This document shows positions 1 to 64,000 of a stretch of 64,000 bases of DNA, piece after piece. Source of the stretch: Dictyostelium discoideum. Taxonomy: Eukaryota. Each line of letters starts with the position of its first letter. Positions within the stretch are counted from its first letter, which is position 1. Made by a program: the position numbers and the translations under genes. Below the pieces are notes generated by a model that had not been told where the DNA came from, made no database searches, and worked only from the letters and a program-made list of their open reading frames with translations. Location: positions 4,224,001-4,288,000 of the forward strand of contig CM000152.2 in the NCBI GenBank assembly GCA_000004695.1. The letters are read 5' to 3'.

Positions 1-1270
1 AGAATTAATTCATCCTGATGATAAACAAAAGTTTATAAGTGAAATCAAGAAAACAATTACAAGAGAGACCTCAATTATGGAAATTGAATGTAGAATGCGT
101 AAAAAGTATGGTGGTTATCTTTATATAATTATGAGGGGTAAGGTAGTTTCAAATGAAACCTCTTTCAAAGATAATTCATTACGTATGGCTGGTACATTAC
201 GTGATATGACATCTCGAAAAGATATGCAACGTTTAATTCTAGAGAAAGAAGCTGCCGAGGAAGCAAATAAAGCTAAATCTGCATTTGTTGCAACGGTTTC
301 ACATGAAGTTAGAACTCCACTATCAGGTGTAATAGGTGTTAGTGATTTATTATTAGAAACCAATTTAAGTGAAGAACAAAGAGATTACGTTCAAACCATT
401 CAAAAGAGTTCTCAAGCATTGTTGACCATTATCAATGATATTTTAGATTATTCAAAATTGGAGAGTAGACAATTGAAAATGGAGACATTACCCTTCTCAA
501 TTATTGAAACTTGTCAAGCTGTAATTCATATGCTTTCCGTTGCTGCCAATGACGATGTTGACATTTTATTACGTGTCCCACCAAATGTACCAAGAATTAT
601 ATTTGGTGATGCAATGAGGATGAGACAAGTCTTATTGAATCTCCTGTCGAATGCAATTAAATTTACAAGTCGTGGTCATGTTTTAACAGATATCAGCGTT
701 GATGATTCAATACCACCTACCAATACTGAGGAAGAGATCATTCATCTTTGTATTACCATTGAAGATACAGGTATTGGTATACCACAATCATTATTCGATT
801 CAATCTTTGAACCATTCTCACAAGCTGATAATTCAACCACTAGAAAATATGGTGGTACTGGCTTGGGTTTATCAATTACAAAACGTTTAATTGAAGAAGT
901 AATGGGTGGTACAATACAAGTTAGTAGTATCGTCGGTCAAGGTTCAAAGTTTAAATGTATAATTCCATTCCTTTTACCAAATACTTCACCATCAGATTTA
1001 AATTTAATTTCACCTTCATCACTTCCAAAACCATTCATTAATCGTTCACCAAAATCAACTTATTCTTTCACTGATAAAAAAAATAGTGTTCCATCAACTC
1101 CAATACCAAGTGGTGATATTTTAATAAACAAAGTTTGTTTATTAATTTGTAGAGATACTGTTACTGAATTAGTATTTAAAGAACAATTAGAATGGTTAGG
1201 AATGATTGTAAAACAAGTTCCAAGAAATGTTATTGATAGTATTAAAAATACTATTTTAAATAATAATAAC

Positions 1271-1306
<36 letters not shown>

Positions 1307-2569
1307 TCAAATAATTCTTCATCAATTATTTCACCATCTTCATTAGATTATAGTGATGAGAATGAACATTTAGATCTTGTATTAATTGATTTAGAAATTT
1401 TAACTGAACATCTTAAAATACCATCAAATGTTCCAATAATATTTATTACACCAACAAAATTTAATATTTCAAAACATAATGGAATTTTAAATAAATGGAT
1501 TACTAAATCACCAAATCAAAGAGTTGAACTAATAAGAAGACCTGCAATCACTGATAAATTAATTCCAATAATTAGTAAATGTATTAAATCTCAAGTTCAA
1601 TTTACTTCTGGTTCATCACAGCTTCAATCACAACAAGCAAATTTACAACAACAATTACTTCATCAACAACTTTGTAATAATGGTCAAACTCTAAATAATA
1701 ATTATAACTCTGGAGGTATTGGTGGTGGTGGTGGCGGTGGAGGAAGTAATACAATGAATGGTAGTAGTGGTAATTTATCAAATAATAATAACTTTGGTCA
1801 AACTCCTTTATCATCTGGTCTTGTTTTATTAGTACATACAGGTAGAACTCCTCCTTTATTTAATAATAATGGAAATTCTATAATTCCACCATTAGAATTA
1901 GCTGTTGATCATCATGGTAATCAACAACAACAACTTTACCAACAACAACAACAACAACAAAATAATAGTAGTGGTAACTTCCAACAATTTTATCAACAAC
2001 AAAATAATAATAGTAATAATAGTTTCACACCAACTTTACCAAATGAAAATAGTAATAATAGCATTATGAATAATAGTTTAAATAACAATAATACAACACC
2101 ATCAAATGTTACACCAACACTTTTTACATCTAGTCCATTAGATTTACAAGGAAGAGATACACCTGTATTACAACCGCCAGCATATAGAAAGAAAGCTTTA
2201 ATCGTTGAAGATAATGAACTAAATCGTAAGGTTTTAGCTCAACTCTTTAAGAAAATTGATTGGACCATTTCATTTGCTGAAAATGGAAGAGAAGCTCTAA
2301 AAGAAATCACTGGCGAAAGATGTTTCGATATCGTATTCATGGATTGTCAAATGCCAGTTTTGGATGGTTTCCAAACTACTAAAATAATAAGATCAAAAGA
2401 AAGGGAAAATAATTGGAAGAGAATGAATATTGTTGCACTTTCAGCTGGTTCATCTTCTTCATTTGTTCAAGATTGTTTAGATTCTGGTATGGATTCTTTC
2501 ATGGGTAAACCAATTACCCTAGCTACTCTAAAAGATGCACTAGCAAAATGGGGTGGTTATAATAATTAA
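1..2569 (+). CDS. Hybrid sensor histidine kinase, C-terminal part (PAS/PAC tail, HisKA, HATPase_c, long N/Q-rich linker, response-regulator receiver); 5' end lies upstream of the window
   Basis: The reading frame is open from base 2 (ELIHPDDKQKF...), so the ATG at 77 is internal. H-box SHEVRTPLSG is present, with G-boxes DTGIGI and GGTGLGL. The receiver motifs are LIVEDNELNRKVL...DIVFMDCQMPVLDGF. Stop TAA at 2567-2569. Typical Dictyostelium dhk-family architecture. Confidence 0.9.
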
Positions 2570-2910
2570 ATAAATCATGACCATTTTTTTTTAATATTGT
2601 AATTAATAATAGGAAAAAAAAAAAAAAAAAAAGACAAAAATGTTTAGATAAAATATTTTCTTTATTTTATTTGTTTATTTTTTAATTTAAAATTTAACTT
2701 TATTAAAATCCTATTTATTTGTTAAAACTGAATAATTTAATTGCAAAATGGATGGTCATAATTTAATAAATCATAATCTTTTTTTGAAATTGTAATTAAT
2801 AATAAGAAAAAAAAATGTTTAGATAAATAAATATATTTTCTTTATTTATTTATTTAAAATTGAACTTTATTAAAATCTAAATCATTTGTTAAAACTGAAT
2901 AATTTAATTG
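2549..2910. repeat. Perfect head-to-tail tandem duplication (unit 1 2549-2743, unit 2 2744-2910) covering the last 7 codons of the histidine-kinase CDS plus its 3' UTR; copy 2 diverged
   Basis: The HK end gcaaaatggggtggttataataattaaataaatcatgacca recurs as gcaaaatggatggtcataatttaataaatcataatc. Both units end with the identical gttaaaactgaataatttaattg. Confidence 0.8.
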
Positions 2911-3259
2911 ATTAATTAAATCTGTTGAACCAATTTTTTCAATTATTGATTTTTTATTGACAATAATATTTCCAATTTGTTTATTAATTTTTGGTAATAA
3001 AATAATATTATGCATTGTTACCAATGGTTTTGGAATCTCCATTTCAATTGGTAAATCTGGTAAAACGATTGAATCAATTTGTTTTTTTAATTCAGTTGAT
3101 TCGAAATCTTCTCTTAAATTTTTTGTAAATTCTAAAAATGATTGATTTATACTATCTTTTAATACATCATAAAATTTTTGGCTAAATGATAATTTAAAAA
3201 TTAAAAAATTATTATTTAATTATAGAAAAAAAAAAAAAACAAATAAAAAAACTTTGAAA

Positions 3260-3302
<43 letters not shown>

Positions 3303-3926
3303 TACCTTTCAAAAATATTCCTAATTTCATTATATAACATTTTTAAATTTTGATATTCAATATCATTATCATTTTCAGGTGTTTTTTGAGATTGAACTAA
3401 ATTATCGATTTCTTCTTCTGTTGGTATTAAATATTTTAATAATGAATTATCTGATGATATTGATGCTATAATCTCTTTTTTTTCAAAATTATTTCTAATA
3501 TTAATTAATAATTTTAAAAATCCTTCAAAACTACTTTGTTGATCAATTTTCCAACTTTTTTTTTTTTTTTTATTATTAATAATTTATAAAAACATTATAA
3601 ATTAGTAAAAATTAATTTTATGTAAAATAAAATAAAATAAAATAAAATAAATAAAACATACTCTTTTAATGAAATTTTAATTTGTTCTTGAATTAAATTA
3701 ATAAATTGTGAAAAATTAATATCTTTAAAGAAATAACAATTATTTCTTGAGTTTATAAAATTTGATTCAGTTTGTTGATTTATTAATCTCATTGAATGTT
3801 GTTCTTGATCTTTATATAAAACATAATCTAAATAACAATATTTTCCAATTAAATTTATCTGTAGTCTATTAAAAATTGTCACCATTGGTATTATATATAA
3901 AACTGAAAATAATTTTGTAATAACTA

Positions 3927-3958
<32 letters not shown>

Positions 3959-3992
3959 CAAAAAAAGCTTATTAGTATAATAATAATAATAA

Positions 3993-4083
<91 letters not shown>

Positions 4084-4465
4084 TACTTGAAACTTTTAAT
4101 TGATCTGTTAATTTTAATTTTTCTGAAGGATCTTTTTCTGATCTAATTGATGCTAAAGAAGGTGTTTGAATTTTATCCAATATTTTATTTTCATCAATAA
4201 ATTTTGTAATTATTGCATCTACCTCTCTTTCACTAAGTTTTTGTGTTGATTCAAAATATGTCATAACTCTTTCTTTTGCTAATTTGATTTGTTTTCTTTT
4301 ATGAGATTGTGTTATATTATGATAAAGATATGCAACACCACTACTAAATGATACTAAAAACACACCCATCTTATGATTATATAAAAATGATCCAAACTTT
4401 TTAAGGTCTTGGTAAACCTTACTAACTTTATTTGGACTTAAATCTTCGAATTGAAAGTTCTCCAT
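2854..4465 (-). CDS. pex3: Peroxin-3 (PEX3) homologue, 4 exons: 4465-4087, 3902-3662, 3554-3306, 3181-2854
   Basis: Exons joined through GTAATT, GTATGT and GTATTT donors and AG acceptors; phases are consistent (leftovers 1/2/2). The N-terminal LKKFGSFLYNHKMGVFLVSFSSGVAYLYHNITQ resembles the PEX3 N-terminal TM segment. VTIFNRLQINLIGKYCYLDY matches the PEX3 RVQLNIIGGYIYLDN region. Intron 1 carries an (AAT)n microsatellite. Confidence 0.7.
3978..4083. repeat. (AAT/ATT)n microsatellite inside pex3 intron 1
   Basis: ~35 perfect trinucleotide units. The ORF track reads it as poly-Tyr, which is an artefact. Confidence 0.9.
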
Positions 4466-4760
4466 TTTTTATTTTTTATTTATTTTTAATATTATTATTT
4501 ACAAAAATACTTTTATATATTGTGAAGTAAAACAAATTCAATTTGAAAAAAAAAAAAAATAAAAAAAAAAAATAAAAATAAAAAAAAATAAAAAAAGTGA
4601 AAATAAAAATAAAAATGAAATTTTGTAAAAGTGTGTGTGGGATTGTACAAATAAAAAATATATTTATATTTTTTTTCTTTTTTTATTTTTTTATTTTTAT
4701 CTTTTTCTTGATTTGATGTTTTGATTTTGTATTTTTAAAATTTTCTTTTTTTTTTTTTTT

Positions 4761-6881
4761 TTAATAATCATCTTCTTCATAGTTATTAAAATTACGACTT
4801 AATAAACTACCAGATTGAATTGGTTGAATTGGTTCATAATCATCATCATCATCGTCTTCTTTATTTGTTTCTTTTGGATTGATAGAGGTATTTTTAGAGG
4901 TGCCATCAGTAGATAACATTGCACCTACGGCAGCTTGATTATTTGATGCACCAGCCCCACCAAATAAACCCATAGTAACGAAATTTGGTTTGAAGAGACC
5001 TAATTTCTCAACGAGTTTTGCATTTCTAGTTCTCTTTTTTAATTCTTCTTCAGCGGCAGCTTGTGCATTTTCAGCAGATTTCTTACTTACAGGTGCTTTT
5101 CTCTTTCTTGGTGGTCTACCAGCTTTAATATCCTCCTCAATCTCTCTTTGTCTTTCTTCATTCTTTTCAATCCATTCTTTATTTAATTCCACCCAAATCT
5201 CTTCTTTCTTTTTTACAGTATCTTTATCATGTTCCAAGTAAAAATCTAATTCTTCATCACTTAAATTTTCCAATTCATCATTTGGTGCAAAAACTGATTG
5301 ATCAATTGTTGATGTTATAGTTGGGTATGATACAACAGAATCCATTGTTTTATTAATTGGTGTTGGTAAATCTATTGGTGCTGAACTCTCATTATTTTGA
5401 CTTGTAGTTGTAGTTGTTGTTGTTTGTGTGGTTGTTGTTGATGATGGTGGTGGTGTTGTATCTGGTTCTTGACTTTGACTTTCTTTAATTTTTTCATCCA
5501 TTTCATTTTTTACTTTTTGAGCTAAAGTTTTAATATCGGATTGAATTTTTTCAAACTTTTCAATATTCTCCAAAAGTGTTGTTGGAATTGAATCTACATT
5601 TGTAATATCCTTAATAGATTGAACATTTTGTGAACCTTTGACTATATCATTTGATTCTTTTTCAATATCATCATCATCTTTTAATAATTCTCTCTTTCTT
5701 TTTTTATTCTTCTTATTATCACCTTTAGTTTCTTCATTTAAATTATCTTCTTCCTCCTCTTCATCATCGTCATCATCATCTTCCTCTTCTTCTTCTTCCT
5801 CTTCACCTTCACCTCCTTTAATTTTATCTTTTTTATCTTTTTTTAAGTCTTGTTTTTTTTCCAATTTTTTCTCTATTTCTTCTTTATTTTCTTTTATAAT
5901 TATTTCTTTATTATCTTTATTATTTTCAAGTTCAAGTAATTTTTTTTTCTCTTTTTTTAATCTTTTTCTTTCTTTTTTTTCTTCTAAAAGTTTTAATTTT
6001 TCTTCTTCTTTCTTTTCTTTTAATCTTGCTCTTGTGAAAGAGGGTGGATCACATTGATCCTCTAAATCCATACCATTGAATTCATCGAATCTAAGGGTAG
6101 CAGTTGGTGTTTTTCTAAATTCATCTAAACGATTGATTAAAGTTTGTTCACCAATTTTAACGACATGAACGATTTCTTTCATTGATCTTTTGAAACCATG
6201 AATTTTTGAAGCGATATATAATGAAGCACCACAAATACCTGATGGCTTTCTACCAATTGACATCCAATCTCTCTTCATTCTAGCGACTAATTTATTAGCG
6301 GTCGCAATTACATCTTTAGTTTGATCACCAAACTCTAAGGCTGATGCAAATCTTTGAATGAAGAAACTTGGATCTACAATTGGTAATTGAATATTTAATA
6401 ATTTGATCAATTGAAGGAATGTACCAGCAACTATGAATACATTGACTTGAAGATTCTCTGAAAAGTCAATTAGTAGATGAGGTGTTCTCTCTCTACGACA
6501 AACTATATATAAACATGCTGCTGCAACCAATCTTGTTTGTCTACCTTTGGTGAAATTATTCTCCATTGCCAATTCAAAGGTTCTTTGTGCACTATCGATT
6601 AAATGACTTCTAATTCTTAATGAGTTACCAATTTGATCCAATTTTTTACGTGCATTCTCTACTGACATTGCCCTTGAATCTCTTCCTCCTAATGATCTAT
6701 AGGATGATGGTTTCCTAGTTGCACTAACAAATGTACCAACAATTGATGAATCTCCTCCAAATTGTACTTCTGATACAATGTTTGCTGATTCTTTAACTGT
6801 ACCACATGCTGTACATACAACACTACCTTCATTTGATGACGCAAATGAATCATTTCCACAATTTCCACAATTTTTTGACAT
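4761..6881 (-). CDS. TFIIB-related factor BRF1, RNA polymerase III TFIIIB subunit; single exon
   Basis: N-terminal Zn-ribbon CGNCGN...CTACG. Two cyclin-like repeats RQTRLVAAACLYIVCRRERTPHLLIDFSENLQVNVF and RKPSGICGASLYIASKIHGF. The long acidic/K-rich C-terminus is typical of BRF. Close match to human BRF1 in the conserved blocks. Confidence 0.9.
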   Translation of the reverse strand: MSKNCGNCGNDSFASSNEGSVVCTACGTVKESANIVSEVQFGGDSSIVGTFVSATRKPSSYRSLGGRDSRAMSVENARKKLDQIGNSLRIRSHLIDSAQRTFELAMENNFTKGRQTRLVAAACLYIVCRRERTPHLLIDFSENLQVNVFIVAGTFLQLIKLLNIQLPIVDPSFFIQRFASALEFGDQTKDVIATANKLVARMKRDWMSIGRKPSGICGASLYIASKIHGFKRSMKEIVHVVKIGEQTLINRLDEFRKTPTATLRFDEFNGMDLEDQCDPPSFTRARLKEKKEEEKLKLLEEKKERKRLKKEKKKLLELENNKDNKEIIIKENKEEIEKKLEKKQDLKKDKKDKIKGGEGEEEEEEEEDDDDDDEEEEEDNLNEETKGDNKKNKKRKRELLKDDDDIEKESNDIVKGSQNVQSIKDITNVDSIPTTLLENIEKFEKIQSDIKTLAQKVKNEMDEKIKESQSQEPDTTPPPSSTTTTQTTTTTTTSQNNESSAPIDLPTPINKTMDSVVSYPTITSTIDQSVFAPNDELENLSDEELDFYLEHDKDTVKKKEEIWVELNKEWIEKNEERQREIEEDIKAGRPPRKRKAPVSKKSAENAQAAAEEELKKRTRNAKLVEKLGLFKPNFVTMGLFGGAGASNNQAAVGAMLSTDGTSKNTSINPKETNKEDDDDDDYEPIQPIQSGSLLSRNFNNYEEDDY

Positions 6882-6905
6882 TTTTTTTTTTTTAAAAATA
6901 AAAAT

Positions 6906-6945
<40 letters not shown>

Positions 6946-7268
6946 ATATATTTAAATTAACTTTTTTTTGAAAATTATGTATTTATTTCCTCAATTTTTT
7001 TTAAATTATTTATTTTGAATTGATATATTTTAAAAAAATAAAAAAAAAAAGATAAAATGTCGTGTTTGTTGAAAAAATTTTAAAAAAAAAAAAAAAAAAT
7101 TAAAAATATAAAAAATAAAAAAAAAAAAAATTGAAAAATTGGAGGTAAATAATGATTTAATTGTTTTTTTTTTATATATTAAATTAAAAAAAAAAATATC
7201 CAAATGAAATGATTATTTAAAATATGAAATTTTTATTTAAATAATATAGTGATATTTTATAATATTTT

Positions 7269-7313
<45 letters not shown>

Positions 7314-7395
7314 CTATTTTCATTTCATTTTTCATTTTTTTTTTTTTTTTTTTTTTTTTATTTTTTTTAATTAAATGTTTTAAAAATTAATTTAG

Positions 7396-7556
7396 TTGCC
7401 AAATATCATGACAATACCATCACTTGAAAAAGAAAATAATAGTAGTGAGAGTAGTGAAAATAAAAAAAGAGAACTTGAAATCACTGAAAAAGATAATGAT
7501 GTTGATAATAAAGACGATGATGATCAAGCAATTTTGAAAAAAAGAGTTAAAATTGG

Positions 7557-7653
<97 letters not shown>

Positions 7654-7920
7654 ACAGATGAAGATGGAGATTTTTTAAATAAAATTCAAGTTGATTATAA
7701 TAAAACTATTTATAGTGAAGTTTTACAAGAAAAGGATCAACACATTTTCAATTTAAAAAATAAAAATTATGAACAACAAAAACTAATAGAGAATCAACAA
7801 GATTTAATTAGAGATTTAAATAGAAAAATAAATTCATTGAAAATTAATTTTGGTGATTCAATAGAACCATTATTTTCATTAAATTTAAATTATGTTGATG
7901 AGTATGTATATTTATGGAAA

Positions 7921-7979
<59 letters not shown>

Positions 7980-9157
7980 AATAAATACTAATAATTTTTT
8001 TTAAAAAAAAAAAAAAAACAGTAATAAATTATCAGAATTAGAAAATTTTTTATTTGGATATTTTTATAATTTTAGTAAGAAAAATCAAAATAATTCAGAA
8101 CCTGGTGAAGTTGAAAAAGAGTATATACTTGGTAATATTTCTCATTATTATGAAGGTGGATTTGTATTAAATAGGTTTGGAAATAAAGAATTTGCAGATA
8201 TGGCTACAACAATACCTTATAATTATTCAAGAATTCCAATGTATAGAATTGATAAAAGTGATTTACACAATGATAATAATAATAATAGCGATGAAAATGA
8301 CCCAAATACTGAAGCTGAAAAGAAATCATTTAGTGGAATTTGTTTCAACTGTTCACAAAAGGGTCATTCTGTAAATGATTGTCCTTATACATATTCATAT
8401 AAAAGAGTTCAACAAAATAGAAAAGCATTCTTAGAAAGTAAACCAACAAAGCAAGTATTAGTAATAAAAATAAAAATAAAAATAAAAATAAGAATAAAAT
8501 AATAATAAAAATTTATTAATAATAAAATAAATAATTAGCGAAAGATATTTCTTAACAATTGAAAAAAATGAAAAGAAATTAAATGAATCACTGCAACAAC
8601 AACAACAACAACAACAACAACAGCCACACGATCTACCACCTCCTCCCCCTCCACCATCATCTCCTCCCCCTCCACCCCCACCATCACCTCCCAGAGTGCC
8701 ATTTCTACCTCCTCCCCCTCCTCCTCCTCCTCTTTCCCCCCCTCATTCTTCTTCAAGTTCAACTTCTACTACTATCACACCAACCGAATCAACATCAACA
8801 TCTTCATCCGCATCCACATCCACATCGACCTCAACATCAACATCAACATCAACATCGAAAAATAATAATAATAATAATATAGAAACTAAAAATACAACAT
8901 CATTATCAGAATCAATAATTAGTGGTGATGATATTGTTGTTGAATTTGATCCATCAAAGAATAAAAATCTTTTTATACAAAATACAAAAAGTACACAAAA
9001 AGAAGAAACTACAGAATCAAATAAATTTCAAGAAAATGAAGATTATATTGAATTTCCAAGAGACCTTTTTGAACAAGCAGAAAATAAAGAAACTGAAGAA
9101 TCATACTATAAAACAAATTATGATCCATCATTCTTTACAAATTTTATAAATTCAAAA

Positions 9158-9211
<54 letters not shown>

Positions 9212-9727
9212 TTTAATAACTATAATAATAATTTCAATAATTATAATAATGGTAACTATGTTGGTTATAACCAACAGTATGGTAACCAAAACTTTAATAG
9301 CAATATGTATGGATTTTATAATGGAAATAATAACATTAATAATTATCCATATGGAAATAATTATAATAATTATGATCATCATAGAAATAATATGTACAAT
9401 AGTAATTATAACAATAGTTATAATAATAATAATAATTTTAATAATTTTAATAAAAATTTTAATGGTTGTGGTGGTTTTGATGATAGAATGAGAAACAATG
9501 ATAGATATAGAGATTTAGAACCTAATAATAATAATAATAATTTTCAACAAACATTACCAACAACAAATTTAAATAAAAATATAATATCACCACCAAAACC
9601 ACCAAAATCGTCAACTATTTCAAATGTAACTACGTCAGTGGTAGTATTAAATCAACCAACTCCTATATCACCACCGCCATCACAAAATGAAGCTGTTGAT
9701 ATGGATACTGAAGATGGGGAATTGTAA
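7396..9727 (+). CDS. CCHC zinc-knuckle, N/Q/P-rich protein; proposed exons 7396-7901, 8022-8454, 8576-9727
   Basis: Exon 1 donor is GTATGT at 7902 and the acceptor is ...acag at 8021. The knuckle is CFNCSQKGHSVNDC. The long in-frame poly-Q/poly-P/N-rich frame upstream of the ATG at 8696 implies a spliced exon 3. The only phase-consistent exon 2/3 junction is donor GTATTA at 8455 with acceptor gaaaag at 8575, which is uncertain. Confidence 0.55.
7558..7650 (+). repeat. (AAT)n ~31 units coding poly-Asn in exon 1 of the CCHC gene
   Basis: Perfect trinucleotide array. Confidence 0.9.
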
Positions 9728-11580
9728 ATAAAATTTAAAATTTAAAATTTAAAATAATTTAGTTTCTTTTTATTGTTTTTATTGTTTTTAAATCTTTTTT
9801 AATTTTAAAATTTTGTGTTATTGTTTTATTGTTTTATTGTTTATGTTTTAAATCTTGAAAACCAGTATCAAAACAATGTAAATAAGAGAATTACCAGCAA
9901 GTATCCAAACTATTACTTGCTTTAATACGTTTATAACCAATGACCCAGGGTGAAGATATTTTTCACAAACTGTAATTCGTGAAGTTTGGGAAGAGCAGAT
10001 ACTCATACTGAGTTTGTTAGCATTCATTAGAAAATGTGGTGTCCATTTACAAGTTGAATCTGTTAAAGTTTCCAAATTATTAGATGATGAATTTCTCAAC
10101 CTCAAAAACATTGACCAAAATGAAATATTATATTACATATATATCAAATATAATTGTAATGGTTGTTCAGGAAATATCACAATATCTATTTTCGACCTCC
10201 TTTATTATCAAAGCTAAATGTCCAAAATGTGCAAGAAAAAGAGGAGAACATCAAATGATTTAAACAAATACCACTTGAAGAACATAAGTCCAATAGATCT
10301 TCAAGAACATCAAATATCATGGAGCACCATTAAAAGCAATAATATCATGAAAACGGATGATGGCCAACAACTTTTAAATTTTGTAATGGCAATCAAAGTG
10401 TATATTAAGAGATACATTGGATTCTATTGAAAACAAATATGCCATTTATAATAAAACAAACAAATGAATTGGCAACCTTTTTATTTGATAATCCATTGGG
10501 AAGAATAAGCCATATCTTATTAAATGACCATTTTATTTTTCAATTAAATGACGTTGAAAGAGTTACTACTAAATAATTTAATTCAAATTTAAATAAAAAT
10601 ATAATACCACCAAAAACCACAAACTATTTCAAATGTAACTAACTACAACTAAATCCTATATCACCATCATCATCATCATCATAATCACAAAATGAAGCTG
10701 TACAGAAGATGGAAAATTGTAAATAAAATTTAAATTTTAAAATCTAAAATCTAAAATAATTTATTTTTGTTTTATTGTTTTTATTGTTTTTATTGTTTTT
10801 ATTGTTTTAAATCTTCAAAATCAGTATCAGAACCATGATAAACAAAAGAATTACCAGCACGTAAACTATTGGCGACAGCACTTGCTTTCATACCTTTATA
10901 ACCATTGAAACAATAATCATAAGCTAATCTTGAAACTGATTTTTGAAGTGGGAATGGTGTTTCGATCTCTGTGAATTCTTTTACAGGTGCCCATTTACAT
11001 TGAGCGATTTCAGATGGATCACTATTGATTTCACTTGACAACGGCTTAAGAGCACAGATAAAATATATGTCACCTCTGTTAAAGGCATAGTTGTGCAACT
11101 GACGAAGGCCAAGAATGCTCACAAACTCAGTACGAATACCTGTCTCTTCCCAAACTTCACGAACTGCAGTCTCGCAAATATCTTCACCTGGGTCGTTGGC
11201 TCCACCTGGTATCTTCCATTTATCAGGTCTTTGCTTCTCAGTGATCAATAGAATTTCATTACGGTCATTAATTACAACACCACCACAACCAATGAAATGA
11301 GAGGTATAGTGTGGTAATTTATTTGGTTCCCCGATTGGTAGCCATTTAGTCAACATTATGTAATTGGATTGGCAATGATGAAATGAGAATCCATTCTCTA
11401 CCAATGTTGGAATTAATATTGAATTAGTTTCTGGTATCTCTATCCAAATGCCTCTACGTTTATTCTCTGTCCAAAATTGTAAACTATTTTTAATGATTTC
11501 TTTAAATTTACTAACACTATCTTCCCCACTACCCTTTGGGTATTGTGTTGTATCTTTAACAATAATACCATCGAAAATAT
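9569..11580. repeat. Tandem segmental duplication of ~1 kb, units ~9569-10573 and ~10574-11580, spanning the convergent 3' ends of the CCHC gene and the Nudix gene
   Basis: caaatttaaataaaaatataata...tcacaaaatgaagctg...attgtaaataaaatttaaa...ttattgttttaaatctt is present at both 9569-9860 and 10574-10812. Unit 1 keeps an intact CCHC 3' end and a decayed Nudix 3' end. Unit 2 keeps a decayed CCHC 3' end and the intact Nudix 3' end. Confidence 0.7.
9848..10570 (-). pseudogene. Scrambled pseudogene fragment of the Nudix hydrolase C-terminal region, including a ~90-bp inverted Nudix-box segment
   Basis: 9848-9935 matches 10806-10900 (~70% identity). Residual translation ...CKWTPHF...ILAGNSLIY corresponds to Nudix ...CKWAPVKEF...LRAGNSFVY. 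9936-10027 is the reverse complement of 11110-11200, the GEDICETAVREVWEETG box, with a frameshift. Confidence 0.65.
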
Positions 11581-11929
11581 CTGGAATACCAGCTAATATA
11601 CCCTTTTCTATTAATTTAGGATCATTATATTTTTCATTTAATTCTATTTTCTTATTATCTAATAATTTACTACTTTCACTCATATTTTTTGTAATTTTTA
11701 ATAAATTTGTTTTTGTTGTTGTTGTTGTTGTTGTTATTGGTTTTGAACAAAAATATCGAATATTATTATTATTACAATTTAATTTAAATTTACTATTATT
11801 ATTTTTATTATTATTATTATTTTTATTATTTTTATTAATAGTATTTATGTTATTACAATTTATTTTTTTATTTATATTGTATTTATTTATAATATTTCTA
11901 AAAATTAAAAATGAAAATTGCGATTTCAT
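10799..11929 (-). CDS. Nudix hydrolase (NUDT6-like) with an N-rich N-terminal extension; alternative start at Met83 (11683)
   Basis: Nudix box GGANDPGEDICETAVREVWEETGI in a single ORF. The upstream 82 codons are AT-rich poly-N and may be UTR or a transit peptide. Confidence 0.85.
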   Translation of the reverse strand: MKSQFSFLIFRNIINKYNINKKINCNNINTINKNNKNNNNNKNNNSKFKLNCNNNNIRYFCSKPITTTTTTTKTNLLKITKNMSESSKLLDNKKIELNEKYNDPKLIEKGILAGIPDIFDGIIVKDTTQYPKGSGEDSVSKFKEIIKNSLQFWTENKRRGIWIEIPETNSILIPTLVENGFSFHHCQSNYIMLTKWLPIGEPNKLPHYTSHFIGCGGVVINDRNEILLITEKQRPDKWKIPGGANDPGEDICETAVREVWEETGIRTEFVSILGLRQLHNYAFNRGDIYFICALKPLSSEINSDPSEIAQCKWAPVKEFTEIETPFPLQKSVSRLAYDYCFNGYKGMKASAVANSLRAGNSFVYHGSDTDFEDLKQ

Positions 11930-12245
11930 GAAGATTTATATAATTTTGAAAAAAATAAAAAAAAAAAAAAAGAAAAAAAAAATAAAAATTAAAAATAAAA
12001 AAAAATTAAAAAAAAATTAAATTCATAGAAAAATGGGATTTAAATTGATTCTGTTTATTTTTTTTTTATAATTATTTTTTTTAAAATTCTAAATATAAGT
12101 TATTATTGGTATTAATATTATTATTTTTAATTTTTTATTTTTTATATTTTTTTTATTTTTTATTTTTTTTCTAGAGTCACTAAATTCCCACCATCTAACT
12201 TTCTAGAATCATTAAGAATAAATTATTAAATATTAAAATTCATAC

Positions 12246-12277
<32 letters not shown>

Positions 12278-12632
12278 AATTTGATTATAAGGATTGGTTA
12301 AATTCCCTTTAATTAATAAATTATTGGAATTTAAAAATAATTAACCACCATTTGAAATAAATTTTTAATTTTATGTTTTTTTTTTTCATTTTTTTTTTTT
12401 ATTTTTTTTAAATTTTTTTAATTAATTGGTAAGATTTAATTTTATAATCACGAAAACTATCTAATTATTTAGTAATTACTATTGTGTGGGTATGTTTAAA
12501 TTTTTAATTATGATAATTGGATTAAAAAAAAAATAAAAAAATAAAAAAATAAAAAAAAATAAAAGGAAAAAAAAAAAAAAATAAAATAAAATAAAAAAAA
12601 AAAAAAATAAGGTTGTTTGATCAAAAAATGAA

Positions 12633-12664
<32 letters not shown>

Positions 12665-12949
12665 TTTATTAATTTTTAAAAATTTACAACCACATTTAAC
12701 TTTTTATCATTTTTTTTTTTTTTCTTTTTAAAAAACTATATCTCTGTAAATAAAATTTTCACACACACACTCACTCTAACCGTATACCCTTAAAAAGAAA
12801 AAATTAAAAAAAACAATAAAAAAAAATCATATGGTACAATAAAATATCACTCAATTAAAAGAAAACTAATAACTATATATAAACTATAGCTAAAATAAAA
12901 TAAAATAAAATAAATAAAAAAATAATAAATAGTTAAAATAATAAGGAAA

Positions 12950-13984
12950 ATGATTATGAATCAATTGTAAGACTTTTCAACTTTTTTTTTTTTCCTTTAT
13001 CTTCATTATTTTTATTATTATTATCATTATCATTATTATACTAATTTAAATAAACCTATTTATTGTATAATATAATAATAATAATAATTTTATAGTAATT
13101 ATACATGTAATGTTATAAATCAATTTAAAAAGACAGTTTTAAAGACAGAACAAGATTTTATTGGAGCACCAAATGGAATTATCAATGTGAATGAAAATAA
13201 TTTAGATTCTCCAACATTACCAAAGAATTATCATTTACAATCACCAACTAAATTACCTTATAGTGCATATATTGCTAATCATAATAATAATAATTCAAAT
13301 AATAATTCAAATAATACTAATAATTCAAATAATAATAATAATAATAGTTCAAATAATTTTAATATTAATGGAGTATCATCACTTTCACCAATACTATCAC
13401 CAACATCTATAAATAATACAAATTCACCACTATTAACTAGTGTTAATGGAGGAAATACCGGTAGTGGATTATCAGTTAAACTTAATTTATCAAATAATAA
13501 AAAATCAACCATTTATATATTAGTAAACATTGCAATATGCACTATAAGTAATTGTCATGATTCTATCATTATATTAGGACCATGTATTGATTTCATAGAG
13601 TTATCAGATTGTTCAAAATTAACAATCATTTCAATTACAAAATCAATAAGGATAAAGTATGTTTTTAAATGTATATATATATACACACACACACACACAC
13701 TAAAAATAAATTTACTAATTTTATATATTTATTTTTTAGATCATCAAATAATATTTCATTATATATTTGTTGTAATCAAAAACCTATAATAGCTTCAGAT
13801 TGTATTGCTATTAAACTTGCACCATATAATACACATTATCCAAATTTAGAGCAACAATTAATTACATCAAAACTATCAACAACTTTATCAAATAATTGTT
13901 GGAATACACCTATAATTTTAAATTCATTTTCACCTTTAAATTCTCCAAATATTACCAATACCGATACCAACACGAATAATAATA

Positions 13985-14021
<37 letters not shown>

Positions 14022-14077
14022 TAATGGTATTTATTTAACTATACCACCAAAACTACCTTTAGAACCTTTAGATAGTA

Positions 14078-14120
<43 letters not shown>

Positions 14121-14575
14121 TAATGAAGATAATATTGAAAATTGTGATAATGATAATGATAATGAAAATGAAAATGAAATTAAAGATGAAAAAATAATAT
14201 CAAATATTTATTCAATATTAGATGCAGAAGAGTTCTTTCCATTCACTGTACCATTTTTAATTAAAGGTAAAACAAAAAATAATCCTTGCGAATTACCTTT
14301 AAATTATGTAAAATGTTTAGCTTCAAAAACAAATTCTGTTCATTCATTACATAAATTAATTCAACAAACTACAAATGATCCAAAAACAAAAGCAACTTTA
14401 TTACATTTAATTGAATCTAAATTTCAGGTATGTATTTAAAATAAAATAAATAAATAATTGAAATTTTATTAATATTTCTTTTTTTAATTTTTAATTTTTA
14501 TTATTATTATAGGAATGGTTGGTTGAAACTGATAATATAAGGCAAATAAATGATTTAATTAATATGAAAAGATAA
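12950..14575 (+). CDS. TBCC / C-CAP-cofactor-C-like domain protein; proposed exons 12950-12966, 13096-13656, 13740-14427, 14513-14575
   Basis: The ORF-track start at 13187 is GTG and no in-frame ATG lies upstream. A 17-nt first exon ATGATTATGAATCAATT followed by GTAAGA at 12967, with acceptor tatag at 13095, restores the frame. Later introns are GTATGT 13657 to AG 13739, and CAG|GTATGT 14428 to AG 14512. The beta-helix-like repeats IYILVNIAICTISNCHDSIIILGPCIDFIELSDCSKLTII / ISLYICCNQKPIIASDCIAIKLAPYN are typical of the TBCC/RP2 C-CAP domain. Confidence 0.55.
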
Positions 14576-14956
14576 AGTTTAAAAAATAGACTATGAATGT
14601 ATATATAAATAGATTTTATTTAATTATATTAAATTATTAAATCAAAAAAAAAATAAAAATAAAAATAAAAAAAAATAAAATAAATGGAAAAACTTTAATA
14701 TTTAAAAAAAAAATCACTCATTCTTTTTATATTAAAAAAAAAAAAAACAATAGTTGGATTATTATTTTAGGATATTCCCAAAATAACTCATTTTTTCACT
14801 TTTTATTTTTTTTTTTTTTTTTATTTTTTTTTTTTTTAATATCAATTCAACTGACGTAGTGTTTTTTTTTTTTTTTTTTTCTTTTTCTTAAGTTTTAAAA
14901 CTACAATGATATTAAAATAATAATAATTTTAAAGTTAATATAGAAATTGAAATACT

Positions 14957-14991
<35 letters not shown>

Positions 14992-15017
14992 TTTTCATAT
15001 AATTTAAAAAAAGAACA

Positions 15018-16493
15018 ATGATTAGAGATAAATCATCAATCTATTTTCAATGTAGAGAAGAAGCAAAAATTATTAAAAAAGAAACAGATAAAAAAGAATT
15101 TTTAACATTTATGTCAGAAAGGTCATATAATAATAATCAACCTTCACAAATTCCATCTTCATCACCATCATCCTTATCATTTCCAAATATTTTCTTTAAT
15201 AAATCCTCTAATAATAATAATAATAATAATAATTATAATTTTAAAACATCGACATCAACATCACCATCAACATCATCATTTATACCATCACAACAACCAC
15301 GTGAAAAATTAGTAAATAAACCATACTGTTTTAATTGTGGTAAAGAGTTTGGAATATTTACATCAAAGATATCATGTGATTTATGTAATATTAATTTTTG
15401 TGTACCATGTATTAAAAAGATATCAAGTAAAGATATAACAGGTGTACTAAGAGAAGGACAAGTTAAAAACTATTGTCCTAAATGTGTATTTATAGTAACT
15501 CGTGAAGAAACATCTAGAAAATTTTCATTTTATTGTGAAAAAGCTTTACAAGATCCAATTTATTTAATTTTTAATGAAATCACTTTAGTTAGAAAATCAA
15601 TTTCTGGTTGTTTACCAAAGTATGTTAAAATATATTATTATTATTATTTAATAATAATAATAATAATAACACACAAACATTAATTAATTTTTTATTTTTT
15701 TATTTATTTTTGTCCAATAGTTTTGAATATTTAGCAGAATCAATTACAAATTTTAATAATGCATCAGCAAAAAATAGAGAAACATTTTTACAAGTTTATA
15801 ATGAAGTAATAACTTTACAAAATGATTTATCAGTTTTATTTAAAGATTTTGATAAAAATTTAAAACTTATTTCATCTTGTGGTGGTCCTTCAATAACTAA
15901 AAACCAAGATAAAGTTAAATTAAATATGAAATCAACATATATTTCATTTTTACAACAAAATTTACCAAAATTTAAAACTATTCAAAATGTATGTATTTAT
16001 TAATAATAATTATTATTTTTAATTTAATTTTTATTTTATTAATTTTTTTTTTCTCCTTGATTATAAGCAATTATTACATTTAGAAATGAATACTTGTACA
16101 AATACATATATTTTTTTAAGTAGAATATCATTAGATAATAGATTGAATAGAGAATTTTGGCAAAAATATGGTAATGCATTTCAAAATACAATTAGTATAG
16201 TTAAACAAGATTTATTTAATGCTACTATAAAATGTGGTGAAAATTGGGATAAACAGAAATCTATAATTGATGATCTAATAGTTTCAGAGGAGAAATCTGA
16301 TTTAAATCTATTTGTACCTCCAAATAAAGAGATTGAAAGCACTCTATTAAGAAAGAATATAGAATTTTTATCAAAAATTTTGGATCAAATTAATGTTAGG
16401 GTTAAACCTGATGAATTAATAAATTCAAAGGATTCAATCAAACAATTACGTGATAATTTATCAATTGTTCATAAACAAGGTTTAGTCTTTTAA
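15018..16493 (+). CDS. FYVE/PHD-like zinc-finger protein (four C-x2-C pairs); exons 15018-15619, 15721-15988, 16068-16493
   Basis: Donors are GTATGT at 15620 and 15989; acceptors are aatag at 15720 and tataag at 16067; phases are consistent. The finger is CFNCGKEF...CDLCNINFCVPC...NYCPKC, lacking the canonical FYVE R(R/K)HHCR motif. Confidence 0.7.
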
Positions 16494-16787
16494 TAATAAA
16501 AAAATAAAAAATTTATAATTTTATAAAAAACTACCTATTCGTGGTATATATATATATAACAAATATACTTGTATGTGGTATATTTGAATCATTTAAAGTT
16601 TTTTTTCAATTGGTCAAAAATTAGTTAAACTAATTTAATTATCCATTTTAATTAAAAGGTGGGATCAAGCTCTTTAGTATTTTCTTGGTTTCTACACCAT
16701 AACAATAAAATTTGTTAGAATTTTTTAAATCACCAAAAAAAATTTATCAACTTATTCGGGCAATTACCACAAAATCTCACCAACAAA

Positions 16788-16858
16788 GCGTATGTGGTCT
16801 AGTGGTATGATAGCTGCCTTCCAAGCAGTTGAACCGGGTTCGATTCCCGGCATACGCA
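16788..16858 (+). tRNA. tRNA-Gly (anticodon UCC)
   Basis: 71-nt cloverleaf. Acceptor GCGTATG/CATACGC, T-arm CCGGGTTCGATTCCCGG, anticodon loop CTTCCAA. An A-box-like TGGTCTAGTGG and a B-box GGTTCGATTCC are present. Confidence 0.9.
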
Positions 16859-16907
16859 AATATTTTACAAAAATCAACATTTCCCGAACTTCAGGAATAG
16901 AACATAA

Positions 16908-16916
16908 GTTCGACTC
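16908..16916 (+). promoter_or_regulatory. Downstream ex-B box-like motif (GTTCGACTC) ~50 bp 3' of tRNA-Gly
   Basis: Dictyostelium tRNA genes commonly carry an extra B-box copy downstream. The motif is conserved at the second tRNA-Gly locus (23100-23108, minus strand). Confidence 0.45.
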
Positions 16917-16959
16917 TTGGGGAATTTCATTATAACTAGGTTCATTTGTGCTTTTTATA

Positions 16960-17982
16960 TGTTCAGTTAAAATTTTAATAAAAGTCTTTAACTACATCTG
17001 AACGAGATATCATCTGAAAGATTGAAATTGTGATTTAAATCTATTCGTAGTTTTTTAAAAGGAGAGGTGGAAAGTAGAGACAGATAAAATAATAATAAAA
17101 ATTCATTCATTTTCTTAAACATAAAATATATCATATTAATTTTATTATTTTATTATTTATCAAGGATTTTACCAATCTCTATCGAGTATGGATTTAAGTT
17201 TGTTTAGTTTGGAAGATGTTGAAAATTAGTATTCAAATTGGGCTAACAGTGCTCTTTGTAGTTGCTAGGGTTAAAGAATTATCCTCAAAGGAATGCAATT
17301 TTTCTCTTAGATTGGTTTATTGGCTGCACACACATCGTTAATATACTCACAATCCCAATAACTCCACAATCCTACAAAGACAAAACCCCTATATACATGA
17401 TCCAGCCGATTTACCATTATATACTCCGGCCCCCAAAACAACCTATAACCGATTACTAATCCTAAATTTACTGGTTATACTTTCATAAATCTATTCAAAA
17501 ACATTCTCAAAATGTAGTAAAACTCATTTCATTCTAGATGCCTACCTATTAACCAACATGACCAACTTTGCCATCTCTACAATGAAGACATGCCCGATCT
17601 ATCTGGTCCCCTCTTCTTAGAGTGACACACGAATATTACAATTCATAAACTTTAAGGAGATTAAAACAGTAATCATTGATCTCACAGACTCATTATTTAT
17701 ACCTTGTATTATAATTATTATGAAACAACCACCTAAAACCATCACAAAAGATAAATTGAAATCAGATTTCATTGTCCATACCCAACCCTTCTATTAAATA
17801 GTGCAAACTACACTAGAATATAAAATAAAAAAATTGAAATTTTCTCTTTCAAAAGATCCAAGTAATTTTAGATATTTTTACCTAAAAAAAAAGATCAAGA
17901 AAATGTCATACCATCTTCAATAACCTATTTAATGATTTAATCAAAAAACAATATTAAAACTGGTAAGAATTGAGTTAATAGT

Positions 17983-18016
<34 letters not shown>

Positions 18017-18045
18017 TTGGTAAAAAAAAAAAAAAAAAAAAAAAA
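16960..18045 (+). mobile_element. 5'-truncated non-LTR retroelement fragment (TRE3-like, tRNA-downstream class) ending in (AAT)n/poly(A)
   Basis: Complex, relatively GC-rich non-coding sequence starting ~100 bp downstream of tRNA-Gly, ending in poly(A) at ~18020-18045. The 17760-17900 segment is homologous to 42940-43060, downstream of tRNA-Lys(CUU). Confidence 0.4.
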
Positions 18046-18187
18046 GTAGTTTAATATTGGTAAAAATGAATAACCAAATGACAATAATAAAGTTACCAAA
18101 TGGTTTTTTTTTTTTTTTTTTTATTTATTTTAGATTTAAAACAAAGGAAAAAAAAAAAAATAATAAAAATAGAAACAAGAATTCTTT

Positions 18188-18220
<33 letters not shown>

Positions 18221-18260
18221 TTAATTTTGGGAAAAAAAAAAATAAAAATAAATCTATGAT

Positions 18261-19201
18261 TTAAATTTCATTATCATAATCATTTTCATCATAATAATCG
18301 TCATCGATTTCATATTCATCATGATCATATTCATCACCGCTTTTTGATTTTCTATTACTTCTATTGAAACCATGATAATCATCGAAATCGTCATAACCTT
18401 CATCATCATCTTCGCTTGATGGATATTCCCTATACCAATTTTCTGAATCTACACTAAAGTCATCTGATAAACCACCATCTAAAATGTCATAAAAATCATC
18501 TTCAGGTGGCAAGGTTACAGTTTCAATTAAATCTGAATGCTCTTCATTTAATCTTAACAATTGTGATTGTTGATCAATTGATGGATTAAAATAATAATAA
18601 TCATAAACATATTTGGTTTCCATTGGTTTACTACTACTATCGTTAGGACCACCCAAATGTTCGTCCAATAATGTTCTATAATTTGAAATTAATTCCTCCT
18701 CTTCCTTTGATAGTGTTGAACCTAATAAATTATTTGGATCCAATATAGTTCTTTCCAATTCAATAACATCATGATCTTGAAATAATTTTCTTTCTTCTTT
18801 ACTAAATAAATTTCTATTTGTATTAATTTGTTTATATCTTGATTCTTTTCTTTTTTTCTATTTAAATAAAATTAAATAAAAAATTAATAAAAAAAAAAAA
18901 AAAAAAAAAAAAAGTATGTTGAATAATAATAAAAATCAAAAAAAAAATACAAACAATTGCTTTTTCTCTTTTGGATTCTAATTGTTTTGGTGAAGATATA
19001 ACACCTTTTTGATTAAACTCTTCAATTCTTTGTTGAAGTTTAGTTAATAATACATTAGTGCCATTTGATGGTACATCGAGTGTTGTAATCAATGTAAATA
19101 ATTTTCTATCCTTTTCTGGTAAATTTGATTTGTTTGGTGTTGTTATTTTATCATTATTATTACTATTATCATTATTATTATTGTTGTTGTTGTTGTTATT
19201 C

Positions 19202-19251
<50 letters not shown>

Positions 19252-19538
19252 ATTGTTATTTTCTTTTGAAGTTTCTATATCATTTGGTAATTTATGATTA
19301 TCATTATCATCATCATTATTTTGAATTCCAAAATCTTTAAATGAATCTAAAAATGCTTTTTTTCTTGGTCTTTCAATAAATATTGATGGTAGTGCATCAT
19401 CATCTATCTTTCTTTTAATCTTTAAAATTACTGGTTTATTTGCTTTATTTATATTTTGTTGTTGTTGCTGTTGTTGAAGTTGTTGTATTTCTTTTTGAAT
19501 TTTTTGTTGTCTTTCTTCATCTTCTTTATCTTTACGAC

Positions 19539-19599
<61 letters not shown>

Positions 19600-19821
19600 G
19601 TTACCATTTATATTATCATTATCATTTCTTGAAGAAATTTCAAATTTTGTTGGATTTAAAACCATTTCTGTTAATAAATCATTATTAATATTATTCTTTG
19701 TTCTTTGTTTTGGTATATTTGGTGTAAATATCTTTTTAGCCGACGATGACTTTTTTTGAGGTGTTATTATTTGATTATCATTTTCTTGTTTATTATTTGC
19801 ATTTATTGTTGAAGATTTCAT
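18261..19821 (-). CDS. N-rich nuclear-like protein with a very acidic D/E/Y-rich C-terminus; exons 19821-18955 and 18857-18261
   Basis: The downstream ORF has no in-frame ATG (the tool start is TTG). Joining via donor GTTTGT at 18954 and acceptor tttaaatag at 18858 (97-nt T-rich intron) is phase 0 and yields ...ESKREKAI|KKRKESRYKQ...ELERTILDPNN.... Confidence 0.55.
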
Positions 19822-20318
19822 AATATAATTTTAATTATTTATTTATTTGAATTTTTATTTACACGTTCGTATGTTCAACAAAATGAAAATAAAAATTAAA
19901 AAATTAAAAAAAAAAATAAAAATAAAAATAAAAATAAAAATAAAAAAATAAAAAAAAAAATTAAAAATTAAAAAAATAAAAAAAAAAATTAATTAAAAAA
20001 TAAAAAAAATTAGATCTATTGTTGTTGTTATTATTATTATAATTAAAATTTCTCAAACGAAGAAAAAAATTAAAAAAAAAAAAAAGACGAGAGGGAGGGA
20101 TATTTAATATAAAAATTAATTAAAAAAAAAATATGAAAAAAAAGAAAAATATAAAAAAAAAATAAAAAAAAAAGTTTTTTTGTTTTAATTTTTTATTTTT
20201 TTATTTTTTTTTTATATCGCACATATAAATATAAAATATAAATTTGTTTATTTCTTCTTCTATTCACTATTTAAAAATAAAAAATAATAATAATAAAAAA
20301 AAAAAAAAAAAAAAGGAA

Positions 20319-20703
20319 ATGGATGACAGTAGTGTATTATTATTAGATGAGGAGTTAAAAAAGATAAATGAAAAGTTTCAAGCAGGTGAAATGAAAGCGT
20401 TTGGTTTAAATCAACAAAAGATTTTAAAAGATTTTCAAGAAATTAGAAAACAACAAGCTCAATTATCGATGAAACAAGTATCAATTGGTTCAGAAAGAAT
20501 AAAAGTACATGATATTGAAAATATTGGTAAAGAAGATGCTGATACTAATATTTATGATTCAATCAAAGAAAAAGAAGAAGATTTAACAAAATTAACTCAA
20601 ACTTTAAATTCAATTTGTAAAAATATGTATGTTATTAATAATATATCATTTTGTTGTTGTTTTTGTTGATGCATTTATTTTATTTTATTTATTTAATAAC
20701 TAA

Positions 20704-20738
<35 letters not shown>

Positions 20739-20805
20739 AAGTGAAATAACAAACCAATTAGCAAGCCAAAGTGGAAATAAAAATAAAAATCATAATAATA
20801 TTTAA
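20319..20805 (+). CDS. Small coiled-coil protein (~135 aa), hypothetical; exons 20319-20626 and 20742-20805
   Basis: ATG at 20319 (MDDSSVLLLDEELKK...). Donor GTATGT at 20627, acceptor aaaaag at 20741, ending ...NHNNI. Without splicing the ORF ends in an odd ...CCCFC tail. Confidence 0.4.
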
Positions 20806-21221
20806 ATTTGGTAGAAAAAAAAAAAAATAGTTTACAGAAAACAAGGTTTAATAAGAAAAAAAATTAATCTCAAGGATTCAAGAAATATTTTTTTTTGGTC
20901 GCAGTTATAACGATTCTTTTTTTTTTTTAGCGCCTCAAAAAAAAAGATTGCCCCAAAGTTCTAAGAAAAAAAAAAATTATTCAAAATAAAATATTATTTT
21001 TTTTTTTCAATTTTTTTTTTTTTTTTTTTGATTTGGCTGTCATTTTTTTTATAAATAAAATTGGTTTCCTTTTTTTCTTTTACTTTTGTCAATACAATTA
21101 TTATTCTAAACAAATTTTTATATATCTTTTGAAAAAAAAAAAAAATAAAAAAAAGAAAAGAAAAAAAAGAAAAATAAAAAAAAGAAAAAAAAAAACATTT
21201 TTTACATATATATATTTAAAA

Positions 21222-22856
21222 ATGGCTACAGATTATTCAAATATGTCATATTCTCAACTTCAAGGTTTAGCAAAGTCAAATGGTATAAAAGCAAATGGTA
21301 AAAAAGATGAACTCATTGAAAGATTAGAGAAATATGATTCAGAAAGTAAAACAACAACAACTACTACCACCACCACCACTACAAGTTCAACAACATCAAA
21401 GAGAAAGAAAAGAGATGAATCAGAGCCAGAAGAAGATAGTGAAGATGAAGAGATTGAAAAGCCAGTAGCACCAGTTAAAAGAGCACCATCCAAGAAATCA
21501 GCAGCAATTAATAATAAAAAGCGTAGAGCTGAAGAAGAAGAAGAAAAAGAAGAAGAAGGAGAAGAAAAAGAAGATGATGATAATGATGATCATATTATTT
21601 TACCACAAGCCACAGTCACTACTACTACTACAAGTTCAACATCAAATGGAGCACAAATTAAAAAAGTTGGACCATTTGATAAATGTGAAGATGATATTGG
21701 TAAATGGATTAGAGATGAATCTGTTTCTTATTACCTTGGCGAAGTTTTATCAAGATCAAAGATTGCATCATTTGATATGGATAGTACAATGATTAAGAAT
21801 AAATCTGGTAAAGTTCATGCAATAAATAAGGACGATTGGTTATGGTGGGATGAATGTGTTCCAAAGAATCTTAAACAACTTTACAATGATGGTTATCAAG
21901 TTGTTATCTTTACAAATCAAGGTGGTATTGGTCATGGCTCTAAATTTTGTAGAACAAAATTCAATGATATCACAAAGAAGATTGAAATCCTCGAGAAAGA
22001 ATTAGGTTTCCCATTGATTGCATTCATTGCTTGTGCCGATGATGCCAATAGAAAACCAAATAGAAAGATGTGGGACATGATGTACGAGTGTACCGATGGC
22101 AAAGTTGTAATCAACGAAAGTGAATCATTCTATTGTGGTGATGCTGCAGGTCGTCCAGATGGTTGGAAAGCTGGTGTTAAAAAAGATTTCAGTAATAGTG
22201 ATTTAGGTTTCGCCATGACAGTTGGTATTCGTTTTGAAACTCCTGAAACTCATTTCCTTGGTGAAAGTCATTTTGTTTTAGCAGGTGGTGATGATATTGT
22301 CAACTCATTAATTCCAAGTGCTCCAACAAGTGGTAAAAGTTTTGAAAGCGATTCAATCGTCACAAAAGATTTTGAAATGGTTATTTCCGTTGGTTATCCA
22401 GCCGCTGGTAAATCAACTTTTGCTAGAAAATATTTTGGTCCAGCTGGTTATGCAATCATTAATCAAGACACTTTGAAAGATAAAGCCCAATGTTTAAAAG
22501 CTGCCAACGCTGCCCTCGCTCAAGGTAAATCTGTTATCATTGATAATACGAATCCCACTAAAGATGTTCGTGCTGAATACCTTGCTTTAGCTAAAAAATA
22601 CAATGCCAAAGCTCGTTGTTTAAACTTTACAACCTCATTCGATTTAGCTATGCATCTCAACTATTACCGTGAAAGAAAAGATGGTGTCAAACATATCCCA
22701 AGTATAGGTTACTTTACATTTAGAAAGAAATATCAAGAACCAAATACAAGTGAAGGTTTTGTTTCTGTTCATCAAATTAATTTTATACTTGACTTAGATG
22801 ATAAAAATAAATCAATGTACTTTATTCCAAATCCAAAAGCTAAAGCTAAAAAATAA
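21222..22856 (+). CDS. Bifunctional polynucleotide 3'-phosphatase / 5'-kinase (PNKP) with an N-terminal SAP motif
   Basis: HAD phosphatase motif FDMDSTMI with downstream GDAAGRPDG. Kinase P-loop VISVGYPAAGKSTFARKY. N-terminal YSQLQGLAKSNGIKANGKKDELIERLEKY matches the SAP consensus. The ORF-track start at 21033 is AT-rich UTR read-through; the true ATG is 21222. Confidence 0.9.
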   Translation: MATDYSNMSYSQLQGLAKSNGIKANGKKDELIERLEKYDSESKTTTTTTTTTTTSSTTSKRKKRDESEPEEDSEDEEIEKPVAPVKRAPSKKSAAINNKKRRAEEEEEKEEEGEEKEDDDNDDHIILPQATVTTTTTSSTSNGAQIKKVGPFDKCEDDIGKWIRDESVSYYLGEVLSRSKIASFDMDSTMIKNKSGKVHAINKDDWLWWDECVPKNLKQLYNDGYQVVIFTNQGGIGHGSKFCRTKFNDITKKIEILEKELGFPLIAFIACADDANRKPNRKMWDMMYECTDGKVVINESESFYCGDAAGRPDGWKAGVKKDFSNSDLGFAMTVGIRFETPETHFLGESHFVLAGGDDIVNSLIPSAPTSGKSFESDSIVTKDFEMVISVGYPAAGKSTFARKYFGPAGYAIINQDTLKDKAQCLKAANAALAQGKSVIIDNTNPTKDVRAEYLALAKKYNAKARCLNFTTSFDLAMHLNYYRERKDGVKHIPSIGYFTFRKKYQEPNTSEGFVSVHQINFILDLDDKNKSMYFIPNPKAKAKK

Positions 22857-23069
22857 AATAAAATAAAATAAAATAATAAAAAAAAAATTTGTAATTTAGA
22901 ATTCAATTTTCCTTTAAATTTGTTTTAATCATAATTAATTTTAAAATATAGTGCAGTAATTGTTATAATTTTTTTTTTTTTAAAAAATCAAATAATAAGA
23001 TTGTAATTGATTAGATGAATTGGTAAAAGGAGATAAGATTAGAAAGCACTGATTCTAGAACACAGTACT

Positions 23070-23330
23070 TTGCAAGTTATATTTATGTTAACTGGACAAG
23101 AGTCGAACTTATGTTCTTTTTCCGGAAGTTCCGAGAATATTGGTTTGTAGAAAAATATATGCGTATGCCGGGAATCGAACCCGGTTCAACTGCTTGGAAG
23201 GCAGCTATCATACCACTAGACCACATACGCTATGTTGATGAGATTTTGGGGTAAATGCCCGAATAAGTTTTAAAAAAATTATTGATGATTTTGATTGATT
23301 AAATTTTTTTTGGTGATGTAGAAAAATTTT
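23070..23330. repeat. Inverted duplicate of the tRNA-Gly locus unit (tRNA plus ~100 bp upstream and ~60 bp downstream flank), partner at ~16690-16950
   Basis: The upstream flank atcaccaaaaaaaattta...cttattcgggca.ttacc.caaaatctca.caaca and the downstream cggaacttc.ggaa.agaacataagttcgactctt are conserved in both copies in opposite orientation. Confidence 0.75.
23160..23230 (-). tRNA. tRNA-Gly (anticodon UCC), identical to the copy at 16788-16858
   Basis: The reverse complement of 23160-23230 equals the 71-nt tRNA-Gly sequence exactly. A T-run follows on the minus strand. Confidence 0.9.
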
Positions 23331-23787
23331 ATATTAAAAATTTAGGGGAAATAATAATTTGTTTGATTATGTATTTTTTATCTTACAAATACCAAATTAT
23401 AAAACTCAAACTCCCTTTAAACCAATTTCAATAAAGTACTCAACAAAACTCAATTTGGGTTTTACTTTTTTGACATTTAACCAAAATGAAAATATTTTTT
23501 TTTTTTTCAACTTAAAAAGTCACAACTTTCAATCACGATTTAAATAAATTTAAAAATCCATTTTAATGGTTTGGTTTTTATTTTATTTTTAAAAAAAAAA
23601 AAAAATAAAAAAATAAAAAAAAAAAAAAAAATGGCCAAGAATAATAAATTGGTTTTTTTTTTTGGTTTTTAGATAAACCTTTCAAATAAAATTTAATTAA
23701 ATTTTTTTTTAAAATATTATTGGTCCTGAGGAAACTAATGGAAAAAAAAAAAAAAAAAAAAAATTATCAGTATAATTTATATAAAAC

Positions 23788-26700
23788 ATGATAGAGAAAA
23801 GATCATTTTATTTCTTTTTATTTTTATTTATTTCATTTTTAATTTTTAACACTAATGCATTAGTTTTGTCTCAAAGTGAAAAAAATTGTTTATTATCACT
23901 TAATGGAAAAATTGGGAACACAAATCCAAATAATAATGATGGAGATCTTTGTTCTGAAATTCCTAATATAAAATGTATTGGCGAAAATGTTGTTGAATTA
24001 TCCTTTACTCAAATTAATACAGAAGTTATAAATGCATTAGATTTTAATTGTTTTTCAAGTTTATCAAAAGTGTAGGTTTTTTTTTTAAAAAGAAAAAATA
24101 TTGATTTAAAAAAATGGTATTAATAGTTTTTATTTTTTTTTTTCATATTTTTTTTTGTTTTTTTGTTTTTTTTTTTTTTGTTTTGTTTTTTTTAATTAAA
24201 AAAAAAAAAAAGAACATTAAATAACTTTTTCCTTGCAGAGGATTTCTTAACAAATAATCCCTTTCAAATCAATAATGTATCACTAAGTTTAATTGGTTCG
24301 ACTAGTGGTTTTAAAATTGATAAAATAATTTCATCAAAAATTAGTTATTTAGATATAAACCTAATAACAGAGGACTCAATTTTATTGAGTTATTTTATCA
24401 ATGTCAAAATATTGTAAGTTTTAATATTCAAAAAAAAATAAAAAATAAAAAAAATAAAAAAAAAATTAATTTAAATTATTTTAGAAATATTAAGGGTGCA
24501 ACTGGTCAAATAAATTTTGGAACAGAAACTTCAGATAATGAAGAAATTTATTTAGTTGGTAATAGTATTGCTATTTCATCACCATCAAGAATTGGTCTTT
24601 CAAATTATTCAAAATTAAAAATATTAAATATTGAAACATCAACAGATTTTAAAATTAATGATGGAAATTTTCAATTTATTAATGCACCTAGTTCACTTTA
24701 TAATTTTAAATTAAAAGGGTCAACATTTACAAATTTGGTTTCAGCATTTTCAGTTTTAAATAAAGTTAGTTCGATTGGAATTTCAAATAATTTAATTTCA
24801 ACTACTTTACCAACAACTCATCAATTAACAATTTCTCCATCATTAAATGTTGATTTATCAAATAATCAATTAACTGGTACAATTTCTCAAGATTATTGTT
24901 CAATTTCAAAAATTAATTTTTCATCAAATAAATTAACAGGGTAATTATTTAAAATTAATAATAATAATATAATAAATAATTCTAATTCTAATATATTAAT
25001 TTTTAATTTTATTTTAGAAATATTCCAAATTGTTTTACATGTTTTATGGATAGTGCAATGATTTTAAATTTTAATGGTAATAGTTTTACAGGTTTAAAAG
25101 AAGTAACAACCTATTGTAATGAAATTATACCAAAATTAAGATATGTAAAAGAGAGTAATAAAATTTATTTAGAAGGAACAAATTTAGGATTTAATGAAAA
25201 TATAGTTTCTAATCCAGTATTAACTTGGAAGATGCAAACCCCATCAAGTGTATTTGTTGCAGATACTATTAATAGCTACACAGATTCACAATTATTTACA
25301 GTGAATTTTCCAATTGCAAAAGCTTCATTTACAATTAGATTAGTAGAAGCAACACCAGTCGTTACAAGTATTATTGTATCTGCAAGTAAAGTATTAACAA
25401 TCCAAGGTAGTGATTTTTCAAATCATTTAAGTTTAACAAATGTAAAATTAAAAAAAAAAGGTGCAACCACTGATATAACATGTACAATCAATTCTTCAAG
25501 TTTTAATAAAATTGAATGTACTTGTAGTTCATTAGTATTTAGTTCAACCGATATTTATACATTGACTATAATAACATCTAATCAACTCTCAAAGGAAATT
25601 ACAACAAAATTTTCAGGTGCAACAACTATTTCAAGTTTACCATGTACAAATAATTGTTTCTCAAGAGGTACATGTTTATTTGATGGAACATGTGATTGTA
25701 ATGCTAATTCCACCACAAATAGTGATTGTAGTGAATGTATTTTTAATCATTATGGACCAACTTGTAGTTTAACATGTCCAATTGGTACCAATGGTAAAAT
25801 ATGTAGTGGTTATACATGTTTTACAAACAATGTAACATGTTCATGTATTGAAGATCAAGCCAATGGTAATGCATGTCAAAATAAAGTTTGTCCTAGTGGT
25901 TGTAGTGGTCATGGTACTTGTGATTCTTTAACAGGTGTTTGTTCTTGTTCAAATGGTTTTTATGGTACCGATTGCTCTAAAAAATCTTGTCCTATTGCTC
26001 CTAATGGATATGGATGCAGTGGTAATGTCAATGGAAAATGTAATGATGATGGTACATGTACTTGTAATTCACCATACTTTGGAAAAGATTGTTCATCTAT
26101 TCCATGTCCAGTATCAAATCAAAAGGAATGCGGTGGTAATGGTGCTTGTACATACTCAAATGGTACATGTAAATGTAACCCTGATTTCTATGAAGCTGAT
26201 TGTTCAAAAAAACATTGTCCTGTTGGTCCAAATAAATATGAATGTAGTGGTTATTTAAATGGAATATGTAAAGATAATGGTGCATGTACTTGTATCTCAC
26301 CCTACTATGGAACCAATTGTAGTCTTTCCCCATGTCCAAATTCATGTAGTGGAAATGGTAATTGTAATGGTGAAACTGGTAAATGTACTTGTGCTCATAA
26401 TTTCTATGAAGCAGATTGCTCAAAGAAACATTGCCCTACTGGTACCAATGAATTAGAATGTAGTGGTAATGTAAATGGAATATGTAATAACAATGGTACA
26501 TGTACTTGTAAACCACCCTATTTCGGAAATAATTGTGGCTCTATACCATGTCCAACTTCAAACACTCTATCATGTAGTGGTAATGGTAATTGTAATAATG
26601 TAACTGGTGTATGTAGTTGTAACAAAGATTTCTATCAATCCGATTGCTCAAAGAAACATTGCCCCGTTGGTGCCAATGGATTTGAATGTAGTGGTTATTT

Positions 26701-28597
26701 AAATGGAATATGTAATGACAATGGTGAATGTTCTTGTATTCCACCCTATTATGAAAAAGATTGTGGATATATACTTTGTCCAATTTCCAACTCTCTATCA
26801 TGTGGTGGTAATGGTAATTGTAATAATTTAACTGGTGTATGTAGTTGTAACACTGATTACTACGAATCAGATTGTTCAAAAAAACGTTGTCCCACTGGTT
26901 CAAATGGATTTGAATGTAGTGGTAATACCAATGGAAGATGTGATTCTGAAAGTGGTGAATGTGAATGTAATTCTGATCGTCAAGGTATCGATTGTGGTAC
27001 TGGTTTTCGTCAATGCCCAATCTATCAAGATCAATTATGTAATGGTAAATCATGTAATAATCAAACGGGTATATGTTCATGTGATCCAGGTGTGACGTTA
27101 CCAGATTGTAGTGGTGTTGCTTGTCCATCAACTTGTTCCAATGGTGCATATTGTGATATTTCAATTGGTCATTGTAAATGTGGACCCAGTTGGACTGGTA
27201 GTGATTGTAATGTACCACTTCATTATATTACCTCAATTGAACCATGTTCTACCAAAGGCGGTAAAGTTACATTCTATGGTTGGTTTGGTGATATTCACAA
27301 TTTAATTTCAATTAGTATTGGTGGTACAAGATGTACTAATATTGTAGAAACCAATCAAACGATTACATGTGAAATTGGAGCTGGTACAGGTTTAAAAGAT
27401 GTTCTTTTACTTCAAAATGGTGTTAGTGTTTTATCAAAGAATTCATTTAGATATTTAAATACTGAAGAATCAATATCATGTTTAAATGATTGTTCTGATA
27501 ATGGTGAATGCTCAACAACTTATGGTATTTGTAAATGTAAAATTGAAAAAATTGGATTTGATTGTTCAGCTAGAAAACCTCAAGATTTAATAACTCCATC
27601 ACCAACTCCATCAATATCTTCTTCTTCATCATCCTCTGATAATTCAACTTTAGAAATTGTACCAATTTCAATAACAAATATTGATTTCAAAAATGGAGAA
27701 ATTTTAATATCAAATGAAGATACTTCATTTACAATTTTATTAGATTCATTGGTTGAATTAGATTATAATGGTGATGTAGTTAAAACTACAATACTTAGAA
27801 ATAAATGGATTGGTTCTCAAGATCCTAATACTGAAAAATATAGTTTCTCACAATCAGTTTCTACTTTTAATGGAATATCAGGTAAAATTCAATTCGATGT
27901 AGAAGTTGTAAAAGATGATATTAAACAATATCAATTTGCAGGTTTAAATTTACCACTCGATAAAGATGGTATTGAAATCGTTGTAAATATTACAAATTAT
28001 CAATTCCTAAGTGGATTAAATACTTTACAATTGCGTTTCAATTCATTTGCCAATGAAATTGTTATTAAAGATAGTGATGACGATGATGAAGATTCCGATA
28101 GTTCAACAATAAATTATGATAATGGATGTAATGAAAGAGAAGCTGAAATTGATACAAAAAATATTGACCCTTCAAAAACTTTAAACTATATTTCAATTAA
28201 AAAGAATTCAAAGGTACTCTTTGGTAGATTCATTAATATTGCCATCTCTGATTCAAGACAAACTTTTATTACAAGTGAAATTATTGAAGAAAATACAAAT
28301 TCTTCAGCTATTACAATTGGTATTAATTTACCTCATTGTGTTGATTCATGTTTTATAGATCCTCAATTCACACTCTCACCAGATTATTCAACTTATAAAT
28401 TCTCATGTGTCGTTATAATTGTACCTCCTTCCAGAGTTTGGATAATTGTAATTGTTGTGGTTATACCTACCATTATTGCTTCGGTTGCTCTTTATTTTGG
28501 TATTAGATATTATAAAAAAAATAGATATTCAATTAGACTATATACTATGAAAAAATCAAGTGCTATTAAAAAGAAAATTACATTAAAAAAAAGTTAA
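23788..28597 (+). CDS. Large type-I transmembrane glycoprotein: signal peptide, LRR-like region, array of ~14 tenascin-type EGF-like repeats, IPT/TIG domain, C-terminal TM helix; exons 23788-24069, 24241-24413, 24485-24940, 25018-28597
   Basis: Signal peptide FYFFLFLFISFLIFNTNA. EGF modules of the form CSKKHCPxGxNGxECSGxxNGICxxNGxCxCxPPYxGxxC recur many times. TIG-like segment PLHYITSIEPCSTKGGKVTFYGW...RCTNIV. TM segment IIVIVVVIPTIIASVALYFGI. Introns: GTAAGT at 24414 to AG 24484, and GTAATT at 24941 to AG 25017, with consistent phases. The first donor (GTGTAG at 24070) is non-canonical and uncertain. Confidence 0.75.
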
Positions 28598-28917
28598 TAA
28601 ATAAAAATAATAATAATAATAATAAATTTAAAAATAATAATAATAAAAGAATTGTATAATATTTGTTCAACCCCATTTTAAAAAAGGAAAAATTTAAATT
28701 ATTAATAGATTTAAATTTTAATTTATATCTATTTAAAAAAAAAAAAAAAAAAAAAAAACATTTTTTTATTTTTTTATTATTCTTTTTATTTTTTTTGTGA
28801 TTAATAATTCATTCTTTTCCTTTTTATTTCAATTTTACTCTTTTTCTAACAAATGATTATTATTATTTCAATTTTAATTAATTTAAAAAAAAAAAAAAAT
28901 TAATTAATTAATGAAAA

Positions 28918-28962
<45 letters not shown>

Positions 28963-29053
28963 TAAAAGATAAATTAAAAATATTAATTAATCATTTTATA
29001 AATTAAAAAAAAAAGTATTAATTTAAAAACAACAAAAAACAACATTTTAAAAA

Positions 29054-29503
29054 ATGAAATTTTTAGTTTTAGTTTTATTAGCTTTATTGTCAATCAGCTT
29101 CGCTTCTGCAAGTCATCCAAATTACCAATGTGGTATATATCAATGTGCACCAGGACATTCATGTGTATGTGATGCAGGTGTTTATAGATGTGTTTATCAT
29201 TGTAATGAATTAACAATTATCCAAACTATAACAAACAGTTGGTCCGATAATAATGGCAAAGAATTTAAGACACAAGTTTCTGTTGACATCATTAACAACA
29301 CTAAAAGAACTGTTAAAGATGTAATTATTGCAACTGATGCTGATTTAGCTTTTAACCAAATTTGGGGAGTAAATAAAAACGGTTACCTTTTGGATTTACC
29401 AAATTATGCAACAATTGCTCCAGGTGCTAAATACACTTTTGGTTACATTAACAATGGTAAAACTGTTGCCCATCTTTATGTTGGTAACGTTTACCTCATC
29501 TAA
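29054..29503 (+). CDS. Small secreted Cys-rich protein with a C-terminal carbohydrate/cellulose-binding-module-like domain
   Basis: Signal peptide MKFLVLVLLALLSISFASA with a Cys-rich N-terminus. The C-terminal WSDNNGKEF...IWGV...GYLLDLP...IAPGAKYTFGYIN resembles Dictyostelium CBM8/CBM49-type cellulose-binding modules. Single exon. Confidence 0.55.
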   Translation: MKFLVLVLLALLSISFASASHPNYQCGIYQCAPGHSCVCDAGVYRCVYHCNELTIIQTITNSWSDNNGKEFKTQVSVDIINNTKRTVKDVIIATDADLAFNQIWGVNKNGYLLDLPNYATIAPGAKYTFGYINNGKTVAHLYVGNVYLI

Positions 29504-29815
29504 ATTTCAAATTTTTAGATCTCAATATCCATTTTTTTTAAAAATAATAAAAAAATAATCTCAACGTTTTTAAATTTTTAAATCTTATAAATTTTGTTTT
29601 TTTTTTTTTAATAATTAAAAATTTTCCCAATATTTGGATTTAAAAAAAAAAAAATAAGATTTACCAAAAATTAATTTTTAAAATCCTTTTTTTTTTTTTT
29701 TTTTTTTATTACTTATTTCTTTTTAAATTTTACATATACACATAAATAAAAAAATTCTTTTTATTTGTTAATTTAAATTATTATTTTTTTTTTTTTTTTT
29801 TTTTTTGTTTTAATT

Positions 29816-30042
29816 TTAAACTCTATTATAATCATCAATAATTAATTTATCCATTCCATCAAAACCTTCTTCATCATCACTATTTTCATAATCTACCAAT
29901 AAACTTGTTTTATCAGATTCAATTTCTTTTAATTCCCTACTCTTTCTACATCTACATCTAAAAATGTATTTTTCAAAAAATTCAACATAATGATTAATAA
30001 ATCCTTCATTAATTCCATAAACTACACAATTTAAAAATCCTT

Positions 30043-30087
<45 letters not shown>

Positions 30088-30440
30088 AAAAGTATTAATA
30101 ATTAATAATTAATAATAATTAGTTTAATTTATATTAATTTACCTTGAAGCGGTTGTAATAATAATTGAAATGCAAATAATGAGAATTGAGGATTATCAGG
30201 ATCAGAAAAATTTTGAATACTATTAATAATAGTTGGTAATTGAGATAATGAGAAAGCAATTAAATAAAATGATACAATTATATTAACTCTTGATACCAAA
30301 GAATTTGAATGCTGTGATATTTTCCATCTAATCGCAATAAATACTACTAAATTTATAAAAAATACTACAATTAATGGTAAATAATATAATAATCTAAAAA
30401 TACTAGTTGGGTCTGATATAAAACACCTAATAAAAAAATT

Positions 30441-30472
<32 letters not shown>

Positions 30473-31131
30473 AAATATTAATATAAAATTTATATATTTT
30501 TTTTTTTAAAATTTATATTAAGTACTTACCAAGAACCAGTTTTACCATATGCATGGAAAATTAAAGATATTATAGCAGTGAATAAAGGTATACCCCAACA
30601 AATGAAATGAAAATATTTGAACCAATGATTTAATTCGAATATAGTTGTAAAGAAAACCATGAATAAACTAATTGAGATACACATTGTCCAAAGGTAAGAA
30701 GATGATAAAAAGAATACTAAACCCATACCTTGAAGATTACACATTATATCACTATCACGATAATATGGTAAATAGAATATCGCTGCAAATAAATCTGATA
30801 AACTTAGAAAGAATATCATTTTCGTTGCAAATGTTCTAGCTGCTTTAAATAAAAAAAATGATACAATTATAAATAATGCTCCTACTATACCCATAGTTGA
30901 TGAAAAATATACAATCTTATCCAATGATTCAATTTGTTCCTTTGAAAAATCATAATCATTTGGTGATTCTGTTTCTTTTATTATTATTGTATCATTTGTT
31001 GTTATTGTTGTTAAAAAATTATTTATCATTTTATTATTATTAAAATTATCATTTTCTCCACTCCTTATATCATTACTTGAAACAATAATAATTATAAAAC
31101 TAATAAATGTTGATAATAATATTTGTATCAT
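29816..31131 (-). CDS. cAMP-receptor-like (Crl family) seven-transmembrane GPCR; exons 31131-30530, 30426-30153, 30039-29816
   Basis: TM3-like SYLWTMCISISLFM corresponds to cAR1 CWLWTLCLAISIYM. TM4-like HFICWGIPLFTAIIS corresponds to cAR1 YYLLCWGLPLISTIV. Donors are GTAAGT at 30529 and GTAAAT at 30152; acceptors are attag at 30427 and ccaag at 30040; phases are consistent. Confidence 0.75.
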
Positions 31132-31794
31132 AAAATATTTTATATATTATATTGTATGTATGTATGTGTTTATATATGTATGAATAAAACTATTTATTAT
31201 TTATTATTATTTTTTATTTTTTATTTTTTTTTTTTTATTTTTTTTTTATTTTTTTTTTTTATTTTTTTTTTTTATTTTTTTTTTTTTTATTATTATTTTT
31301 AATTATTTATAAATAAATAGTATTGTTGAGGTTTCGTATTTTTATAATAAATGTTGTTATTTGATAAAATGAGATGTTTGTTGTTGATAAATGTGGATAG
31401 AGGGGAAATAAAAAATAAAAAATAAAAAATAAAAAAATAAAAAATAAAAAAAAAAAAAAAAATAAAAAAAAAATAAAAAATAAAAATTAAAAAATAAAAA
31501 AAACAATACCAAAAAAGAAAAAAAAAAACTAAAAAAAAAAACAGTTTATGATTCATGGTGCAAATTGTTTTGATGAAATTAACAAAAATATGATCAATTA
31601 ATTTTATTATAATTTTTGAAAAATCTAAATAATATAAAAAAAAAAAATTATATTAAATTTTAACAATTACTACCTATTTGTTCTTCAATGAACTAAATAG
31701 TTTTATATGTATTTGTACAAATTATTTTATACCTTTTTTTTATATTTTTATTTCCTTTTTTTTTTTTTTTTTTTTCACCTATAAATGAATAAAC

Positions 31795-31821
31795 TTAGTT
31801 AAACCAGAATTGATTATTATT

Positions 31822-31858
<37 letters not shown>

Positions 31859-32835
31859 GGTGGTGAAAAGAGGTTGTTATTATTATTATTTCCAAAATTG
31901 TTATTATCATTATTATTATTATTTCCAAAACTATTATTGTTGCTATTGTTGCTCTTATTTCCAAAATCGCTAAAGTCACCAAAACCATCAAAGCTGTTAT
32001 TATTATTTCTATTATTACTATTATTATTATTTTGTTGTTGTTGTTGTTGTGGTGGTTGTTGTGGTTGTTGTGGTGAAGAGTTGAAATTAAATGGGTCATT
32101 TCCAAAAATATTATTATTGTTATTATTATTATTTTGGTGTGGAGAAGAGAAGAAATCATTTTGTTGAGGTGGTTTTTGAATAGTTTTTGAAGAAGCTGGT
32201 GGAGGTGGAGATAAAAGGAAACCACCACCACTTGCACCTGTTAAAACTGGTAAATTCTTTTTATTATTATTGTTATTATTATTTCCAGCTGGTGCTTTTG
32301 AAGTTGGTGCTTTAAATGGAATATGAATTGTTTGACCAGTCTTTAAACTATAATCTTTCTTTGGTTCATTTTCATAATTTCTTCTTTGAATTTCAATATC
32401 TTTTTTATTTTTAATATAACTATAAATAATGAATAAATATTATTAAAAAAAGGGGTTAGTGTTTTGGTTTTCTAGAAAATTGCAATTGGATCATTTTAAT
32501 TGATTTCATTTGATTGCCCTCCCATCCCCCCCACTGAGTGTGTGTGTTTATGATCATAATAAAAATTAAAATGAAATGAAAAATACTTTTGATGATCTTG
32601 TAAAGTTGCATTGAATTCAAAAGCATCATCTCTATCGGTGAAACCCATTCCAACAAATGCATGACGTTCACCATCTTTAATTCTAATTACAAAATAACGA
32701 CTACTATCGACAACTGGTTCAACAGAGTTTTGATCAAATGGGCATTGTGCAAAGATTTCACCATTATTTGGATCTTCAAATCTGATAACACAATTTTCAC
32801 CTCTTGCTACAATAACTAATCTGCCAGTCCCTATA

Positions 32836-32874
<39 letters not shown>

Positions 32875-32960
32875 ATTGTGAGAGTGAGTGATTTTGTGAT
32901 TATATTTATTAAATTATTTGATTTAAAATTAATTTATTAATATTTGAGTTATAGAAAAAA

Positions 32961-32991
<31 letters not shown>

Positions 32992-33140
32992 AAAATTTTA
33001 TTTAAATCAAAAAACTTACAAATAAAGGAAGATGGATCCCAATCTTGAGCTTTATAACCACTTGCACTTGGTCTTGGTGGAATTCTATAAATAAAACATT
33101 CCTTTTTGACTAAAAGTGTTTGTTCATAATCTTCATCCAT
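31795..33140 (-). CDS. NECAP (adaptin ear-binding coat-associated protein, DUF1681) homologue with an N/Q-rich tail; exons 33140-33020, 32830-32587, 32419-31795
   Basis: [20 protein letters not shown]|[10 protein letters not shown]...[38 protein letters not shown] aligns with the human NECAP1 PHear domain. Donors are GTAAGT at 33019 and GTATTT at 32586; acceptors are tatag at 32831 and tatag at 32420. An alternative ATG lies at 33170. Confidence 0.8.
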
Positions 33141-33412
33141 TTTAAATTTAGTAATATGTAAATATTCCAAATATGATATTTATTAAATAAATATAAATTA
33201 GGTAAACAACAACGTGTGTGTGTGGTAATATTAAAAAAATTAAAAAAATTAAAAAAAAAAAATTAAAAAATTAAAAAAAACCAAAAAAAAAAATTAAAAA
33301 AAATTAAAAAAAATTAAAAAAAAAAAAAGATTGTAGGTGAAATTTCTATTTAAAAGTCATAAATAAAAAAAAAAAACCAGCTTGGAAACTTGCAAAAAAT
33401 AATTTTAAAAAA

Positions 33413-33475
<63 letters not shown>

Positions 33476-33592
33476 ACAAATAAATAAATAAATAAACAAA
33501 CAAATAAATATATAAATATATATAAATATAAATTTTTTTTTTCAAAAAAAAAAAAATAAAAAAAAAAAAATAAAAAAAATTAAACAAATAAA

Positions 33593-36272
33593 ATGGGAGG
33601 TTCATGGAAAGATAAAGCTTCTTCATATATTATTCAAGATTCATTAATTAGTAGTTCACAAGTTAAATCTCTGTCCAATAGTGCCATAGAAAGTTGTTTA
33701 AAAAATTTAGGAGTATGTTATTAAAAAATAAAAAAAAAAAAAAATAACTTTTTTCTTACTTACTATTATTATTATTTTTTTTTTTATTTTATTTTTTTTA
33801 TTTTTTTTTTTATAGTATATAAGTTACTTTTCAAATTCTATAAATGAAATGTTAAGTAAATGTGATAGTAGATATATAATATCAATATTATATTTAGTTG
33901 ATGGTATATTTAGAGTATTAAATAAAAATTATGGTGAAGAGAATAAAAAGAAAGAACCATTATTTTCACAATTAAATGAATCATTCTCTTTAATGTTACA
34001 ACAAAATGAAAAGAAGATTCTAGGCTCAACACCAGAAAAAGATTGTATAAAATTAATTAAACTACTTCAAATTTGGTTAAAACGTAATGATTTAGATCAA
34101 CATTTATTAAAGAAATGGGTTTTTAGAATTTCAACAGATTTAAATATTGATATAGATAATTTAGATTCATACCAAACTAATAATAATAATAATATAAATG
34201 AAAACAATACAACTATATCATCATCATCAACATTTGTAAATAAAAAGAGAACATTAGATAGTAATTTTGATATTGATGATATACTTGAGCCATCATCATT
34301 TAAACATCAAAAAGTAGATAATAGTATTGGTATAAACAGTATTAATAATAGTAATAAACTATTACAACAACAACAACAATTAAATCAATTATTAAAAGAG
34401 AATTTAATATATGGATTACCAATGGAGATGTTATTTGAAATTTTATCGAATTTATCAGTTGTAGATTTAGTTAAAGTTTCAAAAGTTAGTAAATTCTTTT
34501 ATAGTGTTGTAAATAATTTACCAAGTTGTACGAGTATATCATTTGAAAATATGATTTTACCATCAATTGATATGCAAAGATCATTGATTCAATTTAATTT
34601 AGTTGTAAATGTAAATCTATCCTTTAGTAGATTCGTTACAAATGATGTTATAATCACATTAGCAAAACATTGTAAACATTTGGAATCTTTAAATGTTAAT
34701 GGTTGTTTACAATTGGATTTAACCTCGATGATTCAATTATTAAGACATTCAAGAAATTTAAAATCTTTAAAAATGTCTCAAGTCGTTTGTGATGGTGTTA
34801 TGGAATTATCAAATAAATTAAAAAACACATCACAAAATTCAAATACTACTACAACAACAACCACTACCACAACAGCATCAAATACAAAACATAAAAAACA
34901 ACCAATACCATTTGGTAGATTAGGAAGATATCCAAATAAAAGAGCGAGAGCAAGAGAAAGAAAAGCAAGATTAAAACAAAAACACCAACAACAACAACAA
35001 CAAGCTAAAACAAGAAGAATAAAAGATAAAACCAAAGAGGTATTATTAGCTAAAGTTTTCTTTGATTTATTATTTAATATTAAGAATGGTATTATTGATG
35101 ATTCTGATGATATTGATGATGATAATAATAATATAAATAATAATAATGAAAATAAAAAAAAAGTCACTAAAAAGAAAAAGAAAAAAGAAGTCAAGGGCAA
35201 TGCTAGTGGTGAATTAGATCAAGAATTTATAGATTTAGTAAGTGATTGTGAAATGCGTGAACATGATGAAAATGAACAGAAACATATAGATATAGAAAAT
35301 AATTGTAATAATAATAATAATAATAATAATAGTAATAATAATAGTGATGATAGTAATGAAGAAGAAGATTATGAAACTAGTGAAGAAGAAGAAGAAGAAG
35401 ATAATGAAGATGGACATGGCTTTAATTATGATGATTATAGTTATCACTATGATTATGATTATGATGACGATGATGATGAATATAGAATTGGGAGAGGAGG
35501 AGGAGGAGGAGGAGGAGATGGAGGAGAAAAAGCAGTAGGAGAAGGAGGAGGATACAGTAATTCTCCTGTTAATAATAAAAAAATTAGATTAAGAGAATTA
35601 GATATTAGTTGTTGTCATCCATTAATATTTTTAATACTTCAAAATTATAACAAACCATTATCAACAAGTTTAGTTAAATTAAATATTGATTGTATGTGTG
35701 CTTCAATTGAAATTGGTGGTTATGCCGCTGGTATTAATAATATTTTTAGCAATTTTCCATTCCTATCAAAATTAAATTCATTATTTAATCCTATAATACA
35801 TAATAATAATAGTAATACAACAACAACAACAACCACCACATCAGCTACAAATACTAATGAATCATCGTTAACGAATAATATTCAAATGGTACCAAATAAT
35901 TTTAAAATTATTGTAAAATCAGATTCAATTTGGAGACGATTAATTTTTAATGATTCAAATGGTTTCGAAAAATTGATATTACAAAAACAATCACAATATC
36001 TACAACAACCAAATTCAGAATATTCAATTAAAAAATTTAGGAAATATGTTAATAAACGTTATTTATTTGGTACAACTTCAATTTATATGGCTTGTAAATA
36101 TGGAAATTTTAAAGCAATTGATACTTTAATGTCATTAAATTCAAATAATAACAATAGTAATAATAATTATAGTAATAATAATAATAATAATAGTAATAAT
36201 AATAATAATAATCATAATAACAATAATAATAATAATAATAATAATAACAATAATAATAATGATAATAGTAAC

Positions 36273-36327
<55 letters not shown>

Positions 36328-36812
36328 GAGTTGTAAATATTAATATACCAGATTATTATGGTATAACACCATTATTAGTTTCAAATAATATTTTCATTGT
36401 AAAGAAATTAGTTGATGAATATGGTGTTGTTGCATCAAGTGAATTTGAAGAATTATTTATAAAGGTTTGTTTAATATTAAATAAATATCATTCATTCTTA
36501 ATTGAAGAATCACAAGCTAGACCTGATTCACCAACAAATGAAGAGTTTGATCAATTGTTAACCATGCTTTTAAAAACACCACCTCTAATTACAAATCAAG
36601 AAATTTATCGTCAAAATAATATCTTATTGGTAAAGTTTGTAAAAAATTTTAAATTCTTTCAAGACTATGTCAAAAGTTCTCATAATATTACAAAACGTGC
36701 ATTGCTATTATCTCAAACATTACGTGATGATTCAATTTATGAAAAAACTGATCTTTCAAATATGAGTAAAGAATATGAAAAAAGAATTTTAATGGTTTTA
36801 TATCATGGTTAA
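33593..36812 (+). CDS. F-box / leucine-rich-repeat protein with N/Q-rich and acidic low-complexity inserts and ankyrin-like C-terminal repeats; exons 33593-33712 and 33816-36812
   Basis: Exon 1 MGGSWKDKASSYIIQDSLISSSQVKSLSNSAIESCLKNLG has donor GTATGT at 33713 and acceptor tatag at 33815 (phase 0). F-box LPMEMLFEILSNLSVVDLVKVSKVSKFF. LRR-like LAKHCKHLESLNVNGC..LRHSRNLKSLKMS. Confidence 0.65.
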
Positions 36813-37172
36813 AAAAAAATAATTAATAATAATAATAATAATAATATGTTAATTATTTTTATAAATATTTTATTTTAATTATTAAATTTTCTTTTGTTTT
36901 AATTTTTTGTTTTTTTTTTGAAATAAATTCTGTGAATTTATTTTTAGATTGAGACGTGTTAATTTTGCATATGCAAAAATATTTTAATTTGGTTTATGAC
37001 ACATCAAAATTTTTTATTTATTTTTTTTTTCTTTTTTATTTTAATCTAAACCTTTTTTTTTTTTTTTGGTACTTAAAAAATATCTTTGGGAAATTGTTTA
37101 ATTATTCACTGATTAGATTTCCGGGATAGTTTAAACCACACAATGTTTTTCGACCAAACAATTTAATTTTTT

Positions 37173-37206
<34 letters not shown>

Positions 37207-37303
37207 GTCTAGGCAACGAAATTTTAGATTTTTTTTTTTTTTTTTTTTTAATATAAATAATTCAGGTTTTCATTACCAAAAAAACTAAATTATAAATAAT
37301 AAA

Positions 37304-38400
37304 ATGGAAAATATTACTCTTGATCAATACCTTCAATCAGCAGTTGATGTTGTTAAAGAGATTGGCCCAATGATTTTAAAAAACTATAACAGTCGTTCAA
37401 AACAAATTGAATACAAAGGTGCTATTGATTTAGTTACTGATACTGATAAAGGTAAATTTAAAAAAAAAATTAAAGAAAAAAAAAAAAAAAAATTTTAAAT
37501 GATTGGATAATCTAATTTATAAATATTCTTTTCTCTTTCTCTCTATTTGTTTGTTTGTTTTATTTATTTATTTATTTATTTATTTTAAATTTAAATTTAA
37601 TTTTTAGCTGTTGAAGAACATATTATTAAAACATTGACAACTAAATATCCACATACAAAGATTTTAGGAGAAGAATCAACTAAAGATGGAATTTACAATT
37701 GGGGTAATGAACCAACATGGGTAATTGATCCAATTGATGGTACAACCAATTTCGTTCATAGATTCCCATTATTTTGTGTTTCAATTGCATTATCAATAAA
37801 CAAAGAAATTGTTGTTGCTTGTTTATATGCACCAGTATTGGATGAATTATTCACAGCAACTAAAGGTGGTGGTGCCTTTTTAAATGGTGAATCAATTTCA
37901 GTTTCATCTGTTGAACATCTTTCACAATCAATCATTTCAACAAATGTTGGTTATGATAGATCCGATAAAGGTATTGAATTTATGTTAACGTAAGTATAAA
38001 AATAATAATAATAATTAAAAATTGGGAAAAAAAAAAAAAAGTGTGTGAATTTGAATTGTTAATATTAATAATGATTGAAAAAAAAAATAAAAAAAATAAA
38101 AAAAATAAAAGTAATTTCAAAAATATTTTAAAGGATAATGTTCAAGCATTAAGATTCTCAGGTACAGCAGCATGGGAAATGGCAAGTGTATCATGTGGTA
38201 GAGTTGATAGTTTCTATGAATGGGGTATTCATCCATGGGATATTGCTGCTGCCTCTTTATTAATTACAGAAGCTGGCGGTGTTGTTGTTGACCCATCAGG
38301 TGGTAAATGTGATATGGAATCTAGAAAAGTTTTATGTGGTAATCCAAATATTGTTAATAAATTATCAAAATTATTAATTGAAAAACCAACTTCTAATTAA
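37304..38400 (+). CDS. Inositol monophosphatase (IMPase); exons 37304-37451, 37608-37989, 38112-38400
   Basis: Motifs ILGEE, WVIDPIDGTTNFVH and WDIAAASLLITEAGG. Donors GTAAAT at 37452 and GTAAGT at 37990; acceptors ttttag at 37607 and aaaag at 38111. Aligns with human IMPA1 through ...GTAAVNMCLV.... Confidence 0.85.
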
Positions 38401-38733
38401 AAAAAAAATAAAAAAAATAATAAAATAAAAAAAATAAAAAAAAAATTATAAAATTAAAATAAAAAATAAAAGGTAAACAAAATTATTGAAAGAAAAGCAA
38501 TAATACACATTGGAAAAAAAAAATAAAAAAATAATAATAATTATAATTAGGATTAATCAATGATTACATTATATAATAATTTATATACAATTTATTTTCA
38601 TTATTATCAAAATTAATTAAAAAAATTTTTACTTGATAAGGATAAGTTTGAATACCAATATTTGTAACTACCAAAAAATATTATTTTTTTTTTTTTTTTA
38701 ATCTGACAATATTCATCTGATTCATACAGGTTA

Positions 38734-38765
<32 letters not shown>

Positions 38766-39597
38766 TGACCACTTTTGTGTGTGTTTTTTTTAAAGTTTGG
38801 TGAAAGAGTGTATCATTTTTTTTCATTTTTTTTCATTCATTAATTTATTTATTTTATTTGCTTTCTACCCTTTTTTTTTTTTTTTTTTTTTTTTTCATCT
38901 TACAAAAAAATAAGTTTACCTACCCAACAACACATATTTCACATGTATGTGTGTTTGTCAGATTACTCAATAAATAAATATTTATTGTTATTATTTCAAT
39001 GAACTGTGTGTTAAGTTGAAGTGTGTATTTTTTTTTTTTTTTTTTTTTTTAAACCCAATCAAAGAATAAATCTCAAAAAAAAAAAAAAAAATTGTGAGCA
39101 ATATATTTCAACCTATCAAAAAAAAAAAAAACCTTCTTATTTTGGTAAAAAATATTTTTACTTGAAATAAAAAAAAAAAAAAAAAAACCCTATTTACTTT
39201 TTTTTTTTTTTTTTTAACACATAATCTGTTTGTAGTTACAACAATACTTTCAAAAAACAAAAAAAAAATTAAAAAAAATTAAAAAAAATTAAAAAAAAAT
39301 TAAAATTTTTAAAAAAAAATAGCTATAAAATCTGCGTCAAGTCAATGCGAAAACAGAACGATAAAAATTGGCAAAGGAAAATAAAAAAAATATTTTATAT
39401 TTTCATAAAAAATAAAAAAAACAAAACAAAATAAAATAAAACAAAACAAAATAAAACAAAACAATTACTTTACTAAATGTAAATAAAAAATATTTTATTT
39501 TTATTAATCCATAATAAAATTAAAAATATCTTTTTTATATTTTTTTATTTTTTTTTTATATTTAAAAATATAAATACCATATATATACATATCTAAA

Positions 39598-39670
39598 ATG
39601 ATAAAATCAATTTTATCATTACAAAATTTTAAATTTATAAAACCTTGTACAAATTCATCAATTTTAAAAT

Positions 39671-39711
<41 letters not shown>

Positions 39712-41076
39712 GGTATAAATAAATATAATAGTACATTTAATAATAATAATTCAAATTTTTCAAATAAAAATTTATTTTCATCAAAACAATATCAACAACA
39801 ATCTATTTGTAATATACCAATTTTATCTACAATTTCATATCATAATAAAAATAATACAAATATAAATACTATTATTAATAATAATAATAGTAGTAATAAT
39901 AATTTAATTAATTTAAATGATAAATTTAATAATTTAAATAATAAAACATCACCAATAATATTTAATAAAAATTATTCAACAACTGTATCAACATTACTAG
40001 ATGATAATAATAGTAATAGTAATAATAACAACAATAGTAATAATAATAAACCAAGTACAACATTTGTAAATGATTGGATTAGTAAATTTCCAAATTCAGT
40101 TCAACCTTATCTTAGATTGAGTAGAGTTGATAAACCAATTGGAGTTTGGTTATTATTATATCCATGTTGTTGGAGTATTTCATTGGCAGCACCTGCCGGA
40201 TCATTTCCAGATTTAAAAACAATGTTGGTATTTGGTATTGGTGCATATGTAATGAGAAGTGCTGGTTGTGTTATAAATGATATGGCTGATTATAAATTTG
40301 ATTCAAAAGTTGAACGTACAAAAACTAGACCAATAGCTTCAAAACAATTAACTCATAAACAAAGTTTAATATTTTTAGGTGGTCAATTATTAGCTTCTTT
40401 TGGTTTAATTTTATCAAGTTTAAATTATTATACGTATGTAAAAAATTTAAAAAATAATAAAATAATAAAATAATAACAATAAAATAATAACAATAATAAA
40501 ATATATTTTTTTTTCATTAGTATTGCATTATGTGCATCATCATTACCAATTGTGGTATTGTATCCATTTATGAAAAGATTTACATATTATCCACAATTTG
40601 TATTAGGATTAGCATTTAATTGGGGAGCATTGGCTGGATATTCAGCGATTGCAGGATCATGTAATTGGTCAATCGTTGCACCATTATATTTGGCAGGTAT
40701 TAGTTGGACGATGGTTTATGATACAATCTATGCACATCAAGATAAAAGGGATGATATTTTAGTTGGTGTTAAATCTACTGCATTGAAATTTGCAGAAAAG
40801 AGTCGTATTATTTTATCAGTTTTCTCTGGTCTAGTTATATCTGGTATGTTTTTAACTGGTATCGCTGCAAATATGCCATTGTTTTATTATTTGGGTACTG
40901 CTGCTTGTAGTAGTCATTTAATTTGGCAATTGAAAACTGTAGATTTCAATAATCCTTCCTCTTGTCTTGAAAAATTCATTTCCAATAAGAATTTCGGTCT
41001 TTATTTCCTTTTAATCATTATAGTTTCAAAATTATTACAAGATAAAGAAAATGAAAATGAAATTCAAAAAAAATAA
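39598..41076 (+). CDS. coq2: 4-hydroxybenzoate polyprenyltransferase (COQ2, UbiA family) with an N-rich mitochondrial-type leader; exons 39598-40433 and 40521-41076
   Basis: UbiA motif NDMADYKFDSKVERT. The YPFMKRFTYYPQFVLGLAFNWGALAGYS and YAHQDKRDDILVGVKSTALKF blocks are near-identical to human COQ2. Intron is GTATGT at 40434 to cattag at 40520. Confidence 0.9.
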
Positions 41077-41274
41077 AACTTTATCTATTGAATAAATAAA
41101 TAAAAAATAAATAAAATAATAAAAAAAAAAAAAAAAAGAAATAAATGCGCAAAAAAAAAAGAAAAAAAATAATAACAATAAATGATATATATAAATATTT
41201 ATATACAAATAATCCTTTCCTTTTATTGTTGTTATTACTATCAAAGTTTTTTTTTTTTTTTTTTTTTTTTTTAT

Positions 41275-42052
41275 TTATTCATCACTATTTGTTGATGCAT
41301 TTGCAGCTTCTTCATTTAATTGAGAACGTGATTTTCTTTCATCCATTGATTTTAAATATTCTTGATGTTTTGGACCTTTTGAAACTCTTACCATTAATTC
41401 AACACTTGGTATACTATCTGTATGAATTTCTAATATAAAAAAAAATAAAAAAATATATATATTAAAATTCCACTCTTGGAAACCATCCTTTTTTTTTTTT
41501 TTTAAAAAAATTAAATTAAAACTTACTTTCAACTTTAATAACATCTTTTGATTTTAAATAGTCAATAGTTGTTACAACTTTTGCAATTGCTTCACCTAAA
41601 CCAGAAATATTAACAAATTCTTCAGTATCTAAATATCTTGCAGTGAGATCTGAAAAGTAATAAAGATTTTTTGTTTTTTCTGCTGATACCTTTATTTTTT
41701 TAATTTCTGGTTTGTTTGTATTTTCTGTTGTTGTTGTTGTTGTTGTTGGTGATGTGGCAGTTGTTGGTGATGTAATTGACGCTGTGGTTGGTGATGTTTG
41801 AGTTTCTACTATAAAATAATATTCATTTTTAATAATTTAATTATATTTATTTATTTATTTGTATATATATATTTTATTAATTTATTTATTAATTATTTAA
41901 AAGAGGAGAGAAAAAAAAAAAAAAATTAAAATAAAAAATAAAAAAAAGGTTTGATTTAATATGAGACATTTGAATTTTTTTATTTTTATTTTTATTTTTT
42001 AATTTTTATTTTTTTTTATTTTTTTTTCCTATTGATTTTAATTACCTGACAT
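41275..42052 (-). CDS. Alba-like protein, probable RNase P/MRP subunit Rpp20/Pop7 homologue; exons 42052-42046 (7-nt micro-exon ATGTCAG), 41808-41527, 41429-41275
   Basis: VNISGLGEAIAKVVTTIDYLK resembles the Alba/Rpp20 GLG.AI..A...A..L motif. Donors are GTAATT at 42045 and GTAAGT at 41526; acceptors are ttatag at 41809 and tattag at 41430; phases are consistent. Confidence 0.55.
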
Positions 42053-42690
42053 ATCTAGATATTTATAAATTTATTATTATTTAGTTTATTATGTTTGATA
42101 TTGTATTATTATTTTATTTATTATCTAATTTAATTTTAGTTTTTTAAAATCTTTATATTTTTTTTTTTCACTTTTTTATTTTATTTTTATTTTGTAAATG
42201 AACTCAATGAATTTTTTAATTTAATTATAAAAAAAATTATTTGAAAAAAAAAAAAAAAATAAAAAAAAAAAAAAAAAATTGTTTTTTTTTTTTTTCAAAC
42301 AAAATATGCATTATTTTTATTTTTTTTATTTTTTTTTTTTTATTTATTTTCTTTTATTTTATTTTTATATTTCCTTTTTTTTTTACCAAAATAAGAATGA
42401 TAAATGTTTTTTTATTAAACCAATTTAAATTGGCATTTTTTTATTTTAAATGAACAATCTCCATTACAAAAAATAAAATAAATTATCAAAAAAATAATTA
42501 ACCTTCAGTATTCGTCCATCGGTTAAGTTTTATCAATTTTGTCTTATTTATAAAAAATAGAGTTTTTTTTGAATTGGGTACCGAATGGATGAGATCTTAG
42601 GTCACACAGATTTAACCAAACTTTCCTACCCTTGCTTTAAATTATAAAAAATAATTTTAATGTAATATTAAATTTGAAAATATCAAAAAT

Positions 42691-42763
42691 GCCCGGCTAG
42701 CTCAGTCGGTAGAGCGCCAGACTCTTAATCTGGTGGTCGGGGGTTCGAGCCCCCCGTTGGGCG
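42691..42763 (+). tRNA. tRNA-Lys (anticodon CUU)
   Basis: 73-nt cloverleaf with anticodon loop CTCTTAA and T-arm GGGGGTTCGAGCCCCCC, followed by a T-run. Confidence 0.9.
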
Positions 42764-42766
42764 AAT

Positions 42767-42773
42767 TTTTTTC
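42767..42773 (+). terminator. Pol III oligo(T) terminator after tRNA-Lys(CUU)
   Basis: ttttttt immediately 3' of the tRNA. Confidence 0.5.
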
Positions 42774-42839
42774 CAATACAACCACTTGTACGAAGTTCGT
42801 ATTTTTGAATGGTATATTAATATGAAAAAAAAAAAAAAA

Positions 42840-43195
42840 ACAATAACAAAATACGTAATTAGAAATCTAAATTAATATTTTTTATTAATAAAGATTTAAA
42901 ATAATTAATTGTATAGTGATGAACCTTCTAAAAATGAAAAGATTTCATATTCCACTCTACCTAATAAATGTTACAAACTAGAATATAAAAAATTAATTAA
43001 CTCTTTCAAAAGATCCCAGCAATTTTAAAGACCTAAACGATTTCTTTAAACATTATATTTAACTTCACTATATTTAAAATTCTGAATTTTGATAATTAAA
43101 TAAAAGGAATACCTACTTGACATTTTATAACTTGTGATGTTTGTGAATTAATAATTAGGTTTATAATCGACTATACATTGATATCAAAGATGCAT
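42840..43195 (+). mobile_element. Retroelement fragment homologous to the tRNA-Gly-downstream element (TRE3-like)
   Basis: aaactagaatataaaa...ctctttcaaaagatcccagcaattttaaagacc matches 17795-17870, beginning ~80-150 bp downstream of tRNA-Lys(CUU). Confidence 0.4.
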
Positions 43196-43211
43196 AATTA
43201 GACTACAATAA

Positions 43212-44050
43212 TATTCATAAAAAATGGTATTTTTTTTTTTTTATATAATCAACAATCTGACGTTTATTTGTTTGAATTTTTGGTGTTTTTGTTGTATCTC
43301 TTTTTGCCAACGAGGTGGATTTGTGGGGTTTATGGGAATTCCAAGTAGATTTAAGCTTTTCTCCAAAATCATGATCGATTTTAACTTCGTTGGTTTTGAT
43401 GGAACTTAGTTATCTCTCTTTTCTCTTTCTTCTTCTTGTATTTTGTAAGAAATACCACGTACTGGATAATTAGCAATACGTCTCATTAAATGGGTACAGA
43501 AACCTTAAATCTTGTTTCTGTACCCATACCTCTAGAGGTTTTGATAAAGAATAATCTTTTATTATTTGGTTTTTAATATTTTTAATTTGTATGATGTATT
43601 TGATTCTGTTACAAATTGGGAGGATGTCTTTTGATGATGCTAATTTAAGAATTATATCATAGTCTAATGTTGTGGCTTGGGTTTTAGTAGAGTTGATTTC
43701 AAATCCATATACATACTTGGTGAAATATCATTGCTATTAAGTTTTTATAGGAGAAATGTCTTGAGAGGTCATAATCTATGGCCTTGTAGCACCATATGAA
43801 GTGTGGTTTATGAAATCTTATATGAATGTAGTCCATGTTGATTTCGTAGTCTTTCTTCATATAAGGATTATTGGTGTGATTTTGTTTTATTGTTTATAAT
43901 CATTCATTCGTGTAACCAGTTAGATTTCCCGCCTGTTGATTTGAAGATGAATCTCGTTAGTTTGGTAGTGTTAATATATGAATATAAATAGCTCAAAATT
44001 TCTGTATCCCAAACTCTGCCTAACCAATTAAAGTATAAATAACCATATCT
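43212..44050 (-). mobile_element. Non-coding, degenerate retroelement-like sequence on the minus strand with a poly(A) tail (T15 on the plus strand at 43211-43225), downstream of tRNA-Lys(UUU)
   Basis: Complex, non-AT-rich sequence with no long ORF. A hairpin ggtacagaaacaagatttaaggtttctgtaccc is present. Confidence 0.3.
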
Positions 44051-44061
44051 GGAATTGAACC
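44051..44061 (-). promoter_or_regulatory. ex-B box (GGTTCAATTCC on the minus strand) ~32 bp downstream of tRNA-Lys(UUU)
   Basis: Matches the B-box consensus GGTTCGANTCC. Part of the flank duplicated at 46276-46314; an orphan copy lies at 45613-45623. Confidence 0.5.
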
Positions 44062-44092
44062 TGTGATCTATCTTATACTAAATCTAAAATTT

Positions 44093-44165
44093 CGCCCAAA
44101 GGGGGGCTCGAACCCCCGACCACAAGGTTAAAAGCCTTGCGCTCTACCGACTGAGCTATCTGGGC
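44093..44165 (-). tRNA. tRNA-Lys (anticodon UUU)
   Basis: The reverse complement gives gcccagatagctcagtcggtagagcgcaaggcttttaaccttgtggtcgggggttcgagcccccctttgggcg, with anticodon loop CTTTTAA. Confidence 0.9.
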
Positions 44166-44212
44166 ATTTTTGGAAATTTCGAAATTAAAAACAACTACAG
44201 AACGATTTTTTA

Positions 44213-45062
44213 AGCCTGGAAGTTGTTGCACCACCCAAGAGAGCGAATAACTCTCAAACTAAACCAAGTCAAACCCAAATACGAAAACAAACAAAAATTA
44301 AAAGTAATCTATAGAAACATGATGGATATCAAATACAAGGGATGGAACAAACACCAGCCAACAACAGGTCAAAAACTGATTCAAAAGAACATTAATCACC
44401 CAATTCTACCATTTAGAGAAGCCAGATCAATCACAACTATCAAAGGAAGAGACTTAGCGTGGAGATATCTACTCAAGGCACTTCCAAAACACCATGGGGA
44501 GAATTGTCACTCATGTAAAGAAGAAGAGTCGTCTATGCACATCTTCTTCGAATGCAAATCAATAAAACAGAATATCGACTCAATCTATCAAAAGGTCTGT
44601 AAAGACTCCAACAACACTTACCACGGTCCATGGAGCGAAAAAGTTCTCGGAAAACTACTCACACCATTCTCATCAAATCTGATAGGAGCCATTATGGAAT
44701 CGATATGGTACAGAAGAAATCAAATAAAATTCAACGATAACACTACAATAATAACAGAGAACCAAATAATTCATAAAATCAAAAAAGCGAGAGATGCCGA
44801 ATGGGATAGAACAAGAAAGATAGTAGAAAAGCAACTACGTCAAGAACTAAGATGCACTGATAACCGAGAGTCAATCAATCGGACCGCATCAATAAAAAGA
44901 AGACTCGAAAAATTCAGCCACAACTGGAACTCGAAACTCATGACCATAAACATCCCGGAACACTTCATACCATACTGCTCATATAACACCAACTCATAAA
45001 AAAAAAAAAAAAAAAAATTATAACAATAATAATAATAATAATAATATAATAATAATAATAAT

Positions 45063-45093
<31 letters not shown>

Positions 45094-45106
45094 TAAGAAT
45101 AACAAG

Positions 45107-45164
<58 letters not shown>

Positions 45165-45170
45165 AAACTC
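44213..45170 (+). mobile_element. 5'-truncated tRNA-upstream non-LTR retrotransposon fragment (TRE5-like): ORF2 C-terminal tail (intact 258-aa ORF 44223-44999 with a CCHC-type zinc finger) plus an A-rich/(AAT)n 3' tract
   Basis: Begins ~50-58 bp upstream of the tRNA-Lys(UUU) 5' end, the classic TRE5 position. Contains HGENCHSCKEEESSMHIFFECKS. Followed by A16, (AAT)n and an A45 tract at 45000-45160. Confidence 0.5.
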
Positions 45171-45227
45171 TCCTAGAACACACTCAAATTGAGTGATGTT
45201 ATTACGATTTTTTTTAACCATCTCTTT

Positions 45228-45440
45228 TAGAGGCCCTGTAAAAATATTACAAATAAAATGAGATCTAGCATCTCAAGGAGATGCAACTAATAATTGTCTG
45301 ATTAAAAAAATAAAAAAACTAGATTGTTAACACTTACTTTATGAGGCCTAGTAAACTACAAATAAAATGGGACCTAGAATCTACAGGAGAGGCAACTAAA
45401 CATTTCACTATCCAATACAAAAAAGGTCGATTTTTAATTT
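45228..45440 (+). repeat. Two tandem ~105-bp repeats (gaggccctgtaaaaatattacaaataaaatgagatctagcatctcaaggagatgcaactaa / gaggcctagtaaactacaaataaaatgggacctagaatctacaggagaggcaactaa)
   Basis: Direct repeat immediately 3' of the A-rich tract, possibly a retroelement 3' (C-module-like) region. Confidence 0.5.
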
Positions 45441-45599
45441 GAATAATAAAATTTCATATTTGAAATGAAAGCGATAGTTGTTTCATTACAGTCACACTAG
45501 AAACAACTTCAATTAATTATTGGAATATAATTGTGTAAATATTTTATGTAAAAATTGATGTTTATGAAATGTTGGATTTAACTTATGTTTAGTTAATGA

Positions 45600-46314
45600 T
45601 TTAATAAGTTAGGAGTTGAACCTGTGATCTATCTTATTTTTTTTTTGATATAAATAAACTATTGTAGTATACAATTAGTATGTTATTTTTATTTATTTAT
45701 TTTAGGTTTTTTAGTTTTTGTGAATTTAAAATAGTATGTTATTTTAGATTAGGTAATTAATAATTAATTGGTGGTGTAATTGTTGGAATTGGTTCATTAG
45801 TGTTTATGCTCCATTCTTTTTTAAATTTTTTGATGGTTTCGGACCATTGGGTTTCTTTTTGAGTTTTTGTGAGGTTGTTTTTAATTGAGTATTGGTTAAA
45901 GTTCTTGAATATTCCAATCTTATTAGCTTGTGCCATTTTGATTTTAATATATCATAATCTAGTGTTGTGTTGTTTATTTGGTTGTTCTAATTATCAATTG
46001 ATTGAGTTATATTGATGTCAAATAATGATTTGCATAACCATATCCATATTTGGTGAATAACTAATGAGATTATGTTCCAATATGCATGTGTTCTGACTAG
46101 ATCAAGATTTGTGTTTATATAATTCCAGTTGAACCTGTATTTTTTATATTGTGCGTTTTCTGCAAAATGAAAATTAATATTGATAGTTGGATCTGGTTTA
46201 AATGCTTTGTTGTTTGTTTGTGGTTTATAGATGAGTGTGTATAATTTTGTTGTTTGGTTTTTTGTTAGTGACCAGTTTTTGATAGTGATCTATCTTATAC
46301 TAAATTTAAAATTT
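45600..46314 (-). mobile_element. Degenerate retroelement-like sequence plus a duplicated tRNA-Lys(UUU) 3' flank; includes an orphan ex-B-box copy (45613-45623) not attached to a tRNA
   Basis: gttgaacctgtgatctatcttat at 45613 and gtgatctatcttatactaaatttaaaatttcgccc at 46280 copy the flank at 44057-44095. No ORF longer than 60 aa. Confidence 0.3.
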
Positions 46315-46387
46315 CGCCCAAAGGGGGGCTCGAACCCCCGACCACAAGGTTAAAAGCCTTGCGCTCTACCGACTGAGCTATCTGGGC
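46315..46387 (-). tRNA. tRNA-Lys (anticodon UUU), second identical copy
   Basis: Identical 73-nt sequence to 44093-44165. Confidence 0.9.
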
Positions 46388-46636
46388 ATATTTGAAAATT
46401 TTAATTTTTTTACAAAATCACATTGATTTTTAATGACAATCGAAAATTTAAAATTTTAAATAAAAATAAAACAAAAGCAATAGAAATCTTTTTTTTTTTA
46501 AAAACAATTCTATCAAGATTTGAATTGAAATTGATTGAGGTATTAACTTCATTCTAAACCTAAAAAAAAAACTTTTTTTTAAATTTTTTTTTTTTTTTAT
46601 TTTTCTATTTTTTTTTAGAAAACACATCGCACCACC

Positions 46637-47083
46637 ATGGACAAGTTATTTTTTTTTGTTTTTAGAAATAGTTTCATAAGGAGAAGAATATTTTATTATC
46701 TTCGATTTATAAACTGTCATTATTATAAAAGATATTTTTTAAAAAATGATATTTCAAATTTAGTAAGTTACCCATATATTAATGAAATTAATAGTTTAGA
46801 GATTTCATTCCAAACAGTTGAAGATGAAAATATATTCAATGCTTTGAACCTTTGCAATTTAAAAAAATTAAAAATCAACTCAACTTCATTTCAAAACTCT
46901 AGTATATTTCAATCACTTAATTCCCTCACAATTGTTCATCCAATAAATGAAAATATCTTAAAACAAAATTTTCTAATTCAATTTCAAAATTTAAAGAAAA
47001 TAAAATTTCACCCTTCATTTAACCAAATTTTAAAACAACAATCAAAAAACAACAATAACAATAATAATAATAACAATAATCCA

Positions 47084-47133
<50 letters not shown>

Positions 47134-48730
47134 TAATAATAATAATAATAAAAATAATAGTTATTATATTGAAATACCAAATTCAATAACTAGTATTCAA
47201 TTTTATGAATTTTCAATATCATTAGAATCATTAATAGGATTACCACCAAATTTAACAAAGTTAATAATTAAAAAAACAAAAGATTATTTAGATAGCCAAT
47301 ACTTTTATGAAAGTAAAATTAAAACTCTAGAACTAGGTGGTGAATTTAATAGTGAAATAAAGAAATTCTATTTACCAAAAGATTTGGTAAATTTAAAATT
47401 GAGTGATTCATTTAATCAACCCATTTCAAATGATTCATTACCAAGTTCATTAAAAACTTTAGAGATTGGTGATTTATTTAATCAAAAAATTAAAAAATTA
47501 CCAAATGGATTGGAATCATTAATATTGGGAAATTCATTTAATCAAACATTTCAAATTGGATCATTACCAGAGAGTTTAAAAGAATTGGTACTTAGTCCAT
47601 TTTATAATAAACCAATTAAAACTGAACTTTTTAACAATTTGAAATCATTAATTAAATTAACATTTAGTTCACCAACTCATACAAAAGGTTCAATTCTTAG
47701 TAGTGGTGGTGGTGGCGGTAGTGGTGGTAGTGGTGGTGGTAGTGGTACATTTAATTATCCTCCAAATTTAGAAGAACTTTATTTTTCAAATACTGATGAC
47801 AATTTAAGTGAAGGTAGTTTAAGATCATTCTTCTTTCCAAATAAAATTAATAATTTACCACCAATTGAAACTTGTAATACTTTGAAAAAGATATCACTTT
47901 GTTTATTAAGAACTTATTCACCAATTCCAAAATCAGTTAAAGTATTAGCACTATATGAACTAAGTTTTAAAATGTTTAATAAAAACCTTGGTTTACCACC
48001 GAGTCAAAAGGAGAAAATTAAATTCGATATACCAAAACATATTGAAACTTTAATCTTTCTATCATTAAATTTTCAAATTCATAGTGATAGTTTAAGAATT
48101 TCAAACCTTTGTTATCTAGAATTTGGTAGTTTTTTTAATTGTCCACTTCCAGAATCTGAATATTCTTATCCTCCATCACTAACTTCAATCATTTTACCAT
48201 GGGATTATAGTTGTAAAATCAATTATTTACCAAAGAATTTAAAAGAATTTTATTTCAGTAAAGATCCAATACCATTGAAACAATCATTAAGAATTGAATA
48301 TGCCTCTTCTTCGTCATCTCAAATTTCCTATAGGTATTCATTTGAAAATATTTTACCCCCATCATTACAAGTTTTATATTTACCATGGTTTCATAAATTT
48401 TCAATTGAATCAAATCAATTACCACAATCAATTACTAAATTAAGAATTTCTTCAAATTTTCAAAATCAAACAATTACTTTTAATAATTTACCAACAAATA
48501 TTAAATCATTAATTATTACTGGTAATCCAACAATTATTAATTTACCATCAACTTTAAATTCTTTAATAATTTATAATTCAAATTCAAATTTTATAAATCA
48601 ATTATTTAATCAATCATTTCAAAATGAAAATGAAAATGAAAATGAAAATAATTTAACAACAATTGGTAATAGTCTTTTATTAAATAATATTTTAGAAATT
48701 CATTCAGATGAAACTATAATTTTAAAATAA
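46637..48730 (+). CDS. FNIP-repeat-containing protein (Dictyostelium-specific repeat family)
   Basis: Repeated LP(N/S/E)SLK.L.(I/L)G..FNQ.I units and a gly/ser-rich insert, with the typical N-terminal FRNSFIRRRIFYYLRF leader. Single ORF. Confidence 0.8.
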
Positions 48731-48790
48731 AAATAATTATTATTAAATAAAATAAAATAAAAAAAATAATAAAACTATTAAATATTTATT

Positions 48791-53032
<4,242 letters not shown>

Positions 53033-53761
53033 TCTTGTAATTGTTTGTTTTATAAAAATAAAAAAAAGAAAAAAAAAAAAAGTTGAAAAAAAAAAAAAAA
53101 AAAAAAAGTAAGAAATTACGGGAAAATTAAGTACTTTTTTTTTTTTGAAACTAATTTTTTGAAGATCGTAATAATAATAACAATATAATTATAGTTATAA
53201 TAAATAATAATTAATAATAACAAAAATATAAAAAGTATAAAAATAAAAAATGTTTATTTAAATTACATCCAAAATTTTCACTCATCAAACAAAAAAAAAA
53301 ATAAAAATAAAAAAAAACATTGATATCAATCAACAGGACTAAAACAAATAAATTTGGATAGGTTCGCTATCTATATTTTACCCTTTCTTTTATTAAAAGC
53401 TGTGTTTGTTGTTTCATTTGAATTTATGAAAATATTAATAATTTTTTCACTTTTTTTCGTTTTATTTTAAAAGTTTTTTTTAAAATTATTGAAATAAAAA
53501 TAAAATAAATAAATAATTATAATAAATAAAAAAAAATCATTGAATCACTAAATCAAAGAAAAATAAATTAAATTTAATTTAGTGATCAAAAACCAGGGTT
53601 TTGATCGTATTCATTGAAAAAAAAAAAAATAAAAAAAAAAGTAAAAAAATAAAAAAAAAATCCTCCAACTTTTCAAACAGCGCATTACCACCCATCAAAA
53701 AAATCTTTGAAATTGGGAATATGTTTTGTGTAAATATTGTTCTAAAAAAAATTTAAAAAAA

Positions 53762-53800
<39 letters not shown>

Positions 53801-54173
53801 AAAATAATTTTATTTTCGTAAAAAAACATTAATGGTTTTCCTTTTAAATTGTTATTTGAAATCATTTTTCACATGTGTAAAATAAAAATAAAAATAAAAA
53901 TAAGATAAATATTTAAACTAAAAAAAAAAAAAATTGGGTTATTTAAAAAATAAAAAAATAAAAAAAAATTTGAAGATCGATATATGTAAGGTGTATACAC
54001 TTGAAAAAAAGAGAGAAAAATACCCAAAAAAAAAAGAATTTTTACCACACAGGCACATAACCTTTTTTTTTTTTTTTTTACATACACACACACAAAAAAA
54101 AAATTTTTTTTTAAATTATTTTTATTTTTATTATTATTTATTAAATTTTTTTTAATCACTTTATTTTATTATA

Positions 54174-54206
<33 letters not shown>

Positions 54207-54354
54207 CACCACCAAATTCACTGAAAAAAAAAGTAATGATACCAATAATAAAAACAATAATAATAAATAATAATAAATTGATATAAAAAAATAAAATAAA
54301 AAAAATAAAAAAATAAAAAAATAAAAAAAAAAAATAAATAAAAATAAAAGGGAA

Positions 54355-55200
54355 ATGCCAAGTAAAGAATTTATTATTCCATTAATTTTATTATGTTTTT
54401 ATTCAGTAAATGGATTTGTAGCAGTAATATCATCATTGGTAGAATTATTTATACACAAAGCATCATGGAACTCAATCAAAATATTTTTTTATAGTCTATT
54501 AATTTTACAATGTTTATGTAGATGTATTATTATTGGTTGGGGAATGATCGAAACTGTTCAAGGTGGTGAATTTTATAGTAATTTTCCATCATTATTATTT
54601 ATTTCATATGCTGGTTTAGTCGCATTACAAATGTAAGATTAATAATTATAATTCCATATGCAATGGATTTAAACAATAAAATAAAAAAAAAAAAATAAAA
54701 AAAAAAAAAAATATTAACACACACACAAATAAATTAATTATTTATTTTTTTATTTTTTTTTTATTTTAATATTTTAGGATTCAATTTTTACCAAATGATA
54801 ATCAATATTTATTATTATCAGAAGGTAAAAAAAATAATCATAAAGTTAAAGTTGGAACCAACATTTTAATATTTTTTAATTTATTTATGTATTTTGGAAT
54901 GTTTTTATTATTTGGAATTGCAGAGAAACAAGTTGGAAATTCAACTAGTTTTAATCATCATGGTAATCATAATTCTACAACATCTACATCAACTGATGAA
55001 ATACCTTTGGTTTCAACAGAAGTTGGAGAATTATATCTTTTTGGTGACAAAGATCCAATTTATATTGTATTGGATTGTTTTTATTTTGTATGTTTATTAT
55101 TATTATTAATTTTTCATTCTTATGTTGGTTGGAAAACTTATAAAAGAAATAAAGATTTATTTGGTATAAAAGTAAGTTTTAAGAAAAAAAAAAAAAAAAT

Positions 55201-55236
<36 letters not shown>

Positions 55237-56707
55237 TATTGATTATTAATTTTAAAAAAAATAGTTAAATGTAATTCATTTAATTTTATTAATTTGTATA
55301 TTTATTAGATCATTATTAGTAATAATTGATCCATCATCACCAAATAATTCAATATTACATATTGATACAGAATCATGGTTAATTTATATTTATACTATAT
55401 CATATTATGTAGTTGGTGAGATTATACCGGGAATGTTGTTGATAGTGATTGAATTTCTATTACCATATCATAAAAGAAAAGATTTTATAAATATTGGTGG
55501 AGAATTATCAAGTTATCAAGATGTTTGGAAATCAGAGAATATTGCAATTCATGAATTGCTAGGAATGGGTGGTAGTGGTGCTATGGTGCATAAATGTACC
55601 GTAAAGAAAGGTCCATTACGTGGTGGTACTTTTGCAGTGAAAGTAATGAAAGATTGTACAAATGAAGATATTGAATCGTTAGAGAATGAAATTAGAGTCT
55701 ATGAAAAACTAAAGTCACCCTATATCGTCTCCTATCAAGGTTCAAGTAAAGTCGTTGGTTCAAGTGGTCAAATCTTTGAGATTCGACTATTCATGGAATA
55801 CATCCCACATACATTAGATAAATATCTATTAGCAAGGTCAGTTTGTGGTGATTCAAATGGTGGTGGTTCAAGTAGAAATTTAAAAAATTATTTTTTACAC
55901 ATGCAAGAATATCAATCTTCACCACAATCTTCAATTTCATATTATCAGAATAATAATAATAATAATAACAATTCACCATTAATACAACCACAACAACAAC
56001 AACAATATGTCTATCCATATTATTTTAGATATAGTCAAGTTGTTTGGTATTTATATCAAATTTCAATTGGTTTGGATAATTTACATGCAAATAAAATTGC
56101 TCATAGAGATTTAAAATCAAATAATATTTTTGTAACTTTATCAGAGAGTGAAGTTAAAATTTGTAAAATTGGTGATTTCGATATCTCTAGATCTTTTAAT
56201 AATCCAAAAGTTTTAAATGTTTTATCAAATCCAACAGCTTTACAACAACAAAAATTAAATAATTTCTTTCAATCAGCAACAACAACAACAACAACAGAAC
56301 AAACAACAGAGCCAATAGAGGTAGCAGCAACAACAACACCTCAAACAATTCATTCAGCATTTCAACATGATATTTTATCTTTTGGTTTTATTGTTTTAGA
56401 CTTTTTAACTTTATCAAACTATAGTTGTTTTGACTCAAAATTTGATACTTCAAACTACTATGATGATGATAAATTCAATAATAAATCAAATACAAAAATT
56501 AAAAAACCAGATTTACCAGATTATATAAAAAAAGATGAAAAACTTTGGGAACCTGTCATTCAACTTTATAAAAGTTGTACATCTGATGATCCAAATAAAC
56601 GACCTTCTTCACTTGGTGTTAAATTTCATTTAGCCAATCTTTATAAAGATATTATAGAGTCTGGCACTGAAGTTTGGTCAATTGAAAAAGATTCTTCAAG
56701 TAAATGA
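54355..56707 (+). CDS. Seven-transmembrane domain fused to a C-terminal Ser/Thr protein-kinase-like domain; exons 54355-54632, 54778-55171, 55265-56707
   Basis: Seven predicted hydrophobic helices in exons 1-3. Kinase motifs are LGMGGSGAMVHKC, FAVKVMK, IAHRDLKSNNIFV and KIGDFDISRS (DFD instead of DFG), with an N/T-rich insert in the activation segment. Introns are GTAAGA 54633 to tttag 54777, and GTAAGT 55172 to aaatag 55264 (this acceptor was chosen for phase consistency). Confidence 0.7.
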
Positions 56708-56769
56708 AAAATTAAAAAAAAAAAATAAAAATAAAAATAAAAATAAAAATAAAAATCTAAAAATAACCC

Positions 56770-56808
<39 letters not shown>

Positions 56809-57653
56809 ACCTCTGGTGAAAGTAATAATTAAATTTAATTTTATTTATTTATTTATTTCTTTTATTTTTTTTTTTATTAGAATATTTAAATCATGGATTT
56901 TGGTTTTTTTAAATTATTCATTCTCTTTATTATTTAAAACAAAATGACCAGGTAAAAGATCGGCCATGATCGGCCAAAAAAAAATATATATATTTTTTTT
57001 TATATATTTTATTTTAAATTTATAACTAATCCGGTATGAATTGGTGTATTATTTTTGACAAAAAATTCATATATATATATTTTTTTTTTTCTTTCTTTTT
57101 AATTAATTTGTAAATTTGAAGGATAGCCCTGGGAACAAAAAACTGAAATATTCCACTGCATGTCTGTTTGGGTTGAGATTTTGTATTCTTTTTAAAATTG
57201 AATGAATTAAGTGAGCCCTGATGTTTTACTCTTTTTTTATTTGGTAATTGTTTGTATTGGTTTATTAAATTTGGGAAAATATTTCTCTCTATGTTGTGTA
57301 TTCTGTGGATTTTTAAAAATCTTCTTTTATATTCTTTGATTTTTTTTTTTTTAATTATTATTATTATTATTATTAACTTCAATTGAAACTTTCATTTTGT
57401 TGTTTTAATTTTTTTAAAAAAAAAAAAAAAAAAATAGAAAACAATGAATTTAAAAAAAAAAAAATGTGTAAAATTTGGAGAGTAATTATTTATTTTTATT
57501 TTTAATTTTTAATTTTTTTTTTTTTTTTTTTTTACTTTTCTTTTTTTTTTTTTTTTTTCGTTGGTGATTTGGGATGTATAAAAATTTTATAAAAAAAAAA
57601 TTTTTTAGATATTTTTTTTTTATAAAATTTTTTTTTTTAATTTTTTTAAATTT

Positions 57654-57685
<32 letters not shown>

Positions 57686-58029
57686 ATTATATTTGGTGGC
57701 TTATTTTTTTTTTTTTATTTATTTTTTATTTATTTATTTTTTTTTATTATTATTATTTTTTTTTTATGTTTTTAATTTCAATTTTATTTATTAAAAATTA
57801 ACTCAAACATATTTTTTAAAAAAACTTGGAAAAAAAAAAATAAAAAAAACATTGTAAATCTATAACACAAACCACACACAAAAAAAAAAATAAAAAAAAA
57901 AAAGTCAAAAAGTCACAAGAAATAAATAAATAATCAATCTCATGTATATTCGTTAAAAAAAAAAATAAAATTAAAAGCTTAAAAATTAATTTCATAGTAG
58001 CAACAAAAAAAAAATAAAAAAATAAAAAA

Positions 58030-59583
58030 ATGGATAAAAATAATAATAATAATAATAGTAATGGGGGACATGAAAATTTATTTAAAGATCTTCAAAATCA
58101 AAAAAGAGTTCAAAATCCATCATTTAGTTCTGGTCAAAGTAGAACAGTGCCATCAATTTCTGCTCGTGGCGTGGCACCAATTAGCTCATCATCAAGTTCA
58201 TCATCTATTTCAACAACTAATAACACTACTACTACTACTACAAGTGGTACTGGTAGTACATCATCACCAGTATCAAAAGGTGTACCATTAATACCAATTG
58301 GTGCATCAAGATTTAAACAACAACCATCAACAGATGTTTGGAGATCAGCAAGAGGACAACAATTATCAGAATCACTTTGGTCGTCTTTTAAACAAGCATT
58401 GCAAAATTCTCAAAATTCTCAACAATCTTTATCACAATCTTTATCACAATCTCATTCAACAAATAGTGAGGTATGTATAAATATATATATATTTTTTAAA
58501 ATAATTTTAATTTTTACTAATTATTTTTATTAATTATTTTTTTTTTTTTTTTTTTAGATTAATAATATTTTATTGGAGTTTGTAAAACATTATAATTCAG
58601 AATATGATAAATGGAATGTTGAAATGGGAGTTGATTATGCTAATACAAAAGTATATGGAATTAAATTATATTGTACACCAGTATTAGATATCCAAACCAC
58701 ATTATATTTGACTAGACAACTTTGTTCTTATGTTTTAAATTTATCAAAGGCATTAACTGATGATAATTTGGATATACCAGATGGTTTACATTTCATATGT
58801 TTAATAAACATTTTATCAAGATCACCATTGAATTCAACATTATTACATCAAGAGAATGCATTGGCACATCCATTTCAAGCAGCACGTCTTGCATCTTATA
58901 AACTCTCTTCTTTTAGAGACAAAAATAATCCATCCTTTACAAAATGGTGGCCATACCTTAAAGTTTTATTAGCTAATTGTTGTCAAATTGCTACAAATTT
59001 CGTACATGATAAACAAAATTTATCTTTTAATTCTTTAAGGTATGGCAATGTAAATAATAATAATAATAGTAATAATAATAATAATATTGTAAATAGTACC
59101 AGTTTAAGTAGTGGTAGTTTACTTTCAAATGGTGGTGGTATTAGTACTAGTGAACCAGAGATTTCACCATCAACATCACCATTAACAGGTACAACTCCAA
59201 CATCACCATCAAGTTCTTGGTCATCATCTTCAATAACTAATCATCAAATTCAACATCAAATTTTAATGCAACAACAACAACAACAACAAGCTCAACAACA
59301 ACATACTCAACAATACTTTAATACGATTGGACAAAGTAGTAGTTATTCCTATACAAACGTTATCAATGGTGTTTCAACCAATAATAGTACAATAACAGCA
59401 ACAACTACAAGTAATTTCTTAATTCAACATATATTTAAACTTGGTACAATTTCAATTTTGATGGATTCTTTACAATTCTTTAATGATTTCTTTAAAACTC
59501 TTCAACCAAAAGATTCAGAAGATTCATTTAGATTATTGATTATTGATACATTAGGTATTTTAATTAGTGGTAATGGTGGTTTG

Positions 59584-59625
<42 letters not shown>

Positions 59626-60540
59626 GCAACATCAACAAATACAACACCAAATACAATAATTAATAATACAACAATAAATAACAGCGGTTTAACAAATAGT
59701 ATTAATAATAATAATGGTGGTAATAATAATTTAAATAAACTTAAAGAACCAGGTAACGAAATTAAAACAATTATAAATTGTATTGGTATGAAAGCGTATA
59801 TTAAAACAAGTAAAAAAGTAACATCATTACAAAACGAATTTCAATTTCAATTACATGTTATTAGGGTGATTAAAGAATTGATTTCAAATAATTTAAATAA
59901 TGCAAAATATTTTAATTCTCATAGAGGTTTTGAAAAAATTCAAGAGGTTATATTATGGGTAACTCAATGTTTTAAACCAACAGATTCACATACATTCACT
60001 GATGAAAGTTGTTTAGATTTTGATACTTCAATGCCTGCTCAAGAATTATCTGCCTTATTAATTGGTGCAACTTCTTCAAATTCTTCTAATAATCTACCAA
60101 ATTTAACAAATTCAATATCATCACCCTCACACTCATCCTCCTCCTCCTCCTCAACAACAACAAATATTAATAATAGTAATAATAATACAGCAACAGCAAC
60201 AACAACAACAAGTAATGTAATAATTCCACCAACAATGTATGATAGTTTAAATTCAGTTTTAAATTCATTAAAATATACGACTTATTCAGAGAAATCATCA
60301 TCACTTATAAAATCACCACCAATTATTGTTAAAAGAAGTAAAGTTGTACAACTTTCACAATTGTTTCAAGTTTTACATTCATTTTCTTTTACACTTGTAC
60401 CATTTTCAAAAATTCAAACTAATTCCTCCTCTTCTTCTGGTAATTTAAATTACAATATATATTCCTCCTCTTCAGCATCATTTATAAATAATAATAATAA
60501 TAATAATAACTGTAATATATCATCACCAACAAATCAATCT

Positions 60541-60616
<76 letters not shown>

Positions 60617-60858
60617 TTTTACCAAGATCAAATTCATCTTATTCAATATTTAGAAGAGGTGATAGTTTAAATACAATCATTGATATCAATCAAGATAATA
60701 ATAATAGTAATAGTAATAGTAATAATAGTAGTACACTTGATATTTTAAATAATAGTCAAGATACAATTGTAGATAATAATAATGGTAGTAATATTGATTT
60801 TGAAGCAACAATAACTACTAATACAACAACGGTCGTGACAGCAACCGTTAATTTAACA

Positions 60859-60895
<37 letters not shown>

Positions 60896-62338
60896 TGATT
60901 GATGGTAATACCGAAGTAACTGGTGGATCAGCACATAATAGTTGGTCAAGTTATACAAATATAAATGAACAATTTCAACAATTATCATTAACATCATCAA
61001 CGACAGCAACAGGATCATCACCAACATCACCAACAGCATTTCAATATCAATCAAAACCAATTGATAAAATGTTTGTGAATACATTATTAATTGAAACAAT
61101 TTTTGAAAAATTATTTTCACAATTAAATCTTAGTGCTTTAAATGAAAATCATTCAACAACTTCTTCTTTACCAATTAGTCAAAATTTAAGTGATGATTCC
61201 TCAAATACAAATACAAATAATAATAATACATCATTTGGTAAAATTTATATTTCAGATAATTTACAACAAAATCCAAACACTGATAAATCATTATCATGTG
61301 GTAAAATTTTTAATAAGATTAAAAATTCAACACCAGAACTTCAATTACAAATAATTGAATATTTAATTAAATTAGTAATAGAGAATCCATATTGTTTACC
61401 AATTCTTAGAAGATTTAATCTTTGGGAATTAATATTTTCTGATAATTTTTATTATTCATCACCACAAGCAACTTTAAATGATGATGATATTGAATATTTA
61501 TTAAATTCAACCACCACTACCACCACCTCATCATCAACTAATATTTCAGAAGAACAATTAAAGAAACGTAAATTATATTTATTTAATGGATTAAGATTAG
61601 GTTGTTTAGGTTTAATTCAATTCTTTTCAACATTTAATAATAGAGATAATTTTGAAGAGATTTGTATAATTTTAACAGAGATGAGAAAATCATTATTAAA
61701 ATCACCAGCATCAGTGATTGAGTTATGTCAATTATTAATTAATATCACTAAATCAAATCCTCAAGGTACAATTCAATCATTGATTAAATTAAGAATTTTC
61801 CAACAAATTCCACAAATGATTCAAGTCCTATTCAAATATGAACAGGCTAGTAACTCTCAATTTGGTTTATTACATAAGAAAGCTAGAAATATCATTTTCT
61901 CTTATCTAGGCCAATTGATAGTTCACGAAGAATTATCTTATCATGCAGTTGTTGAAAAAGAATTGATAGATGTTTTATTTTTATTATTAAGAAAAGTTGA
62001 AACTAAAACTTTTTCAATTACTCAAATATTTTTCTTAATGAAATTAAATGTTTCATCTTCTTCACCATCAGTTACAACTTTATTATCTTCTTCTTCACAA
62101 GTATTAAATTCATATCAACAACAACAACAACAACCACAACAACAATCATCACAACCACAACAACAATCATCACAACCACAACAAATTCCACAATCCCAAC
62201 TACAACAACAAAATCAAACACAGTCATTACAATCATCATCATTATCATCAACATCATTATTATTAACATCACAACATCAACAACCATCAACATCATTATT
62301 ATCAACATCACAGTTTTCATCATCATCATCCTTATTGC

Positions 62339-62421
<83 letters not shown>

Positions 62422-62441
62422 CCACAACTACTACAACAAAC

Positions 62442-62484
<43 letters not shown>

Positions 62485-63035
62485 GTTCAAACTCCATCAT
62501 CACCTCAAACATTAGCATCATTATTAGGAAATTCAAGTTCAAATACATTAACATCATCATCATCAACATTATCATTAAATGAATCATCAACATTATCAAG
62601 ATTACCAACATCAAATAATTTATCAGAATTATATAGGACATATATTTCCGAGTTATCAATGATTAAAGAAGAGACATCATGTACTTATGATTTTAAATTT
62701 GATTAATTTTATCAATGTTGGATGGTATTAGACAAATTATTAAAAACAATCCAAAGAAACAAAATCTATTTAAAAAGTTTCGTGTTTTCATTAAAATCGT
62801 TAACTTGGTTAATGCTGATGATAAAAAAGAACGTTTGTCAGTTTTATGTCATTCAGTATTACGTACTGTAATTTTATTAATGGCAAATAATCCAAAAATT
62901 AAAAAACATTTTCGTAATCATATTGGTTATGATACAATTAAAGATTTAATTATTAAATCTGAAGGTATTGTTTCTGAAACAACAATGAATATTTTATTTG
63001 ATATGGTAATTATTTTTAATTTAATAATGATAATC

Positions 63036-63124
<89 letters not shown>

Positions 63125-63147
63125 TTGAAATAATATTAATATTAATA

Positions 63148-63187
<40 letters not shown>

Positions 63188-64000
63188 TTGTTGATGGTGA
63201 ATTTGATATTGAATATAAATATGTTATTCAAAATCCAGATTCATGTTTATTAATATTTAATTTATTAAAATATTTCCCAACTAAATTACAACATGAAATA
63301 TTGGATAGATTTACAGTGATGGTAGAGAAATGTACAACTAATCAATCAGTTTGTTGTAATTGTCATTTAATTTATAATTTATTAGAGGCAATTTATAAGG
63401 GTCAACCAATGGAAGTTACAACAAAGATATTGAAATTAATTGAAAGATTAGGTATTCATAGTGTTACAGTTAGAGAATTAAAGAAATTATTTGGTTTATT
63501 AAAGAGTGAACAAGGTGATTATCTTCCTCCAACAACATCGGCTCTATTGACAACATTACAAAATATATCAAATTCACGTAATCCAGGACCACAGGTTTAT
63601 TTCGATTTCGATGGAAAAGATAGTTGTATCATATTGCCAACATTTGATAAATGGCCATTTCCAAAGGGTTTTTCATTTTGTACTTGGGTTAGAATTGAAT
63701 CATTTGTTGATCCAACCGGTACACCAGAGTATAAACCAAGATTATTTAGTTTCCTCTCTGATAGTGGTTGTGGTATTGAGGTGTTGTTCATTTATCAACA
63801 ACTTCAAGTATTGACAGTGAATAATCACCAAAGTAAAGCCGTATTTCAATCACCACCTACCTTTGTCGAAAGGGAATGGTATTTCGTATCGGTGGTTTAT
63901 TCAATTAATTTAATCTCTTCTAATGAGATTAGAATTTATATTAATGGTCAACAGTCAGCGAAATCATCCATTAAATTGAATATATCAGGTACACTTTGGA
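58030..64000 (+). CDS. BEACH-family (neurobeachin/LvsA-like) protein, N-terminal ARM-like region plus ConA-like lectin domain; 3' end beyond the window; exons 58030-58470, 58559-62706(?), 62715(?)-63005, 63187->64000
   Basis: The ConA-like domain [36 protein letters not shown] is typical of LRBA/NBEA/Lvs proteins. Intron 1 is GTATGT 58471 to tttag 58558. Intron 3 is GTAATT 63006 to tttag 63186. The frames of 58573-62706 and 62715-63005 differ by one, with a TAA at 62704 and no plausible intron. Confidence 0.65.
62338..62484 (+). repeat. (CAA)n microsatellite coding ~45 Gln in the BEACH-family gene
   Basis: Near-perfect CAA array. An (ATA)n array at 63038-63123 lies in the following intron. 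Confidence 0.9.

Follow-up and report, generated by a model that had tools for sequence, protein, structure and literature searches.

The locus examined here raises the question of how the ends of two convergent genes came to be present twice, and of where the DNA that now parts the two copies came from. In the window (the whole stretch of 64,000 nucleotides from Dictyostelium discoideum that was analysed), a CCHC zinc-knuckle gene and a Nudix hydrolase gene, both of them intact, converge across a gap of 1,072 bases (Table 1). The former has a zinc-knuckle Pfam match on an upstream exon (8200-8502) and orthologs of 698, 687, 701 and 596 aa. The latter matches Nudix_hydro (PF18290, 3.3e-24) and NUDIX (PF00293, 2.6e-21) and, as judged from its pre-Nudix domain and its NUDIX domain with a Nudix box, is a NUDT6-like Nudix hydrolase. 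Exactly the same Nudix protein is encoded on CM142509.1 of assembly GCA_054883475.1, and orthologs were found across dictyostelids (at 96%, 94%, 90% and 65% identity). The gene order is the same in D. citrinum and D. purpureum, both of which are in the single-copy state, with gaps of 61 and 90 bases, respectively. Ancestrally, the two genes would thus have lain tail to tail with their ends 60-90 bases apart. A third ancestral gene between them was also considered and was rejected on the basis of these short gaps and the kept gene order.

Table 1. Positions of the two genes, the repeat copies and the junction DNA in the window
Feature	Positions	Strand	Basis and remarks
Intact CCHC zinc-knuckle gene	~7396-9727	+	Called gene in the matching assembly (L001), 703 aa
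Last exon of the intact CCHC gene	8696-9727	+	ORF list; stop codon 9725-9727
CCHC tail, copy A (functional 3' end, left end of unit A)	9564-9727	+	Against 10584-10722: 92% identity without gaps, z = 18.8
Spacer, copy A (AT-rich)	9728-9845		Against spacer B: 90% identity without gaps
Nudix tail, copy A (broken, last ~35 codons)	9846-9943	-	z = 28; nhmmer E = 6.9e-17; 89% identity without gaps
Inverted copy of the Nudix-box segment (89 bases)	9937-10025	+	Parent 11113-11199 (-); blastn, tblastn, nhmmer
Orphan junction block (no detectable donor)	10026-10583		Composition; homology searches
CCHC tail, copy B (broken, last ~50 codons)	10584-10722	+	Alignment and frames
Spacer, copy B	10723-10798		Alignment
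Intact Nudix hydrolase gene, NUDT6-like (376 aa; parent of the Nudix fragments)	10799-11929	-	Pfam and orthologs

The initial annotation had described a tandem duplication of about 1 kb across the convergent gene ends. Pairwise alignment, which had been proposed as a check, revealed a significant direct repeat: 9564-9943 and 10584-10908, arranged head to tail and each comprising the CCHC 3' end, the spacer and the Nudix 3' end, gave a local alignment score of 118, whereas shuffles averaged 18 ± 3 (z = 32), with identities of 69% when gaps are counted and 89-92% when they are excluded. The proposed length did not hold. The collinear unit measures approximately 380 bases, and its two copies do not abut, being parted by about 640 bases (9944-10583). 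Of the two gene ends in each copy, one still works and the other is a fragment broken by stops and frameshifts, in line with the one functional and one decayed end of the initial annotation. Nudix tail A, whose tblastn match covers aa 343-375, is disrupted by a stop and a frameshift and has lost 9 bases. CCHC tail B contains stops, frameshifts, a deletion of 10-12 bases and an expansion of a CAT repeat. Spacer A, which holds a small secondary repeat (9779-9796 and 9838-9856), presumably serves the CCHC gene as 3' UTR and terminator region, and spacer B presumably does so for the Nudix gene. When gaps are excluded, the four solid pieces are 92%, 90%, 89% and 88% identical to their parents. Such near-equal values would be consistent with one age and one event; a single event cannot be proved in this way because equal divergence shows only similar age.

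Flanking low-complexity AT-rich DNA can in principle mislead assemblers, and we therefore considered whether the structure might be a collapse, an expansion or a chimera created during assembly at ~10573. No evidence for such an artefact was found. Assembly GCA_054883475.1 (L001) is identical to the window across 9400-11700; homopolymer lengths differ elsewhere, and it is therefore independent of the window assembly. Moreover, two diverged assemblies contain diverged orthologs of both copies, and the copies differ by approximately 10% in substitutions and by many indels, unlike a spurious duplicate. The probability of an assembly artefact is practically negligible, and the structure is real. 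At 12305-12367, the window and L001 seemed to differ by a micro-inversion, which on inspection was not an exact inversion.

A comparison with related Dictyostelium genomes had likewise been suggested. Besides L001, D. citrinum and D. purpureum, it covered two diverged assemblies labelled D. discoideum, L002 and L003 (GCA_054859385.1 and GCA_054859355.1). Both contain orthologous A and B copies in a more deleted state, with gaps of 283 and 352 bases between the two genes, and share the B-specific deletions and repeats, including the deletion and the CAT repeat of CCHC tail B. They also have the variants specific to spacer A in common, and the variants specific to spacer B (AAAATCTAAAATCTAAAAT) are common to the window, L002 and L003. 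Both lack Nudix tail A. Bootstrap values were 99.8% for the A clade and 100% for the B clade, and the distance between A and B copies (0.15-0.20) exceeds that within each clade (0.03-0.06). Since these relatives hold orthologous copies and D. citrinum and D. purpureum are single-copy, the duplication is, on these sequence comparisons, older than the split of the three lineages, about as old as the split from D. citrinum, and not recent. With regard to the order of the duplication and the D. citrinum split, the three topologies received bootstrap values of 7%, 68% and 25%, and one polarised site favours duplication after the split.

Further examination of the DNA between the copies showed that its left end is an inverted Nudix-box segment. 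The initial annotation had reported such a segment of about 90 bp within the inner Nudix copy, and its existence was corroborated: the 89 bases are 83-84% identical to their parent (z = 33, nhmmer E = 2.6e-16) and, when read on the plus strand, encode NDPG*RYFSQTVIREVWEE. Its location is not that of an in-place inversion. Collinear homology ends abruptly at 9943, just where the inverted piece begins, and the inverted piece itself ends abruptly at 10025. It thus adjoins the breakpoint, and its parent sits approximately 205 bases past the last collinear base (10908), a displacement of about 205 bases from the in-place position. A larger in-place inversion was rejected, as the remaining sequence scored at z = 0.4 when aligned in inverted orientation. 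At the first breakpoint, the inverted piece and the last bases of Nudix tail A coincide over a 7-base motif, which is imperfect (CCAATGA in the copy, CCATTGA in the direct parent and CCAACGA in the inverted parent), the sequences having diverged by approximately 10% since the event. At the second breakpoint, and with the same divergence, an ATTC motif depends on the CKW anchor, which is not significant, being real. Such short junction homology may be taken as weak support for template switching. Although L002 and L003 do not contain the inverted piece, its divergence from the parent (12-17%), rather than direct observation, suggests that it was already present in the common ancestor.

These observations bear on the explanation given in the initial annotation, a simple tandem duplication with a unit of about 1 kb (9569-10573 and 10574-11580), after which the inner Nudix copy would have decayed heavily and some 90 bases of it would have been inverted in place. 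It would account for the spacing of the matched pieces (about 960-1020 bases) and for two weak Nudix-like anchors that are direct and collinear, namely 10038-10051 (parent 10986-10999) and 10504-10548 (parent 11595-11642), the right one of which beats all 500 shuffles in its own diagonal band. However, semi-global alignment of the interior (10052-10509) to 11000-11600 yielded z = 0.57 against shuffles, compared to z = 21 for a positive control, and local alignment of 10026-10583 to 10909-11700 gave no significant similarity in either orientation (z = 2.9 direct, 0.4 inverted). A protein profile on six frames and an nhmmer DNA profile found only the known pieces and no Nudix body in the block. 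Neither anchor reaches significance (nhmmer E = 0.6 and 1.1; p = 0.13 after allowing for the selection of band and strand), and in a diagonal-restricted test they fail or pass only in a band picked post hoc. The equally old flanking pieces of the same copy retain 88-92% identity to their parents while the interior is at chance, and point decay cannot erase part of a copy yet spare its neighbours. A decayed Nudix body in 10026-10583 was thus sought by blastn, tblastn, profiles, semi-global alignment and k-mer sharing, with the two non-significant anchors as the only outcome. The decayed Nudix copy that had been placed at 9848-10570 must therefore be given up for about 550 of its bases. The 1-kb explanation is largely refuted for the interior and quite improbable as a whole, and the two collinear anchors may be a hint that more Nudix-derived sequence was once present.

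What, then, is the junction DNA? Its GC content (0.27-0.30) is coding-like and unlike that of local intergenic DNA (0.08-0.15), and therefore the insert came from coding-like or other GC-richer sequence. Of its approximately 640 bases, 89 have a template; the rest has no match in the window or, beyond the orthologous pieces, in the loci of the relatives, which retain little of the block (10053-10114 in L002 and 10063-10188 in L003). Short local templating of the block interior was rejected, as 11-14-mers shared with 7000-14000 are not in excess on either strand. We also looked for a donor gene at the protein level, and neither a word-indexed search of six frames nor an exhaustive HMMER search of the plus-strand frames returned anything.

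Composition and the lack of a donor in the window or the relatives' loci would both fit a foreign or mobile insert of 640 bases (a transposon fragment, captured cDNA, or organellar or extrachromosomal DNA) that entered at staggered breaks about 380 bases apart, with fill-in generating the flanking repeats. The geometry is exactly that of repeat, insert and repeat (9564-9943, 9944-10583 and 10584-10908). On the other hand, no frame matches a transposase, a reverse transcriptase or any other protein, and there are no terminal repeats and, on direct reading, no poly(A) tail at either end. Typical target-site duplications are far shorter than 380 bases. Dictyostelium TRE retroelements target tRNA genes, and a tRNA-targeted retroelement was rejected given that the closest tRNA gene lies at 16788, about 5 kb away. 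A mitochondrial, rRNA or other structured-RNA origin was discarded as well (Rfam at permissive E-values yielded only sub-threshold chance matches), and blastn against bacterial plasmids and phages gave no matches. In addition, no other copy exists in the window or in the relatives' loci, and the left 89 bases were templated locally from the Nudix gene and would not be part of a transposed element. Such an insertion is possible, if unlikely.

We consider it probable that the D. discoideum group carries at this locus a fixed structural scar without function, left by one complex duplication with a junction insertion that arose through template switching or break repair. In this scenario, a single rearrangement would have copied approximately 380 bases, made up of ~160 bases from the end of the CCHC gene, the spacer and ~110 bases from the end of the Nudix gene, and would have placed about 640 additional bases where the two copies meet. 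The first 89 of these would be a reverse-orientation copy of Nudix-box sequence lying about 205 bases off. The likely route is template switching of the FoSTeS/MMBIR type, repeated several times in the course of replication or break repair; repair of staggered breaks with captured filler DNA would be an equivalent mechanism. A template-switch origin is an assumption for the ~550 donorless junction bases. Both genes would have stayed whole because the duplicated segment began and ended inside them, with each gene retaining its own spacer copy and the inner Nudix and CCHC tails being truncated from birth. The inner DNA would later have drifted and shrunk by deletion, to 1,072 bases in the window lineage and to 283 and 352 in the sister lineages. 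The initial annotation had viewed the locus as a snapshot of subfunction-neutral decay, a view that is misleading: no complete gene was ever duplicated, both fragments having been incomplete from the outset, and hence no redundancy existed that could have been partitioned.

Neither a coding nor an RNA signal was detected in the block. The ORFs listed there (9848-10111 on the minus strand, and 10014-10217, 10218-10430 and 10427-10576 on the plus strand) have no Pfam matches and no homologs. Two spurious ORFs had been pointed out in the initial annotation, 9848-10111 (minus) and 10014-10430 (plus). The sequence exists in both cases, but the latter is two ORFs separated by a stop at 10215-10217. 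The absence of Pfam matches and homologs supports the view that these ORFs are spurious. The longest open frame is unexceptional (p = 0.09 by Markov resampling), and the idea that the plus strand was recently coding (10014-10430, with its single stop) was dropped on this value and on a codon-position composition that is not gene-like. No Rfam family reached its threshold in the block. For annotation, these four ORFs should not be called genes, and the tails at 9846-9943 and 10584-10722 and the inverted piece at 9937-10025 should be labelled as fragments rather than exons.

We also weighed whether the region might be a functional element under selection, whether through a newly arisen small gene or a small RNA in the block or through a selected separation of the two 3' ends with private terminators. 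Both spacers and CCHC tail B are retained in all three lineages, and the sister lineages keep a common piece of the block of 60-125 bases (10053-10188). The ancestral gap of 60-90 bases might imply overlapping 3' ends, a situation that the duplication would have relieved. There is also a weak match resembling a C/D-box snoRNA (10081-10126, 19 bits); however, this is far under the gathering score of 45 bits, and the C-box is not conserved in L002 or L003. Furthermore, the retained piece is 73-85% conserved, no better than neutral spacer (88%), the ORFs are lineage-specific, and a short gap suffices in D. citrinum and D. purpureum. A selected function is very improbable. No function is indicated, because the fragments carry stops and frameshifts, the ORFs lack homologs, no Rfam family is present and most of the block has been deleted in the sister lineages; neutrality would be the most plausible reading of these sequences, and the scar is an ordinary product of genome evolution. 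A bolder version of the preferred explanation, in which the locus is the phylogenetically bracketed fossil of a single MMBIR-type event with multiple template switches in an amoebozoan, the ~550 bases derive from a lost, distant or foreign donor, and each gene gained, from a 3' spacer of 60-90 bases that both had once used in common, a private copy that selection then kept, appears distinctly unlikely. If it were true, selection would explain the survival of both spacers in three lineages despite ongoing deletion of the intervening DNA.

A literature search found no description of this locus, and several known systems offer partial parallels. MMBIR is characterised by duplications mixed with inverted segments, short homology at junctions and nearby templates (Hastings, Ira and Lupski 2009, PMC2621351). 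The present locus resembles FoSTeS/MMBIR duplications in its discontinuous duplication with an inverted segment, a template about 200 bases off, putative short breakpoint motifs and extra sequence at the junction. In contrast to those events, which span kilobases to megabases, it measures hundreds of bases, belongs to a social amoeba, and is ancient and fixed, with junctions blurred by ~10% divergence and most junction DNA without a template; here, the mechanism is inferred rather than observed. Filler or captured-DNA insertions with long target-site-like duplications at staggered double-strand breaks share the repeat-insert-repeat layout and an insert composition unlike that of local intergenic DNA, whereas this locus has no donor and no mobile-element hallmarks, and its insert is partly templated locally in reverse. 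Similar to unprocessed (duplicated) pseudogene fragments, truncated gene ends with stops and frameshifts lie beside their parents, but neither fragment was ever a complete gene copy and the Nudix-box one is inverted and displaced. Segmental duplications of 15 kb or more have been reported in laboratory stocks of D. discoideum (Bloomfield et al. 2008, PMC2643946). Those occur in the same organism group, are recent and polymorphic among the stocks, and contain whole genes; the one described here is ~0.4-1 kb long, ancient and shared by diverged wild lineages, and the only gene content in it is fragments. It illustrates the appearance of a template-switch-like rearrangement long after the event and raises no major question. 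The locus thus provides a small, well-bracketed case of a compact, AT-rich genome gaining and then eroding intergenic DNA: the gap grew from 61-90 bases to 1,072 and then shrank again toward 283-352.

The locus lies between two convergent genes, encoding a CCHC zinc-knuckle protein and a Nudix protein, whose stop codons are 1,072 bases apart in the window. The Nudix product contains the Pfam domains Nudix_hydro and NUDIX and is therefore a NUDT6-like Nudix hydrolase. The exact 376-aa protein was located on one NCBI chromosome (GCA_054883475.1, CM142509.1, 6.43 Mb), and its nearest relatives carry the NCBI label D. discoideum (96% and 94% identity), followed by D. citrinum (90%) and other dictyostelids; the DNA of the window is from Dictyostelium. 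The first ~80 codons of the ORF (about 11684-11929) are low-complexity and N/K/T-rich, ahead of the conserved domains, and distant orthologs give a query coverage of only about 75-85%. The real start may be an internal Met at MSESSKLL, or the N-terminal extension may be a targeting sequence.

Features of the locus and of the surrounding window
Feature	Positions	Strand	Details
Nudix gene	10799-11929	-	376 aa
CCHC zinc-knuckle gene	end at 9727	+	ORF list, Pfam
Direct repeat, copy A vs copy B	9564-9943 vs 10584-10908		CCHC tail, spacer, Nudix tail
Inverted piece vs parent	9937-10025 vs 11199-11113		Nudix box
Orphan junction block	10026-10583
L002 on window	9407-9824, 10053-10114, 10620-11298
L003 on window	9400-9808, 10063-10188, 10656-11298
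snoTBR7-like match (weak)	10081-10126	+	C/D-box snoRNA-like, Rfam
tRNA genes	16788-16858, 23160-23230, 42690-42764, 44092-44166, 46314-46388		two Gly-TCC, one Lys-CTT, two Lys-TTT

The CCHC tail, the spacer and the Nudix tail are repeated head-to-tail (69% identity over 392 columns of a gapped alignment; z = 32 against dinucleotide shuffles), and a DNA profile from four orthologous Nudix genes recovered the Nudix tail at E = 6.9e-17. This four-ortholog profile also detected the inverted piece at E = 2.6e-16; it matches its parent with 83% identity over 90 columns (gapped alignment; z = 33 against dinucleotide shuffles) and reads NDPG*RYFSQTVIREVWEE, the Nudix box, on the plus strand. Given these alignments and profile matches, the repeat and the inverted piece described in the initial annotation are real, whereas its ~1-kb unit and its in-place inversion could not be upheld. 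With gaps excluded, identity to the parents is 92% for the CCHC tail, 90% for the spacer, 89% for the Nudix tail and 88% for the inverted box. Both inner tails (Nudix in copy A, CCHC in copy B) carry stops and frameshifts, and no further copies of the repeat pieces were found elsewhere in the 64-kb window. Spacer A also holds a small secondary direct repeat (9779-9796 and 9838-9856, TTATTGTTTTTAAATCTT, about 60 bases apart), part of which is found in L002 as well, which suggests further small duplications within the AT-rich spacer.

For the unit to be ~1 kb long, 10026-10573 would have to derive from about 10909-11580 by duplication and decay. Local alignment of these segments gave z = 2.9 (direct) and 0.4 (inverted), and when the interior (10052-10509) was aligned semi-globally with 11000-11600, the score remained at chance (z = 0.57, equalled by a reversed-sequence decoy), with z = 21 for the Nudix tail as positive control. 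When all six frames were searched for the Nudix body with a 14-ortholog protein profile, the C-terminal piece and the Nudix box came up, plus a very weak match at CKW(A/T)P, and nothing else. Two weak collinear direct anchors were seen, 10038-10051/10986-10999 (nhmmer E = 1.1; p = 0.13 within the expected diagonal band) and 10504-10548/11595-11642 (nhmmer E = 0.6; prominent only in a band picked post hoc). Divergence is the decisive argument: since the four solid pieces are still ~90% identical, point decay cannot have wiped out the 460-550 bases between them, and a decayed Nudix body in the interior is ruled out by this identity together with the chance-level score. Thus, the collinear unit measures about 380 bases, and the roughly 640 bases at 9944-10583 are junction DNA.

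As for the proposed micro-inversion, the parent of the inverted piece sits 205 bases deeper in the gene than the last collinear base; collinear homology stops at 9943 (parent 10908), and the inverted piece begins at 9937. A larger in-place inversion was also rejected, with the inverted local alignment of the remainder reaching only z = 0.4. The breakpoint has an imperfect 7-base shared motif (copy CCAATGA, direct template CCATTGA, inverted template CCAACGA), and the inverted piece breaks off right after GCATTC.

We infer that one complex rearrangement produced a ~380-base tandem duplication over both gene ends with ~640 bases at the junction, of which the first 89 are an inverted copy of a template 205 bases distant. 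Both ends of the duplicated segment lay inside genes, so that both genes stayed intact and the inner tails were truncated from the start; no redundant gene was ever there to decay, contrary to the decay after duplication proposed initially. Each gene has retained its own spacer copy, and the inner DNA is undergoing deletion in sister lineages. What the data demonstrate is the anatomy, the reality and the age bracket of the locus; the single origin, the mechanism and the neutrality are inferences. Discontinuous duplications mixed with inverted segments, junctions of short homology and templates close by have been described for replication template switching (PMC2621351); the duplication, the inverted segment and the nearby template match this pattern, and the imperfect 7-base motif may represent the short homology. 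The geometry could also be described as DNA inserted at breaks staggered by about 380 bases, and the sequence alone is compatible with either description. The locus is a fresh example of an already known type of event, nearest to FoSTeS/MMBIR-type complex non-recurrent duplications, filler-DNA insertions and duplicated pseudogene fragments. It is unlike the duplications known from laboratory stocks of D. discoideum, which arose recently, span at least 15 kb and include whole genes (PMC2643946).

The duplication structure is neither an assembly artefact nor recent. GCA_054883475.1 is identical to the window across 9400-11700 and 99.7% identical over 13 kb; the differences, homopolymer lengths and one small patch, indicate that the two assemblies are independent. 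The patch (12305-12367, AT-rich, upstream of the Nudix gene) contains 10 clustered substitutions, every other difference in the 13 kb being a homopolymer length; the cluster does not amount to an exact inversion, and local misassembly or hypervariability may lie behind it. Orthologous copies are carried by two diverged assemblies labelled D. discoideum, L002 (GCA_054859385.1; 283 bases between stop codons) and L003 (GCA_054859355.1; 352 bases), both retaining CCHC tail B and spacer B. The B copies of all three share a 10-12-base deletion, a CAT-repeat stretch and B-specific spacer variants, and bootstrap analysis grouped the A copies at 99.8% and the B copies at 100% (A-B distance 0.15-0.20, against 0.03-0.06 inside each clade). 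The copy-A Nudix tail runs straight on from spacer A as in the parent, and thus the window keeps ancestral material deleted in L002 and L003. In D. citrinum and D. purpureum (gaps of 61 and 90 bases; the latter with the unchanged gene order TBCC-Nudix-CCHC-BRF1-Pex3) the locus is single-copy, so a short gap without a third gene is ancestral. Either copy is 0.16-0.19 from D. citrinum, about the same as A-B, and the three topologies relating the duplication to the D. citrinum split received 7%, 68% and 25% of bootstraps; at one polarised site, A and B share AACTATTTC where the outgroups have AACAATTTC, which favours a duplication later than that split. The Nudix proteins of L002 and L003 are 96% and 94% identical to that of the window and their spacer DNA is 4-6% divergent, which suggests that the name D. 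discoideum covers deep lineages or cryptic species.

The orphan junction block has a coding-like GC content (0.27-0.30, against 0.08-0.15 in local intergenic DNA). The idea that its plus frame is unusually open was dropped on account of resampling (p = 0.09) and a codon-position composition that is not gene-like. The block has no Pfam match, no Rfam family near threshold, no nearby tRNA, no repeats of note (terminal or internal) and no excess of short locally templated k-mers. No homologs were found for any frame in a 5.8-billion-protein index, for the plus frames in an exhaustive HMMER search of 1.84 billion representatives, or for the block among plasmids and phages, elsewhere in the 64-kb window or, orthologous pieces apart, in the relatives' 13-kb loci. 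The snoTBR7-like match (19 bits, with the gathering score at 45; E = 0.6) overlaps the sole block piece retained in L002 and L003; its C-box motif GATGATGA is not conserved there, and the match is therefore probably due to chance. Nothing in the sequence points to a function, and the locus is presumably neutral; its main use is to caution annotators and to illustrate, on a small scale, how intergenic DNA is gained and eroded. Five tRNA genes are also present in the window, and in Dictyostelium TRE retroelements typically target such genes.

Follow-up and report, generated by a model that had tools for sequence, protein, structure and literature searches.

An inverted pair of identical tRNA-Gly(UCC) genes borders a 6.3-kb gene block whose orientation differs between AX4-type Dictyostelium discoideum and its relatives

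The window, by which we mean the whole 64-kb stretch of DNA that was analyzed, is D. discoideum AX4-type DNA, an assignment that follows from the exact identity of its PNKP protein with XP_640898.1. ARAGORN and Rfam agree on two tRNA-Gly(UCC) genes of 71 nt each, which are 100% identical in sequence, lie 6301 nt apart and converge from opposite strands (Table 1), so that the identical, inverted pair described in the first-pass annotation is confirmed. The N-rich, small coiled-coil and PNKP genes that it placed between them were all found as well; the N-rich gene encodes 487 aa and matched no Pfam family. The block also contains a leftover 3'-terminal piece of an FNIP-repeat gene; tblastn detects it at E values of 0.015-0.22, and the gene is intact at the corresponding place in D. 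citrinum (641 aa; in strain L003 with an FNIP Pfam match at E 3e-132) and D. dimigraforme (597 aa). The locus was compared with nine related assemblies, among them an AX4-like one that is 99.77% identical to the window and collinear over 21.6 kb (L001), two D. discoideum isolates (L002 and L007), two strains of D. citrinum (L003 and L009) and the cryptic "D. cf. discoideum" (L008), the closest genome with an unflipped block. Neither the window nor the related loci compared contained further tRNA-Gly(UCC) copies, and public collections scanned for the tRNA gave no match.

When the two loci are aligned, similarity extends past the tRNA into both flanks. In gapped blastn, the left unit from -61 to +132 matches the right unit from -61 to +134 with 87.7% identity over 195 nt (E 2e-66), and identity reaches 90.75% in a 173-nt repeat core. 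Local alignment of the 300-nt upstream flanks scored 77, against 30.5 +/- 4.7 for shuffled sequences (z ~10), and the downstream flanks scored 65 against 31 +/- 5 (z ~7); the window's three tRNA-Lys genes have flanks with no similarity to those of the tRNA-Gly genes. The conserved units proposed earlier are thus real and beyond chance, but they measure ~195 nt rather than ~260 bp. The ~60 bp of downstream similarity in that proposal stands at 61-63 nt, ending directly after GTTCGACTCTTG, but the ~100 bp claimed upstream comes to 38 nt of contiguous homology, or 61 nt in gapped blastn, and to ~80 vs 113 nt when one 28-nt indel is allowed. Both units turn their 5' flanks outward, the left one facing a FYVE-like gene and the right one a ComC-family gene.

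Table 1. Features of the tRNA-Gly(UCC) pair and the enclosed block (positions in the window)
Feature	Position	Strand	Evidence or description
Left ("F-side") repeat unit	16727..16919	+	tRNA-Gly(UCC) with homologous 5' and 3' flanks; gapped blastn
38-nt upstream block ACTTATTCGGGCAATTACCACAAAATCTCACCAACAAA, left	16750..16787	+	Motif match, multi-species alignment
tRNA-Gly(UCC), left	16788..16858	+	71 nt; ARAGORN; Rfam RF00005, 68 bits
A box TGGTCTAGTGG	16795-16805	+	tRNA positions 8-18, left gene
Internal B box GTTCGATTC	16838-16846	+	B-box scan, left gene
T4 run, likely Pol III terminator	16863..16866	+	5-8 nt past tRNA 3' end; read from sequence
External B box (ex-B) GTTCGACTC, left	16908..16916	+	50 nt downstream of tRNA 3' end
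Block inverted in AX4 lineage vs sister taxa	16920..23096	.	tblastx, gene order, breakpoint mapping vs L008
FNIP-repeat gene 3'-end remnant	17897..17964	+	blastn to D. citrinum L003 6883-6962, 73.8% over 80 nt, E 5e-9
487-aa gene	18261..19821	-	N-rich N-terminal exon, acidic C-terminal exon; ORFs and L001 gene call
CCDC28-family small coiled-coil gene	20319..20806	+	123 aa, one intron; PF13270, E 3e-18; L001 gene call
PNKP gene	21222..22856	+	544 aa; SAP, PNK3P and AAA_33; identical to D. discoideum AX4 XP_640898.1
Right ("C-side") repeat unit	23097..23291	-	Gapped blastn vs left unit
External B box GTTCGACTC, right	23100..23108	-	B-box scan
tRNA-Gly(UCC), right	23160..23230	-	Identical to left gene; ARAGORN, Rfam
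38-nt upstream block, right	23231..23268	-	4 differences from left block

Under published motif definitions (A box TRRYNNARYNG, B box GTTCRANNC; PMC5391098), the tRNA-Gly(UCC) gene carries a canonical internal A box and B box. The window contains just four occurrences of the string GTTCGANTC, namely the two internal B boxes and the two downstream copies. Both units have a T-run past the tRNA gene, the T4 run in the left one, and its likely terminator role follows from general knowledge of Pol III. As the first-pass annotation had suspected, the downstream element GTTCGACTC fits in both copies GTTCRAnYC, the consensus of the D. discoideum ex-B, which 66% of tRNA genes carry ~41 bp downstream (PMC3159450); it too lies tens of nucleotides downstream, although at 50 nt past the 3' end rather than the typical ~41 bp. 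The ex-B is kept in AX4, the two other D. discoideum isolates and D. firmibasis, is degenerate in "D. cf. discoideum," and is absent from the orthologous copies in both D. citrinum strains; because of the latter two states, it is no strict requirement here. These motifs suggest that the pair consists of Pol III-transcribed genes using TFIIIC/Pol III signals. In D. firmibasis and D. citrinum, the orthologous tRNA copies are closely followed by TRE3-like retroelements, a kind of element that targets tRNA genes.

Across the assemblies, the enclosed genes occur in two orientations relative to their neighbors. With slashes setting off the block, the order in AX4, L001, L002 and L007 is Nudix(-), TBCC-like(+), FYVE-like(+) / 487aa(-), CCDC28(+), PNKP(+) / ComC(+), whereas in L008, L003, L009, L004 and L005 it is ComC(-) / ... 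487aa-like(-), CCDC28(+), PNKP(+) / FYVE-like(-), TBCC-like(-), Nudix(+). The unflipped state is thus that of "D. cf. discoideum," both D. citrinum strains, D. dimigraforme and D. firmibasis, with the outer genes collinear; in D. citrinum, collinear synteny with AX4 goes on past ComC on the same contig. In tblastx against L003, L004 and L005, 18.26-22.83 kb of the window matched on the plus strand and 6.5-16.5 and 23.9-27.9 kb on the minus strand, with the two sides swapped. Inverted repeats stand at both ends of a segment that is opposite in relatives while its outer flanks are collinear. Assemblers can be confused by inverted repeats, but an assembly artefact is hardly credible as the source of the difference: the repeats are only ~200 nt, far below long-read length, several independent assemblies support each orientation (four AX4-type versus five of the other type), the distribution tracks phylogeny, and the new genomes were, according to their authors, structurally validated (PMC12745789).

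The four AX4-type assemblies (the window, L001, L002 and L007) showed no inversion polymorphism; the flip has the look of a fixed difference rather than of an active switch. A neighbor-joining (NJ) tree of PNKP gave ((((AX4,(L002,L007)),L008),(Dcit,Dcit)),Ddim),Dfir, a topology on which one inversion event suffices, and a single inversion on the AX4 branch would explain the orientation pattern. We infer this polarity from parsimony and the single-gene NJ tree; inverted repeats can flip repeatedly, and more than one event is possible.

The convergent tRNA-Gly(UCC) pair itself stands at the block borders in L001, L002, L007, L008, L003, L009 and L005. As judged from these positions, the pair is older than the separation of D. 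discoideum from D. firmibasis, a species estimated to be 50-100 My from AX4 (PMC12745789), and the small gene block that it brackets is the same in those lineages. In D. dimigraforme the orientation is ancestral but tRNA-Gly stands at neither border, so the pair is dispensable and its history includes losses; in D. purpureum, the three-gene block is kept among different neighbors with no tRNA nearby. The D. discoideum genome paper reportedly attributes same-anticodon tRNA pairs to recent duplications. A recent local duplication of the tRNA gene with its flanks, in which identity would reflect youth and gene conversion would play no part, agrees with the identical tRNAs and 88% identical flanks of AX4 and with the known occurrence of such pairs in D. 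discoideum (PMC8163159), but is very improbable here, given that D. citrinum and D. firmibasis have the pair at the same two intergenic positions and have in common an A5G change in the F-side copy. The two copies must therefore have been distinct already in the common ancestor of those two species.

Within the discoideum clade, the two units of a genome resemble each other more than they resemble their orthologs. Over the upstream 45 nt, the F- and C-side copies of L008 are 91% identical, compared with 67-71% between L008 copies and their AX4 orthologs, and the two AX4 copies are 84% identical; NJ bootstrap values for paralog clustering are 100% for the L008 pair and 81% for the AX4 pair. By identity matrix and bootstrap alike, then, the flanks evolve in concert. 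The homologous tract between paralogs ranges from 96 to 271 nt, differing among genomes. The F-side A5G is missing from the discoideum clade, a pattern consistent with the C copy having converted the F copy in that clade. Selection together with gene conversion, rather than recent duplication, is what these comparisons indicate as keeping the pair identical.

The same data bear on the upstream block, which the first-pass annotation had read as a possible shared Pol III control element. The motif that it quoted has exactly 2 matches in 64 kb, with 0 expected. In other species, conservation upstream of the orthologous genes is confined to a motif of ~12 nt resembling AAAWNTCTCATC, at roughly -18 to -5, which is present in 14 of 14 copies from four species; the multi-species alignment gives AAAATCTCA(C/T)C within the 38-nt block at about -18 to -7. 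As the sole upstream part common across species, the AAAWNTCTCATC-like motif could be functional. Outside this motif, the identity of the block with its counterparts in D. citrinum and D. firmibasis is 35-53%, which is chance level. One might hold that the likeness of the flanks reflects purifying selection on Pol III control sequences, namely an upstream TFIIIB/start-site element and a downstream TFIIIC-binding ex-B, with the inversion incidental. The persistence of the short upstream motif where the surrounding intergenic DNA is unalignable, of CCGAACTTC at about +25 to +35 in every discoideum-clade and citrinum-clade copy, and of the ex-B, already a documented element (PMC3159450), in AX4, L002, L007 and D. 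firmibasis gives this explanation some weight. We nevertheless consider it unlikely, as most of the 38-nt block falls to chance identity outside the clade, the ex-B is degenerate or missing in three genomes, the tracts vary in length between genomes as conversion tracts would, and paralogs have lineage-specific variants in common and group together by genome, which is unexpected for a fixed motif. The block as a conserved control element is not upheld; because the flanks evolve in concert and paralogs cluster within lineages, gene conversion appears to explain it better.

The breakpoints were examined directly in one comparison, AX4 against L008. Far upstream, the AX4 F-side locus matches the L008 F side, and far downstream it matches the L008 C side; the AX4 C-side locus matches the L008 C side far upstream and the L008 F side far downstream, where the 3' end of PNKP is 96% identical. 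In each unit, orthology switches somewhere from -38 to about +133 to +154 relative to the tRNA. Both breakpoints in this comparison thus fall inside the repeats, with the units intact and nothing lost or gained at the junctions, and the earlier suggestion that the pair is a substrate for inversion is borne out by a block that is flipped in the AX4 lineage relative to its sister taxa. The crossover can be located to a window of ~170-195 nt and no more finely, because concerted evolution has erased the diagnostic sites.

We regard it as highly probable that an old convergent tRNA-Gly(UCC) pair was homogenized by gene conversion and that one crossover then flipped the 6.3-kb block, a mechanism reconstructed from its products. 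The two units would interact by intrachromosomal homologous recombination, with non-crossover events repeatedly homogenizing the tRNA and 100-270 nt of flank; such conversion would account for the 100% identical tRNAs and 84-91% identical flanks of AX4 and its relatives. One crossover within a homogenized unit would have inverted the 487-aa gene, CCDC28 and PNKP in an ancestor of AX4/AX2 and the two other D. discoideum isolates, after the split from the cryptic "cf. discoideum." No gene is disrupted, because both exchange points sit in intergenic tRNA units. Double-strand breaks at both tRNA genes, for example from collisions of replication forks with Pol III, followed by end joining in which homology plays no role, could in principle give the same arrangement, and tRNA genes in yeast have been linked to evolutionary breakpoints and replication fork pausing (PMC2817429). 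Such a route is improbable, however, in that both junctions lie in units that are already homologous over 271 nt (83.8%) in the uninverted L008 genome, both tRNA genes are intact, as are their flanks, the junctions show no lost, duplicated or filler sequence, and concerted evolution is an independent sign that the copies recombine.

Conversion between the units, followed by inversion, resembles a classical case in which inverted repeats evolve in concert by gene conversion and occasionally invert the spacer by non-allelic homologous recombination. Here too, paralogs within a genome are closer than orthologs and the orientation of the spacer flips, but the repeats are ~0.2 kb instead of kilobases and have at their core a Pol III gene on which purifying selection acts in its own right. 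In Saccharomyces, 20 of 20 inversions were flanked by tRNAs (Kellis 2003, as cited in PMC2817429), and as that citation presents the sensu stricto species, they share with our locus a small segment flipped between close species, tRNA genes at both ends, unchanged outer gene order and a likely origin in ectopic homologous recombination between repeats. The amoebozoan locus differs in that its tRNAs are of the same isoacceptor and 100% identical, that 100-200 nt of homologous flank evolve in concert, that AX4 has no Ty- or LTR-type element at the junctions, and that the Dictyostelium pair has occupied the same sites since before D. firmibasis split off. Same-anticodon tRNA gene pairs and triplets are known in D. 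discoideum (genome paper, as cited in PMC8163159), and two identical genes 6.3 kb apart belong to that class, but this pair is old, conserved in position across species and tied to a specific rearrangement. The locus thus offers Dictyostelium a clear but mechanistically ordinary repeat-mediated inversion, a new example of kinds already known.

The window is AT-rich dictyostelid DNA; it encodes a PNKP protein with the same sequence as XP_640898.1 (Q54U78) of D. discoideum AX4, and a chromosome-level, AX4-like assembly (L001, GCA_054883475.1) is collinear with the window over 21.6 kb at 99.77% identity. ARAGORN and Rfam found five tRNA genes. As the first-pass annotation had read from the sequence, two of these are tRNA-Gly(UCC) genes of opposite orientation, which agree at 71 of 71 nucleotides, and the block between them holds an N-rich gene, a small coiled-coil gene and PNKP. 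The pair is convergent, with the 5' flanks facing outward and the 3' flanks and their external B boxes (ex-B) facing the interior of the block. The left copy lies on the side of a FYVE-like gene and the right copy on the side of ComC. The stretch from 16.9 to 18.25 kb was considered as a further gene and rejected: six frames contain no convincing ORF, only a 3' remnant of a FNIP-repeat gene. We read this stretch, 74-79% conserved relative to a second D. discoideum isolate (L002), as decayed or noncoding DNA.

Features of the tRNA-Gly block, of its orthologs and of the tRNA-Lys cluster
Feature	Locus	Position	Strand	Remark
tRNA-Gly(UCC), left	window	16788-16858	+	ARAGORN, Rfam
tRNA-Gly(UCC), right	window	23160-23230	-	ARAGORN, Rfam
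tRNA-Lys(CUU)	window	42690-42764		ARAGORN, Rfam
tRNA-Lys(UUU)	window	44092-44166	-	ARAGORN, Rfam
tRNA-Lys(UUU)	window	46314-46388	-	ARAGORN, Rfam
487-aa N-rich/acidic gene	window	in block	-	
CCDC28-family gene	window	in block	+	
PNKP	window	21222-22856	+	SAP, PNK3P and AAA_33 domains
CCGAACTTC motif	window	16884-16896; 23122-23135		~25-38 nt downstream of tRNA-Gly
FNIP 3'-end remnant	window	17897-17964		~80 nt
258-aa ORF	window	44223-45180		
FNIP-repeat gene	L003, D. citrinum	5076-7001		641 aa
FNIP-repeat gene	L004, D. dimigraforme	4280-6169		597 aa
Block borders	L004, D. dimigraforme	~3338-4280; 11626-12469		no tRNA-Gly(UCC) gene at either
A5G FYVE-side tRNA-Gly	L003, D. citrinum	12612-12682		
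A5G FYVE-side tRNA-Gly	L009, D. citrinum	13394-13464		
A5G FYVE-side tRNA-Gly	L005, D. firmibasis	12697-12767		
Non-LTR retrotransposon, full length	L005, D. firmibasis	1202-6120		ORF1 413 aa; ORF2 1225 aa with RVT_1
Non-LTR relative, 5'-truncated	L009, D. citrinum	12103-13334		
Trio of block genes	L006, D. purpureum	3029-7254		407-aa gene, CCDC28, PNKP
tRNA-Lys cluster loci compared	window; L010; L011	42690-46388; 13051-17174; 13708-16621		

Similarity between the two copies extends beyond the tRNA genes themselves. Local alignment of the 300-nt upstream flanks scored 77, against 30.5 +/- 4.7 for shuffled sequences, and the downstream flanks scored 65 against 31 +/- 5; control alignments of Gly flanks with tRNA-Lys flanks gave z values of -0.7 to 2.1. 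The upstream motif picked out by the first-pass annotation has exactly two matches in the 64 kb, against an expectation of zero, and GTTCGANTC has only four in the window, one at each internal B box and one in each downstream flank. The downstream homology, put at about 60 bp, measured 61-63 nt and ends directly after GTTCGACTCTTG. The corresponding upstream figure of about 100 bp was overstated, with 38 nt contiguous, 61 nt gapped, and more only across a 28-nt indel. A unit of about 260 bp was also too large: gapped blastn paired -61 to +132 of one copy, counted relative to the tRNA gene, with -61 to +134 of the other, giving 195 nt at 87.7% identity around a 173-nt core at 90.75%.

Orthologous loci were collected via PNKP homologues and their cluster members, mostly from the genomes of PMC12745789, and represent two further D. 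discoideum isolates (L002 and L007), 'D. cf. discoideum' (L008), two D. citrinum strains (L003 and L009), D. dimigraforme (L004), D. firmibasis (L005) and D. purpureum (L006). The same study reports cryptic species within the discoideum clade and estimates the divergence of AX4 and D. firmibasis at 50-100 My. A convergent tRNA-Gly(UCC) pair stands at the borders of the orthologous block in all loci except those of D. dimigraforme and D. purpureum, and because it borders the same block across these genomes, the pair is old rather than a recent duplication. Searches of public metagenome contigs (with the full 71-nt and a 47-nt core query) and of genome contigs returned no further tRNA-Gly(UCC) match.

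At the two block borders of D. dimigraforme, blastn-short found no tRNA-Gly remnants. The ComC side carries a B-box-like GGTTCGAATCTTGG and the FYVE side the reverse complement of a B-box-like GCGTTCGAATCTTT, each in the orientation expected of an ex-B; the two motifs may have remained as 'solo ex-B' remnants when the tRNA genes were lost. D. purpureum retains the trio with its internal order and orientation, among wholly different neighbors (Exo_endo_phos, ependymin-like, Tdp1 and PRMT genes) and with zero tRNA genes in the 17-kb locus, which made it uninformative as an outgroup for the polarity of any inversion. Since the trio persists there in a tRNA-free neighborhood, its synteny goes back further than can be demonstrated for the tRNA pair.

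When all loci were given a common PNKP orientation, two gene orders emerged. AX4, L001, L002 and L007 read Nudix(-), TBCC-like(+), FYVE-like(+), block, ComC(+), and L008, L003, L009, L004 and L005 read ComC(-), block, FYVE-like(-), TBCC-like(-), Nudix(+). By tblastx against L003, L004 and L005, window positions 18.26-22.83 kb keep the same orientation, while 6.5-16.5 and 23.9-27.9 kb are reversed with sides exchanged; the orientations of L008 and L009 were taken from called-gene order, and that of L008 also from direct comparison with AX4. Beyond ComC, the D. citrinum contig is collinear with AX4 through a CBM49 gene and a cAMP-receptor-like gene on to COQ2, and the difference between the two species is confined to the block between the tRNA genes. 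The earlier proposal that the inverted pair could flip the bracketed genes is thus supported by the opposite orientation in five of the compared loci, but as a difference between lineages: the four AX4-type assemblies showed no inversion polymorphism. In the PNKP DNA tree, ((((AX4,(L002,L007)),L008),(two D. citrinum strains)),D. dimigraforme),D. firmibasis, a single inversion on the branch leading to AX4, L002 and L007 explains all of the gene orders, with its polarity taken from this one gene tree and parsimony.

Breakpoints were mapped directly between AX4 and L008, the nearest genome in which the block is oriented the other way. In the AX4 left copy, sequence far upstream corresponds to the FYVE-side copy of L008 and sequence far downstream to the ComC-side copy; for the AX4 right copy the correspondence is the reverse, and its far-downstream match to the L008 FYVE side takes in the 3' end of PNKP (96% identity). 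Orthology switches inside the repeat unit, from -38 to about +133 to +154 relative to the tRNA, which places the crossover only to about 0.2 kb. Both repeat units are intact, and nothing was gained or lost at the junctions, the product expected of homologous exchange between inverted repeats.

The two copies also appear to have exchanged sequence on other occasions. The tract of homology between them varies in length among genomes, from 96 and 125 nt in the D. citrinum strains L003 and L009, through 146 nt in D. firmibasis, 166 nt in L002 and 195 nt in AX4, to 268 nt in L007 and 271 nt in L008. Over the upstream 45 nt, where orthology is unaffected by the inversion, the L008 copies are 91% identical to each other and 67-71% identical to their AX4 orthologs, and the AX4 copies are 84% identical to each other. 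A bootstrapped neighbor-joining tree of the upstream 60 nt joined the L008 paralogs with 100% support and the AX4 paralogs with 81%; L002 and L007, which are very close to each other, clustered by ortholog. Within the tRNA gene, both D. citrinum strains and D. firmibasis carry A5G in the FYVE-side copy, which makes a G-U pair in the acceptor stem, and the D. firmibasis copy has three more substitutions (T19C, G26A and T43A). All discoideum-clade copies lack A5G and match the ComC-side sequence exactly. Taken together, tract lengths, paralog identities, the tree and A5G show concerted evolution of the two copies, best explained by gene conversion between them, recurring in separate lineages. 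The inversion would be one such interaction resolved as a crossover. The upstream block had instead been proposed as a conserved Pol III control element, but most of the 38-nt segment is at chance identity relative to D. citrinum and D. firmibasis, and the paralogs share lineage-specific variants that a fixed element would not produce, so that reading is disfavored relative to gene conversion.

Each tRNA gene has an A box (TGGTCTAGTGG) and a B box (GTTCGATTC), both matching the D. discoideum motifs defined in PMC5391098, and a T4-T5 run less than 10 nt past the 3' end is, we infer, the terminator. In the flanks, shorter elements persist more widely than the 38-nt block. A short AAAWNTCTCATC-like motif at about -18 to -5 is present in all copies compared. 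[quoted passage not shown] The downstream ex-B suggested earlier agrees with the published form: GTTCGACTC, 50 nt past the tRNA 3' end, matches GTTCRAnYC, a sequence that 66% of D. discoideum tRNA genes carry at about 41 bp downstream (PMC3159450). AX4, L002, L007 and D. firmibasis keep the ex-B; L008 has a degenerate form and D. citrinum none. Candidate functional flank elements are thereby narrowed to the ~12-nt upstream motif, CCGAACTTC and ex-B, all of which may be functional, with use by Pol III and TFIIIC inferred.

Gene content inside the block has changed as well. A FNIP-repeat gene adjoins the ComC-side tRNA in D. citrinum and the corresponding border in D. dimigraforme; it was lost in the discoideum clade, leaving the window remnant in the orientation predicted by the inversion model. 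The spacer of L008 aligns collinearly with 16.9-18.3 kb of AX4, so this loss preceded the inversion. Around the remnant, 17.1-17.9 kb has no ORF yet is 74% conserved relative to L002.

Retroelements lie close to these tRNA genes in other species. In D. firmibasis, about 350 nt separate the ComC-side tRNA-Gly from the start of the non-LTR element downstream of it, and in D. citrinum (L009) the 5'-truncated relative follows the FYVE-side tRNA-Gly after about 60 nt, a TRE3-like placement suggesting that the tRNA-Gly genes are active Pol III targets. In the window, the 258-aa ORF starts about 48-57 nt upstream of the first tRNA-Lys(UUU), has a Cys/His motif weakly like the C terminus of the D. firmibasis ORF2 (E 0.06), and is followed by an A-rich tail; it is probably a 5'-truncated TRE5-type element at a TRE5-typical distance, and would account for the high GC content and A skew of the kilobase at 44-45 kb.

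The tRNA-Lys(UUU) genes of the window lie 2.1 kb apart; their sequences are identical, and their 3' flanks have 29 nt in common. The syntenic region of D. citrinum has an inverted pair of Lys(UUU) genes enclosing a 221-aa gene and one for a short-chain dehydrogenase, both absent from the corresponding part of AX4. Past the Alba-like gene, AX4 has Lys(CUU) as its first tRNA, where D. citrinum and D. firmibasis have Lys(UUU). Given these between-species differences, tRNA identity and gene content turn over at the Lys cluster too.

Same-anticodon tRNA pairs are described as a peculiarity of D. discoideum in a passage of PMC8163159, and at least one such pair is now shown to be ancient, kept identical via gene conversion rather than recently duplicated. 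The inversion itself is well supported and tidy, and its mechanism is unsurprising and of kinds already known: a passage of PMC2817429 citing Kellis 2003 has 20 of 20 inversions in Saccharomyces flanked by tRNA genes. We found no report in the Dictyostelium literature of this inversion or of inversions mediated by tRNA pairs, and PMC12745789 discusses synteny at large scale only. The rearrangement is now dated and mechanistically readable, with both exchange points in a 0.2-kb tRNA repeat. As a fixed 6.3-kb inversion, it sets AX4-type D. discoideum apart from its cryptic sister lineage and D. citrinum, and gives the discoideum clade a simple structural marker that can be tested by PCR.

A tentative, rather doubtful extension is that inverted same-anticodon tRNA pairs are general recombination hinges of dictyostelid genomes, long lived and repeatedly flipping or remodeling the genes they bracket. 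Selection and gene conversion would then maintain the pairs over tens of millions of years, and the Lys cluster differences, including the inverted Lys(UUU) pair of D. citrinum, fit this idea. Bolder still, and speculative, is that a convergent pair with putative TFIIIC-binding ex-B boxes forms a chromatin boundary pair, in which case the bracketed genes would behave as one unit, flippable without harm. A link to the proposal that convergent gene pairs restrict chromatin looping (PMC11754127) is kept as speculation only, since that paper makes no mention of tRNA genes. If tRNA pairs do act as hinges, they would be a main source of microinversions and local gene turnover in a gene-dense genome. 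The block described here raises the genome-wide question of whether tRNA pairs shape the microsynteny of social amoebae in the way that tRNA genes shape that of yeasts.

Follow-up and report, generated by a model that had tools for sequence, protein, structure and literature searches.

How does an ex-B box come to lie alone beside a T-run, hundreds of base pairs from any tRNA gene, within a cluster of tRNA-Lys genes? The question arises in a 64,000-nucleotide stretch of DNA (the window), which can be placed in Dictyostelium discoideum because its ORF at 44319-44996 is an exact match to DDB_G0281245. In the only other D. discoideum assembly compared, the locus is 99.7% identical and has the same structure, so that it yields no natural allele with an empty site. 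For 66% of tRNA genes, an ex-B box lies about 41 bp downstream (PMC3159450). TRE5 retrotransposons insert 47 ± 3 bp from tRNA genes in the opposite orientation, and TRE-TRE tandems arise (PMC5391098, PMC3159450, PMC5911963), while TRE3 elements insert downstream in the same orientation, at observed distances of 14-228 bp for TRE3-A and 14-305 bp for TRE3-C (PMC5006619, Table 1).

The locus is very probably a cluster of three tRNA-Lys genes that has been hit repeatedly by tRNA-gene-targeted non-LTR TREs, with the orphan box split off by a TRE3-type insertion. The sequence relationships, duplications, orientations and distances reported below are direct observations at the locus. The elements would have entered the cluster by target-primed reverse transcription, presumably under the guidance of TFIIIB/TFIIIC that we take from the literature. 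A first-pass annotation of this DNA read it as Dictyostelium sequence in which tRNA genes have TRE5-type sequence some 50 bp upstream and TRE3-type sequence on their downstream side, and this general reading holds. Since the locus fits published TRE behaviour, it represents what is already known, an ordinary colonised D. discoideum tRNA cluster.

The tRNA-Lys genes and their ex-B boxes

All three tRNA-Lys genes called in the first pass are real: tRNA-Lys (CUU) on the plus strand at 42690-42764 (internal B box 42742-42752), and two copies of tRNA-Lys (UUU) on the minus strand, identical in sequence, at 44092-44166 (copy 1, internal B box 44104-44114) and 46314-46388 (copy 2, internal B box 46326-46336). 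The motif GGTTCRANYCC occurs seven times in the 64-kb window against 0.1 expected, and these occurrences comprise five internal B boxes and two ex-B boxes. The perfect ex-B box reported near the first UUU gene is indeed present (GGTTCAATTCC, minus strand, 44051-44061), 31 bp downstream of tRNA-Lys-UUU-1. Ex-B box 2 (GGTTCAACTCC, minus strand, 45612-45622) is the box previously termed an orphan. The lone flank that carries it is equally real, agreeing with 44051-44076 at 25 of 26 positions (45612-45637) and adjoined by a T-run, but its box is one base unlike the first.

Around the two UUU genes, 44063-44179 and 46285-46401 are 97% identical over 117 nt, a stretch that begins just tRNA-proximal of the ex-B box. 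It had been suggested that the ex-B-carrying flank was copied with the tRNA to the third locus. This is contradicted by the downstream flank of tRNA-Lys-UUU-2 (46285-46313), which contains no ex-B box. Joining 45612-45637 to 46299-46401 produces a colinear copy of 44051-44179; deletion of the intervening 647-bp insert thus reunites ex-B box, spacer and tRNA in one uninterrupted run that parallels the first UUU locus, and brings ex-B box 2 from 692 bp to 31 bp from tRNA-Lys-UUU-2. As with known ex-B boxes, both boxes here fit GTTCRAnYC. Each is 31 bp downstream of a tRNA-Lys-UUU gene, provided, for the second, that the insert is taken out; the putative second box differs in now being 692 bp from its gene.

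An insertion beside tRNA-Lys-UUU-2

The insert, element C (45638-46284, minus strand, 647 bp), has the make-up of a 5'-truncated TRE3-type retrotransposon: an A9 tail (45638-45646), a body with an intact 3' end (45647-46281) and three extra nucleotides at the 5' junction (46282-46284). The two flanking copies of its 14-bp target-site duplication, GTGATCTATCTTAT, are exact: the distal one occupies 45624-45637, and the proximal one (46285-46298) lies 16 bp downstream of tRNA-Lys-UUU-2. This sequence occurs three times in the window, against 0.02 expected, exactly where predicted. The TTTT terminator of tRNA-Lys-UUU-2 has been kept, between the gene and the insertion.

We propose that a single 129-bp unit, consisting of an ex-B box, a 30-bp spacer, the tRNA and about 13 bp of upstream flank, is present in two copies, at tRNA-Lys-UUU-1 and at tRNA-Lys-UUU-2, and that the site beside the second gene was once a single contiguous GGAGTTGAACCT-GTGATCTATCTTAT-ACTAAAT junction. 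A TRE3-type element would have nicked the copy 2 spacer at a point 16 bp past the tRNA. Its copying, begun at the poly(A) end, would have left a 5'-truncated insert in the orientation of the tRNA and duplicated 14 bp of the target. The T-run next to ex-B box 2, earlier thought to replace a tRNA, is the poly(A) tail of the inserted element. The orphan box is, then, the third tRNA gene's own, normal downstream box, displaced 661 bp (692 versus 31 bp) by a retrotransposon insertion, and for this reason it appears orphaned.

The first pass had suggested another origin for the lone flank, in which flank copies recombined or the ex-B box, as a Pol III promoter element, was picked up and carried there by a retroelement. 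The position of 45612-45637, beside retroelement sequence and a T-run and far from any tRNA, would suit such an origin, yet we consider it highly unlikely. The 14 bp common to the lone flank and the tRNA-Lys-UUU-2 flank are the exact overlap that a target duplication predicts, the DNA between them forms a single whole element, 5'-truncated but with a 3' end and a tail of its own, and the structure requires no recombination junction. Moreover, ex-B box 2 lies outside element C and outside its duplication, so the element did not carry the box. Because removal of the insert restores the contiguous unit, ex-B box 2 has been neither moved nor captured; an ordinary target-primed insertion split it from its tRNA.

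Also extremely unlikely is a reading in which the 26-bp flank arose by chance or by a small segmental duplication of its own, the T-run arose by microsatellite slippage and 45638-46284 is unrelated resident sequence. T-runs are admittedly many in a genome of 22.7% G+C, but the 25/26 match takes in a G+C-containing B-box motif, for which 0.1 occurrences per window are expected, and the match stops precisely at the start of the element C tail. Furthermore, the paralogous first UUU locus has no T-run, and the neighbouring sequence is 97% identical to a dispersed repeat.

This repeat is represented at L002, where positions 6108-6765 are 97% identical to element C across 645-658 nt. The family there starts about 50 bp downstream of tRNA-Gly-GCC, just beyond an ex-B box and in the same orientation, and the copy has a poly(A) and a duplication, TTCTACGAA. 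The translation of element C has about 90% amino acid identity to the DDB_G0274719 family, and further copies are 5'-truncated at differing points. Its relatives encode the region after the CCHC zinc knuckle typical of TRE ORF2, and open with a TRE-like 5' UTR and ORF1 start. Unlike TRE3-A to TRE3-D, the family is represented in protein collections only by short ORFs, of at most 213 aa, and it looks to be a family of few copies that lacks a full-length ORF2. Element C is TRE3-type, a family-level assignment made independently of TRE consensus sequences. Its insertion point, 16-30 bp from the tRNA, is nearer than the textbook TRE3 distance of 40-150 bp. Nor do the listed TRE3-B (34-188 bp) and TRE3-D (49-285 bp) ranges include it (PMC5006619), and element C differs from known TRE3 copies in lying between the tRNA and the ex-B box, at the proximal extreme of the published range.

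Such proximity invites comparison with LTR elements such as Skipper-2, whose reported window of 8-23 bp downstream (PMC5006619) overlaps the 16-30 bp seen here. That the insert is an LTR element rather than a TRE3 nevertheless seems exceedingly improbable, given its poly(A) tail, the variable 5' truncation among copies, the 14-bp duplication and the lack of terminal repeats. The zinc-knuckle region, 5' UTR and ORF1 start of its relatives likewise argue for a TRE, as does the 33% amino acid identity between the insert family and the other TRE3-type tail at the locus.

Fragments downstream of tRNA-Lys-UUU-1 and tRNA-Lys-CUU

That other tail is fragment B1 (43540-44050, minus strand). Frameshifts and stops interrupt this degenerate TRE3-type ORF2 tail, whose 5' truncation falls immediately behind the zinc-knuckle motif. 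Fragment B1 shares the orientation of tRNA-Lys-UUU-1, lies 42 bp downstream of it and adjoins the distal end of ex-B box 1, much as the L002 relative adjoins its own box. Its identity is 51-61% (amino acid) to D. discoideum ORF2-tail proteins and 77% (nucleotide) to L009 4231-4743. Beyond it lies fragment B2 (43243-43539, minus strand), which contains a perfect hairpin with a 12-bp stem (43492-43525) and ends in an A13 tail, the plus-strand T-run at 43230-43242, which overlaps a TAA stop codon. The poly(A)-terminated minus-strand element described downstream of the first UUU gene corresponds to this fragment, which matches neither the B1 family nor any protein among 1.8 billion representatives.

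Downstream of tRNA-Lys-CUU, the TRE3-like fragment of the first pass is confirmed as a short degenerate block resembling a TRE3-type 3' UTR (42930-43050, plus strand, boundaries uncertain). The block recurs in the same orientation downstream of tRNA-Gly-UCC (window 17753-17870) and of both L003 tRNA-Ser genes, where it is followed by (AAT)n or poly(A); no tail was identified for the copy at tRNA-Lys-CUU. Searches at the locus found no duplication for B1, B2 or this block. Downstream of the two genes, B1 and the block would be old TRE3-type fragments.

TRE5 insertions upstream of tRNA-Lys-UUU-1

Element A (44214-45203, plus strand) is a 5'-truncated TRE5 that begins 48 bp upstream of tRNA-Lys-UUU-1 in the opposite orientation, in agreement with the fragment placed there at about 50 bp by the first pass. 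The intact ORF noted there is the last 260 ORF2 codons and stop (44214-44999) of a young element, the annotated DDB_G0281245 starting at the ATG at 44319. All 260 residues are identical to the C-terminal residues 795-1054 of P0002, an ORF2 of 1056 aa, and the tail carries a CX2CX8HX4C motif; its reading frame is open simply because it has not yet diverged from an active-type copy. After the stop come an internal A/(AAT)n-rich 3' UTR (45000-45158) and a conserved 45-nt 3' terminus (45159-45203). The target-site duplication, of the form ACGATTTTTT..AA, occupies 44202-44213 (proximal, ACGATTTTTTAA) and 45204-45219 (distal, ACGATTTTTTTTAACC). The window contains just two occurrences of ACGATTTTTT, one at either end of element A.

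Like TRE5-A, TRE5-B and TRE5-C, element A and its relatives point their 5' end at the tRNA 5' end from a position 45-50 bp upstream of the gene, the relatives head to head with tRNA-Ser and tRNA-Ile. The family shares the non-LTR hallmarks of 5' truncation, duplication and an A-rich tail, as well as an ORF2 with an RT domain (RVT_1 in one relative) and a C-terminal zinc knuckle. L003 and L004 have the same 3' architecture and the conserved 3' terminus in common. Element A differs in that terminal poly(A) is absent after its conserved 3' end, and its family differs from TRE5-A and TRE5-C in lacking a B or C module after ORF2. Since the stop runs directly into the A/(AAT)n tract and 45-nt terminus, TRE5-B is favoured over TRE5-A (formerly named DRE) or TRE5-C. 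We infer the subfamily names used here, and element A is probably TRE5-B, by exclusion and independently of the deposited consensus.

Beyond element A lie two candidate C-module-like TRE5-A/C 3' fragments on the plus strand: unit 1 (45220-45318, A-tailed), followed by a decayed target copy (AGATTGTTAAC, 45321-45331), and unit 2 (45334-45424, ending in TATCCAATAC(A)6), followed by a further target copy (TCGATTTTTAA, 45427-45437). Their assignment draws on four diagnostic positions named in PMC3159450. Successive insertions are thus stacked as tandems at one target, as in TRE5. At least three TRE5 insertions would have entered this target (CGATTTTT..AA), about 48 bp from the tRNA, and later insertion would have pushed the two C-module-like tips outward. 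Units 1 and 2 are older than element A, which is the youngest and nearest of the TRE5 insertions upstream of tRNA-Lys-UUU-1.

An apparent tRNA-Leu chimera upstream of tRNA-Lys-CUU

The one extra item deserving a look is an apparent chimeric retrocopy of 82 bp (42560-42641, minus strand), in which a tRNA-Leu 5' fragment is joined to a TRE5 C-module-like tip within a 12-bp direct repeat, TTATAAAAAATA (42548-42559 and 42642-42653). The repeat sequence has three copies in the window against 1.5 expected, two of which adjoin the insert exactly. Read 5' to 3' on the minus strand, the chimera consists of TTTAAA, tRNA-Leu nt 1-56 (42635 down to 42580), the tip ACCCAATTC (42579 down to 42571), A8 (42570 down to 42563) and CTC. 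The tRNA part is identical to the tRNA-Leu-UAA gene of L002 at 53 of 56 positions, and the tip agrees with the CCAATTC(A)n ends of C-module-like fragments. The proximal end is 49 bp upstream of tRNA-Lys-CUU with the 5' end facing the tRNA, the canonical TRE5 position.

We know of no description of a tRNA-Leu/TRE chimera in Dictyostelium, and 42548-42653 is a single candidate case. Mammalian chimeric retrocopies of the U6/L1 type form by a template switch of the LINE reverse transcriptase onto a small Pol III RNA. The putative chimera here similarly joins the 5' part of a Pol III RNA (tRNA-Leu nt 1-56 with a 6-nt leader) to a LINE-like 3' tip and oligo(A), within one duplication and at the canonical target position of that element. 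It differs from them in that its tRNA part ends before the T-arm and is not full length, and in that its LINE part spans only about 9-15 nt.

A displaced ex-B box and the insertion that split it from its gene

The three tRNA-Lys genes reported in the first-pass annotation were recovered by ARAGORN and Rfam, with a CUU gene at 42690-42764 on the plus strand and two UUU genes on the minus strand, tRNA-Lys-UUU-1 at 44092-44166 and tRNA-Lys-UUU-2 at 46314-46388. The two UUU genes are, as had been claimed, identical to each other and differ from the CUU gene at 8 positions; Rfam gave nothing at the locus beyond these three tRNAs. The G+C content of the window is 22.7%. Since the ORF at 44319-44996, read from its ATG, matches the D. 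discoideum AX4 protein DDB_G0281245 (XP_640907) exactly, and 34302-55027 is 99.7% identical, with the same structure, to sequence near 4.34 Mb of the 6.43-Mb contig CM142509.1 in a second D. discoideum assembly (GCA_054883475.1), the locus lies within the sequenced, annotated reference genome. In the second assembly, an automatic 196-aa gene model with a faint Alba match (L001 6961-9168, window ~41262-43469) covers tRNA-Lys-CUU and retroelement debris, and is likely an annotation artefact.

[quoted passage not shown] Both lie on the minus strand, box 1 at 44051-44061 (GGTTCAATTCC) and box 2 at 45612-45622 (GGTTCAACTCC), and both of these putative ex-B boxes fit the motif, spacing and orientation by which such boxes are defined (GTTCRAnYC, roughly 30-40 bp downstream of a tRNA, in the tRNA's orientation). 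Box 1 stands at +31 from tRNA-Lys-UUU-1; box 2 now stands at +692 from tRNA-Lys-UUU-2, and at +31 once the sequence inserted between them is removed. It had been proposed that the ex-B box was copied along with the third tRNA gene. The repeat common to both UUU loci (44063-44179 and 46285-46401, 117 nt, 97%) ends before it reaches the box, which leaves the flank adjoining tRNA-Lys-UUU-2 with no ex-B box.

The lone copy at 45612-45637 matches 44051-44076 at 25 of 26 positions, and the two partial flank matches have exactly 14 nt in common, GTGATCTATCTTAT. In UUU locus 1 the 14-mer is single (44063-44076); it is also found at 45624-45637 and 46285-46298, giving three occurrences in the window against 0.02 expected. 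When 45601-45637 is joined to 46299-46422, the product is colinear with 44040-44200, and the 129-bp unit 44051-44179, which runs from the ex-B box through spacer and tRNA to ~13 bp of upstream flank, is kept with only 4 differences. Recombination between flank copies, or capture of promoter elements, had been suggested as the origin of the orphan box. The 14-bp duplication and the restored colinearity instead identify it as a box displaced from tRNA-Lys-UUU-2 by insertion, neither captured nor recombined. A T-run does lie beside the lone flank, as had been noted, but it is the tail of the insert and has not replaced a tRNA. An allele lacking the 647 bp is predicted to read GGAGTTGAACCTGTGATCTATCTTATACTAAAT, with the 14-mer once. 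The search for an empty-site allele, through DDB_G0281245 and the neighbouring 1413-aa protein, gave one other assembly only, of the same structure; an 85%-identical homologue from D. cf. discoideum sits at a non-orthologous locus. In the split tRNA-Lys-UUU-2 locus, an ex-B box and its gene have been separated naturally.

The insert itself (element C, 45638-46284, minus strand, 647 bp) bears the hallmarks of TPRT: an exact 14-bp duplication, an A9 tail adjoining the distal duplication copy, an intact 3' end, a 5'-truncated body of 634 bp, and 3 unmatched extra nt at the 5' junction. It is 97% identical to 6108-6765 of another genomic locus, L002, where the relative starts ~50 bp downstream of tRNA-Gly-GCC, just beyond that gene's ex-B box and in the tRNA's orientation, and has a poly(A) end and is flanked by TTCTACGAA. 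Element C likewise lies downstream of tRNA-Lys-UUU-2 in the same orientation, both being on the minus strand. The longest ORF of the family (213 aa, DDB_G0274719) opens with ...HLFFNC, half of a zinc knuckle, which corresponds to the C-terminal portion of a TRE-type ORF2. On the strength of the duplication, the tail, the 3' end, the geometry of the L002 relative and the zinc-knuckle ORF, element C is of TRE3 type and entered by target-primed insertion, landing in the spacer that links tRNA-Lys-UUU-2 to its ex-B box and leaving the tRNA gene and its TTTT terminator untouched.

Four more copies of the family differ in their 5' truncation points; in a survey of insertion sites all four lay behind other TREs and so had no tRNA within 3 kb. 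The distance to tRNA-Lys-UUU-2 is 16 bp for the duplication and 30 bp for element C. TRE3 elements typically insert 40-150 bp from a tRNA (PMC5911963), with observed ranges of 14-228 bp for TRE3-A, 34-188 bp for TRE3-B, 14-305 bp for TRE3-C and 49-285 bp for TRE3-D (PMC5006619, Table 1), such that element C falls within the TRE3-A and TRE3-C ranges and outside those of TRE3-B, TRE3-D and the typical window. The protein relatives of the elements here are all named 'hypothetical protein' in protein databases, without subfamily names. Inside element C, a B-box-like GGTTCAACTGG at 46127-46137 lies in coding sequence (YRFNWNY) and is probably coincidental.

TRE5 insertions upstream of tRNA-Lys-UUU-1

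The TRE5-type sequence that had been placed ~50 bp upstream of tRNA-Lys-UUU-1 is indeed there, starting 48 bp from the mature tRNA. TRE5 is a non-LTR retrotransposon, the ORF2 of which has APE, RT and zinc-finger domains. The intact ORF2-tail ORF of the first-pass annotation was confirmed: translation from 44214 gives 260 residues, every one of which agrees with the corresponding position (795-1054) in a D. discoideum ORF2 of 1056 aa (P0002), so that ORF2 residue 795 marks the 5' truncation. The zinc knuckle CHSCKEEESSMHIFFEC lies within these last 260 aa, the only part of ORF2 left, for which Pfam returned a sub-threshold zf-RVT match only. The tail is also 89% identical to that of a 1144-aa ORF2 (P0010), in which RVT_1 matches at 1e-36 and no endonuclease domain was detected at E<0.01. 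We ascribe the still open ORF to the youth of the copy rather than to a functional gene.

In the element A family (element A itself and its relatives in loci L003 and L004), the ORF2 stop leads into an A/(AAT)n tract and then a conserved terminus, ...CAAATTGRGTGATGTTATT. In the window this terminus reaches 45203 and ACGATTTTTTTTAA comes immediately after it, a motif shared with the ACGATTTTTTAA that precedes the element at 44202-44213; ACGATTTTTT occurs in the 64 kb only at the element's two ends, the duplication being ACGATTTTTT(TT)AA. The duplication at both ends and the conserved terminus therefore delimit element A as a 5'-truncated copy at 44214-45203 on the plus strand. Duplication, 5' truncation and an A-rich tail (without terminal poly(A)) are TPRT hallmarks. 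The 98%-identical copy in L004 has an internal deletion, the right edge of which (4894) lies within 1-2 bp of the 5' truncation of element A (44212), and it also has an inverted ORF2 segment at 5465-5570.

The geometry of element A is canonical for TRE5. Such elements insert 47+/-3 bp upstream of tRNA genes, with an observed range of 34-90 bp (PMC5391098, PMC5006619), and with the 5' end toward the tRNA (PMC5391098, PMC3159450); here, a plus-strand element faces the 5' end of a minus-strand tRNA with its own 5' end, as do its relatives in L003 and L004. The full-length L003 relative, with ORF1 (468 aa) and ORF2, lies 45 bp upstream of tRNA-Ser, head to head, with the duplication CAAAAGGG, and the L004 relative starts ~50 bp upstream of tRNA-Ile. 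TRE5-A and TRE5-C end in a C module and TRE5-B does not, TRE5-B also being without the 3' B module (PMC3159450). From the absence of B and C modules throughout the element A family, we infer that it is probably TRE5-B. The A-rich 3' tract of the full-length L003 copy harbours a ~570-bp segment (~10489-11062) with 22-bp terminal inverted repeats (GGACCTATCAGTGAATAATTGA ... TCAATTATTCACTGATAGGTCC) that resembles the insertion of a small DNA transposon or MITE.

Two A-tailed, C-module-like units of ~100 bp, at 45220-45318 and 45334-45424, follow element A on its distal side. They resemble fragments distal to TRE5 copies in L002, L003 and L004; these relatives end ...AATTGCGTTATCCAATTC(A)n. The C module of TRE5-A and TRE5-C is a 134-bp 3' module, and T15, C26, A35 and C38, counted from the 3' end, are the plus-strand bases named for TRE5-A C-module mutations (PMC3159450). 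Counted by hand, all four are present in the L002 and L003 relatives and three of the four in the second window unit. Since the relatives carry these diagnostic bases, the units at 45220-45424 may be regarded as C-module (TRE5-A/C) tips. A DGLT-A solo LTR, considered for 45220-45460, gave way to the reading as A-tailed C-module-like fragments.

Element A and the two units are separated by four variants of one target motif (CGATTTTT..AA), namely ACGATTTTTTAA at 44202-44213, ACGATTTTTTTTAA at 45204-45219, AGATTGTTAAC at 45321-45331 and TCGATTTTTAA at 45427-45437. With a target variant after each unit, one TRE5 nick site upstream of tRNA-Lys-UUU-1 has thus been reused at least three times, the older insertions being shifted outward. 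Such stacked layers correspond to the TRE-TRE tandems already described (PMC5391098). The same pattern recurs at L003 11297-11510, a case of extreme repeated insertion at one target. There, four copies of CCTTTTTTGAAAT bracket three poly(A)-tailed micro-insertions, namely a TRE5-B-type tip of 30 nt and, from the C module, a fragment of 86 nt and a tip of 20 nt.

Overall, the first-pass annotation was partly right in its observations and right at the level of element families; the special mechanism offered for the orphan box was wrong. The locus is of a standard, already known kind, a textbook stacking of TRE5 and TRE3 at D. discoideum tRNA genes, of which 61% have at least one TRE (PMC5006619, PMC5391098) and 13% have both types (PMC5006619). 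The main finding therefore has little wider significance. Its value is as a worked example, with a paralogous 'empty site' in the same window, one TRE5 target used repeatedly, and a TRE3 insertion that, at the near end of the known distance range, uncouples an ex-B box from its tRNA. The sole element here that might repay further work is a possible chimera upstream of tRNA-Lys-CUU.

A candidate tRNA-Leu/TRE5-tip chimera

Outside the region covered by the first-pass annotation, a tRNA-Leu 5' fragment (nt 1-56, minus strand) lies 55 bp upstream of tRNA-Lys-CUU. It is identical to the tRNA-Leu-UAA gene of L002 at 53 of 56 positions and has neither T-arm nor B box; the missing 3' part is absent from the whole window, and no other partial tRNAs were found in the compared loci. 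The fragment belongs to an 82-bp insert at 42560-42641 on the minus strand, made up of TTTAAA, tRNA-Leu nt 1-56, the C-module-like tip ACCCAATTC (42571-42579), A8 and CTC, with CATTCGGTACCCAATTC at the tRNA-Leu/tip junction. CCAATTC(A)n is the very tip of C-module-like fragments, with agreement at 12 of the last 15 nt.

The insert is flanked by an exact 12-bp repeat, TTATAAAAAATA, at 42548-42559 and 42642-42653; with 3 occurrences of TTATAAAAAATA in the window against 1.5 expected, the chance of a second copy within 100 bp is roughly 1 in 1000. The 5' end of the insert faces tRNA-Lys-CUU from 49 bp upstream, as in TRE5 geometry. The C-module tip, the orientation of the 5' end and the 49-bp distance point to a retrocopy made by TRE5 machinery, and the arrangement fits what is expected of chimeric retrocopies: the 5' part of a small RNA, a LINE 3' end with oligo(A), one flanking duplication and a LINE target site. 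A tRNA-Leu gene that was resident at the site and has decayed, next to a chance repeat, is a possible alternative. Filler DNA captured during repair is also possible. The simplest reading of the 82-bp insert is a chimeric retrocopy. For this single case, we give an even chance to the specific proposal that 42548-42653 arose by TRE5-A/C reverse transcription with a template switch to a tRNA-Leu precursor.

In such a process, the TRE5-A/C reverse transcriptase would copy only the last 9-15 nt and oligo(A) of its own RNA, then switch template to the tRNA-Leu precursor over the short patch of similarity observed at the junction (ATTCGGT against ATTGCGTT), and copy the precursor as far as its 5' leader. 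A comparable switch to a small Pol III RNA is seen in the U6/L1 chimeras of mammals. An RNA fold of the chimera showed nothing notable (z = -0.15), and no report of such Dictyostelium chimeras was found in the literature searched, of which coverage was incomplete. If real and recurrent, the chimera would show that Pol III transcripts can be mobilised in trans by TRE5 machinery, in the way that L1 mobilises U6. It would then be evidence of template switching or of such trans-mobilisation by an amoebozoan LINE, and weightier than the main finding.

Fragments downstream of the other tRNA genes

The minus-strand, A-tailed sequence that had been noted downstream of tRNA-Lys-UUU-1 is present as two fragments, B1 (43540-44050) and B2 (43243-43539), with an A13 tail on B2. 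B1 is stop-rich, and its translation is 51-61% identical to D. discoideum ORF2-tail proteins such as ...DPYGHLFFEC...FHKPHFVWCYKAIDYDLSRHFSYKNLIAMIFHQ...; it has 77% DNA identity to locus L009 and 33% protein identity to the element C family. B1 adjoins ex-B box 1 at its distal end and lies 42 bp from tRNA-Lys-UUU-1 in the same orientation, as is typical of an old TRE3 insertion. For B2 with its tail, no relative was found in the searches made, and its 54-aa open stretch had none among 1.84 billion representatives. B2 also holds a perfect hairpin with 12-bp stems at 43492-43503 and 43514-43525. Around B1/B2, the search for a duplication turned up no repeats of at least 7 nt, and the fragment downstream of tRNA-Lys-CUU yielded chance-level 8-mers only.

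That fragment had been called TRE3-like. A ~120-bp block at 42930-43050 does recur downstream of the window's tRNA-Gly-UCC and of both L003 tRNA-Ser genes, in the tRNA's orientation in every case and, at the other sites, followed by (AAT)n or poly(A); a TRE3 identity fits it loosely. The tRNA-Gly-UCC genes are two identical convergent copies, at 16788-16858 and 23160-23230, which have common flanks of ~40 bp upstream and ~80 bp downstream, including an ex-B-like motif (AAGTTCGACTCTTGG). Downstream of the first lies a plus-strand A-tailed element, with (AAT)n-A24 at 17985-18046.

Follow-up and report, generated by a model that had tools for sequence, protein, structure and literature searches.

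Does the Dictyostelium discoideum locus at positions 54355 to 56707 of the 64,000-nucleotide stretch of DNA analyzed here (the window) encode one protein in which a seven-transmembrane (7TM) domain is joined directly to a protein kinase, and if so, what kind of 7TM domain and what kind of kinase have been joined? An earlier note on this DNA, made from the sequence alone, had described three spliced exons encoding seven hydrophobic helices and a kinase-like domain, and had suggested that they might represent an uncharacterised receptor-kinase class.

The 7tmk2 gene and its published record

When the three exons are spliced they yield 2115 nt with 704 open codons, and the coordinates and junctions proposed in the earlier note are exact: in an exact-sequence look-up the 704-aa translation equals XP_640911.1 (UniProt Q54U65; DDB_G0281331) of D. 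discoideum AX4 at every residue. The entry DDB0220006 (7TMK2) in Table S2 of Goldberg et al. 2006 has the same sequence over the part compared. At the composition of the window a stop should turn up roughly once in 10.8 codons, and log10 P for an open frame of 704 codons is -29.6. What lies here is 7tmk2, a D. discoideum gene that is annotated but functionally unstudied, in which a 7TM domain is joined to a kinase; of this identity and architecture there is virtually no doubt. The gene is laid out as follows:

54355..56707, + strand: complete 7tmk2 coding sequence from start to stop codon, in three exons; spliced translation identical to XP_640911.1 / Q54U65
54355..54632, + strand: exon 1, encoding TM1, TM2 and the bulk of TM3 (aa 1-92, with 2 nt of codon 93)
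54633..54777, + strand: intron 1, 145 nt, GTAAG...TAG, 10% GC
54778..55171, + strand: exon 2, running from the last part of TM3 through TM4, the long TM4-TM5 loop and TM5 into TM6 (aa 93-224)
55172..55264, + strand: intron 2, 93 nt, GTAAG...TAG, 5% GC
55265..56707, + strand: exon 3, aa 225-704 plus stop (remainder of TM6, TM7, the linker and the entire kinase domain)

The GC content of the exons is 22-27%, against the 10% and 5% of the introns, and because these two introns interrupt the gene, a program-made list of open reading frames gives it as three. In D. citrinum the exons are 91-95% identical (exon 1 at 95%, gap-free), intron 1 lies at the same position (121 nt; 63% identity with gaps) and an intron of 85 nt lies at the matching exon 2/3 junction. 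Since TM6-TM7 and the kinase share one uninterrupted exon, the fusion is independent of the splice model, and the in-frame joining of a 7TM domain to a Ser/Thr-type kinase in a single gene, as originally proposed, is borne out by this exon and by colinear orthologues. The flanks of 7tmk2 were also checked for RNA genes and tRNAs, and none was found there.

The suggestion of an uncharacterised class does not stand, since the protein was named 7TMK2 and tabulated in 2006, and carries the same name in UniProt. Likewise RpkA, named in the earlier note as the sole kinase-bearing 7TM protein of this lineage, is joined by 7TMK1 and 7TMK2, both named in the Dictyostelium kinome of Goldberg et al. 2006 (PMC1420674). 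That paper describes 7TMK2 as a 'kinase fused to seven TMDs, no close homologs' and goes no further. In 2018, van den Hoogen et al. (PMC5784254) cited 7TMK2 as one of a pair of D. discoideum proteins that are similar to the GPCR-TKLs of oomycetes and have homologues in amoebozoans, and subsequent surveys mention amoebal or amoebozoan 7TM-kinase fusions with 7TMK2 unnamed (PMC10463195; PMC12716839); apart from the kinome paper, this literature, in which the amoebozoan fusions are treated together with those of oomycetes and choanoflagellates, dates from 2018, 2023 and 2025. In our literature search we found no functional study of 7tmk2 and no paper naming DDB_G0281331, DDB0220006 or Q54U65, and the name '7tmk' appeared in the kinome paper alone. 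The gene and its 7TM-kinase architecture are thus already known, and, with publications and database entries going back to 2006, the architecture is no discovery. What is added here is the very likely kinship of the 7TM part with THH1/TOM1 proteins, the fusions of related modules to a canonical kinase and to a RING finger in related amoebae, and the finding that DFD/DFN is clade-wide, that the APE loss is limited to Dictyostelia and that the catalytic residues are fixed. Functionally, its product is still a blank among the signalling proteins of a model organism.

A divergent, probably THH1/TOM1-type seven-helix module

The N-terminal part of the protein comprises one feature:

54355..55483, + strand: 7TM module, aa 1-297, spanning both introns; divergent THH1/TOM1/TOM3-type, with a predicted GPCR-like fold

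The seven helices of the earlier note are recovered both as seven hydrophobic peaks in a Kyte-Doolittle profile and as seven AlphaFold helices (residues 4-32, 41-66, 72-95, 112-145, 186-216, 222-245 and 262-289). Topology prediction, which the earlier note had called for, gives an N-out/C-in arrangement: lysines and arginines of the module number eight inside against one outside, and all three N-x-S/T sequons lie outside. The TM4-TM5 loop, long, rich in Ser, Thr and Asn and bearing N-glycosylation sequons, would accordingly be extracellular or luminal, and a linker of about 30 residues leads from the bundle to the cytosolic kinase. The module is thus predicted to be a seven-helix bundle with GPCR-type packing and an outside N-terminus. 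Foldseek comparison of the module with the PDB was weakly significant (best E 4e-3), and because the AlphaFold alignment for the module comprised only eight sequences, this match may partly reflect generic seven-helix packing.

We next consider the family of this module, for which the earlier note had suggested a comparison with THH1/TOM1 (DUF1084). The D. discoideum module itself does not match PF06454 in Pfam even at E <= 10 (gathering cut-off 25 bits), and Heterostelium 7TMK2 reaches 15.6 bits (E 0.011), below that cut-off; the assignment was therefore made through intermediates and profile-profile comparison. In an exhaustive HMMER search of 1.84 billion representative sequences, the 7TM profile gave seven matches, all from Evosea amoebae, to which the module is confined. 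They include two EukProt transcripts, Phalansterium solitarium P0011 (E 2.2e-5) and Cavostelium apophysatum P0012 (E 2.5e-4), and both exceed the PF06454 gathering score (28.5 and 36.9 bits, respectively). The suggested comparison was thus apt: hhalign aligns the 7TMK2 7TM profile with these relatives above the cut-off at 98.6% probability (E 9e-16, 240 columns), and PF06454 is the sole recurrent Pfam family in the module set, matched by four of its eight members. 7TMK2, P0012 and P0011 also share the signatures 'F..FP..(L/V)F.S...LQ' in TM3 and 'YY..GE..P' in TM7. Word-indexed searches with the module alone or with the eight-sequence alignment were blank, even for an orthologue 91-95% identical; these blanks are attributed to a limitation with hydrophobic queries, so they were not counted as evidence and the exhaustive HMMER search was used instead. 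On these comparisons the module very likely belongs to the THH1/TOM1/TOM3 (PF06454) superfamily, as a strongly diverged homologue of THH1/TOM1. This would place it apart from receptors of the cAR, Frizzled or GABA-B type, and could guide experiments.

The plant THH1/TOM1/TOM3 proteins (PF06454, formerly DUF1084) are seven-pass and N-out, like 7TMK2, and figure in the cited literature only as a host factor exploited by tobamoviruses. TOM1 and TOM3 are described as seven-pass membrane proteins, with no mention of a catalytic domain, whereas 7TMK2 adds a C-terminal kinase and the long Ser/Thr/Asn-rich TM4-TM5 loop, and in D. discoideum falls below Pfam detection. An endolysosomal location of 7TMK2 would be an extrapolation from plant TOM1.

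Colinear 7TM-kinase orthologues of 7TMK2 occur in six other genera; they were found in D. citrinum, Polysphondylium, Tieghemostelium, Acytostelium and Heterostelium, and the same fusion is seen in transcripts assembled from Ceratiomyxa and Cavostelium. Over the whole length, BLASTP aligns 7TMK2 colinearly with Cavostelium P0012 at 23% identity. In this protein the same 7TM family is followed by a kinase of canonical TKL type that has both DFG and PPE (PK_Tyr_Ser-Thr, 1.4e-57), while in Phalansterium P0011 it is followed by a C3HC4 RING finger, without a kinase. Relatives that carry a RING ligase where 7TMK2 has its kinase, or that keep a fully canonical kinase, point to a modular design in which a sensor is coupled directly to an effector. 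A wider proposal, which we regard as doubtful though worth stating, is that the module is a portable THH1/TOM1-type endomembrane sensor wired to different cytosolic enzymes across Evosea. In Dictyostelia and Ceratiomyxa the partner would be an atypical kinase; in Cavostelium it would be a TKL kinase of canonical type, and in Phalansterium an E3 ligase of the RING class. Were this true, 7tmk2 would offer, in a genetically tractable organism, the first effector-linked read-out of TOM1/THH1-family sensing.

An atypical kinase domain under constraint

The kinase domain and its motifs lie entirely within exon 3:

55541..56662, + strand: protein kinase domain, aa ~317-690 (Pfam Pkinase and PK_Tyr_Ser-Thr; PDB and Foldseek matches)
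55562..55579, + strand: Gly-rich loop GMGGSG, aa 324-329; G324, G326 and G329 invariant in a five-species alignment
55631..55642, + strand: FAVK (VAIK-type), aa 347-350, with catalytic Lys350, which is invariant
55844..56020, + strand: low-complexity insert 1, aa 418-476, with poly-N and poly-Q runs; AlphaFold pLDDT < 50
56102..56125, + strand: catalytic loop HRDLKSNN, aa 504-511; D506, K508 and N511 invariant in the five-species alignment
56174..56182, + strand: DFD replacing DFG, aa 528-530; D528 and F529 invariant
56198..56347, + strand: low-complexity insert in the activation segment, aa 536-585, with no APE downstream

Both Pfam families score well above their cut-offs (Pkinase 74.3 bits against 31.7; PK_Tyr_Ser-Thr 67.9 against 23.1), which upholds the kinase-like assignment, and the Gly-loop, VAIK-like lysine, HRDLKSNN, DFD and activation-segment insert of the earlier note were all located. 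JAK2 and RAF are among the PDB sequence matches, the best of which are TK/TKL kinases, and the Foldseek neighbors are JAK2, FGFR, BRAF and BMPR2; the domain is nevertheless filed as Other-Unique and is not clearly TKL. Insert 1, which the earlier note did not mention, is far shorter in Ceratiomyxa.

The earlier note had also raised a pseudokinase-coupled receptor, in which the dictyostelid kinase would be catalytically dead and act, on the cytosolic side of the 7TM bundle, as an allosteric module or a scaffold subject to regulation. We consider this unlikely, though it is the most serious of the competing readings, and several features speak for it. DFG is replaced throughout the 7TMK2 clade: six species have D at its third position and a seventh has N. 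The APE, as the earlier note had observed, is absent, with none before DILSFG (593-598); the APE/P+1 loop is missing from all dictyostelid orthologues, a loss specific to Dictyostelia, since Ceratiomyxa keeps APE and Cavostelium has PPE. The segment also holds the insert of about 50 aa, which is rearranged in another D. discoideum strain and is unconstrained (dN/dS ~1.8 against D. citrinum). In addition, the HRD arginine is gone in two genera, replaced by G in Tieghemostelium (HGD) and by N in Acytostelium (HND), and the Heterostelium Gly-loop is degenerate. Changes of these kinds commonly flag a pseudokinase.

Against a dead kinase stands the retention of the residues for ATP binding and phosphotransfer. 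K350, the alpha-C glutamate E366, D506, N511 and D528 are present and, with the Gly-loop, invariant in five species, and the five residues, read directly, are kept in Acytostelium and Heterostelium too; in the DFG motif the Mg-binding aspartate is retained and the glycine alone is substituted. The same comparison with D. citrinum gives dN/dS values of 0.145 for 7TMK2 overall, 0.13 for the 7TM module and 0.26 for insert 1, while the N-lobe (0.015) and catalytic core (0.073) are the most constrained regions of the protein; by these ratios both domains are under purifying selection. Table S2 of the kinome paper (PMC1420674) lists 7TMK2 with FAVK, HRDLKSNN and DFD as Other/Other-Unique with status 'a'. 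We read this status as predicted active. Invariance of the catalytic residues, together with purifying selection on the two domains, favors an active kinase, and the evidence leans towards a domain that is active but atypical more than dead. With APE lost in Dictyostelia while the catalytic residues are fixed, 7TMK2 is a compact natural test case for how far degeneration of the activation segment can go in a kinase on which selection still acts.

A possible sensor-kinase and its counterparts

Taken together, the best explanation of the locus, and a likely one, is that 7tmk2 encodes in one polypeptide a THH1/TOM1-type 7TM module and an atypical sensor-kinase. The likeliest mechanism we propose tentatively, with rather less confidence. 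7TMK2 would be a one-component membrane sensor-kinase, in which the 7TM bundle, on changing its conformation or its occupancy, governs the tethered kinase, atypical but catalytically competent; the kinase would then autophosphorylate or target restricted membrane-proximal substrates, and signalling could proceed without the need for heterotrimeric G proteins. For this last point we count the observation that Arabidopsis TOM1, alone among the candidates, showed no binding to GPA1, a G-alpha subunit, in a split-ubiquitin assay (PMC2530877).

The 7TM module could instead simply tether or target a constitutive kinase to one organelle and sense nothing, an improbable reading that draws on plant TOM1, a membrane platform on which a protein complex with ARL8 is built, and on the pairing of the module with different enzymatic domains, kinase or RING. 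A single helix would suffice for anchoring, however, and seven polar, charged or proline positions that are predicted to lie within the helices (R56, Q92, N127, Y131, R239, E276 and P279) are invariant family-wide. These in-helix residues, together with the dN/dS of 0.13 for the 7TM module, indicate a conserved functional core.

Still less probable is a classical G-protein-coupled receptor that uses its own kinase domain, in place of desensitisation of the GRK/PKC type, to phosphorylate its loops or tail. Such self-desensitisation was proposed for oomycete GPCR-TKLs in the paper that likens the two D. discoideum proteins to them (PMC5784254). On direct reading, however, the class-A motifs DRY, CWxP and NPxxY are absent from TM3, TM6 and TM7, the intracellular TM5-TM6 loop has only about 5 residues, and TOM1, the prototype of the family, showed no G-alpha binding in the assay noted above. 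The RING-fused module of Phalansterium suggests direct recruitment of varied effectors, and the exhaustive search of 1.84 billion representatives with the 7TM profile retrieved no oomycete or choanoflagellate proteins; since it matched none of theirs, those fusions and that of 7TMK2 are probably independent and convergent. There is next to no chance that the fusion is a gene-model artefact joining TM exons to the kinase ORF of a second gene, given that exon 3 by itself spans part of TM6, TM7 and the kinase, that introns and exon identity are conserved in D. citrinum, and that the same fusion recurs in independent gene models of five other genera and in de novo transcripts of Ceratiomyxa and Cavostelium.

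The sensor-kinase reading of 7TMK2 can be set beside other kinases fused to 7TM domains. 7TMK1 (DDB0229939; TKL/CZAK, SplA-like), the second Dictyostelium kinase fused to seven TMDs, has a canonical kinase with VAVK, HRDLSTKN and DFG, unlike 7TMK2, and looks, from sequence comparison, like a separate fusion. Paralogy of the two through a common 7TM module was considered and rejected (hhalign probability 0.1%). RpkA (GPCR-PIPK), from the same organism, shares the order of a 7TM domain and a C-terminal kinase, but its effector is a phosphatidylinositol-phosphate kinase and not an ePK, whereas that of 7TMK2 is a protein kinase; Pfam detects protein-kinase families only and no PIPK domain in 7TMK2. 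The oomycete GPCR-TKL bigrams (van den Hoogen et al. 2018) and the choanoflagellate GPCR-TKL/K proteins (eLife 2025) likewise have an N-terminal 7TM domain and then a C-terminal kinase. The oomycete type has a TKL-group kinase and often a C-terminal DEP domain, for which Pfam gives no match in 7TMK2. For the choanoflagellate GPCR-TKL/K family, convergent fusion has also been concluded (PMC12716839).

Identity and kinase domain of 7TMK2

We show that 7TMK2 of Dictyostelium discoideum (DDB_G0281331) is one polypeptide, in which an N-out/C-in helical bundle, predicted to be GPCR-like, is joined to a kinase that faces the cytosol and keeps its catalytic residues. Its gene, 7tmk2, comprises three exons in one spliced frame:

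54355-54632, + strand: exon 1
54778-55171, + strand: exon 2
55265-56707, + strand: exon 3

Joined, they form an uninterrupted reading frame of 2115 nt, and because the base composition of the window leads one to expect a stop every 10.8 codons, the probability of a 704-codon open frame arising by chance is ~10^-29.6. Both introns (145 and 93 nt) have GTAAG...TAG boundaries and a GC content of 10% and 5%, against 22-27% in the exons; the window has 22.7% GC and dictyostelid-style intergenic poly-A/T tracts. In an exact-sequence look-up, the 704-residue product proved identical to the D. discoideum AX4 protein XP_640911.1 / EAL66962.1 / UniProt Q54U65, whose gene sits on a 6.36-Mb contig. Goldberg et al. 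(2006; PMC1420674) list the same sequence, over the part compared, in their Table S2 as DDB0220006, 7TMK2; that entry gives group Other / Other-Unique, motif columns FAVK, HRDLKSNN and DFD, and status 'a', which we read as predicted active. The 7TM-kinase architecture of this gene is already known. The earlier note described the fusion accurately, its exons, motifs, DFD, insert and missing APE all matching 7TMK2, but its proposal of an unrecognised receptor-kinase class is unsupported, because 7TMK2 was named and tabulated in 2006. In 2018 van den Hoogen et al. (PMC5784254) counted 7TMK2 as one of two D. discoideum proteins that resemble oomycete GPCR-TKLs. GPCR-type transmembrane kinases were surveyed in oomycetes, ciliates and amoebae in 2023 (PMC10463195), and a convergent choanoflagellate GPCR-TKL/K family was described in eLife in 2025 (PMC12716839). 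A literature search on the 7tmk2 gene identifiers found no paper mentioning them.

Scores for the kinase domain far exceed the Pfam cut-off. The closest solved kinases are JAK2 and RAF by sequence, and JAK2, FGFR, BRAF and BMPR2 by predicted structure; for the less derived domain of Ceratiomyxa they are JAK2, GCN2, OSR1, ASK1 and LIMK, all at ~E 1e-17. The 7TMK2 domain is a genuine but unplaced ePK, in agreement with "Other-Unique". The Gly-loop glycines, K350, E366, D506, K508, N511, D528 and F529 are invariant in a five-species alignment. The DFG glycine is substituted across the entire 7TMK2 clade, giving DFD in D. discoideum, D. citrinum, Polysphondylium, Acytostelium, Heterostelium and Ceratiomyxa, and DFN in Tieghemostelium; the HRD arginine is replaced by G in Tieghemostelium and by N in Acytostelium. 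Ceratiomyxa keeps APE (FRAPEM) and no dictyostelid 7TMK2 orthologue has it, so its loss is specific to Dictyostelia. The D. discoideum protein carries two low-complexity inserts (aa 418-476 and 536-585), both disordered in the AlphaFold prediction.

dN/dS (Nei-Gojobori) of 7TMK2, D. discoideum versus D. citrinum
Whole protein: 0.145
N-lobe: 0.015
Catalytic core: 0.073
C-lobe: 0.20
Activation-segment insert: about 1.8

The comparison shows that purifying selection acts on both the 7TM and kinase parts. From the sequence, an atypical kinase that is still active seems likelier to us than a dead one, because the catalytic residues are fixed while the activation segment is degenerate; the same fixed residues stand against a pseudokinase scaffold, which survives best of the four alternatives weighed here.

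A second D. discoideum strain (P0008, 712 aa) was compared with the 7TMK2 encoded in the window at aa 146-185, 418-476, 536-585 and 620-635. Within the species, length varies only in the TM4-TM5 loop, which is rich in Ser/Thr, and in the low-complexity kinase tracts, the activation-segment insert being rearranged with its net length unchanged; the helices and catalytic motifs are nearly identical.

The seven-helix module and its relatives

From an 8-sequence alignment, AlphaFold predicts seven helices (pTM 0.75, helix pLDDT ~90), with a predicted GPCR-type fold. Eight Lys/Arg residues lie in the predicted cytosolic loops and post-TM7 segment, versus one on the opposite side, and all three N-x-S/T sequons of the module are on the outer side; this places the N-terminus outside and the C-terminal kinase in the cytosol, and the seven-pass arrangement first proposed from sequence is upheld. 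Residues Y16, F45, R56, P78, Q92, N127, Y131, R239, Y271, G275, E276, P279 and P291 are invariant family-wide. Several are polar and predicted to be intrahelical, which argues for a probable functional core and against a plain anchor with no further role, the second-ranked alternative.

The D. discoideum module itself has no Pfam match. A word-indexed protein search with 7TM-only queries returned nothing, missing even a 95%-identical orthologue found with the full-length query; such negatives for hydrophobic queries should not be trusted. An exhaustive HMMER search of 1.84 billion representatives with the 7TM profile matched seven proteins in all: dictyostelid and Ceratiomyxa orthologues and transcripts from Cavostelium apophysatum (P0012, E 2.5e-4) and Phalansterium solitarium (P0011, E 2.2e-5). 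Both transcripts exceed the 25-bit gathering score of PF06454 (THH1/TOM1/TOM3, formerly DUF1084), at 36.9 and 28.5 bits respectively, and Heterostelium 7TMK2 matches this family at E 0.011; PF06454 is the sole Pfam family to recur among members (4/8). In a profile-profile comparison, seven 7TMK2-type modules matched the Cavostelium and Phalansterium pair at 98.6% (E 9e-16), the alignment spanning 240 columns and all seven helices. We conclude from these profiles that the module is probably a highly divergent THH1/TOM1/TOM3-superfamily domain, linked through the Cavostelium and Phalansterium intermediates, the route by which an initial hunch of DUF1084 proved right.

The Cavostelium protein joins a 7TMK2-type 7TM to a canonical TKL-type kinase (HRDIKPEN, DFG, PPE; PK_Tyr_Ser-Thr E 1.4e-57). 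That of Phalansterium (EP01116_P009914, 347 aa) has no kinase domain and carries a C-terminal C3HC4 RING finger (zf-C3HC4_3, E 3.7e-16) after its PF06454 7TM, a 7TM-E3 ligase architecture not met in the literature consulted. All carriers of the module belong to Evosea (Eumycetozoa, Variosea). The 7TM part of 7TMK1, the other D. discoideum kinase with seven transmembrane domains, is unrelated (hhalign probability 0.1%) and its kinase is canonical; the two Dictyostelium proteins therefore look like independent fusions. No oomycete or choanoflagellate protein among the 1.84 billion representatives was matched by the 7TM profile. The pattern fits a convergent origin of the different "GPCR-kinase" fusions, as was concluded for the choanoflagellate family (PMC12716839). 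The interest of 7tmk2 lies in the lack of a functional study in the literature, the new THH1/TOM1 support and the kinase-or-RING modularity among related amoebae.

A possible mode of action

7TMK2 would act as a one-component sensor-kinase, in which the state of the 7TM bundle would control the tethered kinase, and this kinase may target itself or neighbouring substrates with no need for heterotrimeric G proteins. Such independence is suggested because TOM1, a plant seven-pass protein, was the sole Arabidopsis candidate without G-alpha binding (PMC2530877), DRY, CWxP and NPxxY motifs were not found on direct reading of the 7TMK2 helices, and one relative pairs the module with a RING ligase. 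These points also tell against a classical GPCR bearing a kinase for self-desensitisation, which ranks third. By analogy with plant TOM1, an endolysosomal site of action is a reasonable possibility.

One gene and its neighbours

Exon 3 starts at residue 225, within TM6, and continues unbroken through TM7, the linker and the entire kinase domain; the physical fusion is therefore independent of splicing. The syntenic D. citrinum gene has two introns at the same positions, with exon identities of 95, 94 and 91% and gapped intron identities of just 63% and 77%. Polysphondylium violaceum, Tieghemostelium lacteum, Acytostelium subglobosum and Heterostelium album each have a predicted protein with colinear 7TM and kinase parts, and in Ceratiomyxa fruticulosa and Cavostelium apophysatum one de novo-assembled transcript carries the fusion. 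A gene-model artefact, with the TM exons and kinase ORF as two genes, is the weakest alternative given the shared exon and conserved intron positions.

The neighbours leave clean boundaries, at 53032 and 58030:

48791-53032, - strand: single ORF of 1413 aa, rich in poly-N/poly-Q
58030-63128+, + strand: large multi-exon gene (ORFs 58030-58533, 58573-62706, 62715-63128...)

The 1413-aa ORF contains a Cys/His-rich stretch, CNFHSTQDITFLCKTCNSVPCCNICVTSEKYHRGH, resembling a B-box-type zinc finger; in D. citrinum, a gene for 1382 aa occupies the syntenic position upstream of 7tmk2. The downstream gene has a syntenic D. citrinum counterpart of 3973 aa with Neurobeachin, PH_BEACH, Beach and WD40 domains, and is therefore assigned to the BEACH/Lvs family. 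In the 3' intergenic region, 56930-57230 had no Rfam match at E <= 1, no tRNA and no conservation in the D. citrinum intergenic region. This patch is lower in AT than its flanks (e.g. GACCAGGTAAAAGATCGGCCATGATCGGCC, GGATAGCCCTGGGAAC...CACTGCATGTCTGTTTGGGTTGAG); 3' UTR or drift may account for it.

Follow-up and report, generated by a model that had tools for sequence, protein, structure and literature searches.

A frame break in a giant LvsA-like BEACH-family gene of Dictyostelium, probably caused by one nucleotide missing from the deposited sequence

Gene model and reading frames

The window, meaning the whole stretch of 64,000 nucleotides that was analysed, carries hallmarks of D. discoideum-type DNA: its GC content is about 22%, and it contains poly-N/Q tracts as well as an FNIP-repeat gene. 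From 58030 to beyond 64000 the sequence is read as one gene, predicted to encode a very large BEACH-family protein of the LvsA/neurobeachin-like type. The parts of the gene model are as follows.

58030..58470, + strand: exon 1 of the BEACH (LvsA-like) gene, ATG at 58030, 147 codons
58471..58557, + strand: intron 1, canonical GTATGT...TTTTAG, 87 nt, 4.6% GC
58558..62703, + strand: upstream part of exon 2, frame 1, 1382 codons, with long low-complexity tracts
62700..62707, + strand: frameshift site (tGATTAAt), to which all stop-free repairs map (enumeration)
62704..62706, + strand: premature TAA due to the frame error, read from the sequence
62703..63005, + strand: downstream part of exon 2, frame 0, ending ...LFDM, placed by a Pfam PF20425 match and homologue alignment
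63006..63186, + strand: intron 2, canonical GTAATT...TTTTTAG, 181 nt, 2.8% GC
63187..64000, + strand: exon 3, last part of the alpha-solenoid, then the first part of the ConA-like domain (Laminin_G_3), continuing past the window end

For comparison with homologues, a repaired model was assembled from exon 1, the upstream frame of exon 2 (ORF1), the codons LILS and the downstream exons. Residues 83-299 of this model, encoded by exon 1 and the next exon, were paired by blastp with residues 47-257 of the orthologous protein of Acytostelium subglobosum, and the upstream part of exon 2 gave collinear HSPs with the N-terminal 1030 residues of that protein. Within this part of exon 2, residues 925-1165 matched many BEACH proteins over the N-terminal half of their alpha-solenoid (HMMER search). 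ORF1 contains very long tracts of poly-Q (CAA)n, poly-N and poly-T/S at 62100-62480, 60500-60620 and 59550-59620, with a CAA/poly-Q run around 62330-62480. Intron 2 returns the reading from frame 0 to frame 1. Nearly all of it (63006-63186) is taken up by two elements, an (ATA)n/(TAA)n microsatellite that extends over about 85 nt and, after it, about 35 nt of T run. The length of this intron probably differs between strains, and its assembly is probably difficult.

The window letters at 62698-62711 are tttgattaatttta. A preliminary description of this DNA had reported a 1377-codon frame ending at TAA 62704-62706, a new frame 8 nt further on, and an overlap of a single base between the two. The position of the stop was confirmed from the sequence, as was the overlap, base 62703 being the only one that sense frames 1 and 0 have in common. 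The figure of 1377 is correct as the length of the listed ORF (58573..62706, 1377 aa from a TTG); the frame is actually open from the 3' splice site at 58558, which gives 1382 codons. The distance of 8 nt holds for the ATG of frame 0 at 62715, counted from the TAA, though that frame, after stops at 62688, 62694 and 62700 (TGA), is open already from 62703 (L-I-L-S). Codon-usage log-odds, for which the window's own long ORFs and genes served as the training set, were strongly positive in frame 1 as far as about 62670 and turned positive in frame 0 at about 62707. Past the TAA, frame 1 remains open for another 54 codons (62707-62868). Because this continuation scored 12.7 bits on the homologue profile described below and had negative coding potential, it was regarded as a chance opening and not as an alternative C-terminus.

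Five tRNA genes were found elsewhere in the window, at 16788-16858, 23160-23230, 42690-42764, 44092-44166 and 46314-46388 (two Gly-TCC, one Lys-CTT and two Lys-TTT). An ORF of 258 aa without a Pfam match (44223-44999) starts about 57 nt from the tRNA-Lys gene at 44092-44166 and might be the remnant of a tRNA-targeted retroelement. Two convergent single-exon genes, 46637-48730 (+) and 48791-53032 (-), lie 66 nt apart; one of them, judging by its sequence, presumably encodes an FNIP-repeat protein-like product, and the product of the other is rich in poly-N, has 1413 aa and contains a B-box-like Cys/His-rich motif. The 66 nt between them (48728-48793, 1.5% GC) form the tightest intergenic gap in the window and serve as a calibrator for the size and AT-richness of a true intergenic gap in this DNA. 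An inositol monophosphatase gene (PF00459) at 37601-38397 (+) contains an intron with a canonical GTAAGT at 37991, and a DUF1681-family gene at 31798-32933 (-) is likewise split by an intron; both had the appearance of frame breaks at first, and ordinary splicing accounts for them.

Homology across the junction

The non-repetitive C-terminal part of ORF1, joined to the downstream ORFs, was used as the query in a HMMER search of 1.84 billion representatives. The search returned 560 matches, nearly all to large proteins, and many of these ran over both ORFs in one unbroken stretch, among them P0002 (3183 aa) at query positions 3-662, P0005 at 2-662, P0006 at 3-663, P0019 at 4-660 and P0048 at 4-662. 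The junction was crossed by 30 alignments, about 22 of them with E below 1e-8, and at least 20 long BEACH proteins of other eukaryotes, including the A. subglobosum orthologue, read straight through it. The proposal of the preliminary description that a frameshift or premature stop divides one BEACH-family gene is borne out by these unbroken alignments.

Twenty homologues from diverse eukaryotes have a conserved helix motif at the junction, F-x-L-[LI]-L-x-[LM]-L-x-G-[IV]-R. The motif is cut by the frame break, with FD in the upstream frame and the rest, from LILSM, in the downstream frame. The Met of ATG 62715 occupies a conserved internal hydrophobic position in the homologue alignment, and ATG 62715 is not taken as a start site.

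A Pfam comparison of the downstream ORFs identified PF20425 (Neurobeachin alpha-solenoid) with E 1e-36 over profile positions 196-421 of 423. The match begins at residue 2 of the downstream ORF and only at profile position 196 of 423, so that about half of the domain must be encoded upstream. Pfam recognised no domain in ORF1 alone, the upstream half of the solenoid being seen through homologues; PF20425 spans the junction uninterrupted in P0001 and P0002. A Laminin_G_3 (ConA-like) match follows PF20425 (E 2e-10) and lies after intron 63006-63186, in agreement with the ConA-like domain previously placed further downstream. A solenoid region thus precedes the ConA-like domain, as expected for a BEACH protein, and the gene is assigned to the BEACH family by orthology, the BEACH domain itself being predicted to lie beyond the window. 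The BEACH (PF02138) and PH-like (PF14844) domains are expected about 4-6 kb past the window end at 64000, and the C-terminal WD40 region likewise lies outside.

Other searches gave no match in their respective collections. A protein homologue search with the junction region found nothing at 1e-10 in an index apparently without dictyostelid proteins. A contig search with the 137-aa downstream ORF and the ORFs at 55433-56704 and 46637-48727 found no encoding contig, an exact-pattern scan for the junction with a variable gap matched none of the metagenome and prokaryote genome contigs, and phmmer of the downstream part against PDB sequences was also negative.

With Pfam PF20425, the score of 129 bits rose to 134.8 bits when the ORF1 tail was added and to 132.1-133.5 bits with shuffled tails. 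Because Pfam could not separate the true ORF1 tail from shuffled tails, a profile of closer homologues was built as an HMM from 20 homologues only, with the window sequence left out. Scores of the junction models on this homologue HMM were as follows.

One base added (FD-LILSM): 116.2 bits
Two bases removed: 108.3 bits
Shuffled upstream tails (controls): 100.5-104.8 bits
Start at ATG 62715: 96.8 bits
80-nt intron 62652-62731: 86.4 bits
161-nt intron: 50.5 bits
Staying in frame 1: 12.7 bits

Every single-base insertion and every two-base deletion between 62690 and 62715 was then enumerated. Stop-free repairs were obtained by adding one base after 62700-62705 or by removing two bases within 62700-62707, and none was found elsewhere in 62690-62715. 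The best repairs were an extra A (GAA TTA, FELILSM; 116.4 bits) and an extra T (GAT TTA, FDLILSM; 116.2 bits). One added base, changing GAT TAA to GAT TTA A or GAA TTA A, gives a homologue match free of gaps, and the candidate corrected readings are ...TTTGATTTAATTTTATC... or ...TTTGAATTAATTTTATC.... At the level of sequence, homology establishes both the single-gene reading and the exact site of the break.

The best match, P0001, is a hypothetical protein of Acytostelium subglobosum LB1 (XP_012759282.1 / GAM17220.1, 3333 aa). Comparison of the repaired model with this protein by blastp gave six collinear HSPs over model residues 83-1900. The HSP pairing residues 1502-1900 with 1007-1410 crosses the junction at 1529|1530 with 63% identity (E 4e-146), and the letters of P0001 around the junction are ...LDEIFNVYIGHMAKIKEDASP--DGGFE|ITLALLDGIRQVIKANPKKQQLF. 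P0001 was accordingly treated as the orthologue of the window gene, given its 63% identity over the junction and an intron 1 position common to both; the A. subglobosum intron equivalent to window intron 1 (58471-58557) is annotated at residue 105. Its architecture comprises the Neurobeachin solenoid, Laminin_G_3, DUF4704, DUF4800, PH_BEACH, Beach and WD40 (NBCH_WD40). It differs from the window gene in that its reading frame is continuous at the equivalent point, inside a 6.6-kb exon, which is the outcome of the comparison with dictyostelid orthologues that had been proposed as a check.

Two extra introns, at residues 467 and 1021, are present in the A. subglobosum gene and absent from the window gene, which is about 500 residues longer N-terminally, almost entirely through low-complexity insertions. 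A canonical A. subglobosum intron of about 85 nt (GTATGT...AACAG, HMAK|IKED; DF837573.1, L001:4198-4282) lies 13 codons upstream of the equivalent of the frameshift, its window counterpart being at about 62661/62662. The residues flanking this position are present and in one frame in the window, where the intron is absent. As read from the two sequences, these differences show intron loss or gain within the gene between dictyostelid groups.

In all likelihood the window gene is lvsA of D. discoideum or a direct orthologue of it. The D. discoideum protein LvsA (large volume sphere A) was reportedly described by Kwak et al. in 1999 as a protein of about 3600 aa. Like the product predicted here, LvsA is a giant dictyostelid BEACH protein with an N-terminal solenoid and a ConA-like domain; it was reportedly published as one polypeptide, and no such single chain can be read from the window as written. 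PF20425 directly precedes the ConA-like/Laminin_G_3 domain in the metazoan proteins NBEAL1/NBEAL2 and NBEA/LRBA, as it does in the window gene. NBEA and LRBA begin near the start of the downstream ORF of the window, and NBEAL-type and protist homologues have a longer N-terminal solenoid. The window gene combines this long-form solenoid with about 900 further N-terminal residues.

Origin of the frame break

Exon 2 would be a single continuous reading frame from which one nucleotide is missing at 62700-62705. In the simplest case the missing base would be a T (GAT TTA to GAT TAA) or an A (GAA TTA to GAT TAA), and its loss would put a TAA in the upstream frame and move the remainder of the gene to the -1 frame. 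The preliminary description had offered a sequencing indel or a strain-specific mutation among its options, and both survive. The missing base is probably an error of the deposited sequence or its assembly and not of the organism, and on priors we infer that an origin in the deposit is the most likely one. This is favoured because the gene is otherwise undamaged: beyond the break, coding potential is still strong, the splice sites are canonical and identity to the orthologue is 63%. It is favoured, too, because N-terminal solenoid and BEACH part occur fused in eukaryotes generally. It is also favoured because one indel error in 64 kb at 22% GC would be likelier than a fresh disabling mutation in a given gene. 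Further weight comes from the reported need for LvsA and from the reported localisation and partner binding of its N-terminal GFP fusion (PMC3315810, PMC7079120). LvsA is reported to be required for contractile-vacuole function and discharge, and its loss causes strong contractile-vacuole and cytokinesis defects (PMC3315810); the N-terminal GFP fusion is reported to localise to the vacuole and to pull down partners (PMC3315810; PMC7079120).

Several observations count against an error. No long homopolymer surrounds the missing base; with the base restored, the run would be of 3 for T or 2 for A, and so short a run is not a classic context for homopolymer miscalls. Other intron-less frame breaks were sought in the window as a gauge of the error rate, and none was found among the pairs examined (13088-14436, 37601-38397 and 32933-31798, the last on the minus strand), which were normal introns or opposite-strand artefacts; the other same-strand frame changes examined in the window were all canonical introns. 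That the window otherwise looks accurate is also compatible with a real mutation, and the ATG 8 nt after the stop makes a downstream product at least conceivable.

A genuine 1-bp deletion in the sequenced strain, that is, a mutation of the LvsA-like gene that would be recent, private and either disabling or partly tolerated, is unlikely, though it merits serious consideration. Such a deletion would leave an N-terminal fragment of 1529 residues, with BEACH-containing product scarce or absent. It is present in the sequence as given, at a site without a long homopolymer, and with no other indel-like frame break in the window the assembly is not obviously noisy. Against it stand the lack of secondary decay downstream, the conservation throughout eukaryotes of a family in which N-terminal solenoid and BEACH part are fused, the strong contractile-vacuole and cytokinesis defects that follow loss of LvsA (PMC3315810), and the prior expectation that, for any one gene, a new frameshift arises less often than an indel from base calling or assembly. 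That the deletion is real and a working LvsA is still made, as two polypeptides or by unconventional recoding at GAT-TAA, is distinctly improbable.

An arrangement of two separate genes, or a gene fission, with a 1529-aa solenoid protein ending at TAA 62706 and an NBEA/LRBA-like BEACH protein starting from ATG 62715, is very improbable. The ATG 8 nt past the stop, the Pfam match starting at profile position 196, and the start of NBEA/LRBA-type proteins roughly at the start of the downstream ORF are in keeping with this arrangement. There is, however, no AT-rich spacer or promoter between the two frames; the 8-nt spacer lies in a stretch of 23% GC, and intergenic DNA here has 10% or less. By composition, the junction region (23%) is coding-like, compared with 3-5% in the real introns and 10% in the upstream intergenic DNA. 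The context of ATG 62715 is poor, with T at -3 and no A-rich leader, and its Met aligns with the conserved internal hydrophobic residue noted above. Inclusion of the LILS codons before the ATG and of the upstream tail adds 19 bits of homology, and orthologues carry both halves in one polypeptide and in one Pfam domain. Two independent adjacent genes were therefore rejected, the homologues not being separate proteins and an AT-rich spacer being absent; the preliminary description had already judged two genes 8 bp apart to be improbable, and the position of the break, inside a conserved helix and inside one Pfam domain, agrees with that judgement.

Still more improbable is a spliceosomal intron at 62652-62731 (+, 80 nt, GT..AG) that would link the two frames and leave the gene intact as written. 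The earlier statement that no GT...AG pair can bridge the frames does not hold literally, there being 13 in-phase stop-free pairs that do so, 62652-62731 among them, and it stands in substance, none of the pairs being credible as an intron. The pair at 62652-62731 is the only short one that reopens the frame, with a length of 2 mod 3 and no in-frame stop, and in the A. subglobosum orthologue an intron precedes the equivalent point by just 13 codons. The residues flanking that intron position are nevertheless present and in frame in the window. The proposed intron has 23.8% GC, against 2.8-4.6% in the verified introns 63006-63186 and 58471-58557; its donor is GTTATC, where the real introns of the window have donors of the GTA(A/T)GT type, namely GTATGT, GTAATT and GTAAGT; and its acceptor context, GGATGGTATTAG, has no T-rich tract before the AG. 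Its removal would take out 28 codons, including the conserved LLDGIR helix, and would lower the homologue HMM score to 86.4 from 116.2 bits and the Pfam score to 125.4 bits, below both the 134.8 bits reached with the ORF1 tail and the 129 bits reached before the tail was added. As a dictyostelid intron, 62652-62731 was rejected for its donor, its want of a T/A-rich tract, its insufficient AT-richness and the damage to the protein.

Programmed recoding (-1 ribosomal frameshifting, hopping or transcriptional slippage) that yields the full-length protein has a negligible probability: its sole attraction is that a -1 shift at exactly GAT|T gives the homologous protein, and against this the codons GAT TTT AAA TTT GAT TAA contain no in-frame slippery heptamer of the form X XXY YYZ, any shift is confined by the frame-0 stops at 62688, 62694 and 62700 to GAT/TAA, where re-pairing in the -1 frame is impossible, polymerase slippage would lack a long homopolymer, and the orthologue needs no recoding. 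The segment 62690-62810 has a minimum free energy of -10.5 kcal/mol (z = +1.32; 188 of 200 shuffles fold at least as well), and a programmed -1 frameshift site was rejected, the slippery heptamer and a stable downstream stem-loop or pseudoknot both being absent.

Meaning for annotation and for LvsA biology

The junction holds no new biology. The value of the result lies mainly in annotation, since gene callers would split the locus in two or introduce a spurious intron of 80 nt at the cost of a conserved helix. The locus is properly modelled as one gene, corrected by 1 nt at 62700-62705. Were two polypeptides or recoding to prove true, the locus would represent a natural split of a giant BEACH protein in the middle of its alpha-solenoid; in the two-polypeptide form, a 1529-residue solenoid would be accompanied by a BEACH part reinitiated at ATG 62715, with an NBEA/LRBA-like N-terminus. 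A real deletion would make the sequenced strain a natural hypomorph or null for LvsA, which would matter for studies of cytokinesis or of the contractile vacuole that use the strain.
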